Positions 1-64,000 of a DNA stretch of 64,000 bases are shown here, in pieces (position 1 is the first letter of the stretch; the number at the start of each line of letters is the position of its first letter). Origin of the DNA: Selaginella moellendorffii (taxonomy: Eukaryota; Plantae; Lycopodiophyta); contig NW_003314436.1 in the NCBI RefSeq assembly GCF_000143415.4, positions 56,279 to 120,278 of the forward strand. The letters are read 5' to 3'. The notes below the pieces were generated by a model that was given only the letters and a program-made list of their open reading frames with translations, was not told the DNA's origin and did not search any database. The translations under genes were made by a program, and so were the position numbers.

Positions 1-124
1 GGCAAAAGAGCTCCAAGAGAGGAGCAGCAGCAGCCAAGTGAGCGGCGGCAGATAGCAGCGGCAGAGTTGGCTGAGAAGCCCAGCAGTGGCAAAAGAGCTC
101 CAAGAGAGGAGCAGCAACAGCCAA
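1..124. repeat. ~87-bp tandem duplication (GGCAAAAGAGCTCCAAGAGAGGAGCAGCA...), probably TE-derived
   Basis: Positions 1-37 recur nearly identically at 88-124. Confidence 0.7.
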
Positions 125-399
125 AGGAGCGATGGCAAAGCAGCCAAGAGTGGCAGAGGCAGCAAGCCCTAGAGCAACAAGATGTAGTTGCTTTGAGTGG
201 GAGTCAGTGTCAGTTGTATGCATGCTAAGCATCTTATGTCTTATGTCCTTCTCTCTCGCTCTTCTCTTCTCTTTCTTTTTGTTCGTCTACTTCTTTGTGC
301 TTGTGCTTAGGGAATCCTTTGTTTGATCGTCTCAACTTGGTCTCGGTTTTGAAAATAATGTAAGTTTTAAAGGATATAAAGTTATAACAATAGTAAAGT

Positions 400-1330
400 A
401 TATAAAGCATTTGGCTCTGAAAGCTTTGGAGAAAGAAGTAGCTAGAGACATTTTTAGAGCCAATTAATGAGAAGAGCTATGTTTGATGTGGACATGAACT
501 TATGGAGGTGGGGGTAGAGAAGATTGTCCAGGTTTTTTCAGATACTCCAAATGTTAATATATCTATTGGGACCAGGATAGAAGAAGAGTTTCCTACCATA
601 ATTTGGAATAAATGCATAGTTTCTTATATGGATCTTTTGCTAGAAGACTTTTTTGGGAAGATAGATTTCATAGCTAGCATAGTTGAAAAAGCTCATAAGG
701 TTGAGAAATTCATCAATAAACATGAGCATTACTCAAGAACTTTAGCAACAAGGTCATCTTCAAGCTAGTAGCTACCAACTTTGGAATAGATTTCTTGCTT
801 ATGAGGGGGCTAGGATTGATGGTAAATATCTCAAATTAAAGTAACTGGAAATCACAGTCTACGGAAAAAATTGAAGTTATAAACTCAATTTATGATAGGA
901 GCTTCTGGAGGCTTAAGATTTTGATGCTAGAATGACAAATCTGGTTTACCAGGGAATGGAGCGTTGCTATATTCATACAATTTTAACTTGCACTTAAAGT
1001 GGTTTGGCAAAGGAATCACAGGATTGGGGAATTGCATTTATATCCAAATTCTACCCTAAGAAATTTTAAAATAGTAGAGGTCAATTCATGAGTGATCCAG
1101 ATGCTAGACCTTATTTGTGGGAGAAAGGATGGACATTATTTGAGGCTGCTGCCTAGATTCTATAGATTCTAGCGTGAGAGAGAGAGGAAGAATATTCCAC
1201 TCTCAAAAAGATCCCTGAGCCTTGTACAAAAAGAGTGAGGGCAAATATTAGAAGTTTGTGGACTCTTAGAGTTTATCTTGAGCATAAGTTGGGGACTGCC
1301 CTATATCTTGAGCATAAGTTGTAAGATCCT
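400..1330 (+). mobile_element. Decayed hAT-superfamily (DUF659-type) transposase remnant
   Basis: ORF 502-768 IEEEFPTIIWNKCIVSYMDLLLEDFFGKIDFIASIVEKAHKVEKFINKH resembles the hAT motif 'FPxIFWxPCxxHxxDLLLED.GK...vv.kA..i.kFI.nH'; flanks contain stops and frameshifts. Boundaries approximate. Confidence 0.7.
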
Positions 1331-1641
1331 CACAACTAGTTGGTACCATATAATTTATTGTCACGCTTGACAATTGTAGTAAATATAAAATATAAAATTC
1401 ATAAAATTATAATTTAATAAATATTATTAAAATATCCAAGTATATTCCTTATTTGTTTGTGACATTAAATTACGCTAATGCCTCTAATGTAGTTTTTATA
1501 TTAATATAATGTCCAAATTTGATCAAGTTTTTCACACTGGAAATTAAATATTAAATTAGTTTAATGCCAACCTAATGTGTTTTACTATCATTTCTTACTG
1601 TCAATGCTTTATTCTTCTTTTTATATGAAATCTTCATTTAG

Positions 1642-2946
1642 GCCGTGTTGGAGCTGGACGGCTTGCGGAGAGCTCTCTCACACATGCTACCATTGGCGCT
1701 GCCCCTTGGCTCTGCAACTTTCGCACAGCTCGCCGATGATGATGAGATCGCTGCTGCTGGCTTCGCTCCAAACAGCCCGGGGGAGAGCATCGTGTCTCTC
1801 ACGACAGCGGTCATGGGATCCAGCGCCGAGATGGACGAGTCCGGGAAGCTCCTCGAGTCTGCCTGGGACCAAGCCTTCTGCAACCTGTGGATGAAGCTGC
1901 TCAAGCTTGCTGGGATAACGACTGTCGAGTTCAATCGCAGCATCGTGATGGACTCTTTGGATGGTAGCACTCGCGCCGATCTGATGCTGTGGATTGGAAA
2001 CCGCCTGTGTGCCAAGTTCGGGGAGAGGCGGCAGTTCTTGCAGGATGCGCAAGAGAAGTTAGAGGAGAAGCTCGTCAACTTGGAGCCGCGGTTCTACGGC
2101 CCAGTGCCGTGGATTATCGGGGTGGCTCTGGCAGGCCAGGAGATGGCAGCGTGGGCGATGATACGGGGATCAAAGACGCCATCGCAAGTTCTTGTGGGGC
2201 CTTTGAAACTGACGTCGATGCGGGACAAGTTTACTTGCTTGCGCTTCTCCATCAATCTCCTCCGGGTTGCGCTCACGCTCAAGGACGTCGTCTCCTCCAG
2301 CTTTGTGGATCGTCCAAGGCCGTTCCGGACGCTCCCGCCAGCGTTCTATGGAGCTGCGGACCAGATCGAGAGAACGCTCTGGCTCGACAATGGTATGGCG
2401 ATCAAGGAGATCTGTCCCTGGACGCTGCATGTCAGTGAAGGATTCACGACAATGGAGTTTGTGAGGAAAGCTTACGGGCTCCAGGCAGAGGGTATAGTTC
2501 CTGGCGAGCCGATGCTCATGAGGGACAGGTACAGAGTGACCATGAAGGCCGTGGAGTGTGAGCCGCCTGTCTGTACCGAAGCGGAACTTTTCAGTGCTGT
2601 TCTATGGATTCTTCGCGGCCTGGAGAAGCTGCATGAAGCGGGGCTGGTCCATCGGGATGTGAGGTGGGAGAATGTTGCCAGGAGCGGTGGTGGCTACGTC
2701 TTGATCGACTTGGAGACTGTGTGGGAAGCTGGTGACGAGCCCGAGTGTTCGCTTCTGGTTTGGGGTGAAGAGACGCTTGTAGGCGATAAGTACACGGAGC
2801 AATCTGATCTGTATCTTGTTGGTAAGATGATGTATGTTGTGGAAAAACTCTCCCCGGCAGCTCAAGAGTTCCAGTCCAGGCTACTGGGCTCTGAGTTTGC
2901 ATCAGCCAGAACTGCTATTGAAAACTTCATTGCTCTTCAGAACTGA
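1642..2946 (+). CDS. Crinkler (CRN)-like protein: restriction-endonuclease-fold domain plus atypical kinase; N-terminus missing or in an unseen upstream exon
   Basis: Intronless 433-codon GC-rich ORF. RADLMLWIGNRLCAKFGE..AQEKL..KL..PRFYGPVPWIIGVALAG is CRN REase-like; LHEAGLVHRDVRWENV..YVLIDLE..YTEQSDLYLVG is kinase-like. It opens right after an AG (1640-41); first in-frame ATG is 1684. Confidence 0.65.
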   Translation, partial: AVLELDGLRRALSHMLPLALPLGSATFAQLADDDEIAAAGFAPNSPGESIVSLTTAVMGSSAEMDESGKLLESAWDQAFCNLWMKLLKLAGITTVEFNRSIVMDSLDGSTRADLMLWIGNRLCAKFGERRQFLQDAQEKLEEKLVNLEPRFYGPVPWIIGVALAGQEMAAWAMIRGSKTPSQVLVGPLKLTSMRDKFTCLRFSINLLRVALTLKDVVSSSFVDRPRPFRTLPPAFYGAADQIERTLWLDNGMAIKEICPWTLHVSEGFTTMEFVRKAYGLQAEGIVPGEPMLMRDRYRVTMKAVECEPPVCTEAELFSAVLWILRGLEKLHEAGLVHRDVRWENVARSGGGYVLIDLETVWEAGDEPECSLLVWGEETLVGDKYTEQSDLYLVGKMMYVVEKLSPAAQEFQSRLLGSEFASARTAIENFIALQN

Positions 2947-4499
2947 AAAGCTTGGAGGACAAATGTTCGTGTTTGTTTTTGGATGCCCCTGGCATGAAGT
3001 GAGAGATTTTACAATCTCTAGTTTAGCAAAGGAAGTATTTTACTCAAAAATACTATTAAATCTTAAAGGAAAATTATGGTTTAAGTCATTAAAATTTTAG
3101 TGATTGAATCTGTATATTTTTATCACACTATGGCAACTAGGCCATAAAACAATATTTTATCAAAAAATTATTTTGAAATTTTGCAAAATAAATAACAAGA
3201 TTTAAGCTATGAATAGCAATATAGTAAGTGGACAAATATTTATGAACTAAATATATTTTAAACCCTAAGTCCTATAGATTTTCTTGAACAAATAAAAAAT
3301 AAAAAAAATTATATTACATTTAGTTAAAAAATAAAGATATTGTAGATTTATTAGAAATTTGGTTGTTTAAGTATCAGATATTAAAATTTCTTACAGTTAC
3401 TAATTTTCACAACATATTTTTTAATTGATGTATTTTAATGTCCAACTAAAAGATATAAAAAAGAGATAATCATGCATATTTTAAAATAAAAATTTTCAAG
3501 AAAAAGGGTCATTCTCTCTTTTAAATATCATAACTAAATATAGAAATATAGAAATAACTAAATAAAATTAATTTAGAAGTATATTAGTATATACATATTT
3601 TTATATTTATGTACCTGTATGGTTAAAGCTAAACTTAAATATCTATTTGGTGTTGATTATAATATATCAAATCAATGTTTTTAAATTTTTGTGATTTAAT
3701 AACAACTTGATCGGGGATTGCATCTTATTTGCAGTCGTTCCATCTAGAAGAACAAAATATATTTTCTCGTTCTTTTTCTTGATGTTTGCTCAGAATGATA
3801 TTACTTTAAAATTTATTAAACTATTTACTTTGTTTGTATTTAAATTTTCAGGCTTTTTGTCAGCATTGTCACATACACATAATTATGTGTTTATTTAATT
3901 TATAAATAAAATTAATATTTATTATCAAATTTTTTAAAACGTTATATTTTTATTATTTTTAATAAATATTTTCTAGAATAAATTTCAAATATACATAACT
4001 ACATTGAAGTTGAAATTCTATAGAAATTTTGTAATTTAACATATTAATTATAATTCACATTGCAAACTAAAATTTAAGTAACAAATAATTACTCTATAGA
4101 GCCATAATACCAAAGACATTAATCTTCTTATAATATAAGTGACATTTAATTTTTATTGCATCTATTATAATATAAACCCATGCTAAGTCAGATAAATATA
4201 TTTTATTATAAAATCAAGTTTCATGTTCTCAAAATAATAGTAGCATACTTTCAATTTTGATATTGCTTCAAATTTATTCTTGTTGATATAATGTAATCTG
4301 TTTTTCCTTACACTTTTCTGAATGTAGATTAATAGTAGAAATTATTGAGTAGTTTTGTTTCCATACTCAAGATTCGAGAGGAACACTCGCCCATTGGGAT
4401 CTTTTGCAGCTCACTTGAGCAAAGACAAATTGCAAAAAAACTATTTCTGTGCCACGGAATTATTCACATAGCGACGTAAAACTCGATTGGAGCTTTAGT

Positions 4500-5694
4500 C
4501 TATTTTACCGGCGTCGATGATTCCTCCTTGGGTTCCGGTGAGGCGGAATGTAGGGCCCTGGAGCTGGAGCTGCTTACGATGGCAAAAAAATTTTTGAAGG
4601 TAAAGTAGTTACTCTCCACGTACTTACCATCGATGAAGCCCAGTGGCGAACGGTCTTTGAAGCAATACAGTCGGTACTCGTACCCGAGTTTATCGAGCTG
4701 CCTCTTTACGCTGCGAGAGAGGAGAAGGCAAGCAGGACCAAGACCAAGATCGCGCATCATCTGGAAAACCGCATGGAAGGCGATGGGTTCAAGCAACAAA
4801 TCTATATGACTGACCTCTTTTTCCTTCCCGACGACGACAAACGCGTCCACAGGCTTGGAAACCTTTGCAGCTAAGTAGGCCGCCCGAGTCTGTTGTGTAA
4901 GTGCGTCATAGTTGTGCAGCAACTCATCGGAGGCAACGTAGAGGAAGAGATCGACGTGGGAGGGGGTCGAGCCTCTCGTAATGGGATATCGATCATCCCG
5001 TTTGAGAACCATCGCTGGCCGCTGCTCTCCGAGAATGTCGATGAGATCGCGTTGAGCTCCTTCGGCCATGTCTACCAGGATGGTCTTCCCAGTGATGATA
5101 AACGGGCAAGGAAGTTCTAAGGTGGAAAAGAATATGGAAGGTTGAATAATCGGAAAGATTAGATTTACCTCTCTCGATCGAGACATGCTGGATCACACTA
5201 AAGAGCGGGTCGATCATCCAATTCGGAACTAAACACGTAATAGGAAGTAAGAGGTCCTCATTCCGGCAAGAAAGAAAAGCTAGTATTACCGACAGAATGG
5301 AGGAGGAAGATCGTGGATGCCATTGAGCTGCAGAAAGCCGCTGGAAAGAATGTGATCGATCGATCAAAGACGCAATATTTCGGCATCATCAAGGAAGAAT
5401 TCGAGAATACGTACCAAGAACTGCCATAGAAGCCCTGTCCGTGATGCTAGAGAGGAAATATGCCATCGCCAGGGTCTCCAAGGGGATTCCGACGCTCTCC
5501 CGCCAGGAAATCTTAATCTTGGTGTAGAGCAAGATCGCTGCGGGACAGAGAACGCCGAGAACGGGCAGGCCACACGGCATCGCCGCCAAGTCGCCGACCT
5601 GGAAGAGCGCCACGATCTTAGAGCTGATGATGAAGAGCGCGATCCCTAATGCCGCCAAAGCGCCGAGCTTGGAGAAGAGCGCCATCGCCGCCAT
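4500..5694 (-). CDS. Unknown protein with several N-terminal hydrophobic helices and a soluble C-terminal domain; 4 exons (5694-5415, 5340-5290, ~5228-5170, ~5117-4500)
   Basis: Three GT-AG introns join the exons in frame (..VLA-AFCSSM..HSV-VPNWM..IER-ELPCPF..TPVK*). No family recognised. Confidence 0.65.
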
Positions 5695-6054
5695 GCGCTA
5701 TTCCTTCCCACAAAGTGTTAAGGGCAAACGCAATGGCGGGCTGTTCAAAATATAGAAACGAATCTTCGCAGTATATACCACGTAGGGTTTAATCATTCCT
5801 TTTCCCCTTGCCTGGACGATAAAGTTATTTCTAGGGCTCGTATTCTCAATGGCGGGAAGAGAGGCCCTAGCTAGCTAGGGCGCGCGGGAGCACGAATCGA
5901 TCCATCCAGGTCTGCCTGCTTGTGCGCCTGCCTCATTCATGTCTTCCCAGTTCTAGCATCGGAGTAGTGCATTCTCGCGATTTTGAGCTGTGTTCCTGTG
6001 ATGCAGTCTCTCTCGATCGGGATAGGGCGCTCGCTTTTCTACCTTAGGCTGGGA

Positions 6055-7470
6055 ATGGGGCGGACTCGCAGCGTTACCGAGTTTTTCCAGCCTCCCAAGA
6101 GGGTGAAGGTGGGATCGGAGGACCGAGCACAGGTTTTTCATACTGCTGCCGCTACCGTGGATGGAGAGGATGGGTCTGGATTCTCGTTTCGTCGTCTCAG
6201 CGATGAGGAGCTCGCTCGAAAGTTTGACGATCAAAGTCCAGCTCCGAAGCACCAATCTTCCTACTCGTTCAAGACAGCTCTTTCAGTGGAAGAAAATGCC
6301 GAAGGAGAACAAGGTCCGAGTAAAGACGAGAAGATCCGAGTGGAAACGTCAGTGGAGGAGCGCACGGAAGTTTCAACGCTAAACAAAGAGCAAAAGATGC
6401 GAGTGGACATGAACAAGTCCATGGCTCTGGCCAGGAGAAAACTGCGACTGTGCGAGGAGGTCGTCCAAGCTTGTAAGTGTTTTCTTAGTTCTTTTTTTCG
6501 CGTATGTAACTTTCGTGGTTTTTCGTTCTTTCTCCAGCGCAAGGAGAATTCCCCGAGTTGGAGAAGCTTTTGGTGGAACCGAGCTGGGTGGAGGTCTTGC
6601 AGGACGAGTTCAAGAAGCCATACATGGAGAATCTCCAGACTTTTGTGAAGCAACAAGCGGCCGGAAAAGTTCCCGTTTATCCACCAGCGGCCAAAGTGTT
6701 CAATGCCTTCAACTCGTGCCCTTTTGATCGAGTGAAGGTTGTTCTTCTTGGTCAGGTATGCATTTGATTTCCTCTCCAACATTGTCCAAAAATATTTCTT
6801 TTTCTCCAGGATCCTTACCATGGTCCAGGCCAGGCCATGGGTTTATCATTCTCGGTTCCAGAAGGCATCAGAATTCCTTCCAGCCTGCTCAACATGTACA
6901 AAGAAATCCACAGCGACGTTGGTTGCCGGGTTCCGCTACACGGAAACCTTGAAAAGTGGGCATACCAGGGAGTTCTGCTGCTAAACACTGTTCTCACGGG
7001 TACGCAAGGAGATCTCTTGCTCGAATTCTTTTCTTTTCCGTGTCGCTTATTTCGTTTGGACTAGTTCGCGAGCAGCAGGCAAACTCTCATGCCAAGAAAG
7101 GCTGGGAGCCGTTCACTGACGCAGCCATCCGTGCCATTTCGAAAAGAAAGACCGGAGTTGTATTTCTGCTGTGGGGGAACTGCGCACAAGAGAAAATCCG
7201 GTGAGTGGAAAATTCTCGCCAGCGTGTTTTGCATTCGAAGTTGCTGAACGTCCTTTCTTTCTTTGTTTGCAGTTTAATCAACCCAAACGAGCATCACGTC
7301 TTAAAGGCTGCTCATCCATCTGGCCTCTCCGCCCACAAAGGGTTCTTCGGCTGCAGGTTAAGAAACAAAAGTGGTATGAGGTTTTAAAGCTTTTTCTGTG
7401 TAGGCATTTCTCTAAAACGAACGAGCTGCTGGAATCGGCTAATATCCTTCCCATAGACTGGCAAGTCTAA
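6055..7470 (+). CDS. UNG: Uracil-DNA glycosylase (family 1); exons 6055-6472, 6538-6755, 6810-6999, 7065-7200, 7273-7356, 7404-7470
   Basis: [39 protein letters not shown] and HPSGLS motifs; all introns GT-AG. Confidence 0.95.
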
Positions 7471-8394
7471 ATTGGAATCTCCTTAATAAACTTTAATTAT
7501 TATTATTATTCGAACATGTTTTTGCTTATTTCTTGGTGGAATGGAAGTTGCACAGAGGGAGATTATGAATGTTCTAGAGTTTCTATTAGTTCACCTAGTT
7601 ATCAACACTTAACATTAGCAAGTGACCACTTAGAGAGTGTGAGAGAAAAGCTATTAACAAGCACAAACTAGAAGAACTTGTCTCCTGCATGTTAAATTCA
7701 CCTAAACTATTTCAGACAGTTATAAAGGATTATTAGGTGCTTTTGCAAAATAAATAACAAAATTGCAATCATTTTGCATTTAATAATTAAACAATTTGGA
7801 TATTTGTCACAATACTTTGTAATTGACCATAACTTTATATCAGTCTCAGTATATATGCAAGCAATACCATTTCTTTTAATGATAAATTTGCAAAAACAAA
7901 AATATTCTTTATTATCAGATATCCATAATTTATGTTTTTCCCAACTTTGCAATTTAAATGAAAGAAAATCATATTCTTACCATTTTGAGAATATAAATGA
8001 TCTTTTTGATCCAGAAAATAAAGCCATTGGATATATATTACAATTGTCTTTTGAATGATGAGTTAAGAAGTGAAAATAATTTATATTATAAGATCCTTTA
8101 AACTACCATTGATAAACTTAATAATAAAGTTCATATTTTCTAGAACTAATTTCATATAAATCACAATATGCTTCTAACATTGAATCAATATATATTCTTC
8201 TTAAATAGTAAAATCCCGATTTTAAAGTTTCATCTACTAAATTATTTGTATTACCACCTGAATTTTGTTCAATAACACAATTAGGAGGATTACTATTTAT
8301 ATGCTTAATAGTAACAAGAGCACAGCTAATCTCTTTTAGTAAGTTTTTATATTTAGTAAGTTTTCATGATTATCTAGAGACTAACTATTGGGAT

Positions 8395-8480
8395 TGGGGT
8401 GAAAGTCCAAAGTGTGCATTCTTCTATGTGAGGGGGAGGGGGGGCTATAAGTGGTTTCAAATATATAGTAGTGATAGTAA
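8395..8480 (+). mobile_element. Short decayed LTR fragment related to the Gypsy LTR at 57850-57930
   Basis: GGGGTGAAAGTCCAAAG..G-run..GTTTCAAATATATAGTAG matches GGGGTGAAAGCCCAAAG..G-run..GTTCCAAAAGTATAGTAG. Confidence 0.55.
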
Positions 8481-8979
8481 ATAGGTTAGCCATGGCTAAC
8501 TAACTTGAGAGATAATGTAACTCCTAGTTTGTGTGTCTATCTTTATTCTACTTTTGGCTTGGATTTAAGCCTATGCTCCATACTATGTTAATTGGTGGAG
8601 TATTTATATCCCCTTGTTAAGCCACTGGTATATTATAATAATATTAAACTCTATTTAATTTTTATTGGGATGCTAAGACTATTTCAATGTCACTGCGTAC
8701 TTCTATTCTAATGCTTTTTAAATTGTACACTCAAGAGTCATTTTATGCAATAGTTCTTTCACTCCTTGGCTGTAATTTAAGAGTTTAACTTCGTTCCTTC
8801 ATTTAATGGCCCAAAGCTCTAAAACTTAGGTTTTGCTTCGCTATCTTTGGCTCATATGTGGTTTAGATTTCACTCCATAGTTATCCTATAGTAAATCACC
8901 ATAGGGTAAAAAGTAAAAGCCATGTTTATTACACTTTTTTATTAATATAATGTTAAAGCTTGAGGAAGGAAGGAGTTAT

Positions 8980-10750
8980 GATTGCAAGCTATTAAAGAAG
9001 TTCATTATGATGCTAAAGATAATGTCTCGAAAAATGATCTATATAAGTTTAAATGGCCTACACTCCTTTTTCTAATTGATTAAGGTTTTGGGATATTTAA
9101 AGTGACCTTAAAAAAAATTTAAATTCTTACATTTAGTATTAAAGGGGTTTCCAAGTCTGAAGTTAGTTAAAAGAATCACACTATTGAGATTGATATCTAA
9201 TGGTTTAATTTGATCTAGTTATGCTCAATCCAAGGTCTAAAGTATCAAGAGAATGACATTCTTAGCTTTTATTCACAAAGGTGTGAACTTGTAAGGAAGT
9301 GTGGTAGATTATAAACAACTGAAGAGAATGATTTAAAAGATGATTTATAAAAGTTTAAATATAAAGAGAAAAAGTTTATGAATAAAAATGCACCCCATTT
9401 CTAATTAAAGATTTTAGGATATTTGGGGTTATGCGTTCTTAAGTTTGAATAAATAACTTTATGGGAACTTCACATTCAAGAGCAAATGCTTCAAGGATAT
9501 AATTAAAGAGATGTTGATTGTCTAGTTCCTCAAAAATTTATTTGTTTGGACATTAAATAAAAATGAATACTATTTTGTTCATATGAACTCTTTTTTCTAT
9601 ATTTGCATCCCAATTTAGTTATTCTTAAAGACTATATACTAACATAGAAGGCAACATTAATTGGAGGGGATTTCTTTTCTGTGAAAGATTGTGTTATCAT
9701 AACTCTTGACAATAATATGGAGGAATATATAAAAGTGAGATAAATATTTTAGCATGAAATCAAAGGGAAATTTTATAGTTACACAAAATATAGGACTTTT
9801 TATTGAAATTTTTAAGTCTATAACAAAATAGAGATAAAGATTGTGGCTCCAATTTTTATATGTGAAGAGAAGTATAACTTTCTAAAGCATATAATTCATA
9901 TATAAAAAAAATTATAACTCTTTATTATGGTAAATCAAAAGGAAAACCTTGAAACCTTGAATTACAACATTGATTCTAAAACTTATTTTGGCATGAAATA
10001 TCTTTATAGAATGATTTTGAACTCAAATCTCAAGTACTAAAAATTGTAGTTACTCAATACTTTCTCAACATTAAAACCTTTCTACCAACTTTATTATATT
10101 TAGCATAGTTTCAAAAATAAATTTTGTAGAAAAAACCTTGTAAGTTTGGTTTGAATTTGAATTTAATACATTTTATACTTCTTTTCAATGGTTTTCTCAA
10201 AAGCCCTAGAAAAATCTTTTGAATGAAGGAATAGTATGTAAAGTATATTACCTTGACTAACATACACTAATAATATCTAGTCATCAAAATGTTTCCACTT
10301 GTATCTCTTGATTCATAGTTAGGTTTATTTTAATGAATTGCAAGAAAATAAAAATGTAATAGTTATTAAAGTAGTTCAGCTTTAGAAAAGATATGTTCTT
10401 ATAAATTTGTCTTTTCTAAATGACTCAATCTAGTAAAAACTTTTGACTAAAATACTTATATATTTCAATATTTTAAAGTTCATCAAAACCTTCTTTTTTT
10501 CAACTTAAACTTCTTTTATAAAATTTTTAATTGACTGTATTGACTTGAGTTGACTTATGCTAAGTTCAGCGCAACTTGTGAGCTCAATTTTGGATTATCC
10601 CCGCACCTCTATAACTTTCAAAGTCTTTAATTCATCAATTATTTCTAAACTATATGATTTTTTAGGATTCAAATATAATGAATAAGAATGCATCCCTTTT
10701 TTCAATCGTTAAAGGTTTTGGGATACTTGAGGTTGAGCATCCTTAGATTT
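8980..10750 (+). repeat. Three decayed copies (~8980-9100, 9305-9455, 10660-10750) of a small dispersed repeat also found at 14245-14484 (-) and ~39000-39130
   Basis: Shared core ATGAA(T/C)AAGAATGCACCCTTTTTTCCAATTGATTAAAGGTTTTGGGATACTTAGGGTT. Confidence 0.65.
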
Positions 10751-11129
10751 ATTAAGTTAAATGACCTTTTGGAACAATATTACATTTGGTGTTTGACTTT
10801 TGTTACTCTAACTGGGATAAATCTAAAAGGTAGGGTGTCCAGAGAGTAAGGCTTTCAACATAAACTTATAAGAAAGTGTGGTGAATTGTAATAATCCAAA
10901 GAAAATAAAAGAGAGAATGCGTAGTTAGTATTACTTAGATACTTTGCATAGCATAAAGAAACTTTATTACTATGACTGAAAAGGGATTTAATGAAGATTG
11001 AAAAAGGGATTTTGGGAAATAATGTTCCCCTCTATGTTAAGGTATTATAAGAATGTTAAAAAGTGGTTATAAGATGACCATTCATAGAATTGATGTTTAG
11101 TCTTAGAAAAATAAATCTATAAAGACCAA

Positions 11130-11392
11130 TGAGACAATAAGAATAAATATAACCTTGATGTAAGAGGTTGATATATCAATAATACTTTTAGACGCCTGAA
11201 ATAAAACTTAGACATATAAAGTACTAAGACCAAGTGTGAAATTAGTATGTGTTTGAGGGTTTGTAAACATGAATAAGACAATAAAAATGGACATGGCCTT
11301 AATATAAAAAGTTGATTTATCAGTAGTACCTTTGGATGCCTGAAGTAGGACTTAGGCATAAAGACCAAGTATGAAGTCAATATGGGTTTGAA
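11130..11392. repeat. Diverged ~140-bp tandem duplication
   Basis: GTTGAT.TATCA.TA.TAC.TTT.GA.GCCTGAA.TA..ACTTAG.CATA..AGACCAAGT.TGAA occurs twice. Confidence 0.6.
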
Positions 11393-13199
11393 GCCACTTT
11401 TGAGGTCTCAATAAGTACCCCAAGTTAGGATGAATACTCATAAAGGTTGTGAGTAAAACTCCTCTAAGTGGTCAAATGAATGAATACAACATGTAAACAA
11501 TGTACATATATGGGGTTTGTCAGGTTGAAATATCCATTTTCCTCTATCAAGTATAGTAGATGTAGATAAAACCATTTAACTTTCTCATAAAGTTCCTTCT
11601 ATAATTTTTTGATATACTAGATATCAAAAGTTAATGGAGAAGTTTACAAGGAAATATTCAAAGAGCACAAACCATATTATGGATTGAGCAACCTCAAATA
11701 AATGTTTATCACTCACACCAGATTCTATTAATATTGGGTTCTATACTATTGAACTCTTTTGCAAAATCAAATTGGACTTTGTATGGCCTCCTATAATTCT
11801 AGACTGTTATTGTATATGTGTAGGAAATTACTTCAACAATTTTCCTAGTTTCTTTGGTACCACTATCAATTATAGCATGGGTGTAGATTTTCCATGGCTC
11901 AAGCTTATAATGGCCTACAAGACACAAAAATATATATATAAATATTGGAAAGATTCACTATTAGATATTAGATAGATGTGTTTATAGTCGTCATTAACCT
12001 ATGAGAGCATGGGTTTTAAGTAGGAAGAGAAGGGAGTTGCCATTCAAAGAGTGATTGTTCCTATCATGGTTTTGTTCCCCATAAATGTTGGGAGGTCATG
12101 GGCATGGAAGTCTAGTGTGGGAAAGAAGAGTTGTAGCCACATGTAGGTAGGGCAATTGTATATGATATATGATAGGGTTTTTATTTCTATTTTGCATAGA
12201 GGGCAGAGATGAGCATCTCTAGGTGTGACTGGTGTCTATCTTCAGCCTAGTTTGATGTGAAGTGAGTGCATGTTTGTTTAATAATTTAAAAGGATGTCCT
12301 TGGTGGCATAGGAATGTTGGTGCCAATGATTCTCTTAGGGTTGATATTGTTGAGGTAGTCTTGGAAGCAGGACTTCTTGTTTGAGCCTGCCAACCAGTCT
12401 TTAAATGCAAGGCTAATCCATGCCAAGGGGATTGTAGTGATTGGTTGGTCTAATAGTTCATTGAAGTTCAGGCTGAGGCATTCCATCCACTTTGGGCAAT
12501 CCTTCCACCATCCCTAGCTCTTTTTGGAGTCAAGCTGGATCGAGTCTTCAATAACTACCTGAGCATAGTGGTTAAATGTCTCTTTGTGTGGAGAGTATGA
12601 ATTGCATGATGCACTTCCATTCTTAGGATCTCAACTGGAAGTAGTTCAATCTCCTCAAAGTCATTGGCAATGAAAGTTCAATTAAGCCTTTCTAGGTGGG
12701 ACCAGCTCTGGCTAGGGGCCCATGTGGTGCAGCTATATACCAGTGTGGTGTTGACCCTAGCCTGATAGTGCTCTTTTCATGCATCCCACTAGTAAATGGT
12801 TGCTTGGTAGAGTGAGTTCAATAGGCTGTAATATACCTATTTGGCCATGGCTTTGTGTTGAATTACTCAAGCGGTCCATGTTCACTTATGGTGAAGGTGA
12901 TAACCAAGATAAGTGGTAACTTGTAAAACCTCCTGTCCTTAATAGTGGAGCACAGTGTGGCTTGCTTTAAAACTGAAGATCATAATTTATGTTTTTGGTC
13001 AAGTTGATCTTGAGATTTATGTCTTGGTAGAATTCCTCAAAGACCTCTAACTATTGTTATATCTTCTTTTCTATTGTAGCAAAGAGTAGTAGATTATTGG
13101 CATAAAGCATGAGATGAATATAGAGGTTAGTGATTTGGATAGTGGTGTAGCACCTTATTTCTCTCCCTTTAATCCAACTAAAGACTCACTGACTAAGCC

Positions 13200-13720
13200 A
13201 AAAGGAACTAGCACTTCCATTTCCACATTAAATCTACCAATTCTTTCATTGTATAGACCAATTATTCCGTGTTCGGACTGAATCTATTGAGGGGAATTAG
13301 CACTTCCATTTCCACATTGAATCTACTAATCCTTCCATTGTGTAAATTAGTTATTCTATGTTTGCACTGAATCTACTAATCATTCTATTGTGTAAAATTA
13401 GTTATTCCATGTGAAAGAACTACATATTTTCGTCCTTCCATTCAATCCTTCCATTGTGTAAACCAATTATTCCATGTCTGCATTAAATTTACCAATTCTT
13501 TTATTGTGTAGATCAATTATTCCATGTCCGCATTGAATCTACCAATCCTTTTATTGTGTAGACTAATTATTCCATATGAGAGGACTAAATATCTTTGTCC
13601 TTCCATTCAATTCTTCTATTATTTAGATTAGTTAGTTCATATGAGACAACTAAATACCTTTATCCTTCTATTGTGTAAATTAGTTATTCTATATAAGACA
13701 ACTAAATACCTTTGTTTATG
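13200..13720. repeat. Minisatellite of ~50-bp units (CCACATTGAATCTACCAATCCTTCCATTGTGTAGACCAATTATTCCATG) inside the LINE
   Basis: About 8 diverged units are visible directly. Confidence 0.8.
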
Positions 13721-14244
13721 ATGCTTTAGAAGAGAAAGGACATATGCATGGATGCCCAATACATAGAGGTAGGAATATACCTTATTAAAAAATATATTAT
13801 ATTTTAAGTAGTTATTAATCAATGAGAATTGAACTCGTGCCATTTACTCCAATACCACATATAACATGCCCTATCTCTCCTCTTAAGCCAATTGGAAAAG
13901 GGGTAATTGCTTGATGAGAGAACCCATATTTATTCCTCAAGATTCTAAGGATCCATGGTAATCTCATCCCATAATCACATGCATTACAAGTGGAAAGCTC
14001 ACACTCAATCAAAAGGCTTTCCAATACATCTATGTAGAGTTAAGGAGAGTGGGCATCCTTGTTTGACACTGGTGTCATAGGGGATTATTGCTTGTCTAGT
14101 GAGCTTGGCTTGAATAAAAGTGTAAAAGTGCTTTATGGCATTGATGATATCAACTAATGGATTGAGTTCCTTTAGTTGTTGGAAAAGCAAGTGTCTTAGT
14201 ACAATGTCAAAAGCCTTTTTAAAATTCACAAAATAGTAGAAAAA

Positions 14245-14484
14245 TGTAAGCCCTAAATTTGGACTTCCTAAGAGGTTATCAATCCCAGTACTATTCAAAC
14301 CCAAAGACGCTTAACCCTAAGTATCCCAAAACCTTTAATCAATTGGAAAAAAGGGTGCATTCTTGTTCATAGGCCCTTTTCCTTTATATTTGAAACTCAT
14401 AGATCATCTCTCGAATCATTTTCTTTGATTGCTTACAATCAATGCCTCTTTTTGCATAGGAGTGATTGACTAGGATTCAAAACA
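14245..14484 (-). mobile_element. ~240-bp TG...CA-bounded insertion (solo-LTR/TRIM-like) inside the LINE RT
   Basis: Interrupts the RT just before FVNFKKAFD; reads TGTTTTG...GGCTTACA on the minus strand; carries the dispersed-repeat core. No TSD seen. Confidence 0.5.
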
Positions 14485-16347
14485 TAATTAGGTGGTTTGT
14501 GTAGCTTTTATATGGGCAAAAGCTAGTCTAACCCCATGCACGCACATGTGTTGTTCTAGTAGTACTACATGTTTTATCATCCATGTTGTTGGGAAGCTAG
14601 TGCTAGCTATATTGTTGAAAATTGCCTCAAGGAAATTTTTATCCACGGGCAGCACTATCTCTACAATGAGTTTTTGTACATCATGTCTTGGTAGTTTTCA
14701 AATAGCATTGATAATGTCCTTTGTAGAGAAGGTGGCCATCCTCTCGTGTTGCTATGTCAAGACTAGTGGTGTAGCAGTGTTGTAAAACTTGTGGAGGTAT
14801 GCCACCCAAACATTGCTGAGTATCGTGATTACTCAAGGTTTGCAGAAGATCCTATGTGCCTAGGCAGGGTTAGTGTGGAGGTCCTTGATTTGTTCATCAT
14901 TGATATGCTTGATATATATTCTTTTCTTCCTTTGGTAGAGCTATCAAAAAGTGTGTCTCACCTTGGCTAGGTCTACTACCCCCACATGTAACTCTTGTCA
15001 TTTGGTGGCAAGTGCTATAAAGCATTCTGCATCCCACTAGTGAGCCTTTAGGAACTTGGTAGCATATTTGACTTTGTGTAGGGCAAAAATGTCTATGGCT
15101 GCTGTGACAAGGTCTGGACCACTACATGTTGGTCTAGTGTAGGCATGCTAAGACTCTTGGAATTTTTCTTAAAACTTCGGGATGTCTTATGAGTGGACAT
15201 GGCCCAGGGCAGTGGAGACGTGAAGTGGACTTCTAATGCTGTCTTGGACTAGTGAGATGTTGAATGGGCAATGGCATGAAATCTTGGAATTAAGAAAGTC
15301 TTGGAGGTGGTAGTCAACCACAATATCAATTGCAACTTGTGAGATGAGAATGTAGTCATTGCCATTCCACATCATGCATCCCTGTAGTTGGCTAGGGTTC
15401 GATGCCATTCACAATGAGCAATTGCATTGCCATGCAAAAGTTGAGAAGTTTAACACCACTTTGGAGGAGTTTCTTGTCTTTGGTGTGTGTGTGCTAAAGG
15501 TTGTTTGGTGCTTTGGTCAAGTCACTTCCTTGCTCAGCAAGAGCCTGGCTTGACCCCCAAGCATTGCAATTGTGACTTGTGTGTGCCACTGTTTGATCGT
15601 CTGGGCTAGATGGTCAAAGGGTGAGTATTGTTTGCCATTGTGGACAATGAGAAGTAGCAGCCAATCATGACCAATTGTTCGCTGGTGTTCAACTAAAGCC
15701 TGAGCAGTGAAGTTCATGGCAAGGTCATGGATGACATCCTAGAGGTGTATGGCTTACTGGACACATATGCAAGTCCCCCCAAGTCCTTTACTGAGTGGAT
15801 CTGCATGCATATGGGGTGTGGAGTATGCAATGTACCCAGGGTATTGTTGGATTCTCCCATGTCTCACTAAAGATCATGATGTTATACCTTCTCATTCTGC
15901 TCAATTTGCTTCCATGATCTATTGTCAGCCTTCAGATGTTCCGTGTTACAACTGAGATTCACTGTCTCCTGATCTAGTGGGGGCACTCTCTTGCATTTTT
16001 GTCTGGGCATGGTGATGTGCAAAAAGAAAAGCTATATATGGGCTGAATTGGACATTTCTACATCTTGTCTTTTACTAATTGTATGATTGGCAATAAGAAC
16101 CATACAGTCCAAGAGGTGGCCGTATTGTGGTAAGATTTAGTGGTGAGAATTCTACGTCGTGGCTTGAAGCTTAGCAGACACGCACTTTATTCACATGTTT
16201 TTAAGATTTAGGTTCGGGCTATTTCAACAATGACGCTATTCCAGCCATAGCATCAAAGAAGTGAAAAGCTTAGATTTTCTGCTGCTGTAATTCTTATTCC
16301 GAAGTGACTCGAAACAACCCCAAAAGCCTGTTTAGCTGCTTGGTGAG

Positions 16348-18195
16348 CTAGAAACTCGAAACAAGCGGTTGATCCTCTTGGGCAATCCCAGCAGGGCAAT
16401 TGAGATCCTCGCTCCAAATCTCACTTCCCACACAGTGCCGGCATCTAAACATCCCCGCCGGATCAGCCCTCCGCTTGATCGCTAGCAATCGCGGATAGCT
16501 CGCCCCAAAGAACGTCCTCTGCCACCGCGGCTCGTTAAAATCCCCCTCGTTCCCATACGCCCCCGATCCTGGAGTAAGATCCACTAGGAATTGATTCGCG
16601 GCACTGACATTCCTGGCCGCGATGCGCTCCTCTTCCAGATCGCCCAGTTCCATCCAGCTGATCCCGAGGATCACATGCCACAGCGCTCTCCTCCAAGCTG
16701 GATTCACAGCGTTGTTCCTCGGGCGGCTCACGGATCCACCCGCGACGAAGATCCCGGTGATGGACACCAGCGGGAATCTGTCCTGGATCGCGATGAAAGC
16801 GTCGGCGGTGGCGTTTGGCGAGGACTGGATCGTGGCTCTTGGGATGAGCCGCGAGGCGAGCAAGAGAGGGATTCCAGCGGTGGCGAGCGATTGCGTGGTG
16901 GAGGAGTTGAGCTCGCGGCAATCCGGCGCGCCGCCGCACTGGATCACGAGGTGCCACTGCTGGAACGAGGGGAAATTCTGCAAGCTCGCGTTCAGCTGGA
17001 TCGATGATCCACTGGACTGCGCGAATCTCTCCAGCGGCGCGAGCGTGGCGTTGGCGAAGGAGACATTCCTGTTGGGCAGGAGATAGGTCATGCTGAGAGC
17101 CGTGACATTGCTCATGGCGAACACGCCCGACCACCCGGCCCTCTCCAGCGATGGATGGAGCTCCGTGAATTTCACCAGGAGATCCCGGAACGCTCTCCTG
17201 GACGATGCCATGAAGCTATAGCTCGCATACACGATGTTCGTGAGAGGTGGATAGAGGCGATGGGTGAGAGAGACCACGACTCCAAACGTTCCACCCCCGC
17301 CGCCGCGCAGAGCCCAGTAGAGATCGCGGTTCTGGCAGCGATTCGCGACGATCAATCGCCCATCGGCAGTGACGAGCTTGAGCTCAAGAACATTGTCCGC
17401 GGCTAGACCGTGGAGCGGCGAGAGAGGGCCATGCCCGGCGCCCATGGGATTCCCGCCAGCGCCGCCCACCGAGGAAGATCCGCCGCCCACCACGACATGG
17501 TTTCGATTGAACGCCGCCGCGTAGAGATCCTCCCACTGGATCCCCGCCCCGATGGTCATCGCCGGAGGATCCTCGGCCCGGATGGTGCAGCCCATCGGCG
17601 CGAATTTCTCGTGGTAGACGATCTCTCGCAAGTTGTGCGTCCAGATCATGAGAGCTCCCGGCGCGGTGGATCGCCCCAGGTAGTCGTGGCCGGTGTTCTT
17701 GATCACGATCCGGAGATTCCTGGCCTGGGCGAGCGCGATCGCGGCCTGGATGTGGCGGGATTCCGTGGCATTCACCGCGTAGGTGGCGACAGAGCCCTGG
17801 AAGCAAGTGGAGTTCCTGGGCGAATTGATCAAGCAGGTGAATCGGCCGAGGGCTTCCCAGTTGCTGGCTTGCATCGCGCCGGGCTGATCGGCGCGCCAGA
17901 ATGGAAAGCCCCATCGCTGCTGCGCGGTCCTGCAGGCCTGCGCGTTGAAGTTGGGATCGTGGCAGGGGGAGGCTGGAGGGGAGAGCGCGATGAGGCGGCC
18001 ATCGATGGATCGATTGAAATCCTGCCAGGATTGGGCGCTGGGCCAGCAGCTGCTATTGAATGCCGTGCATCGGCAGGATTGGTTCGCCTCCAACTCGTGA
18101 TAGATCGAGGAGGGTGCTGCCAATTGCAAGGAAATCGCGATGATCGAGAGGAAAACTGCTAGAAATGCTGGCCTGTGGATCGTTAACGACGGCAT
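16348..18195 (-). CDS. Secreted FAD-linked oxidoreductase (VAO/PCMH fold with BBE C-terminus), fungal-type; intronless
   Basis: Signal peptide after Met 18195; CWPS..W..FN.S..GRL; IKNTGHDYLGRS (covalent-FAD His); DLYWALRGGGGGTFGVV; GAYGNEGD..W...FFG.SYPRLLAIK...DP...F.C..CVGSE.W. Confidence 0.9.
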   Translation of the reverse strand: MPSLTIHRPAFLAVFLSIIAISLQLAAPSSIYHELEANQSCRCTAFNSSCWPSAQSWQDFNRSIDGRLIALSPPASPCHDPNFNAQACRTAQQRWGFPFWRADQPGAMQASNWEALGRFTCLINSPRNSTCFQGSVATYAVNATESRHIQAAIALAQARNLRIVIKNTGHDYLGRSTAPGALMIWTHNLREIVYHEKFAPMGCTIRAEDPPAMTIGAGIQWEDLYAAAFNRNHVVVGGGSSSVGGAGGNPMGAGHGPLSPLHGLAADNVLELKLVTADGRLIVANRCQNRDLYWALRGGGGGTFGVVVSLTHRLYPPLTNIVYASYSFMASSRRAFRDLLVKFTELHPSLERAGWSGVFAMSNVTALSMTYLLPNRNVSFANATLAPLERFAQSSGSSIQLNASLQNFPSFQQWHLVIQCGGAPDCRELNSSTTQSLATAGIPLLLASRLIPRATIQSSPNATADAFIAIQDRFPLVSITGIFVAGGSVSRPRNNAVNPAWRRALWHVILGISWMELGDLEEERIAARNVSAANQFLVDLTPGSGAYGNEGDFNEPRWQRTFFGASYPRLLAIKRRADPAGMFRCRHCVGSEIWSEDLNCPAGIAQEDQPLVSSF

Positions 18196-19041
18196 TTTTC
18201 TCGATTCCTCGATGGAAAGCTCCCAAGAGCTAGTCAAATGGATGATCTCTCTTTCTATCGGATGGATTGGTGATGAAAAGAAATGGTGATGGGAGTGGAT
18301 GGGAACGTGTTATCAATGTCTTGGACTAGTGATTTATATCGTTTCGGTGGCGAGCTTCCTAGCTATATTCTTTGAGATCCCGCGTTTCATGGATCGACGG
18401 ATCCCTCGTTTTGGACTAGAAACTTTCCATCTGGCGGGCTGGCTTTCCGGACTTTCCGGCTGTCAAAATTTCAAACTTGAAAACATATGACTTTAATTCT
18501 ATATTGATCAGTTTAATTTTTTTTTGCTTGATTTCTTCACTTCTGGCAAAGCACATTGCCTAGTCAAAGCCGCGCCAGAGTTTCTTTTAAATTTTAAGCG
18601 TTTACCATTTCCAAGTTCTTCGAATGACGTTAACGTGCTGTTTAAACATTTGACTTTATGATGTGAGAATAGATTTATAAGTGCTTAGCCATCTACCATC
18701 TACCTATATGCTGTTTTGATAGTCTTGTGATGCCCAACTGGAAGCATGCGACTAATGGATGCAAAAAATGTAAATTAAATTAATCGAGACAATGGCTTCT
18801 AGAGCTATGGTTCCACATAGTGCTTCTCAGCTAGGCGCTATGGACAAAGTCATTCAATACAATGGTCATAGCTATAAAGCCTATTGCTCACTATGACCAA
18901 GCACTACCTTCTTTCTCTTTCTCTTTGTATTTAGTTTCCACTGACACCGAGCCTTTAGTGCAAGATCACGGTAGGAGAATCTTTTTCGACTGGAGATATA
19001 TAGATTGCTACTGTGATGCCAAGTCAAAACAGAAGGACTGA

Positions 19042-21060
19042 TCAGCTCACAATTGCATCTGTAAGAAGCAAATAAGGAGCGGCATTGTCTGGATCAAGCG
19101 AAGCCGCCCTCTCCGCCGCAGAAGAACCAAACTTTCGCCGGTGATCGACGCCTGTTCTCCAAGTGTTTAAGAAGCTCGTCCAAGCCACGGCACCCGGGGT
19201 GTAAGGCATGCTTGCGATGAGCTCCTCGGCCTCCCCAATCCTCCCAGCACGCCCCAAAACATCCACCAGGCACTCGTAGTGATCCACCACCGCCGCAAGC
19301 CCACGATCAAAGCCCATGGATCTCAAGTAGCTCTTGCTCTTCTCAACAAGCCCAGCATGGCTACACGCAGCTAGAACACTGATGAAAGTTATCTCGCTCG
19401 TGTCAACGCCCTCCACGTCCATGGTCTTGAGAAGCTCCAGAGCCTCCATGTTTCGGCCGTTTTGCGCGTAAACCGCGATCATCCCATTCCAGGAAATGGT
19501 GTTTCTGTGCGGCATTGTGTCAAAGACGTGCCTGGCTCGCCCGAGGTGGCCACACCGCCCATACATGTTGACCAGGGCGCTGACCACAACCACGTTTGAC
19601 TGCTGGCCGGAGTCAACGGCCCTCGCATGGACGTGCTGACCAGCGGCAGCGCTCCCCAGCGTCCCGCATGCCTCCAGAACGATAGGAAACGTTGTTGACT
19701 CAAGGTCAATGACCCGTTGACACATGGTCAAGAAGAGCTGAATGGCGTCCTTGCATTGACCGTTCCGGGCATATGCCTGGATCATAGCGTTCCATGAGAC
19801 AACGTCGTGAAAAGGCATTTTATCGAAGAATATTCTAGCTTGTTCGAGATGACCGCGCTCGCCATACAGTGTGATCATCGTGTTCCATGAGATGGAGTTG
19901 GGCTCTGGCATGACGGTGAAAATTTCGTAGGATTCTTCAAGATGGCCTCTTTGGGCATAAGCTTGCAACAAAGCGTTCCAAGAAACAGTGTTTCTCTGCG
20001 GCATTCTGTTGAACATCTCCTTAGCTTTTTCAGGGAGCCCGCTTTCGGCGTAAGCGGTGATCATGGCATTGAACGATACAATGTTTCTTTGGGGCATTTT
20101 TTCGAACAGCTCTTGTGCCGTCTCGAGGTCCCCGTTTTGGGCGTGTGCAGCAACAATGCAGGTCCACGAGAAGACATCACCATCTGGAGAGTCTTCAAAC
20201 GTTCTCATGGCCTTTTCCATATCCCCGTTTTGAAAGTAGGCTGTGATCATCACATTCCAGGAAGTGACATCGTTTTCTGGCATTTGATCAAAGAGCTCTT
20301 TAGCTTCACTGACATAGCCGTGCTGAGAATATGCCGTCATCAGCATGTTCCAGGAGAAGGAATCTCTCTCGGGCATGACATCAAACGCTTGCTTGGACTT
20401 TTCAAGATGCCCAGTCACGGCATACACTCTTACAATGCTTGTCCACGTCACAATGTCGTGCTGCGGCATCTCGTGGAACAAAAGCAGAACCTCCTCGACA
20501 TTCCCTGCTTGGACGTTTGCCTGAAGCATGAGATTCCACGACAAGACGTTTTTCTCTGGCATATTGTCAAAGAGTTGTTTAGATTCCTCAAGATGCCCAC
20601 TAAGTGCATATGCAGCTAATAAAGAATTCCAGGATACTGAGTTCCACTCTGGCATTCTCTCGAATATAATCTTCGCCTCGTCCAATTGATCGTTTTGGCA
20701 GAATGCCGTCAATATTGCGGTCCACGACACAATGTCCCAGACCGGCATGCTCTCAAACACCCGCTTAGCATCGGAAATATGCCCATTATGGGCATACGCC
20801 GTAAGAAGGATGTTCCAGGAGAAAAGATTCGGCCCGTGCATGCTCTCAAAGGCCTGACTAGCATCCCTGGTGCTACCACATTTTCCATACATTTCGATGA
20901 TCAGATTCCCGAGGTATCTATTCCGGCAGTACTTGCCACACAAAACTCGAGCATGGATCTTCTTGGCTTCGGAAAGATTCCTTGAGATTCCCTGTGATTT
21001 GAGTAGCGACGCTAGGCTTTGGATCTCTGCAAGACGAGAATTCTCCCGGGAAAGTTGCAT
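19042..21060 (-). CDS. PLS-class pentatricopeptide repeat protein with a long 31-aa SS-repeat array, ending in E motifs with no DYW
   Basis: Repeats of the form F..MP..DVVSWN.MITAYAQNG..EA; P2-L2-S2 (TFISVLAACSHAG, HYECLVDVLGRAG); E1/E2 (MPYTPGAVAW..APYLLL). Confidence 0.93.
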   Translation of the reverse strand: MQLSRENSRLAEIQSLASLLKSQGISRNLSEAKKIHARVLCGKYCRNRYLGNLIIEMYGKCGSTRDASQAFESMHGPNLFSWNILLTAYAHNGHISDAKRVFESMPVWDIVSWTAILTAFCQNDQLDEAKIIFERMPEWNSVSWNSLLAAYALSGHLEESKQLFDNMPEKNVLSWNLMLQANVQAGNVEEVLLLFHEMPQHDIVTWTSIVRVYAVTGHLEKSKQAFDVMPERDSFSWNMLMTAYSQHGYVSEAKELFDQMPENDVTSWNVMITAYFQNGDMEKAMRTFEDSPDGDVFSWTCIVAAHAQNGDLETAQELFEKMPQRNIVSFNAMITAYAESGLPEKAKEMFNRMPQRNTVSWNALLQAYAQRGHLEESYEIFTVMPEPNSISWNTMITLYGERGHLEQARIFFDKMPFHDVVSWNAMIQAYARNGQCKDAIQLFLTMCQRVIDLESTTFPIVLEACGTLGSAAAGQHVHARAVDSGQQSNVVVVSALVNMYGRCGHLGRARHVFDTMPHRNTISWNGMIAVYAQNGRNMEALELLKTMDVEGVDTSEITFISVLAACSHAGLVEKSKSYLRSMGFDRGLAAVVDHYECLVDVLGRAGRIGEAEELIASMPYTPGAVAWTSFLNTWRTGVDHRRKFGSSAAERAASLDPDNAAPYLLLTDAIVS

Positions 21061-21105
21061 ATAACAAAAACCCGGAAAGTTTGTAAAATTGAAAATCCAA
21101 AAGGA

Positions 21106-21583
21106 TTAACAACTGAAGGAAGTGTACGAAGTGTACAAATGCCCTGACGCATATCCCCCGCCATCGGTGTCAATCGTGTTGAAAGCATCCGTCTCTAAAT
21201 CCAAGCCTCCATTGCTGCTCTGATCCAAAACTCTCACCACGATTTGAGCTCCAGTGGCAATATTCGTCACCTTCAAAAAAAAAAGAGAGATTGAGAGATC
21301 CAAAGTTCTCATCCTATAACTATACTACCTCGAGACATTGTCCACACATTTGGGGACCCATTCCCAGTGAAGCATCCATCGCAGTCCATTTGTACTGAGA
21401 TCTCCAAGAGAGTGGCTGATGCGCGCTATAAGTTGCGCAGTAGAGGCCATCTAGCTGATAATTTTTGGCTGCTGGATCATACTGGTTGTACGTTGTGTAG
21501 ACTTGAGCCTGCCCTCTCGGGGCCAGGAGAAACAATGAGAGAAAAAGGATTGCTTCAAGGAAATGTGAGGAGAGTGCTGCCAT
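21106..21583 (-). CDS. PR4: Barwin / PR-4 family protein (class II, secreted); exons 21583-21329 and 21270-21106
   Basis: Signal peptide; YCATY..LSWRSQYKWTA, CGQCLEVTN..TGAQ..VRVLDQ.SNGGLDL, IDTDG.GY..GHL; GT-AG intron 21328-21271. Confidence 0.9.
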
Positions 21584-21850
21584 GGAGGAGATTTGGAAAT
21601 TTGCTTCTTCTGTTTGCACGGATGTTGTCTCGGTTTATATTGGAGATCACACTTGTAAGCTAGCGAATTAAAAAATGTCGATCTCGAGGGTTTTGTAATT
21701 TATGTTGTATTTGCTGGAACTGTTGCTTATATTAATGCCCCCAACGTATTAAAGAAATAAAGTTATCCCAAGCTCTTCTTTGTCTACAAGGCACCGTTTG
21801 AAGAATATAATTCTTATGCTTTTCTAACACCACCTTTCTTTACCAATTGA

Positions 21851-22972
21851 CTAGCGGTCGCTAAAAGGATATAAGCTCGAGTAGCTCTGATTTACGTGAT
21901 GCTGATGAGCCACTGGAGCGAAGCCCTTCCCCGGCGCTATCACTGGATTCACTACTGCCGCTGGCGCTGGGCTCCCCATAGCTTGGCGAGCATGGACTAG
22001 AGGCGAGTCCCGGAATCTGGAAGGAGACATGGCTGCCCGAGCACTGCGAGGAGAGTCGTCGAGAAGAGCCGAGTTCCGGGTCGGGCTCCTGGATCCCGAC
22101 CGTGGCTGCTGCTCGGAGAAATGCTGCTGCCTTGCAATGCTGATAGCACTTCCTTCCGGAGGCGAGCGAAACACTGCAGTCACGGAGGCTTGATCCGGCA
22201 CGAACGGGGTCGAGGAGAGCGGGATGCAAGCCGGCGGTAGTCTCTGCGGGGACATGGAGCGAGCGACGGGAGTGAAGTGGAACTCGTGGTTGCCGAAAAG
22301 AATGGCGGCCTCGTCGTCTACGTCCAGAGACTCCGGAAGTTTGCTCGCGTCCACCCCCTGGAAAGCTGCGGCAACGTCCATCCCTGGTCCTAGATTATCC
22401 CTGGCGGCTCTCATCGCTGGCACGAGTGGAACTCCGATCCCGTTGAGAGCATCGATGAACTGCTGATCCGAGCTCCTTCCAGTCGCCGAGTGGTGGTCAC
22501 CGAAGCTCTCTTCACTGCTATGCTGCTTGTCCGGGAAGAGAAACACTCGCAGCCGAGCAGCTGGATCTCTTTGCATCAACCTGTCGTACTCTTCCATCAT
22601 GTTGTCCAGATCTTCGTCGGACTTTACCGAAACCAGCGCGTCTAGATCCTCACCTGGGAGCTGGTACTTGAACAGCATGGATTTCCCGGTCAGCTTTCGC
22701 AACTTTTGCAGGAGCTCGCGCAGAGTGATGGCTCTGTCCACGACAACTATCCGGGTCTCTCCACCCATGTATCTCAGCTGGCTGTCATTGGGCCGAGGAA
22801 GGATCTTTCCACCATAGCTACACATGAGCTTGACCCGGATGTTGCTTAGCTCGTCGGACTTTGTGGAGGAGTCTGACCTGGGAGACGAAGCAGCGACTCC
22901 AGGAGAAGGAGAAAGCTGCCATAGCTGCGAGCCTTGTCCGGAATCGCCCTCGAGCTTCTCCGAGTGACCCAT
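21851..22972 (-). CDS. PB1 (octicosapeptide/Phox/Bem1p) domain protein
   Basis: VKLMCSYGGKILPRPNDSQLRYMGGETRIV..KYQLPGEDLDALVSVKSDEDLDNMMEEYDR..RLRVFLF; intronless. Confidence 0.92.
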   Translation of the reverse strand: MGHSEKLEGDSGQGSQLWQLSPSPGVAASSPRSDSSTKSDELSNIRVKLMCSYGGKILPRPNDSQLRYMGGETRIVVVDRAITLRELLQKLRKLTGKSMLFKYQLPGEDLDALVSVKSDEDLDNMMEEYDRLMQRDPAARLRVFLFPDKQHSSEESFGDHHSATGRSSDQQFIDALNGIGVPLVPAMRAARDNLGPGMDVAAAFQGVDASKLPESLDVDDEAAILFGNHEFHFTPVARSMSPQRLPPACIPLSSTPFVPDQASVTAVFRSPPEGSAISIARQQHFSEQQPRSGSRSPTRNSALLDDSPRSARAAMSPSRFRDSPLVHARQAMGSPAPAAVVNPVIAPGKGFAPVAHQHHVNQSYSSLYPFSDR

Positions 22973-23402
22973 CTAAGTCTAGAAAACTTAAAGCCTGACC
23001 TTGCTCAATCCTCCTTTCTTCCGTCGTTCCATTCCTGCACACACAGAACCATAGCTCTTGTCAGCTCCATCATGATCGAAGAGAAAGGAATAAAAAAGGA
23101 AGGAGAAAACACTCCAAAAGAGAATGCACCCCACCAAAAAAATTGACAAAGGAAGACAAAGCATCAGCATCCTACATTGTTTGCATCCCGACACTTTCTG
23201 AGAGAGCAATCTAAAATAAGAAGACTCACCCATTTGTTCGTGTCCATTGAAACCTTACCAAGAGGGGCTCTTCTTATTACCATGCTCTTCAACCTACCTA
23301 GGAAAAAAAACTGGTTTTTACAACTCAGGATATAAAACACTGGATGGTACATCCGCAAGAAACTCATCAGCCCAAAGGAACCAAAAGTAAGCAAAACTTA
23401 CT

Positions 23403-26400
23403 TCACTTTGGTTCCACTACTTGAGGAAATCTGCCACTGTACTGGAAGGATGAATCGTCAGACCTGAGAGACTTGGCATCGCTGTACAAGGGGCTGGCTC
23501 GCGCCTCCCTTGTGAATCCAGAGCTGGAGATGTGTGACAGTAAAATCTCGAGCTCCTTGACAACTTCGTTCATGGTTGGCCGGTTGCTAGCAGACTCGTC
23601 GACGCAGCTCAAGGCTATCTCCAAGAACTTGTCAAGATCCTCTCGAGGATAGTCTCTGAGGTATGGATCCAGCAACGGTAGAAGATAAGAGAGGCCTCCT
23701 CTGTCGAGAGCTGCTTTTACTTCGCGAACGATGTATCTACCATGCTCGATTGGCTGCTTGGCTGTGATAAGCTCCAAGAGAACAACTCCAAAGCTGTACA
23801 CGTCGCTTTTCTCTGTAAGCTGCTGTGTCATATAATACTCTGGATCCAAGTATCCCTGGAAAAGTATGGAGGAAAGTGAGAACAAATGTAGGTGCAAAAC
23901 AGTATGATCGATCTTACCAGAGTTCCTTTCACTTGTGTCGAAACATGGCCTTTGCCATCTGTTTGTGGAACAAGCTTGGACAGCCCAAAGTCAGCGACCT
24001 TGGCAACGAACTTTTCATCCAAAAGGATGTTGCTTGATTTTATATCCCTGTGAATAATTNNNNNNNNNNNNNNNNNNNNNNNNNNNNNNNNNNNNNNNNN
24101 NNNNNNNNNNNNNNNNNNNNNNNNNNNNNNNNNNNNNNNNNNNNNNNNNNNNNNNNNNNTCTGTGAAAAGAAAAAAGTTGACGCGTCTTTAGAAATCACT
24201 TTGCTATGTACCTGGCAGGTGCTCTCTTATTGTTCCATTCGGCATGTACTCGTAGACCAGCATTTGCTCTCCACTCTCGTAGCAAAAGCCGATAAGTCCG
24301 ACAAGGTTCCTGTGGTGTACGCGAGATAACAGCTCAATCTCGTTCTTAAACTCGCCTGCGCCTTGCAATGACCCTTCTTGAGCTCTTTTTATCGCAACCT
24401 CCTCTCCAGTCGACAAAGTTCCTTTGTAAACTTTCCCATACCCGCCAGATCCTATCTCACTGCTGCTGATGAAATTATTCGTAGCTTTCTTCAGCTCCGC
24501 AATGGAAAAGAATCGAGCTCCCTTAAGTTGTGGAGCAGTGCCGCTGTCTTTTCCACGGCTTCCCCAAGATGCTGTTCACAAGGCATGATTAGCAAGGAAA
24601 TCTTTAGTCTGCACTTACCAAAAGGATTGGAAACTATGGCCTTGTCTGCTCTTCTCTTCTGCTTATATGCATAGATCCCGATGAATATCACGATGATGGC
24701 GGCAAGCAGAACAGCAACAATAATTCCCACGACGACAGCAGTACTGATCCCATGCTTTTCTCCCTCTTCGCCTATAAAGTTCACGAGAAGACTTAGTATG
24801 TTGGAGAGAGAAAGTATTACCTATCGGGGGGGGTCGGACGATCAGCGAGTATGGACCAAAGTAGTCCAAGTTAAGCTGGTGCATACTGATCTGGCTGTAT
24901 ATAAATGAAGCGCTGTCTCTGCTCACACGAAGCTGTATAAAAACTTCAACCAGCAGCCTTTTGTCGCTCGTGAAGTTTGCAGTGTCCACCCAGACTTGGT
25001 CGGGAGACAAACTGAGTCCATCATAGAGCGACTTCCTGAGAATGTTGGCCCTGTCTGTGGTCATACTTGAAAAAGTCGGGGCATTGAACTGGAATCTGAA
25101 GTTGAGCGGCAAACCGCAGGAGCACGTATTGGGATTTAGCGCCTGTTGACCAGAGCAGGAATTTGCGCAGGTAACATTTTCTTTCCATGGTGTCAATAGT
25201 TTGCTTGCACATACTACATCGGACAGCCTACCGCCATCACAAACTGGATTCCCTGCCAGGCTGCAGCAACATTTCACCACAATAAGATGAATGACATGCT
25301 GGAACAGACGCTTACGAAAGAGTAAACACGCCACTCCCGATGTTCAGGTTTGTGATCTTATTGTTATCCAGCTGGACCTTAACAAGGGATGGTGAAGCAC
25401 CCGTGAAATCTACCGTCCCATTTATGCTGTTGCCAGTCAAGGAGCTGTGAAGATGTGATTAGTTTCCGTGGATATTTAGTGTAATATACTTACACAGACT
25501 CCAACCTAGCGAACTGAAAGAACCCGTCTGGAATGGGACCAATCAAGTTGCCATCGTTGATTTCTCTGCAGATTAAGAGATGTTAAGTTCAAACAAAAAC
25601 TAACAAAATTCACCTACATTGTCTGGAGTCCAGTCAAGCCTGCAAATGATGGAACTGGCTGAGGAGAAAAGGAGTTGTTTCCAACGCTTCTGTTATGCAT
25701 ACACACATGCATCAGGTCCACTCCAAGTTAAGAAGAAATATTACATTAGTTGGAGAGCTTTCAACCCGCTTAGATCAGGTAACGTTCCAGTAAAAGCGTT
25801 ATCATTGGTGTTTCTGTAAATGAAACAAAACTTGAGTGCACAGTAGTAACTATATTAGCTATTTACATTTCAAAGAGGGTTGATATCCGCCCCAAACTGC
25901 TCGGCAGTGATCCAGTAAATTGATTTTTGTCAAGTCTCCTGAAAATACACTATTACACGAGATCGTATTCTAGCTATCAACGACTTACATAATGGTCAGC
26001 TTGGAAAAGTTTCCAATTTCATCGGGAACTTCTCCAGAGAAGCCGTTATTGTCCAGTAACCTGAAGGACAACAGGTCCAAAAACCTCCAAGAAAATGAGA
26101 AAGATACGTACAAGTGCTTGAGTTCAGGTAAGAAACATATTTCTGGCGGAATGGAACCTGTGAACTTGTTACTGTTCAAGTGGCTACAAAAAAATAAATA
26201 AAAATAAACACAAAGTTAGAAGGTACACTAACACGCACGGTCTCTTACAAGTGAACTGCCGCTGTCAAGTTATCAAGCCCAATGTTTTGAGAGTTTCCAG
26301 ATGAGACAGGCAGTGGGCCAGCGATTTGATTTTGTGCCAGATCAAACCAGTAGACTGACGAAAGCCTTCCCAGTTCTGGAGGAATCACACCGCTTAACTT

Positions 26401-27150
26401 ATTCATGTTCAAGGCCCTGGCAAGGTTTGTTACGGTGTTAAATCAACGAGAGCGAGATGAAACAAGCTTACAAAAATCTGAGGCTCTTCAGCCCTCCAAT
26501 CTCGAACGGAATATCTCCAGTGAAGCCACACGATTGCAAGTTTCTAAAGCAGATGAGCGTCAGCAAAACGGAAATGCTAACTAAAGAACTGTACAAGAAT
26601 TCCAGTTTCGTCAGCTGGCCCAAAGTTTTGGGAAGAGGCCCAGTCAGGTCGGGATTAAACGACAAATCCCTGCGAACACAAAACAAGTGTGAGCTTTGTC
26701 GCTGGTGAAAGTCGAAAAGGAGAGAGAGAGAGAGAGAGAGAGAGCTCACAGTGTTTGGAGATTTGCAAGGTTTCCAATCGACAGTGGCAGCTGCCCGGCT
26801 ATATTCATGTTGTTCAGTATCCTATAAAAGAAAAGAATATCCTATAGATCGAAGAAGACATGGAAGAAAGACAAACTTACAACTTGGTCACGTTGTATGA
26901 ATTGCACGAAACTCCAATCCACCGAGATCCACACGGATCACCACCACTCCACTGCAAATTGGCATTGCGAAAGCCCCGTGACACGAGCCTCAGCGCAGAC
27001 GCTGCGATAGAATCAATCAGACAAGAACAATCGTCAGCACCAAACTTTTCCACTCAACCAAGAATGCCTACTGTCAGATTCGAACGTGGAGGGAGAAGCT
27101 CGATGGATGATGACACCAAGAACAAGGAACCACAGCGCAATCCACTCCAT
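23403..27150 (-). CDS. LRR-VIII-1 receptor-like kinase (HPCA1/CARD1-like), copy 1; multi-exon, spans an assembly gap
   Basis: Signal peptide [15 protein letters not shown]; 72-nt LRR exons; Cxxx[13 protein letters not shown]; TM helix; kinase motifs [46 protein letters not shown]. Confidence 0.9.
24060..24159. other. Assembly gap (100 N) inside a kinase exon
   Basis: N run; the paralogues suggest about 31 codons are hidden. Confidence 0.99.
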
Positions 27151-27771
27151 GGCACCGCGGCCGTGCCTATCACGGCATTTGTAACCCCAGGAGCTGGAAA
27201 TTTCCGGAAAATCTGCCCTGTTTCTACACGATTGATCGAGAAAGCCCTGAGTGAAATCCCCGGAGAGCTGCTTACCGCCAGAGATTGGACGGCAATGTAG
27301 CGCCGCGCATCCACGAAATCCAAGCGCTCTCTCTCTCTCTCTCACGCTCGAGAGCTCGTGTCACATCCAATTCAATTCAATTCAATAGCTGACGTGGAAT
27401 AACCCCGTGACGTGTGTGGCAAAAGAACTAGCTCTGTAAATCCACGTGGCATAAGAACCAGCCGCTGGATCCTCGCTCGATTGACTCAAGCGTTATTTAC
27501 AGCAATTCTGTTATTCCACTAATTGTTTTTAATACGTGGGACTTTGACCTGCTGTGGCCAGCTTGTAAACGTGTAGTTAAAAACTCTAGTTAACTATCTT
27601 ACAGTTAAAAAATCTAATTAACTAACTTAAAGTTTACATTGCATTTTCTGACTTACGACAGAAAGGGATTAACCCCCTGTAGAAAGGTGGAGCTTATGCT
27701 TCCATGAAACACAAAAGCCAAAGATCCACTGATGATAATTTGGTATATTTTGCCACATCAATCATCTAATC

Positions 27772-27871
27772 NNNNNNNNNNNNNNNNNNNNNNNNNNNNN
27801 NNNNNNNNNNNNNNNNNNNNNNNNNNNNNNNNNNNNNNNNNNNNNNNNNNNNNNNNNNNNNNNNNNNNNNN
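27772..27871. other. Assembly gap (100 N)
   Basis: N run. Confidence 0.99.
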
Positions 27872-27924
27872 ACTTTTTCATTCATTACTATTATTTATAT
27901 AGCAAAGAATTTTACATTTATGCG

Positions 27925-30900
27925 CTACTTGGGAAGCACATTGGACTGGAAGATCCCGCTATAAGCAAACTCTGGATCGTTGCCACGCGAGAGAACGTCT
28001 GTATCGTCATACAAACTTCCATCTCTGGTTCCGCTAAACTCAAACCCATTGCCGCTAGCGTCGTTGCCGTCAATGAGGAGCAAGAGCTCGAGCTGCTTCA
28101 CGACTTGGCCCATGCTTGGCCTGTTGGCCCCCGCCTCTTCGACGCACTGGAGTGCCAAGTCCACAAACTTGATGAGATCGCTCTGTGGAACGTTCTCCAG
28201 GTTGGGATCCAGTAAAGCTCCGAGAGCCGTCAAGCCACCCCTGTCCAGAGCTGTTTTCACCTCTCTCACGATGTATTTCCCGCGAGAGATCGGCTGCCGC
28301 GCTGTTAGAAGCTCCAAGAGCACCACACCGAAGCTGTAGACGTCGCTCTTCTCGGTGAGCTGCTGCGTCATGTAATACTCTGGATCGATGTATCCCTGTG
28401 TGGAAGAGAGCAATCAAAACAAAACAAAGACAAGAAAAAAGAAGAAAGTTTTTGCTTACCAGTGTTCCTTTGACTTGTGTTATAGAGGCGTGAGCCCTGT
28501 CCTCCTTTCCCAGCCCGAAGTCAGCAACCTTGGCTTTCAGATTCTCGTCGAGTAAGATGTTGCCTGACTTGATGTCTCTGTGGATGATAGAAGGACTGGC
28601 AAGTTCGTGGAGGTAAGCCAGACCTTTGGCTGAATCAAGAGCAATCTCGACGCGTTTGTTCCAGCTGAGGTGCCTTGAATTTGCTGCAAACAAGATAAGG
28701 AACCATCAAAACACATTCGAAAAAGTAAAAAACAGTTATGTTTACTACCAAGATGATCTCTCAAGCTGCCGCTCGCCATGTATTCATAAACGAGCATCTG
28801 TGATCCTTGCTCGTAGGAGAATCCAATGAGGCCAACGAGGTTTCTGTGGTGCACCCGCGATAGAAGTTCGATCTCAGTCTTAAACTCGCCGCTGCCTTGC
28901 ATGGATCCTTCCTCAGCTTTCTTGATTGCGACTTCTTCTCCTGTTACTAAAACACCTTTGTACACCTGGAAGAAGCAGGTTAAAATAAGTAGAAGTTTCA
29001 AAAACAGTCACCTTTCCATAGCCTCCAGAGCCAATCTCATTTGCACTGCTGAAATTATTCGTCGCCTTATTAAGTTCGTGGAGTGAGAAATATCGAGCAC
29101 CTTTGAGCTTTGGTGCGCTTCCGCTTTTTCCCATTGATCCCCAAGAAGCTGTAAGTCATATTTGTTACTCGGATCCCCTAAGAGCGGCAAAAACTTACTG
29201 AATGGTTTGGATAGTGCTTTGTCTGCTCTTTTCTTCTGGAACATAGCATAAGTGACAGCCGCAACTACAGCCAGGACTACCGCAACTGCTCCAACTGAGA
29301 TCCCAGCAACTGCACCTTTGCTAAGACTTGATTTTTTTGCAGCAATATTACCTGATAATGAACAAGACATCAGGACAGAAAACACTCGAGACTTGAAAAT
29401 TACCTCCAAGTGCAAAAGCCGAGATGACAGAATAAGGCCCGAATTCCGCTGGAAAACTAGCATTTGTATGGAGAGCAATTCGCGTAAGTATCTTCTCAGA
29501 CTCCCTGTACTCCATCTTGTCCTTTCCTTTCTCAGGAAACACATAAACTATAACTTGAAGTCGATAGCTTGACATCCATGCAGCACCTCCTACCGTCACC
29601 CGTTCCGGAGCTACGAGAGTTTGATAAGAGACGTTTGCTTTGACAGTATTCATTCTGTCCTGGCTGATGTCCGAGAAGGATGGAGCATTGAACTGGAAGA
29701 TGATAGTGACAGGGAAAGCACACGAACACAGTTCCAGATTCCGGAGCTTGCCGTCGGTACAAGTGATTGAACAGGTTTGATTGGTAGAGTTCCAAGTTGG
29801 TGAGATTATTGGCGCGCAGACAGCTTGGGACAGATGAAAGCTATTGTCGCTACAAACTGGATTTCCCACCAGGCTGCATGAAACATGCTTAGGATGAAAA
29901 AAGAAAGATTTAAACACATACGAGAGATTGAAGCTGTCAACAATGCCTATAGCTTGAGTGATCATGTTGCCGTTCAAGTTTACAGACTTTAGTCGCTTTA
30001 CAGTACTCGGAAAAGTGACTGTTCCTGATAGCTGATTATTAGAAAGAGAGCTGACATAAAAGAAAAAATCTTAGACTTGATAATAAAATAGATTTCCTTA
30101 CACAGATTCTAGTGCCGGAAGCGCAAAGAGGCCATCTGGAATCGTCCCATTCAGAAACCCCTTGTCAATTTTCCTTTACGAACAACAACCAGTTATTATA
30201 AAATGAAGGAAGTTGGCACTCACAATGTTTGCAAGTTTGTGAGATTTGAAATGCCCGGCGGAAACGGTTGAGGGCCATAAACGTTTTCACCCACATTTCT
30301 GAAAATTCCAACTGCATGAGTACAAAAAGGAGAAGGTTTTGCTTACAAAAGCAGTATGCCCTTCAGAGCAGAAAAATCTGGCAGAGTACCCACTAGACTG
30401 TTGTTGGCAAGGTGCCTGTAACAGTCATTCGTATCAATGAGCATCAAATTCAACACATTAACTTACAGTTCCAAAAGCTTTGGTATCTGATTGATAGTAG
30501 CGGGAATGGTACCTTGAACACGATTATTGTCAACCCTCCTGATAATAAAAATTATTGTCAGCTTTAAGCACCACCAAATAGCAAAACTTACAAAATCTCC
30601 AAAGCCGCAAAGTTTCCGTACTCCACTGGAATTTCTCCAGTGAGAGCGTTGTTTTCAACCATCCTACATCCAAAAAATAAATTCTGGAAGAAATTGGAAC
30701 AAGAAGGAAAGCACTAACAAGTGTCTAAGAAACTTTAGCGTCGCAAGTTCCTTGGGTAGACTTCCTGATATTGAGTTGTTGAAAAGATGGCTATGTCGCA
30801 ACAAAACGATATGAGGAAAGGACCATCAAATCAAAGCTACTTACATGTGAACAACGCTGGTGAGGTTGTCGAGGCCAATATTTTGAGGAACTGACGTAGA

Positions 30901-31747
30901 AACTGGCAGCGGACCAGTAAGACCATTTTGTGCGATGTCAAACCAAGTAACATTCGGGAAGCCACCAAGCTCCGGAGGAATACTTCCTGTCAATTTGTTC
31001 ATGTTTAACGCACTGATAGACAACCTTTGTCAGCACCGAAAGCAGCAATTCTCTTGCTGAAGCTTACAAGAACTTCATGTTTTTGAGAAGCCCAAGCTCT
31101 TTTGGCACTGATCCATAAAAGTTGCATCCTTGCAAACTCCTGCCAGGAATAGGTTGGTTTTAAAACGGGAGATGGAAAAAGACGGGTACTCACAAGTATT
31201 GCAAGTTTGTCAGCCGGCCGAGCTCTTTTGGAATCTCTCCTGTCAATTGTGGGTTGAAGGAAAGGTCCCTACAGTCCTTAGACAGATTAATAAGATCACG
31301 AACAACGAGAGACTGTTTCTTACAGGGCCACTAAATCGGTGAGATCTCCAATAGCGGATGATAGTGTGCCAGTTATGTCTCCTCGGTTGGAAATCCTGCC
31401 AGAAACCCAGTAAGTATGAGCCGATCTGAGAGGAAAGTGCTTACAATCGTATAACCGAGTTTGTGCTGTTGTTACACACAACTCCCCGCCAGGAAGAGCC
31501 ACAGGGATCATAATCCGTCCAGTTGAGATGGGTTGATTGCCAGTTCTTGAAAAGGAGCTGCAAAGCAGCAACTGGAAGAAGGAAGAACAGAAGAAAAAAA
31601 AAACGAAGATTAGTCTCCAAAGGAAGAAAGAAGAAGAAAAAAAATCCACTGAAGCTGACCATCTCGAGTATTAGTAGCTCCCAGTACGTGGAGAAGAAAT
31701 CGCCCAAAAATCCACAATGCTAGTCCCAGCCTCCTCCTCCACTCCAT
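27925..31747 (-). CDS. LRR-VIII-1 receptor-like kinase (HPCA1/CARD1-like), copy 2
   Basis: ATG 31747 [29 protein letters not shown]; [16 protein letters not shown]; LRR exons; CSITC..CSCAFP..FNAPSFS; TM helix; complete RD kinase. Confidence 0.92.
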
Positions 31748-32380
31748 TCCCAGCTCTCAATCACTCCCTGGAACAAGACATTTCTCACAAAACAATTCAA
31801 CGCTTTCCTTACTGGTACTATCCTCTACCAAGTCAACCTACGTGAGGACATGCTTACCCTGTCACTCACGACGCCAAGTTGATCGATTAAATCCCTGGAC
31901 GACCGAGCCAGTCGCGCAATAGTGCCAGATCGAAGCGGCGCCACTGTGGATGGAAGCGACAAGCGCGTAGCACCAGCAGGGCCCCTGCCGCTCGTAGCTG
32001 CCGGCATTGCGCTATCTCTTTCCATCCCGCCCTAGCTCAATACAAAATTCTCACTCTTGGGAACGGACGGCCTGGATTTGACTGCACGGATCGACGGCAT
32101 AGAATGTACTTGATTAGAAGGGGAGAAAGAGTCAAAGCGCGAGAGTTTTGTTAGCGCGCAGTGGTCAAAAGATTGGATCGTCCTTCGCAAAGCCGCGATT
32201 TGACTCGGCTGCGCAGTCATCTTCGTTCATTCAAATCCGGGTTCTGTGACTGGGTCTTTGCGAAAGTCCGTGCTAGAACACTAAATGCGCGAGCGGAGCT
32301 TGAGGGCCGGGTGGATTCCATCGCTTCGAGGTGCCCAAGAGGGAATTTTCGCCAGGTAGCCGGGAAGATTGATCAGGGAC

Positions 32381-36662
<4,282 letters not shown>

Positions 36663-37689
36663 TTCTTCTCCAGTCACATTTTCAAATTGGACGGTCGAGA
36701 TCAAGAGCTTAGCTCAATGGACGGATTGGATGACACTTTCGCGAAGAACCCAAAAACAGGGCAATGGCTAAGCTTTGGCTGTTGTGCGGCTTCAGGGCTC
36801 GCTGTTGCTGCTGCTGTAACATACGAATTTTGTATAGGTTGAAATACATTGAGAACTTGATCTTTACAAATTTATAAAATACATATGAGTTCATATGAAA
36901 TATCATAAATCACGTAACGAATGTAGCATTCACCTCCTAATGAACAAGATCTTGCTCCTAAGACTAAAGGAGGAGTATTAAATAAAATATAACTTTTCAC
37001 TTTCACTAGTTATTCTCTTGTTAAGATTCTTTAAAATTTACCTAGTAATTCACAAATACTATATAAAGATTGAGAGGTTAATGTATTAGTAATAATAATA
37101 TGAAAAAAACTCAAAATTTCTCATGCTTGTAAGTATGGTTCTTGGTGTTCAGTTATACCTTCTCCCAAAAATTGAACTTTATATCTTTAGATTCATCACA
37201 AAGAGGTGTATAAAGCTTTTATATTGAAAAAAATTATAAAAAATTAAAAATTTGATGATTATTCTTACTGATAATATCAAGAATTGATCATATCAAAGAT
37301 CTTCCCTTTCTCAATCACCATTAAGAAGTCATATTCCTACAAAAGAAGGATCCTTGATGACTATTGCTAGAATTAGACTTATTTAGAGGCAGCAAACTAA
37401 TGTGTGATAATTGATATTTTTCAATAAAATTTGAATTCAGCATTTGATTAAGTTTGGTAATTTTAGGTAGGAAGTGATGATGAAGGTAATTGAATATGAT
37501 TGAACCATAAATTTTATGGGATTTGTAACTGTAATTCTTTTATAATTAGCCAAACAAGGAGATAAATTGTGCAGTTATTCTAACAAGTGTTAAAGTCCTT
37601 GCTAGTGTCTTTGTTCACCTATGAGTGTGAAGAAGATTTATAAACATAATTAAAGAAATAAATAATACTATATAATAATTGTCAGAAAT

Positions 37690-38790
37690 AACACTATTGT
37701 AGTGTATGTGACTATGGGATAAAATTTAAATATATTGTCACGGTAGATCCTTGAACCTTGGGGGATAAATAGGGATAAAATAACCACTAAATGCTCTCTC
37801 ATCAAATAATTACCTTTTTTCCACTTGATTTAAAAAGAAAAAGATAGAGTATCTTATATAACAAATGGCATAGGTTTATTATACTCTTGAGTAAAGTATA
37901 TTTTTACTCTTAAATTTGAAATTATATGTATTGAGAATCCATCGTATCAACCACAGGATATTTTCCCAAGAAGTGGAAGATTTGGCTCTAAAATTTTTAG
38001 AAATTCCAAAATGAGCTTTTATATCAAGTTTTAAATTGGATAGTAGGGTGAGAGTTTAACTTAATAAAAATATTTGACCATGCAAAGAACTGTGGGATAT
38101 TTCCCCAAGAAAAAGTGGAAAATTTGGCTTTAAAATTTTTAGAATTTCCAAAATAAGCTTTTATATCAAGTTTTAAATTGGATGGTAGGGTGAACGTTCA
38201 ATTTAATAGAGATTTGACATGCAAAGTACCCTAGAAATAGGGCACTCATATCCAATCTCGTATGAACTCTCATGAACTTTTGACAGATTTAACTAAGAAT
38301 TAAAAATATTTATTCATATTTTTTTAAAGTATTTAGAAGTTTATAAAATGTGAATATATTATTTAGTATGAAATATCATAGACTATCTAAACTCTTTATA
38401 AGCTAGGAATGCCATATGTTGCCTCATCAATAAAATAAGATTTATTTTGATTTGGATCTTTTATTGAAACATGGCTAATTAAACAAGTAAACTTTTCATT
38501 ATAGTCTCTAAGCATCATTTTCCCCAATTGGAAGTGTCAAAGTTCTATATAAGCATTTTCTATGTCATAGTGCAAAGTAAAATGTAAATGAAAAGCAATC
38601 TCACACTTATCTATGGTAGGCTATAATGCACTTTATCCCTCTTCTATTAAGTTAATTAAAAAATAGACAACTACTTAATGAGATAAGTTATTTTATCCAT
38701 ATATATCCCTTAAGGTTTCATGGATTCATTGTGAGTAATATATTGAAATCTTATCTCATGACCACACATATTACATAAATACCAAAGGTT
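37690..38790. mobile_element. Non-autonomous long-TIR (Mutator/foldback-like) element, ~1.1 kb
   Basis: ~37690-37880 is an imperfect reverse complement of ~38600-38790; internal ~135-bp tandem duplication (37955-38085 / 38095-38225). Confidence 0.6.
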
Positions 38791-39883
38791 TTATTTGCAA
38801 CATAAACCAATTCCACCATAAAAAAACCCAACAACCAAAAACCTTTTTATATTGACTAGTTAAGCCAAATACTCATTCAACTAAAAAAAATTAAAACATT
38901 AAATTAATCCACCAAGGAAGCCTTACCTAAAGCACCATTACCTATAAACTTAAATGTTTTGACATGTCTACGTATTGTAGTAAATATGCTATGCATCTTT
39001 GTAAATAACTAAAAAGAATAATTTAAAAGATCATTCATTAAAATTGAAATATAAAAGGGAAGTGAATATTCTCTTTTTCCAATTAGTTAAGGGTATTAAG
39101 ATATTTAAGATAAATATCTTTGGGTTTAAGTAATATTGAGTTATATAACTTCTAAACTTAAGAGTTTAAATACTTTTTTTGTGTGACCCTTTAATGTTTG
39201 AAAGAGGCTCTCCTCTCCACCATACCTTACTTTGACCTTGGACCCATGTTGACTACGTGGTCAAAGCTAATGTTTAACACTTTGAGCTGGTGTTGGAGAG
39301 GCTGACATGATCTTCACTTTCATAGCTTCTAGCCAGCTTTTCTTCATCAAGGGGCTTGTGAATGACTTTCCTCTACTTCCTAATAGTGGAATTTATTATA
39401 TTATTAGAGCTTGTATGGAATAGCACAATCAACTACTCAAGGTTTTCTTACCACCTAGTTTGCTGCCACTACTTCCTTGTTATCATGTATGTTGAAAAAT
39501 TTAGAGGATAAAGTTCAAGGTAAGGAGAGACTCTCCACAGCCAATCATGAATTTATGAGCTTTTGAGTGAGCAAAGCAAGAATAGGAAGTTGTATCAAAA
39601 GATGTGAAAGAACACCTTGGACAACATGAAGTTCCTCAAATGAACAAATACTTTAAATGGGTTGTAGAGGCATTTAAAATGCAATTGCATTGAGAAAGGA
39701 TGTTTGATCTCTACCAACATATCCTTATCCAATTTGCACACTAGAGATTTAACTTTAGTTTGTATTAGCAACAAACAAGATTCTTGAATTAGAGAAAAAT
39801 TTGAATATACTTAAAATTCTTAAATATTCTAGGCATATTCGCTACTACCATCTCAACAACACAGGTCTTTCTTTTTCCTCACT

Positions 39884-41817
39884 TCAAATTAACTGTTGTC
39901 GCATGGTTTCTAGCACCATATCGTTCCAAGTATCCACCGGCCCAGGGATACACCAATGCAGGCAGTCGTTCTGGACGTGGCCCACAAACTCCTTGGAGAA
40001 AGGCTGGAAGTTCCTGTACGGCCCGGGGTGGCCATCCGGTCGAAGGTACGATATCTGTGTCACGTCCACCATGGCCACCCGGTCGGCCCGCTCCAGACCG
40101 TCAAACACCTCCCGTTGGATCCTGTGCATCTCGAACGTCAAACTGTCCGTTGGGATCGTGCGGTTGGGATGGAACGGCACAGTCCTCTTGCAGCTCCCGC
40201 CGTTATCCCACCGTCCATCCTCGAAGTGGTCCGGGGAGAAGCTCCGGAGGATGGCCAGGCCTTTGAATCCCTGGAGTTTTGGGAGCTCGACCAGGACGTG
40301 TTTGAGGATCTCGCGATACGCGAAGTAGAAGCCCAGATTTGTGATGTTGAATCCGGGGCAGTGGTGGCAGCCGATGAGCGTGTTGTTTTGGAAGAAGAGG
40401 TTGTTCTTGAAGAACCACTGCCCCGAGGAGAGGATGAGGACGTCGAATTGGGTGATGTTTGCGAGCCAGACGGGATCGAGCTTGTCCAGGAAGAGCTTGC
40501 TGTGGCCCTTTTCGATGCCGTGGGATTCGTCGTCGGTCTGGAAGGCGAGGTATGGCGACCAGAATGTGGACACGGTGAAATTGTTTGATGGGAACCACCA
40601 TCTTACGTGCCTGTCTCCCTCGTCGGTGTATGTCTTGATCGGCTTCTCGATCTGAGAGGTGGAAAAGGAAAGTTAGCAAACTTCGATCCGGCATGAAACT
40701 TAAGATGAAAACTTGGCGTTTCCAGGAAAACATGAACAAGTTGCAAACAAAGATAAAAACATAAAGAATGCTAACGAAGAAAATATAAACCATGTCCAGG
40801 TAGTTTGTAGACCACTCCAATACAAAGAAAAGATGATATAGTGAAAACGGGACTAGGCAAACTGGGGATGAAGATGCCCAAGTTCTCCATCAAACCAAGA
40901 AGCATAGTACTCAACAACAAAGGAACACACAATGAGGACTTATGCCAAACAACGAAAATGGCTAAGTTTTTGGATCACTTTAAATCATGAAAGAGGAAAT
41001 AACCGAAAGAACCAAGAACAACTTCACAGGACATGCTGAAAACTAAAGCTACAATAACCAACGAATGGAGCCTTCTAGGACAAGAACTAGCTTGGAAGAC
41101 TTGCCTGAGAGAGCGTGCAAAGCAGTGCTTGCATATGGTTTCGAGCGATGGAATCACCGACAAATGCCATGAGCTTCCCTCTCATGAGCTCGATGAAGAG
41201 CGTAGTGTTGAATCGAGGCAACTCACAGTCGTCTGGCTTCCATCTCCAAAACATATACCCATTGTCTGGCCGACCATTCTTCAAACAATTCTGGTGTCCT
41301 TGGATGTGATTACATGTCTCGTTCGAGTACGTTGGCCCGACCTCGTCAGGGATCCATTCGCCCTGGAGGAGATCACAGCCTCCTAAAATCAAAGAACTTA
41401 GATACCACGCTAGAAAAGATGGAAAAACGCTCTAACTTAGAAGTAAAGTATAGTCGAGTTACCTGATCGATGCGAAGGAAGCGCGCTGAGATTCACGGAC
41501 TGGATCATTTGCTGGAGCTCCGCCGAGAGATTTCGATCCCCTCCCATGCGCTCCGGGTAGACATGGAAGAGTGACAGCCTCACGAGCGCCAGAGGAAGAA
41601 GAACCATCAAAGCCCAGACTAAAACCAGCCTCTTGTGATGGAGGAGCTTGGCATTGCTTACTTGCGCAGAGATCCCATCGTGGCCATATCCACTCGAATC
41701 GGGCGAGCCGGGATCCAGCCTCTGTACGGTCATCTCTCTCGAAACTCGACAGTCATTCACAGATCCGGGCAGCTCAAATCTGTGTTTTGGAGTCTGGAAC
41801 CAGTTCCAGGAACCCAA
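39884..41817 (-). CDS. TBL: Trichome birefringence-like (TBL/PC-esterase) polysaccharide O-acetyltransferase; exons 41817-41463, 41382-41105, 40651-39884
   Basis: TM helix; CDLLQGEW; NCLKNGRPD..WRWKP..C; AFVGDSIARN; RPDGHP; DCLHWCIPGPVDTWN. Start could also be Met 41730. Confidence 0.92.
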
Positions 41818-42607
41818 TGCCAGAATCTAGGAGCCCACATTGCCCGATTTCGTCGATTTTGCGAGTGGCAAGAACCCACCAGACCCCTGCCCCCAAGAGA
41901 ACCGGTGGGCAATGCGCAATGGAAGCGATCGCAAAGACAATGACCTACCAGAGCGTCAAAGGAAATCTAGCAAATGAGCACACTCATCACTTGCCTACCA
42001 ACAACGAATGCGACCAAAAAGGAAAAAAGGATGAATTCTTTGCTAATTTACCTGTGGAGAGGGGCCTCGAATGGATCCAACCCTTTGATGATCCGATAAC
42101 TGCTGTTGCTTCCTTCCAAAGCGATGCCGCTTTTTAATTTCATTTATTCAATCTTTGTCAAATTTTCACCATAGCCATGCTTGTGTCAGAAGTGCGTAAC
42201 AACAGGTTGTCCTGTGGCGAATCATAATCCAATCAGCATTGTACATGAAAATCGAACAAAACATTTTCTCAAAGCAAGAGGACAATACGTCGGTGCTGGT
42301 TTAACGGTTAAATTCTAGATTAGTGGTGTTGACCGTTGAAAGTTGTGTTTGGTTAAATATAATTTGAGTCAATTTTACAAATCATCTTAAGACCATGAAT
42401 TTAAATTTTCATTTTAATTACGATATTTTTTTAGTTTTCTTAATTATGACTTAACAAAGATTAGAGTAATAAATTTTTGCCAATAATGGAAGTTTTAAAT
42501 TTAAACATGTTTATAAAACCATAGTTTTTGGTAAGTTTGCTTAAGCAAAACAAAACATGTTAAGATTTATTCTACGAATATTCGAATAGATCTTCAAGCT
42601 AGGCCGT

Positions 42608-42615
42608 AAACCCTA
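42608..42615 (+). promoter_or_regulatory. Telo-box AAACCCTA
   Basis: Exact motif 11 nt upstream of ATG 42627. Confidence 0.55.
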
Positions 42616-42626
42616 ACCACACAACA

Positions 42627-43298
42627 ATGTGGAGCAGCAGCACGCTGAGGCGCCTCGCAAGCTCAATCTCCACCGCCAAAGCTCTCGCCCACTCTTCACA
42701 TTCCCCGAGGTACGTGACACCGGCTGCGCAACGATCGCCCTCGTCCCCGCCCACGCCGTGGAGCTGGAGTTACTCCCAGCAGCGCTTCTTTGCCGCGGTG
42801 AGAACCACCAAGCGCTACCGGACCCAGAGAAGCAAGAAGAAGGCCAAGCCCGCTGGCCCGCGAAGGCTGGTTCCAGCGCCCAGCCTCCACACAAAGCCCG
42901 CAAGCTTTGTGAGGCGAGAGGGCCGGCTTACCGTCCACGAGCGCAAGCACGAGGAGTTTAAGCAGGTGCTCAGCCGCCTCGACATCAAGCAGTTTGCGTG
43001 GAAGAGCGGCGACGAGAGCGGCAAATCCAGGGAGCGAATGGAGCTCCGCAAGGCCGCCGACAACGTCAATCCCTTCGAGTGCATCCCGACTTTCCGGAAG
43101 AAGAGCGACTGTGGGCCTCCGCCTATAGCAATGAAGAAGCGTAAGGGAGCTGTGACGATTAGCGCTGTCACGTTTGAGGAACGTACCAGGGGTGCTGGGA
43201 AGATCAAGAGCATCAAGGACCAGAAGAAGAGATTGCTCAACTTCAAGAGGCCACGGAGGCCGGCGCAGCTCAAGACTGATAAGCGAGACGAGGACTGA
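42627..43298 (+). CDS. Unknown Lys/Arg-rich protein with a probable mitochondrial presequence; intronless
   Basis: 223-aa GC-rich ORF; MWSSSTLRRLASSIS...QQRFFA fits a transit peptide; telo-box upstream. Confidence 0.6.
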   Translation: MWSSSTLRRLASSISTAKALAHSSHSPRYVTPAAQRSPSSPPTPWSWSYSQQRFFAAVRTTKRYRTQRSKKKAKPAGPRRLVPAPSLHTKPASFVRREGRLTVHERKHEEFKQVLSRLDIKQFAWKSGDESGKSRERMELRKAADNVNPFECIPTFRKKSDCGPPPIAMKKRKGAVTISAVTFEERTRGAGKIKSIKDQKKRLLNFKRPRRPAQLKTDKRDED

Positions 43299-43362
43299 GT
43301 GAGTGATGTAAAGATTCGTGTTGTTTGAAGTGGCAAAACGAGATAAGTTCTTAGCTAACCTC

Positions 43363-46300
43363 CTAGAGTAGACTGGCGAGAGCCATGCGGAATTTTCCTA
43401 TTCCAGCTCCAGACTTGGCGCTCACCATCATCTGCAATGCGAGTAAGTCAGTGATCCAAACCCCGTTAAGATGGATACGTACCACTGGTGAAACGTGGTA
43501 CTTGCAGTCCTTGATAACCGGAAAACAAGCATCAGTCCATTGCCATTACCGAGAGAAAAGAAAAAATGCGTGCCTCCTCAATCTGTGTGACTCTTCGGCC
43601 GAGATCCAGAGGCAAAACTTTGTCAGTTTTAGTCAGTACTATTTGGTATTTCCGATTGACCCTGGAAAGAAGTTGGTCAGGCACAAGCTGAAGAAGCTGA
43701 TGTGAAGTTCTTACGATTCAAGAAAATCAATAAACTCTTGGTCCTTCTGTCTTATCCCCCATTCCGCATCTATCAGAAGGCAGACTCTCTTCAGGTGATC
43801 CCTAACAGTAATGTAATCCATATTCTGGAAACGAAGAATATCTGTCACGAGCGTATCAACTTAAGCCAAGGGCTTACCAGTTGACGAAGATCTTGGATTT
43901 GGTCCTGTTTGCCATACATGAAGCTGTAGCCAGGCATGTCGACCAGACATAACTTCTCACCAAGAACGTAAAAATTGATGGACTACAAACGAAAAGGACC
44001 AAAGTTTTGAGGATCGAACAGGAAAGCGATGGACACTTACATCCGTTTTCCCAGGCTTTGGCGAAGTTCGAGCTCTTCCATATTGTCTAGTCAATGCATT
44101 TATTAACTTGGATTTCCCAGAATTTGTTCTGCCTGGAATAAAAAAGAAGAAAAGAAAAAGCTGTGAGCTGTAAAGCAGCAGACAGAGATAACCTGCAAAT
44201 GCGATTTCTGGCAGCTCGGCTGGTGGTATTGACGATAAAACTTTAGCTCCAGCCACGAATACTTGCTTGTTTCTAAAAATCTGCACCGCATCCGTCAGAC
44301 CAACATGCTTTTCACAAGAAACTTAAGGTCTAGAGTTAAACGAACCTACACTCTGATGGATTCTGTATTTCTTTTCGCCTTTGTAGAATGGCACATTGTC
44401 GAGTGGAGAATAAAGTTTAACATTGTAGCCAGCTTTCCGCCATTCGTCGAGTCTCCTCTTGCCCAGCAGCTATTCCAAGTGTCAGTTTCACATTATAAAA
44501 GACAGGATCATACTTGTGAATCTATGTAGCGCATGAGCTCCCGAGACGGTTGTATCATTCGAAATCTTGCATTGGTACCGAGCTCTTTCGGTTCTACTTT
44601 ACCTGAAACGCAGCGTCTTATAAGTAATCAGAGAGAAGACTAGAGAGGCTACCTGACGCCTTCCTTTCCTCAGGGGTTTCGTAACGTTTAGCAGTAATGT
44701 CGTCCTTGTCGATCTTCAGTACTCTCCTGATCCATGGCTTTTTCCGGGGAGTAGCCCGCTCAGACTGAAGTATCATGTGGTACTCCTCCAGAGTTTTCTC
44801 TGCAACGACAAGACGTGAAAAAAGAATGATAATGTAGACAAACGTCCAGACCTATGATTTGCCTTTCCAGGGACAGGCCCCTTTCTTCGGGTTGATAAAG
44901 CGTTGGAGTGATAATATTACTATGAGTTTCATCCACCTGTGGACTTAGGACTATATCTTCCTCGTCTGGACGAGTTGTAGTACGTGCTGGCCGAGTTTTC
45001 TTTGCCTTCGTAAGTCTCGGAAAGCCTAGCAACATGTTGGTACCCAAAACTCTCGACAGTTTACGACCTGGTAACAACTTGTAAGAAGACCTCGACAATA
45101 AAATATTTATAACATACCTTCGTCGGTGTCATCCATTGGCCTGGTCGAATCCAAGCCCCACGTCAGCTTTTCCTTCTTCTCTTCATCACTGAAAGTTTCC
45201 TCGTCGCTCATCAGATCGACTGCAAAACATTACTCAGAAGTAAAATGTGAACGAAGTGAGAGCCTTTCTACCTTTGATCTCTGCGGAAGCTGCAGGCTTG
45301 CCAATGTCCAAAATATTGGCCTTGCTTTCGTCACTTATTTGGCTGCTCTTGCGCAAGTATTTCTCGGTTTCGGTCTCGGCCTTTGGGTTCTCGGACGACT
45401 CTGATTTACTTCCGCTTGTGCCGGCTGTCGCTGTATGTCGATCACTTCTTTTTCTATTCGCCTCGTTCTCCAAAATAAGCCCGCGAGTCAATTTTCTCTT
45501 TGCTCCTTCAACCTCTTCCTCCTCCAACACGATGCTCGACTCGTGGTACTCTTCATCCACTAGCTTCAACAGCTCCTTTCCTTCCTCGATCATCTTCTTG
45601 GCCTTCTCTCTAATTTCCTGGGCATTGCCATCATCTTCCACAAGGTCTTCCTTGTTTCTGGCGGCCAAAAGTTTTTGGTTCTCTGCCTCGCGTTTAACTT
45701 TAAGAGCCTTCTTACGCAACCTCGCAAGAGCACCATCACCACCAGCCGGTCTAGAGCCATCGCCAGCTTCGATTTGCAAAGTTTTCGAAACAATTTGTTC
45801 CTTCTTCTGAGCCTTCCACTCCTTATACTTCGCTGCAGCAGTAACGTCTATATCCCCATAAACCGTCGCCACCTTCTTTCGATCGCACTTTAAAGGCTGA
45901 GAGAAGTACACGGCGGCCTCTTTCTCCTCGACGTCCCTTCTCTTCTCCATCTTGTTCATCCTTGAGAAACTCTCTGACTTTTCACGAAGCCTTCGGACAG
46001 CACCCGAGTCGGTCGGAAGACTCTTCTTTAGCAGCTCTTCCTTGAGCTCGGGATTTAGAGCTAGCTTCATCTTCAACTCCTTCCTTTGACGACGTTCCTC
46101 GAGCTTTTCCAGCCTGATCTTTCGTGGAATCCTCTTGGGCGTGCCATACTTTTGTACCATGGTTTTCCTGTCTCTCCCGAGAAGCTTGCCAGAATCCAGC
46201 ATTCGCAGCGATCCCTCCGGCCCAGGCGGTCGAGGAGTTCCATCCTTCCAAGTTCTCATGCGCTCACCTTTCCTTAACAATCGCCGAGACTCCCTCGAAA

Positions 46301-46644
46301 GCCCGATGCTCTTCCGTGGCGCCGGTCGTGCTGCTGGCTTCTCCTCGCCCTCGGCAGGCTTGACCTTGTGCCTTCTCGGCCGTAGCGTCCGCTGCGCAGC
46401 TCGAGCAGCGGCCGTCTCCCGATCGATCCACACATTGGCGACGCCGAAGCCCCGGACTTGAAATATTTCGAAGCTCCTGCGAGAAAATCCGGGTGAAACT
46501 CGATCCAAGAACAATGCAGGAGCTCAGCCATTACCCCGTGAGCGGATTCCGATGTGAATCGATCGATCGCGTTGCCGCATCGCAAGGAAACGCCGGCCGG
46601 CCGGAGCGCCATCGCCAGGCGTTCCACAATGCGCGCCTCAACAT
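43363..46644 (-). CDS. engB: EngB/YihA/YsxC-type ribosome-biogenesis GTPase with a very long charged N-terminal extension; probably mitochondrial; multi-exon
   Basis: ATG 46644 MLRRALWNAWRWRSGRPAF; intron 46534-46477 joins the 45234-46514 frame; PEIAFAGRTNSGKS (G1), TSPKPGKT (G2), DMPGY (G3), LTKTD (G4), MMVSAKSGAGI (G5); stop 43363. Confidence 0.85.
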
Positions 46645-46654
46645 CTAAAGCCCT

Positions 46655-46662
46655 AAACCCTA
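46655..46662. promoter_or_regulatory. Telo-box in the EngB 5' region
   Basis: AAACCCTA within CCCTAAACCCTAAACCC, 10 nt upstream of the ATG. Confidence 0.55.
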
Positions 46663-46776
46663 AACCCCATGCCAGAAACCCCAGGATTCGAACAAGGGAC
46701 GTGTAGTAAAACAAAAAGCTTACATTTGACAAAAAATGTCCTGTAAAAATCCAGTTTTTCACGACTGGAGCGCTCG

Positions 46777-48042
46777 CTATGGCGTCCACACACGAACAGT
46801 CCCATCGATGGAGGACGTGACGAGCATTGGCTCGGTTTTGTGATAAGCAATGCTCGTTACCTGGAAGGCGAAAGACTGTGTGTCAAGAACACGAGAAAAA
46901 AAGGATAGAATTTCCAGTTTTGCTTACTGCTGAAGCGTGCGCTTTGAAACTCGACACTACGGATGAATCCACGAGATCCCAGTAGTAAATGCGACCGTCC
47001 TCGGAGCTACCAACAACATGAGCGTCGGTGTTTGTCAAGCAACTATCAGTTTTGTAGGACTGCGCAGAGAAACGAACTGGAATGTTAAAGAGCGAGGAGA
47101 GATTTGCGTAGTGCCTACCTTGTTGATGTGTCCTTTGTACTCTTGAAGCAAATCACCAGTTTCTCTGTGAAAAAAGCAAGGAGAGATTAGAACAAAAAAG
47201 GAGTTTGTAAGCTACCTGTCAATAAGACGAAGTGTTGAATCCAAACATCCAGCCAAGGTGCATTTTCCATCGTGCGAGAGGGCGACGCTATTTATTGGAT
47301 GACCAAGATCATCTCTATACACTCTGATCACAAAGACAAAACCAAAGAAAGTGAGCCAGAATCCTTTTTGCAAGGTAACGAGCAGTACCTTCCAGCACGG
47401 ATATCAAAAGTTCGAATGGATCCATCCACACTTCCAGCGATAATTTCCGTCCTTGTCATACACAGGGAAGTCACACTGTCTGAAAATGCCTCAATCACCT
47501 GAGAGTGATACCTTAGTTGCCTTCTCGAAGAAAAAGAGAAGAAAAAAAAAGAAACACAATTTACCTGGATCGGTTCTATGCTGTGAGATCGACAATCAAA
47601 CGCTCGCACCGATCGATCATATCCTCCAGAGACAATCACCGTCGAGTTCTCACTAAACTTCACGGTATTCACCTACACCACTGTTCCATGAGCTAGATCA
47701 ACCAAAAAATAAAAGTTTCCTCTTTTCCCGTACCTCACTGTCGTGGCCACGGAATTTACGAATCACGCGTCCGGTGGGAACATCCCAGTAGAAGAGCTGA
47801 CGATCGGCGCCGCAAGAGCAGAACTTGGAATTATCGGCGACGACGGCCACATCGCGAACCTCCCGGGCGTGCGCATTGTAGCTCTTGATCCGCAATCCCT
47901 TCTGTGGATTCCAGAGGCAGAGGACGCGATCGCGACCGCAGCTGATGCAATAATTACCGTCGGAGTTGAATCGTACTGCCAGAACCGGACCTTCGTGGCC
48001 GCGCAGCACGACCGCCTCTCGCCTTGGCAGCTGATCCGCCAT
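46777..48042 (-). CDS. WDR83: WD40-repeat protein WDR83/MORG1
   Basis: LRGHEGPVLAVRFNSDGNYC.SCG.DR..LWNP..G..IKSY..H.REVRDV; RAFDCRSHSIEPIQ; GSVDG.IRTFDIRAG; GSSEDGRIYYWDLV; multi-exon; stop 46777. Confidence 0.9.
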
Positions 48043-48052
48043 AGCCACATGT

Positions 48053-48060
48053 AAACCCTA
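48053..48060. promoter_or_regulatory. Telo-box in the WDR83 5' region
   Basis: AAACCCTA 10 nt upstream of ATG 48042. Confidence 0.55.
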
Positions 48061-49049
48061 AATCCTACCTTTAGGGCATAAAGTTAAAATCTCCATATAT
48101 ATTCTTAAATAAATATCATCAAATTTAGTGTATGGATAAATTCAAATTTATTAATAATTTTAACTCTATTAACAATATAGCATCATGACTATGTAATAAT
48201 TTATGGAATTTTACACCCTTATGATATATGCATACTAGAGAAATAACAAATAATTATCATAATTTAGATATTAAATTTATATACTTTGCAATCATGCTTT
48301 CAAATGTTTTAATAAGTTTTTCTATTAAACCATTCATTTGTGAAGAATAAACACTTGCAATAGTCATAAATTGAGAAATTAAAATATAAAATATCTCAAC
48401 CATAAATATGGAACTATTGTTTGAGAGAATTTATTTTAGATGAGAATGCTAAAACTCCATTCAATTAAGGAAGACTATAGCAATTGTAAACACACTAACA
48501 AAAACACCAACTCCTACCTAACAAATTAGGTAGTCAAAAACAATGATAATGTACTTATTACTAATAGTTGACAATAAATAATATCCTATGAAATCAAACA
48601 CTACCAAATCAAATCGATGAGAAATTACAATTGATTCCACTACAACACAAAAGGGAGTATTACAAACTTAGCACTAAACACAACTATACATATTGGATGA
48701 TATTTTATTACATCTTTGGCCAATAAAAAATTTGTATAACTTTTTAATTATACAATGATGCTCTATGTGTCTACTTAGAATAAGAGAGTTTGGTAGTTGA
48801 AGTATGGTATAAAGATTAATGGCACCACAAACTATAAATGATCATCTAGATAAATCCCCATAAAATAAAGAAGGTCATCCTTAAGATGATATTAAAAATA
48901 TAAATGCCAAAACAATAAGTCATCAATAAGAAATTCTAAAATCTTTAAATTTACAATTCAACCTTTTGAACTTTCTGAATATCATCTAAAGAAGTCAAAT
49001 TTAACTATATACTTTATAGATATTGAATATCAAGCATAGTAATCACTAA

Positions 49050-49535
49050 TGTATAAGCCACAAATGTTTCTTTTTCAATTTACCAATTTACCTTGTCTAT
49101 CTGACCATGTATTGGCCTTAGTTAAGTTCTTTTACCAAGGTTCCCGCCTATTGTACCAACTACTACTTGGTTTCAGTTACTCACTGCATGAGCAACAAAG
49201 CGTTAGCCATCCATCCATGGATTCCCCAAATCTCTCCCAATCCCCCTCCCCGAGTTAGACTGGACTTAAAGGTTCAATTGCACTCCCCGCAGACACAAGC
49301 AGCCAAGCACACCAAGCCTCCAAGTTCCTAACATTTCTTGGTACAAGAAGACTTGATCATAAAACCTTCTAAATTGAAGCCTTAGGTGCAACATTTGCTT
49401 TGGGACATTGGGGGAAAACACCATGGCCTATTAACCTGGTATAAATACCTCTATTCGCCCACTTCCATCTCAAAGGCAAGGCCCAAACCCCTATGAAAGG
49501 CGAGGACTAATAAGTTATAAAATACTCAAGTGGGG
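49050..49535 (-). mobile_element. Decayed LTR (3' part) of the same Gypsy family, inverted
   Basis: Reverse complement aligns with ~51730-52232 (TGTGGCTTA.ACA end; GGGGAGGGGGATTGGGAGAGATT; GAATTAGGAAC-like segment). Confidence 0.8.
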
Positions 49536-50241
49536 TGTAAGTAACTAAATTTTCCATTCTACTTTAGTCACTTAACCACACTTCCAACCACTTGGAGGAG
49601 TCTCACTCACAACCTCCATAAGTCCTATTCCAGACTTGGGGCTTGCTACCCCTAAGAATGACATCCATGCCACTCAACCGTTGCACTTGGTCTAAGCACT
49701 CCACATGTCCAATCTCATGACTAACACCCCAAAGGTATCACCGACATATCAGCCTATTACACTAAAACTATGCCCATTCACCTTTATCCCATGGTGATCC
49801 AACACCACCTACGTTGCCATCCCATCTCTCAAAGACTGGGCTATCCATCCAGACGACCACTAAGTCCCCCTGTCCTCTAGGACTTCTTCACCAAGTGACT
49901 GTGTCTTTGGTCACTACACTAGAGGGTTGCTCCTCTTCCTTTCCCTAATGTGGGACTTTGGGGCAACATTTTGGAACACTGTGGCCTTATGTGAGCCACC
50001 TGGGTACTCTCCCTGCCTTCTGCCTTTGGGTGCTCTAGCCATAGACTTAGAGCGAGGTTCTATTGAGCCACACTAGGTATCCAAGTAAGTAGTGCCACCC
50101 ACACTTGGACTGGGAGTATTGACCATTTGATCTCTTAGGGGAACTAGAGTTGGCTCTTGAACACTTCACAAAGCTGCCCCGCTTGTTTGTCCGTATTCAC
50201 TCTAATCTTGGATTTCCTAGTGGTTATCTCATCACCTAACA
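49536..50241. mobile_element. ~700-bp TG...CA-bounded segment, possible solo LTR of another family
   Basis: Starts TGTAAG exactly where LTR homology breaks and ends CTAACA; no TSD. Confidence 0.35.
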
Positions 50242-50246
50242 CCTGA

Positions 50247-51465
50247 GTATGGTCTTCTTGGGCCAAACTAGCTCCATTGAGGCCCAACCCACACTCTTCT
50301 TACTATACTTTTGGAACCCCCCGCACAACCCCCCCCCCCCCCTGGGGGACGATCGCTTTGGGCTTTCACCCAATAGCTTGTATTATTCGAACTCGGACTC
50401 GGTCTTGAACTCGGATCAATCACAATCTTGGTCTCGATCTCGATCTCAGTCTCGGTCTCATCTCGGACTCCATCTTGAACTCCATCTCGGACTCCATATT
50501 GGGTCCTTCTCGAGTTCCATCTCAGTCCATCTCGGACTCCATCTCGAGTCCATTTTGGACTCCATCTCGGATTCCATCTCGGACTCCATCTCGGACTCCA
50601 TCTCAAGTCTTTCTCGAGTTCCATCTCGGTCCGTCTTGGACTCCATCTTGGGTCCATCTCGGACTCTATCTCAGATTCCATCTTGGACTCCATTTTGGGT
50701 CCATCTCAGACTCCATCTCGGGTTCATCTCGAACTCTATCTCGGGTCCATCTCGGACTCCATCTCGGGTCCATTTCGGACTCCATCTCGGACTCCATCTC
50801 GGTCCATCTCAGACTCCATCTTGGACTCCATCTTGGTCCATGTTAGACTCCACCTTGGATTCCATCTCGGGTCTATCTTGGACTCTTTTTCTAGACACTC
50901 TCTTATTGCTTGTTTCGTACCTGTTCCTCGAGCCTCCGTTGGGAGTTCCACTCCCGCTCTCGACTTTTCAAGTCAAAGCTTTTAGTCCAAACGTGTTACT
51001 CTCAATTGGCTTTTACTTTAGCCACTACCACGTGGCACCCTTTTGGCTCCACTTTGGGGCTTAGGGATTTGTGTTTCACAACTCCACTACCCATAGACGA
51101 AGTTCAATGTCCTCATCGAATAATAAACCATTTTATAAAGTAACACTAACATGTATTACCCTTTCCATCTTTAGCACCTAACCAATATTTGTCAATGGTT
51201 TGACATTAAAGGCTCACCATGCTTTGTCCATCCTCTAAGGAGTATAGTGTCCCCAATATAAAGACTCATTTGACCACCTAGGGTGGTTCTCTCCCTTTTA
51301 TTTGTTTAATTCTCACTAAACCCATTAAAGACACATTTTCTATCTCAATCCCACTACTCATTTTTGAGTAGTTTTAGTTTCCATCGATATAACCTTTGCA
51401 CTTTGGAAGTTTTTATTTTTGACTTTTCGAGGTCAATTTCTTGGGTGTCTCCAACACTTTATATT
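50247..51465 (-). mobile_element. Inverted 3' end of a related Gypsy subfamily: 3' UTR, PPT (51081-51092) and LTR starting TGTGAAAC at 51080, with a 12-bp tandem array at 50390-50890
   Basis: Reverse complement TTCGATG..CATTGAACTTCGTCTATGGGTAGTGGAGT|TG matches 57429-57470; (TCCGAGATGGAG)n; GGGTGAAAGCCCAAAGCG..poly-G. Confidence 0.75.
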
Positions 51466-51466
51466 G

Positions 51467-52232
51467 CAGGGGGGGGGGGGGGGGGGTGCTACAAGGGGTT
51501 CCAAAAGTATAGTAGGGATAGTGAGGTCCAAGAATCAGTTTTGAAGGGACTCTCCAGTGGGGCTTCCAAACCGACTTGAGGTTGAGACTGGGACCGAGGG
51601 GCCTTGGGTGGGAGTGAGTATGGACTTGGTTGGTGCTGGAGGGGCCATCCAAGGAAGTGCTCAAGAGCAGCTCCCACTCCCGAAATGGAAACTAATTGCG
51701 GTGCTCCCGGTTTATATGGAGTGGTGCCCCACTTGAATACCATGTGGCTCATTGGTCCTCGCCCTTCCTAGGGGCTTGGGCCTTCCTTCGGGATGGAAGT
51801 GGGGGGGGGTAGAGGTACCCATACCGGGCCGCTAGGCCACGGTGTTTCACCCCGGCGTCCCGAAGCAAGTGTTGCACTCAAGACTTGGGATTTAGAGGGT
51901 CCCATGATCAAATCTTGTGGTACCAAGGGATGTTAGGAACCTGGAAGATTGGTGTGCTTGGTTGCTTGTGCTTGCGGGGAGTGTAGCCGAACCTTAAGTC
52001 CAGTCTAACTCGGGGAAGGGGATTGGGAGAGATTGGGAATCCGTGGATGGATGGCTAATGCTCCGTTGCTCGTGCAGTGAATAGCTGAAAGCAAGTAGGA
52101 CCAAGTAGGAGTTGGTACCATAGGCGAGAACCTTGGCGAGGGAACTTAGCAAAAGCCAACTTGCAGAAGGCAGTGTCGGACGGATAGACGAGGTAAGCTA
52201 GCAAATTGGAAAGGAAAAATTTGTGGCTTACA
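51467..52232 (+). repeat. 5' LTR, truncated on the left at the poly-G tract
   Basis: Roughly 94-95% identical by eye to 57880-58632; ends GGCTTACA. Confidence 0.9.
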
Positions 52233-52235
52233 ATT

Positions 52236-52248
52236 TGGTATCAGAGCC
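52236..52248 (+). other. Primer-binding site, tRNA-iMet
   Basis: TGGTATCAGAGCC 3 nt after the LTR end. Confidence 0.93.
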
Positions 52249-55200
52249 TTTTCCTCAGTTCTAGCGAAGGATAGAGGCGGATTGCTGGGAGATGGCAAGG
52301 GCAGGGCGTAAGCGAACCCAAGCGGAGACGGAACCTCCGCCGGAGCTGGAGCCTCCGGTTGAACAAAAGGCTATGGATGAGGAATCCTTGCATGAGGAGG
52401 ACTCTAGTGAGGAAACTTCCAAACAGGAGTCCGGTGGCGAGGTTCGGTCATCCAAGGCTTGATTGGATGTGCTAGAAGGACAGTTGGCACAGACCAATGC
52501 CCTGTTGGAAACTCTTGTACGCAAGCTAAAGCGTGACGAGAGGCGGAAGAAAAAGCGAAAGACTGCGGATGCTGGCAGTGCAGAAGGTGCGGACCTTTCG
52601 GCGGGGACTAAGGCAAAACCAGACAAGGTCAAACAGACCGAAGTAGAATCAGTCCTTTAGGCAGTTCCCAAGTACAAACCAAAGCCCCCACCGGTCTTCA
52701 AGGGAGTGAATGATTATAAGGTGGTGGAGGATTGGTTTTACGATATGGAGGACTACTTCCGAACGTTGCGATTACCGAGCTCGGAGAAGGTCCCATGTGC
52801 AAAACCATACTTGGCAGATAATGCCAAGTCTTGGTGGAGAACGACAGAGGCCAAGGAAGGACCGGTGGCCACTTGGGACATGATGAAGGCGAGGATCCGC
52901 GCAACATACATTCCTCCGAATGCCACTTTGCATCTAAGAGATGAGTTGTGTAGGCTGAAGCAGACTGGAACCATCCAAGAATATGTGAATGGGTTCATGG
53001 CAAAGAGGATACTGGTCACGGACATGGGGGATATGGATGCGTTCCATGCCTTCATATCAGGTTTGCAAACCTGGGCTCGCGGCGAGGTGACGCAATGGAA
53101 CCCGACCAACTACAAGGAAGCGTTGGATGCTGCCATCAAGGTGCATTTCAACGATAACCTGTGAAAGGGGAACACGACGGGGTCGGGATCCACATTTAGC
53201 AAAGGGGCCAAACCAAGGGGAACGTATAGCAAGGGGAAATTCAAGAAGAGTTTCTCTAAGAATGAGTCCTCGGGGTTCCGGAAAGGCAAATCCGGTGGCC
53301 AGCGAGCGAGTACGTGGGGGAGTCAAGCAAAAAAAGACAAACCCACGGATAAGAAGGTCAAGTCGTATAGCAGCGTGGGAAACAACGTATGTTACAACTG
53401 TGGTGAAGCGGGACACTTTTCGAGGGAATGTCCCTACCCGAAGAAGGCCAGAGCCAATATGGCCATCAAGTCGAGTGAAGTCCAAACTGAGGTATGTGAT
53501 CCAGTCCCTAACTCAAAGTTACTCATTACACGAGCAACTTTGGTAGAGAGTCGTTCGCGCCATCTACTAGCCCTCCGAGGGAAGCTCAGAGGTAGCTTTG
53601 TTAAAATCCTTATTGACACGGGTGCTTCGGATAATTTTGTGGCTACACACATAGTCCGGCAAGCCGGACTAACGGTGCAGCGGCTAGGCGAACCAAGGAC
53701 TATAGAGTTTGTTCAAGGTAGCCAAAGCACCGATGAGGTACTTCGACAAGCGAGAGTCGAAGTAGGGACATGGAAAGTAGACATGGATTTCACCGTCTTG
53801 GACATGGCGGGATTTGACGTGATCTTCGGAATGGATTGGTTTAATCGGTTCGTGGTAACCCTGCATGGACAAGGTAGGAACCTTGTGGTACTGGCGAATG
53901 CCCAAGGAAGAAGATCTAGGGCGGAGGCCCAGGATCTAAAGGTAGGGCAAAGTAAGGCCAAAGATTCCTGCTTAAACCTGGTGTCCACGAGAGGACAACT
54001 CACCAAAGGAACTAAGGCAGCCTTTTTGTGCTTACTCTCGGTGAAGAGTGACAAAAAGACAAGAACGGAAGAAGTACCTTTGGTGATCCAGCGGGTGTTG
54101 GACCAATTCCAGGATACCATGCCGGAGGAGCTACCAGCGGGGTTGCCCCCCGCACGACCGATAGAACATAAGATTGAGTTGGTCGAGGGTGCTAAGGCGG
54201 CGGTTCGCCCCCCCATCGTTTGAACGAAAAAGAACTCAAGGAGCTCAAGTGCCAACTAGAGGAGTTGGTGGATAAAGGGTATGTTAGGTTGAGCAAGTCG
54301 CAGTATGGGGTACCGGTGTTATTTGTGAAAAAAAAAGATGGTTCTATGCGCATATGCATAGACTACCGGTTGCTCAACAAGTATACAAAGAAGAACAAGT
54401 ACCCTTTGCCAAGAATTGAGGACCTGTTCGATAGGTTGGGAAAGGCAAAATATTTCTCGAGGATTGACCTAAGGTCAGGATACTACCAGATCAGGGTAGC
54501 CAAGGAAGATGTCGAGAAGACAACCTGTCGAACGAGGTATGGGAGCTTTGAGTTTCTGGTGATGCCCTTCGGGCTATGCAATGCGCCGGCAACGTTTTCA
54601 GCGCTGATGAACCACATCTTTGTACCCTACCTGGATCACTTCGTGGTCGTCTATATCGACGACATCCTGATCTATAGCGAGACGCTAGAGGAGCATGCCG
54701 AACACTTGGCGAAGGTGTTTGAGAAACTAAGGGAACACAAACTGTATGCTAAAGAGAGCAAATGTGACTTTGCTCAACAAGAGGTAAAGTTTCTCGGGCA
54801 TGTGGTGGTCCAAGACGGGCTCAAGGTGGACCCGGAGAAGGTCCAAGCGATCTAGGAATGGGAGCGACCATCGAATGTACATGAGTTGAGGGTGTTCTTG
54901 GGGTTATGCAACTACTACCGAAAGTTTATCAGACACTATTCGAGAGTAGCCCTGCCCTTAACGGACCAAACAGGAAAAGGAAAGATGGTATGGATAGCGG
55001 AATGTGAGGCGGCATTCGTCCACCTCAAAGGGAAGTTGAGGAAGGCTCCCGTGTTGGCATTACCAGATTTTGGTAAGGACTTTGAGGTAGACACGGATGC
55101 TTCGGACTTTGCGTTGGGTGCAGTTTTGAAGCAAGACAACCATCCAGTAGCGTTCTTCTCGAAGAAGTTGGACAAGGCTCAACGGAAGTGGCCTGCCCAC

Positions 55201-56164
55201 GAGAAGGAATTGTTTGCGGTGGTCAAGGCACTCAAGGAGTGGCGACACTACCTTGGGAGACACTTCAAGGTTTACACAGACAATGTGGCAATGAAACACT
55301 TCTTGTCACAGTCCGACCTGAGAGGGAAACAAGGTCGGTGGGCCAATGCCTTGGCCGAGTTTGATTGCGAGATTCTGTACAAGCCTGGGAAGAGCAACAT
55401 CGTGGCAGATGCGCTAAATCGAAAAGCGAGCTTGAGGTTGGCGATATCCAGTGCAACAGCAACCTTCTGGGACGATGTGCGGACAGCATATGAGAACGAT
55501 GGTCTAGCGTAAGAAGTGTTGTTGAGGAATCTAGAGGCGTGGGAAGCTCACCAGAGAGGTGAGCTGCCAATAGAAGAGAAAATTGGCTATGTGGAACGCA
55601 ACGGACTCATCTATTACAAGCAAACGAGGGTGTATGTTCCAGAAGGGGAACTAAGGAAGGTAGCCTTAGAAGAGTGTCATGATGGACCTTTTGCGGGACA
55701 CGGCGGAGTGCCCAAGACGATGGGCTTACTCAAGAGGAAGTACTATTGGCCAGATATGGCTAAGGACGTCCAAGACTATGTAAAGACATGTCCAACATGT
55801 CAGCAGGTCAAAGTCGTGACTAAGGCTAGTGGGGGCTTGTTGCAAAGCATCCCAATTCCAGATCGTCCGTGGAAATGTCTTACGATGGACTTCATCACGG
55901 GACTTCCCCCAAGTGAGGGGTTTGATGCGATATTCGTGGTGGTGGACCGATTTTCGAAAATGGCACATTTCATACCCACCACAACGGAAGTGGATGCGGA
56001 AGGTGTGGCGAAGCTGTTCTTCGAACAAGTGGTTCAAGTGCGGGGAAGGCCGGAAGAGATCATCTCAAATCGAGATAAGATCTTCACTAGTAGGTTCTAG
56101 AGGACTCTCCTGGAATAGTATCGCACCAAGTTGAAATTCAGCACCGCCTATCACCCACAGACAG

Positions 56165-56211
56165 GTATGGGGTATTAAGTCAAGTTTGGTGACACTAACA
56201 CTTCTTGACAG
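56165..56211 (+). other. 47-nt GT-AG intron in the integrase (HPQT/D-GQTER)
   Basis: G|GTATGG...CACTAAC..CTTCTTGACAG|AC; removal restores frame and motif. Confidence 0.85.
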
Positions 56212-56629
56212 ACGGACAAACGGAAAGGGTGAATAGGCAGCTGGAGGATTATTTGCGATGCTATGTCTCGGGAGACCAGACTGATTGGGTAAGTCATTTG
56301 GGACTTGTGGAAATGTGTTATAACAACTCACCACATTCAAGTATCGGGGTGAGTCTATGGGAAGTCATCAATGGGCGAGCTATTGAAGGTCCTGTGGAAC
56401 TCGGCGTGGCCGAGTATCATGGAGAGCTACCCGTAGTGGAGGCATTCACAGCGGAAAGACTCAACATTTGGAATCTAGTGAGGGATTCCTTGGAACGGGC
56501 TTAACAAAGGCAAACCAAGTACGTGAACCTAAAGCGCCAGGATGTAGAGTTCCAAGCTGGGGAGAAGGTGTGGCTGAACACTAAGAACCTCAGGCTACCA
56601 AGTGGGATCAGCCAAAAGTTGACCCAAAG

Positions 56630-56681
56630 GTAAAAATGCATGTATTCCTATAAATGAATTGATCTTGAGTCCCTTAAGCAG
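56630..56681 (+). other. 52-nt GT-AG intron in the integrase (KLTQ/R-FAGPY)
   Basis: AG|GTAAAA...CCCTTAAGCAG|G; AT-rich; removal restores frame and the GPY motif. Confidence 0.85.
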
Positions 56682-57456
56682 GTTCGCGGGGCCTTACGAG
56701 ATTGAGGCACGAATTGATAAAGTGGCTTACCGACTCCAACTTCCTCAAGAGATGGGGAAGATGCACCCAGTGTTCCATGTGAACTTACTCAAGCCGTACT
56801 TTGAGGATCCGCTTTGCAAGGACCAAGTAAGACCTTTACCTGAGCTTATCCAAGGGGAAGAGGAATATGAAGTCGAGGCCATCCTCAATGTGCAGAAGAG
56901 CAAGCGACAAGGACGCGAGGTGAGAGAGTTCCATATGAAGTGGAAAGGATTTCCATACTGCGAAGCAACATGGGAACTGGAGGAGAACCTAGTGAACGCG
57001 TGAGATCTAGTGGAAGAATTTCTGCAAGGCAGAACTCTATGTACTTATGCAAAGTTCAATTAAAAATATCAATTTCCAAAGTTGAGCAAGTGGCATATGT
57101 TGGGACCCGAAGGCGCACCGAAGTTAAGCTAATTAGCATGGGTTAGCTAGGTCGACCAGGCGTAGGGAGCTATGCCCGACTCCCTACGGGGATGTCGAAT
57201 CCGTAGACGTATTCTACGGAGGTTGGGTTCGAGTCCTAACCCCCTAGTAAAGCAAGGCTGAGTTCAAGTCCCGACCCCATACTAGGGCGTGGTGAGGTGA
57301 GGAGTATAGGGACACCTATATTCCATTGTCATGGGCTCTTGGCCAGGGAGGCTAACTTAAGCACACCGCTAAGTGGGGGGATGCCCCCGGAGACATGGTC
57401 AACAAGTCGTAAGATTAAAAGAGAGACGTTCGATGTGGGCATCGAACTTCTTCTAT

Positions 57457-57468
57457 GGGTGGTGGAGT
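57457..57468 (+). other. Polypurine tract
   Basis: GGGTGGTGGAGT immediately before TGTAAG. Confidence 0.75.
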
Positions 57469-58632
57469 TGTAAGGAACCAACTCACCGAGGTGTCGTAGG
57501 CTAAAGGAACCCCGAAAGCATGACCAAAATTACAAAGAGTTCATCGGATGGGACCAAGTCGAAGATCGAGTCCAAGACTGACTCGGAGACTGAGTTCGAG
57601 ATAGAGTCCGGAATCGAGTCCGAGACCGACTCGGGGACCGAGTTCAAGACCGAGTTCGAGACCGAGTTCGAGACGGAGTCCGAGATCCGAAATCGGGTCC
57701 TAGACCGAGTCCGAGGTCGAGTCCGAGGTCGGGTCCGAGATCAGGTTCGAGATCGAGTCCGAGATTGAGTCCAAGACCGAATCCGAAGTCGGATCCGAAA
57801 TCAAGTCCGAGATCGAGCCAGAGACTAAGTCCAAATACTAATACGGGTCAAGGGGTGAAAGCCCAAAGCGTGCGTCTCCCAGGGGGGGGGGGGGGGGGGC
57901 TGCAAGGGGTTCCAAAAGTATAGTAGGGATAATGAGGTCTAGGAACCAGTTTTGAAGGGACTCTCCAGTGGGGCTTCCAAACCGACTTGAGGTTGAGACT
58001 GGGACCGAGGGGCCTTGGGTGGGAGTGAGTATAGACTTGGTTGGTGCCAGAGGGGCCATCCAAGGAAGTGCTCAAGAGCAGCTCGCACTCCCGAAAGGGA
58101 AACCAATTGCGGTGCTCCCGGCTCATGTGGAGTGGTGCCCCACTTGAATACCATACGGCTCATTGGTCCTCGCCCTTCCTAGGGGCTTGGGCCTTCCTTC
58201 GGGATGGAAGTGGGGGGGTAGAGGTACCCATACCGGGCCGCTAGGCCACGGTGTTTCGCCCCGGCGTCCCGAAGCAAGTGTTGCACTCAAGACTTGGGAT
58301 TTAGAGGGTCCCATGATCAAGTCTTATGGTACCAAGGGATGTTAGGAACTTGGAAGATTGGTGTGCTTGGCTACTTGTGCTTGCGGGGAGTGTAGCCGAA
58401 CCTTAAGTCCAGTCTAACCCGGGGAGGGGGATTGGGAGAGATTGGGAATCTATGGATGGATGGCTAACGCTCCGTTGCTTGTGCAGTGAGTAGCTGAAAG
58501 CAAATAGGACCAAGTAGGAGTTGGTACCATAGGCGTGAACCTTGGCGAAGGAACTTAGCAAAAGCCAAGGCAGTGTCGGATGGATAGACAAGGTAAGCTA
58601 GCAAATTGGAAAGGAAAAATTTATGGCTTACA
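57469..58632 (+). repeat. 3' LTR (1164 bp) with an internal 6/12-bp tandem array (57555-57830) and poly-G
   Basis: Perfect 6-bp terminal inverted repeat TGTAAG...CTTACA. Confidence 0.9.
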
Positions 58633-58988
58633 TAGCCTTCTTGGGCCAAATTAGCCTTTCCGGGCCAAACTGACTCCACTGAGGTCCAACCCCCACCCTC
58701 TCCCTATTATGCTTTTGGAACCCCTTAAAGCCCCCCCTTCCCCCCCCCCCCCCCCCCCATGGGGGATGATCGCTTTGGGCTTTCACCCAACAGCATGTAT
58801 TAGTATTGGGACTCGGACTCGGTCTCGGTCTCAGTCTAGGTCTCGGTCTCGGTCTTGTCTCGAATTCCATCTCGGGTCCATCTCGAACTCCATCTCGGGT
58901 CCTTCTCAAGTTCCATCTCAGTCCATCTTGGACTTCATCTCGGGTCCATCTCGGACTCCATATTAGATTCCATCTCACACTCCATCTC
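58633..58988 (-). mobile_element. Inverted LTR fragment of the same subfamily as 50247-50890
   Basis: CTTCTTGGGCCAAA..poly-C..CGCTTTGGGCTTTCACCCAA..(CTCCATCTCGG)n matches 50250-50560. Confidence 0.8.
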
Positions 58989-59620
58989 TGTAGCGCACGT
59001 GGTTTTGACCTTTTATCCTATGGTGATTTACCATAGGATAACACCACGAAGCGGAACCTAAATCCTCTTTGTGCCACGTGACAGATGCCACGTGTCACAT
59101 GCCACGTGTCCATGCCACGTGTCCATAGGAACCCGAGGTTCAGAGCCTTGGGCCACTGAACAAAGGAACGGTGTGAACTTCCCAACCATGGACCCAAGGA
59201 GTGATGGAACCGACCCATGGAGTAACTCCCGAGCATAAAGCCCAAGGGGCAAAGGGACCGGGGCCCGGGGCGACTTGGAACAATCCTAGGGTAACCAACA
59301 TCCCAATGCTAGGGCTAGCCCCCAAAATGGAGCCAAACGGGGTTTGGCGCTATTTCGGCATACCGGTGGCCTAACGGGGGGACATGGGTTCTCCCCCAAC
59401 TAGCATGGAATGGAACTTGGGCTTAGACCCAACCCGGACGCAGAACAAGGACAGGCCCCCAAGCGGGAGCTAGACTTTCCCTCAGGTTGGTGGGCCATGC
59501 CCGACCTACCCCCTATCCCTACTATACATTTGGAACCCCCCAAAGCCCCCCCCCCCCCCCCCCTGAAGAACACATGCTTTGGGCTTTCACCCCAAGCCTC
59601 CCTTAGTATAAGGAGTTAGT
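58989..59620 (-). mobile_element. Further LTR-like segment with a G-box array and the shared poly-C/GGGCTTTCACCC motif
   Basis: Starts TGTAGCG at the point homology breaks; 59520-59595 repeats the LTR motif. Right end uncertain. Confidence 0.5.
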
Positions 59621-60699
59621 CTCTGGGACAAGCTCGAAACTTACTAAATATGGAATGTCCTTAGATTGCGAATTTGGGCACGGGACGAACACCATTGTGT
59701 TCAGGACAATCTCTACATTCTGTAGATATGCCAAATGAGCAAATCTAGACACTTTCCATAAATAGCATTTAGGACCGAAGTGAGACTAACACAAAGGGCA
59801 TGATAGCGAAAGTGTTTGGCAGACACGGTAAGCTATCATGTAGCGATATTGAGAGACCAATCTCAATACGCGAGGGTTCTTGTCACTAGCAAGTGCAAGA
59901 CAAAACGAGACGGGAACTCCTTACCGGGCTAAGTATGCTTAGCTAATAACACGTAGGAATTCCGTCCTTATGCTCGTCCGGTCTAAGTACACTTGAAATG
60001 CCCAGTTAACTCCACTAGCACAAGAGGGACTGATAAAGGGTCCAGCAATACCGACCTCCTGCCATCGTGGCAGTAAGGTAAGAGTGTCCGTAAGGACTGG
60101 TCGACAGGTAACTTTCAATACCCGAAGTCACATTCGCGACACTCTCCCCCCCTAGGGAAGATCGACGTCCTCGTCGATGCATACTCCAGTCTAGAATACC
60201 GCCAAGGAAACAACTCCAGAAAAAGTTCACGGTATTCACACCATGTGAGAAATGCATCAACTTAAATGAGTTAGGGGGCAACCTCTTTGTCTAACGCGGA
60301 TGCGCTACTAGCTCAGACACCTTCTGGCCGTCGCCGACAAGGAAATGACCAACGGAGTTAGCCACCCTTGCTGCTATGGGAGTCACCCAGCTTACAAAAG
60401 TGTGATATACCCCTGCCCGCAAGGACATAGAGAGAGAAGCCAAAGGCCCCAACCCTTCTAAGCAAAGAAACCAAACCCGTTGGTAAGGTTTAGATAGACT
60501 ACTGTAAACAGGCAGTTAGAGTTGTTTACATGGTCACGCTCTTTTAACGGAATAAGGAACATCGAAAGAGAGGCGGGTTGTGTGACCAGTTGACAGTAGT
60601 TACCCCATGACTAGAGATTTCAACATGCACACGAAGTGCCGAAGCCAGTCTGCCTATACTGGCCCAAACTCAAAGATCAATAGATGGACAATATCAAAG

Positions 60700-63600
60700 T
60701 TAGAGACAATGATAGCTTAGAGACTTAATTATCAGTGAATATATCTTAGATTAGAACACAAAAGTATTCCAAGCAAGTTATCATCCGATAAACTAGTATT
60801 ATAGGATAGGAACCACCAAGATCATCATAATTGGTAAACATAGAATTCACTATCAAACAAAATTCAATAGCAAGTGTATCATCAAGAAAACGCAATGACC
60901 AAACTTAACTATCAAAGATTGCAGACAGAATGCCAAACAACTTACGAAAGATAACTCAAAGAACACAAAGTATCATTAACTGACAAGCAAAATACTCGCG
61001 AATGTATCACCCAAAGGAAAGAACATCCAAATCTATCAAAACTAACTCGAGCAACAATCAACAGAAGAGAATGAATATGGTAAGACCAACAAACACTCAG
61101 TCCTGCCAACTATCATAAAAGCCAATCTGAATAGATCCCAGCCAACAATACCAAGGAATTCAAGTTGCCTAAGAAAGTGTCAGCAACATCCTATTGATGT
61201 CTCAAACCCAAGAGACCAATCCAAAGCAAATCACAAAGAACATGTGATATTGCAAAAAGCCACAAGCCATCAAAGAGAACAACTAACCACCATAAAATAT
61301 CATTAATCATCCTATCGATAGAGAAATGCATAATCATCATCGAAGAAAGAATCTACTATCTCGAAGAACAATAAATCATTTTATACCAACAATAATCAAG
61401 CAAAACCCTAGACAAGGATAATCAACTATCTTAGATGATAGTCAATCATCACCAATGATTGCTAGATGCAAATACTAACGTCAACATCGAAGCTAATGAG
61501 CCAAAATGCCTTCCCCCAACAACTCCTAACAAATGGAACAATGAGCATGAAAACTCAAAGAACTAAAAGCTCGAAGAAGTCTATAGCCAAATATTGCCTA
61601 ATAATGATCACGAGTCTCGCATGGACTAACGTCAATGCTAAAGAAGAAATCATGGTACAACCCACAATATCTTCCTCAACACATCTATAAGCTAAACTTC
61701 ATAATGCCAAAGCTAATGAAGAGCATATCTGTATCAATCCAAAAGCTAAACATAACGAAGCTATGCTCAACAAGTGATCACTAAATGATCCTCCATAAAT
61801 CCATCTATAGCAAGACGTAACTCACTTCATAACAAGCACAAGAAGAATCATCAATGATCGATATATTCCAACTCAAATCTAATAAAGATTTAAACATCCA
61901 ATATCAATCACTAACTCTTCTGCTTGTAGAGTTAGCATAGTCCATGACTAAATCACTTTTCAAGGAAAAGCCAAAGCTTAACCCCTACTAAATAATCTTG
62001 TCTAAAACACAACTAACTCAAACTTGCCACTCAGTTCATTTGAACGTCAACATAGTTGCGAATTAGCAAATGTATGAATGCCAATAACACAAAGCCATAG
62101 CCAAATCATCAACACTATCTTCATTAAGACTAATGAAACTCGACATCAATCTTGTGGAGAGACATCTCATTTCACTGAAATCTCAACATCAACAATGTCA
62201 ACAATAAGGCATCACTTCAGTGCCACCAACATTAGAACAAAGCTAGAAGAAAGCACCAGTGTATCACCACTCAAAGCTCTCTAGCAACCAAGCTAACCAA
62301 AGTCGGAGATACTTTACTCAATATCCGAGACCAATCTCTCAACAATACTCAGTCACAGATAATACTTCCTCAAGGAGTGAATCACCACGTCCAAGACTCC
62401 ATGAAATCCAACACTATGAACTAAACGCAACCAAATGATATCAACAGAGGTAAAGTCGACATGCCAACATGGAAAACCCATGTAAGTCTAACGACACGAT
62501 CCTCCGCAACACCATCCGGTAAAGCAAGCCTATCACTGATAAATCTTTATCGAGTGAAGCAAGTGTCAACAGTCCTTAATAAAGTCTACAAGCAATCACT
62601 AGTTGCCAAACAACTAACCATCACTTTTCAACTTGCTTTTATGAGACCCAAACACTAAACTCACGTCATTTAGTCATACATTTGTCCAACATGAACATGA
62701 TACCTTCGGTATGAGATAAAAGTTCATTGACAAGCACAAACTAAATGACCACTCGAATCCAACTCAACTGCAATAAGCTCACTAATGCATTTAGCCACTA
62801 GCTCTGAGCATGCCTTGAAGAAGCTAGCTATGCATGATCAACACTCAGCTGAAACTAAAGTGAAGACCATGAGATGGATCTATATTGGTACACAACCTCC
62901 TCATAGACAAAGCTATAGTATGGGTACTAACATCTCAAACTCAAACAACTAAGTTGGACATCATCATCCTTAGCCAAGGTGCAGGGCCACCAAGACTAAA
63001 TCAAGATCAGTGAGAGCTCACTACTCTCATAGAGTCTAACGAAATGCAAAGTGCAACCTGCCACCAAGCATAACGCTACAAAAGAAAGGTACAAGGGTCA
63101 CCTTTCTCAAAAAAGTGCAACAACCACTTTTCTACACTAATTCCAGACTCTATCCAACTCAATTGCCTTAGCCCCAAAAGTCAGCATCCCTTTCGGGCCG
63201 CATCATACAAACTACATACTAAAGTCTAAGCTAACTGAAGTCAACTCCAACCCCTTCACTAGTTTGTATTGGCTTTTGAAAACGGAATGGTTTTCGAGCA
63301 AAGTGATAACAGATCAGCCATTGGAAAAGTCTAAGAAAATTTATGGAAAATTTTCCATCCTAGAGAAAGAATGGCTCTCAGTCCAGGAATGCAAACTTTC
63401 AAGACTCAACCAACTTCCTCCTACTTAACCACTTCACATAGGCTCACCTCAACACAAATTCTTATGATCCATAGTATGTTTAAGCCTCGAACATCTTTTT
63501 ACCCATTCTTCCGACATCCAATACCGACATCCGCAAAATGCAAAGTGAACATCCAAGGCTTGATCACGAAGACCACATCTTCGGATATCCACATTGCACT

Positions 63601-64000
63601 AACACTCTTCTTCAATCACCTTCAAGATACAATGTGAAGCTAAAACACTAACAAGAAAAATGACATGGAAAATCAAGCTTTAAGGAAACTTCCTCATCAC
63701 TTAAAATAATAATGCCACTTCCACTAACACAAGTGCTAGTAATGTCAATGCTTCAACCTCACACCTTCTCTATCCAACAATCTACTCCAAGTGTTAACGG
63801 ATCAACTAATGAGCTATAGCAAATGAATGCTACAACCCTTTCTAACACCTTATGGGCAAACCCTCAAGGAAATAAGGAACCAACTTAAGCTTAGCATAAT
63901 GAATCACCATTGAGAATCCAGTCAAAGCTACTACAATGCTACTTCGTGCAAGTAGACTAGCTTCACTATCAACCACTTTGGGGTTGATCATTATAACCAA
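60700..64000. other. Strongly strand-skewed (A/C-rich on +) decayed sequence, probably TE internal region
   Basis: No intact ORF; compositional skew; lies next to the LTR nest. Confidence 0.35.

Follow-up and report, generated by a model that had tools for sequence, protein, structure and literature searches.

Introns placed in LTR retrotransposons are lost within a single cycle, which is the basis of the standard transposition reporters. In the accessible part of a 2025 review, Ogre and EVADE are the only intron-bearing LTR elements of plants that are named (PMC12786077). In Ogre (Ty3/gypsy, Tat lineage), an inter-ORF intron is spliced from part of the transcripts, after which the downstream pol is translated, as the accessible sections of three papers describe (PMC6317226, PMC3735527, PMC12786077). 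In barley BARE1, a capped, polyadenylated RNA pool lacking R is described as the one that is translated, and a separate, unspliced pool as the one that is packaged (PMC3735527, in part). Penelope-like elements also keep introns after retrotransposition, and one Selaginella family has an inferred intron; as far as the available text goes, these elements differ from LTR elements in having no integrase and in using another mechanism, and those of their introns that have been studied for function are in the 5′ UTR (PMC8557442).

The family that concerns us was described from the lycophyte Selaginella moellendorffii as SM1-Galahad, a member of the Galadriel clade with hundreds of copies that are about 95% alike (Novikov et al. 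2012, PMC3350952). According to the accessible text of that paper, SM1-Galahad elements are ~7.5 kb long, with LTRs over 1 kb, poly-G tracts of 11-25 bp and a 13-bp tRNA-Met primer-binding site (PBS). Their multi-copy consensus was read as three separate ORFs of 3885 bp (1295 aa, without a chromodomain), 316 bp and 309 bp, with the group I chromodomain in the 309-bp ORF only (given there as 113 aa, while 309 bp corresponds to 103 codons), and no intact copy is reported in the text available. The words "intron" and "splic" have 0 occurrences in the accessible text and supplement (PMC3350952).

Here, we describe an element at 51467-58632 of a 64-kb window (the whole stretch of S. moellendorffii DNA that was analysed) that carries two short inserts inside its integrase. 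It is alike to Ogre, as described in the sources cited above, in that a sense-strand intron is kept in genomic copies and partial splicing serves pol translation. Ogre has an extra RNase H, a tRNA-Arg PBS and its intron between PROT and RT, whereas this element has a chromodomain, a tRNA-Met-type PBS and both inserts inside integrase: it works like Ogre but is not an Ogre. With BARE1 and EVADE/copia it would share the translation of spliced RNA, but the logic there is the opposite, as all enzymes come from the unspliced RNA and the spliced form yields Gag alone (PMC3735527, PMC12786077, accessible parts).

Structure of the element

The element is an LTR retrotransposon with the marks of a chromovirus: LTRs, PBS, polypurine tract, a gag-PR-RT-RH-IN order and a chromodomain at the integrase C-terminus. 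Its features, assigned from Pfam matches and sequence, follow one another on the forward strand.

51467..52232, + strand: 5′ LTR, first ~410 nt missing; begins at the poly-G tract, ends ...TTACA
52236..52248, + strand: primer-binding site, 13 nt, presumably of tRNA-Met type (sequence)
52292..56164, + strand: exon 1; gag, zinc knuckle, protease, RT, RNase H, integrase HHCC domain and the first two catalytic positions (Pfam)
56165..56211, + strand: intron 1, 47 nt, phase 1, GT..CAG; absent from the X17 contig and from one X21 read
56212..56629, + strand: exon 2; remaining integrase catalytic core, linker, start of the SH3-like domain
56630..56681, + strand: intron 2, 52 nt, phase 2, AG/GT..CAG/GT (slashes mark the cuts); absent from the X17 contig, but one X21 read enters it
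56682..57063, + strand: exon 3; GPY/SH3-like domain (PF24626) and group I chromodomain (PF00385, about 56866-56997); stop at 57061
57457..57467, + strand: polypurine tract, directly 5′ of the 3′ LTR (sequence)
57469..58632, + strand: 3′ LTR, 1164 nt, TGTAAG..CTTACA; contains a poly-G tract of 18 nt and, internally, a tandem array

The truncated 5′ LTR matches positions 414-1164 of the 3′ LTR with 718 of 753 aligned letters identical (95.4%), and 32 of the 35 changes are transitions. With a whole 5′ LTR, the element would measure 7564 nt. The PBS, which we take to be of the tRNA-Met type, agrees with the 13-bp site described for the family.

The copy studied is dead: nine in-frame stops interrupt it, its frame slips once near 54210, and Asn occupies the site of the second catalytic Asp. 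We rejected a programmed frameshift near 54210, as the published consensus has there one ORF that is exactly one base longer than that of our copy. The window holds no second copy of the integrase. Fragments of related LTRs, inverted and diverged (67-82%), lie on both sides of the element (49054-49535, 50240-50900, 58700-59050 and 59514-59626) and, together with the 5′ LTR cut at its poly-G tract, form a nested retroelement cluster. Within the 3′ LTR, short units of about 12 and 23 nt are repeated in tandem at 57552-57834, and the length of this array differs between the neighbouring LTR fragments.

Two other regions of the window deserve a brief description. The region 23400-36700 contains two runs of N and a group of three related receptor-like kinase genes rich in short introns; two of the genes are on the minus strand and the third is inverted. 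The stretch at 59600-64000 is A+T-rich with a strong strand skew, has no long ORF and no similarity to the proteins of the element, and is possibly a decayed element of another kind.

Assignment to SM1-Galahad

The element matches SM1-Galahad by described features and ORF lengths rather than by sequence alignment. Host, overall length (~7.5 kb), LTR length (1164 nt), poly-G tract (18 nt), 13-nt PBS and a chromodomain in the last ORF all agree. In our copy, the ATG at 52292 is followed by a stop inside insert 1 after 3884 nt, which becomes 3885 nt (1295 codons) with the frame slip counted; an ATG in exon 2 leads to a stop at the start of insert 2 after 318 nt (consensus 316), and an ATG in exon 3 leads to the final stop after 309 nt (consensus 309). 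Because of this agreement, the breaks between the published ORFs can be placed at the two inserts. Identity with SM-Tcn1, which has 440-bp LTRs and is without a PBS, was rejected. The family is thus already named, and the reading of its interruptions as introns is the new part.

Protein searches returned no close member of the family, with the best RT matches at about 70% and the best integrase matches at no more than 57%. In an RT-RH-IN tree built by a quick method (95 rows, matches <330 aa omitted), the element falls in a 13-row clade with 99% SH-aLRT support; the clade also holds two Vitis proteins and unnamed metagenome proteins, and the tree contains no named Galadriel reference. The two Vitis proteins are, we assume, Galadriel-type.

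Two inserts with the properties of introns

The original prediction placed inserts of 47 nt (56165-56211) and 52 nt (56630-56681), each GT..CAG, within the integrase, and these coordinates proved exact. The first insert runs GTATGG..TTGACAG and the second GTAAAA..AAGCAG. As had been claimed, they are of host-intron size: the six introns of the neighbouring host gene WDR83, one exon of which has 100% identity to a S. moellendorffii protein (P0292), measure 51-67 nt, placing the inserts at the short end of this comparison. Their GC content (0.40 and 0.33) is close to that of the WDR83 introns (0.33-0.49), and their A+T content (0.60 and 0.67) is higher than that of the flanking exons (0.48-0.55). 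The CTAAC branch motif announced for insert 1 was found at 56195-56199, 17 nt before the end of the insert; in insert 2 the branch-like motif is weak (only TTGAT at -23). With GT..YAG ends, a branch-like motif (weak in intron 2), and host-like size and composition, both inserts bear the marks of U2-type introns. A random insert of such a size would read as GT..AG in 0.65% of cases (200,000 trials, junction slippage allowed), which gives a chance of about 4e-5 for two.

Removing both inserts restores one frame through AYHPQTDGQTERVN and KLTQRFAGPY, as predicted, and removing neither or only one does not. Without the inserts, the integrase frame extends from 55513 as far as the chromodomain by way of HPQTDGQTERVN and KLTQRFAGPY, which rebuilds HPQTDGQTE and FAGPY; it is broken when either insert is kept. 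The in-frame stops that had been noted in both inserts are at 56176 and 56631, so that the retained forms end with HPQTGMGY and QKLTQR, each followed by a stop. The chromodomain, matched in exon 3 by PF00385 (E 1.4e-11), is fused to pol only once the transcript is spliced.

The inserts also divide the catalytic site. The first catalytic Asp is encoded at 55888 and the second site, Asn in this copy, at 56068, both in exon 1, and the Glu lies in exon 2 at 56223-56225. Once spliced, 35 residues lie between the second Asp site and this Glu, the third residue of the DDE triad. Such D-x35-E spacing is typical of retroviral-type integrases. Through the exon 2 region, an intact relative (P0006) aligns with the Ty3 integrase structure 7q5b.

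Direct repeats of 5 nt (intron 1) and 4 nt (intron 2) flank the junctions. Folding predictions found no structure beyond that of shuffles in either intron (z -0.79 and 0.36). Short predicted stems at 56179-56209 and 56664-56678 end 2-3 nt before the acceptor end in both introns; should other copies conserve them, they would be candidates for a role in controlling splicing. Neither intron resembles the other or the rest of the window beyond words of 10-14 nt.

Presence in genomic DNA

The inserts had been proposed to be a family trait, and two lines of evidence uphold this: the published consensus, in the accessible description, breaks at both of them (ORFs of 3885, 316 and 309 bp), and DNA sequencing depth is undiminished over them. 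In a DNA run (X1), 22,445 contigs match 55400-57480 at 85% likeness. Relative to the median of the other 26 bins, the four that touch the inserts have depths of 0.93, 0.90, 1.00 and 0.95, where a family wholly devoid of the inserts would give 0.86, 0.47, 0.54 and 0.71; bin depths vary widely (0.48-1.5 million). Most genomic copies keep the inserts; the depth excludes a mostly intronless family, not an intronless minority. No precise skip at either insert was found among the best 15 of 40 X1 joints (weakest depth 133.5). Two X1 contigs cross insert 1 without a gap, differing from our copy at 30 of 206 and 23 of 177 letters (about 86% alike).

Together, the X1 data and the consensus ORF breaks rule out both inserts private to one copy and an assembly artefact. 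The DNA (X1) and RNA (X17) evidence comes from different samples, and rare or sample-specific intronless copies may exist within these data.

Removal in transcript-like sequence

Splice junctions joining the three exons had been suggested as a check in RNA data, and such junctions appear in transcript-like sequence. Run X17 yielded a single matching contig of 2500 nt (depth 11.2) that lacks both inserts exactly. The run is probably RNA; this status is a guess. No run listed with the stretch is recorded as RNA, and the RNA runs used were drawn from entries of small share or of the same species. The contig matches 55400-56159, 56207-56627 and 56680-57010, pieces that are contiguous in the contig, and the skips of 47 and 52 nt are equivalent to GT..AG cuts (shifts of -5 and -2). 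It differs from the copy studied at 79 of 1512 letters and, in the rows shown, its letters are those of the family majority. Of the five stop sites in the stretch, the four that are tabulated are sense codons in the contig. The contig stops at 57010, 50 nt short of the end of pol. The end of a contig is no guide to the end of an RNA; a short 3′ end near 57010, if real, would bear on the separate-pool model discussed below.

A second run, X21, is RNA-Seq on record and belongs to another study; nine of its reads, from about 1.4 billion letters, match the element, seven in one direction and two in the other as resolved from the depth table. As deduced from the same table, one of the latter two covers 41+33+70+6 = 150 letters, which fits an intron 1 skip exactly, although a single read is below the three needed for a joint to be listed. 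Another read goes 25 nt into intron 2 and then departs from the stretch, indicating either that intron 2 is not always removed or that DNA was present. A further run, X22, has two partly matching reads from about 1.4 billion letters and is uninformative on the introns; the reads, likely one pair, match 56042-56140 and about 56590-56630 and continue into other sequence, and one of the pieces adjoins the intron 2 donor.

The RNA support for removal is thin, consisting of one contig for both introns and one read for intron 1. Considering all of the above, we are highly confident that the family carries these inserts as genuine introns, and they are very likely spliced.

Relatives without the inserts

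The sister family in the same genome, SM2-Galahad, is described as intact, abundant and young, with LTRs that differ from those of SM1 (919 bp) and one uninterrupted 4731-bp ORF that runs through the chromodomain (PMC3350952, accessible text). It shares with SM1-Galahad the domain order and the group I chromodomain; unlike SM1-Galahad, its description implies no inserts. Three distant relatives from a viral collection (L001-L003) likewise maintain one frame over both insert sites. Among 312 proteins, 224 of 227 sites homologous to that of insert 1 continue as [DN]G, and the other three are not breaks (one false motif, two substitutions); eukaryotic gene models among these proteins may already be spliced, so that only ORFs derived from DNA count fully.

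When metagenome contigs were scanned by motif for an intron at this codon, six matches came up, none similar to the element, and these were set aside as chance. In three contigs of one metagenome, a short non-coding repeat (L006 380-456, L007 1243-1322, L008 148-222) has ACAG-rich ends that mimic the intron motif; it is unrelated to the element.

Judging from these comparisons, the introns were likely gained in the SM1 lineage after its split from SM2-Galahad. They likely arose as small insertions with end repeats of 4-5 nt, a pattern expected when DNA is inserted at a staggered break, with the caveat that such junction repeats are partly expected from splice-site preference.

A proposed division of labour between two RNAs

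We favour, with a probability of roughly 0.6, a sorting model in which mainly unspliced RNA is reverse-transcribed and active integrase is made only from fully spliced RNA. Translation of the unspliced RNA would yield Gag-PR-RT-RH with an integrase stub that ends before the catalytic Glu, at HPQTGMGY and a stop. The doubly spliced RNA would yield the whole 1557-aa polyprotein, including the C-terminal domain and the chromodomain. The genome that is packaged and copied would be the unspliced RNA. Sorting would be needed because the spliced RNA, which loses only 99 nt, could retain the priming sites; without sorting or selection, the introns would be purged or intronless copies would take over. 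The hundreds of copies that keep both introns must stem from unspliced templates, if the family spread by reverse transcription. By analogy with barley BARE1, sorting would most likely take the form of separate pools for translation and packaging.

An isoform that retains only intron 2 had been predicted to be an integrase without its chromodomain. Such a form would indeed lose the chromodomain, but a working enzyme is not expected, because most of the SH3-like domain would be lost with it: intron 2 cuts this C-terminal domain and leaves positions 24-63 of the 64 in PF24626 to exon 3. The product is likely inactive.

Alternatives to the sorting model

It is also conceivable, if rather unlikely, that the introns are real and integrase needs splicing, yet nothing is sorted: splicing would simply be inefficient where the element moves, so that the packaged RNA would be mostly unspliced by abundance, and intronless copies would arise slowly without becoming dominant. 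The X21 read that enters intron 2 fits this account, as do the position of both introns at the short end of host sizes and the weak branch motif of intron 2; the predicted hairpins adjoining both acceptors fit as well, though they are no better than shuffles. Against this, the sole X17 contig is doubly spliced, suggesting efficient splicing there, and intronless progeny, being autonomous, should accumulate, yet none was found among the best 15 of 40 X1 joints.

Improbable in our view is a family that is non-autonomous for integrase and moved by SM2-Galahad or a few intronless masters, with splicing incidental. A helper of this kind is available, SM2-Galahad being intact, abundant and young while no intact SM1 copy was found according to the accessible text (PMC3350952). 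However, SM1 and SM2 are treated there as distinct families whose LTRs differ. In the published consensus, neither exon 2 nor exon 3 is interrupted, and the two exons retain the catalytic Glu, GPY and the chromodomain. Moreover, two successive inserts that each break the frame are both removed exactly.

We consider it very improbable that intronless genomic copies are the source of the joined sequences and that the inserts, though family-wide, are unspliced today. Such a source is allowed by the guess that makes X17 RNA and by joint evidence that covers the best 15 of 40, but X21 is recorded as RNA-Seq and has a read with the same skip, both inserts carry canonical signals that chance would give at about 4e-5, and the X17 contig has the majority letters of the family; an exact double loss would itself need splicing.

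That the introns entered one copy and spread by DNA-level duplication without an RNA step is scarcely credible. In its favour, no target-site duplication can be read in our copy, whose 5′ LTR is without its outer ~410 nt, and none is given for SM1-Galahad in the part of the source available (PMC3350952, Table 1), but hundreds of copies are described as about 95% alike, older copies also have intron 1, and the LTR pairs are typical of retrotransposition. Even taken together, the absence of splicing and spread at the DNA level are distinctly improbable.

Significance for SM1-Galahad and its host

SM1-Galahad is a named family with a previously unrecognised and unusual gene structure, in which two ordinary small introns persist inside integrase across hundreds of copies. 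We found no report of introns in SM1-Galahad or inside the integrase of an LTR element in the literature searched, with subscription journals, Repbase, REXdb Additional files 1 and 3 and the supplement of the genome paper outside its scope. On balance, by a slight preference, we regard SM1-Galahad as the first LTR retrotransposon with spliceosomal introns inside the catalytic domain of an enzyme, two introns having been gained while the family was active and carried through hundreds of copies under a strict separation of unspliced RNA that is copied from spliced RNA that makes integrase.

The family was described without an intact copy because its introns break the ORFs. Annotation based on ORFs would score such elements as dead, and others may hide in genomes with small introns. 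The sister family, intronless and resident in the same genome, provides a reference for dating the two intron gains, and the element offers a natural test of how genomic RNA is chosen where genome and mRNA differ by only 99 nt. If the sorting model is true, the last step in the life cycle of SM1-Galahad would be under the control of the host spliceosome.
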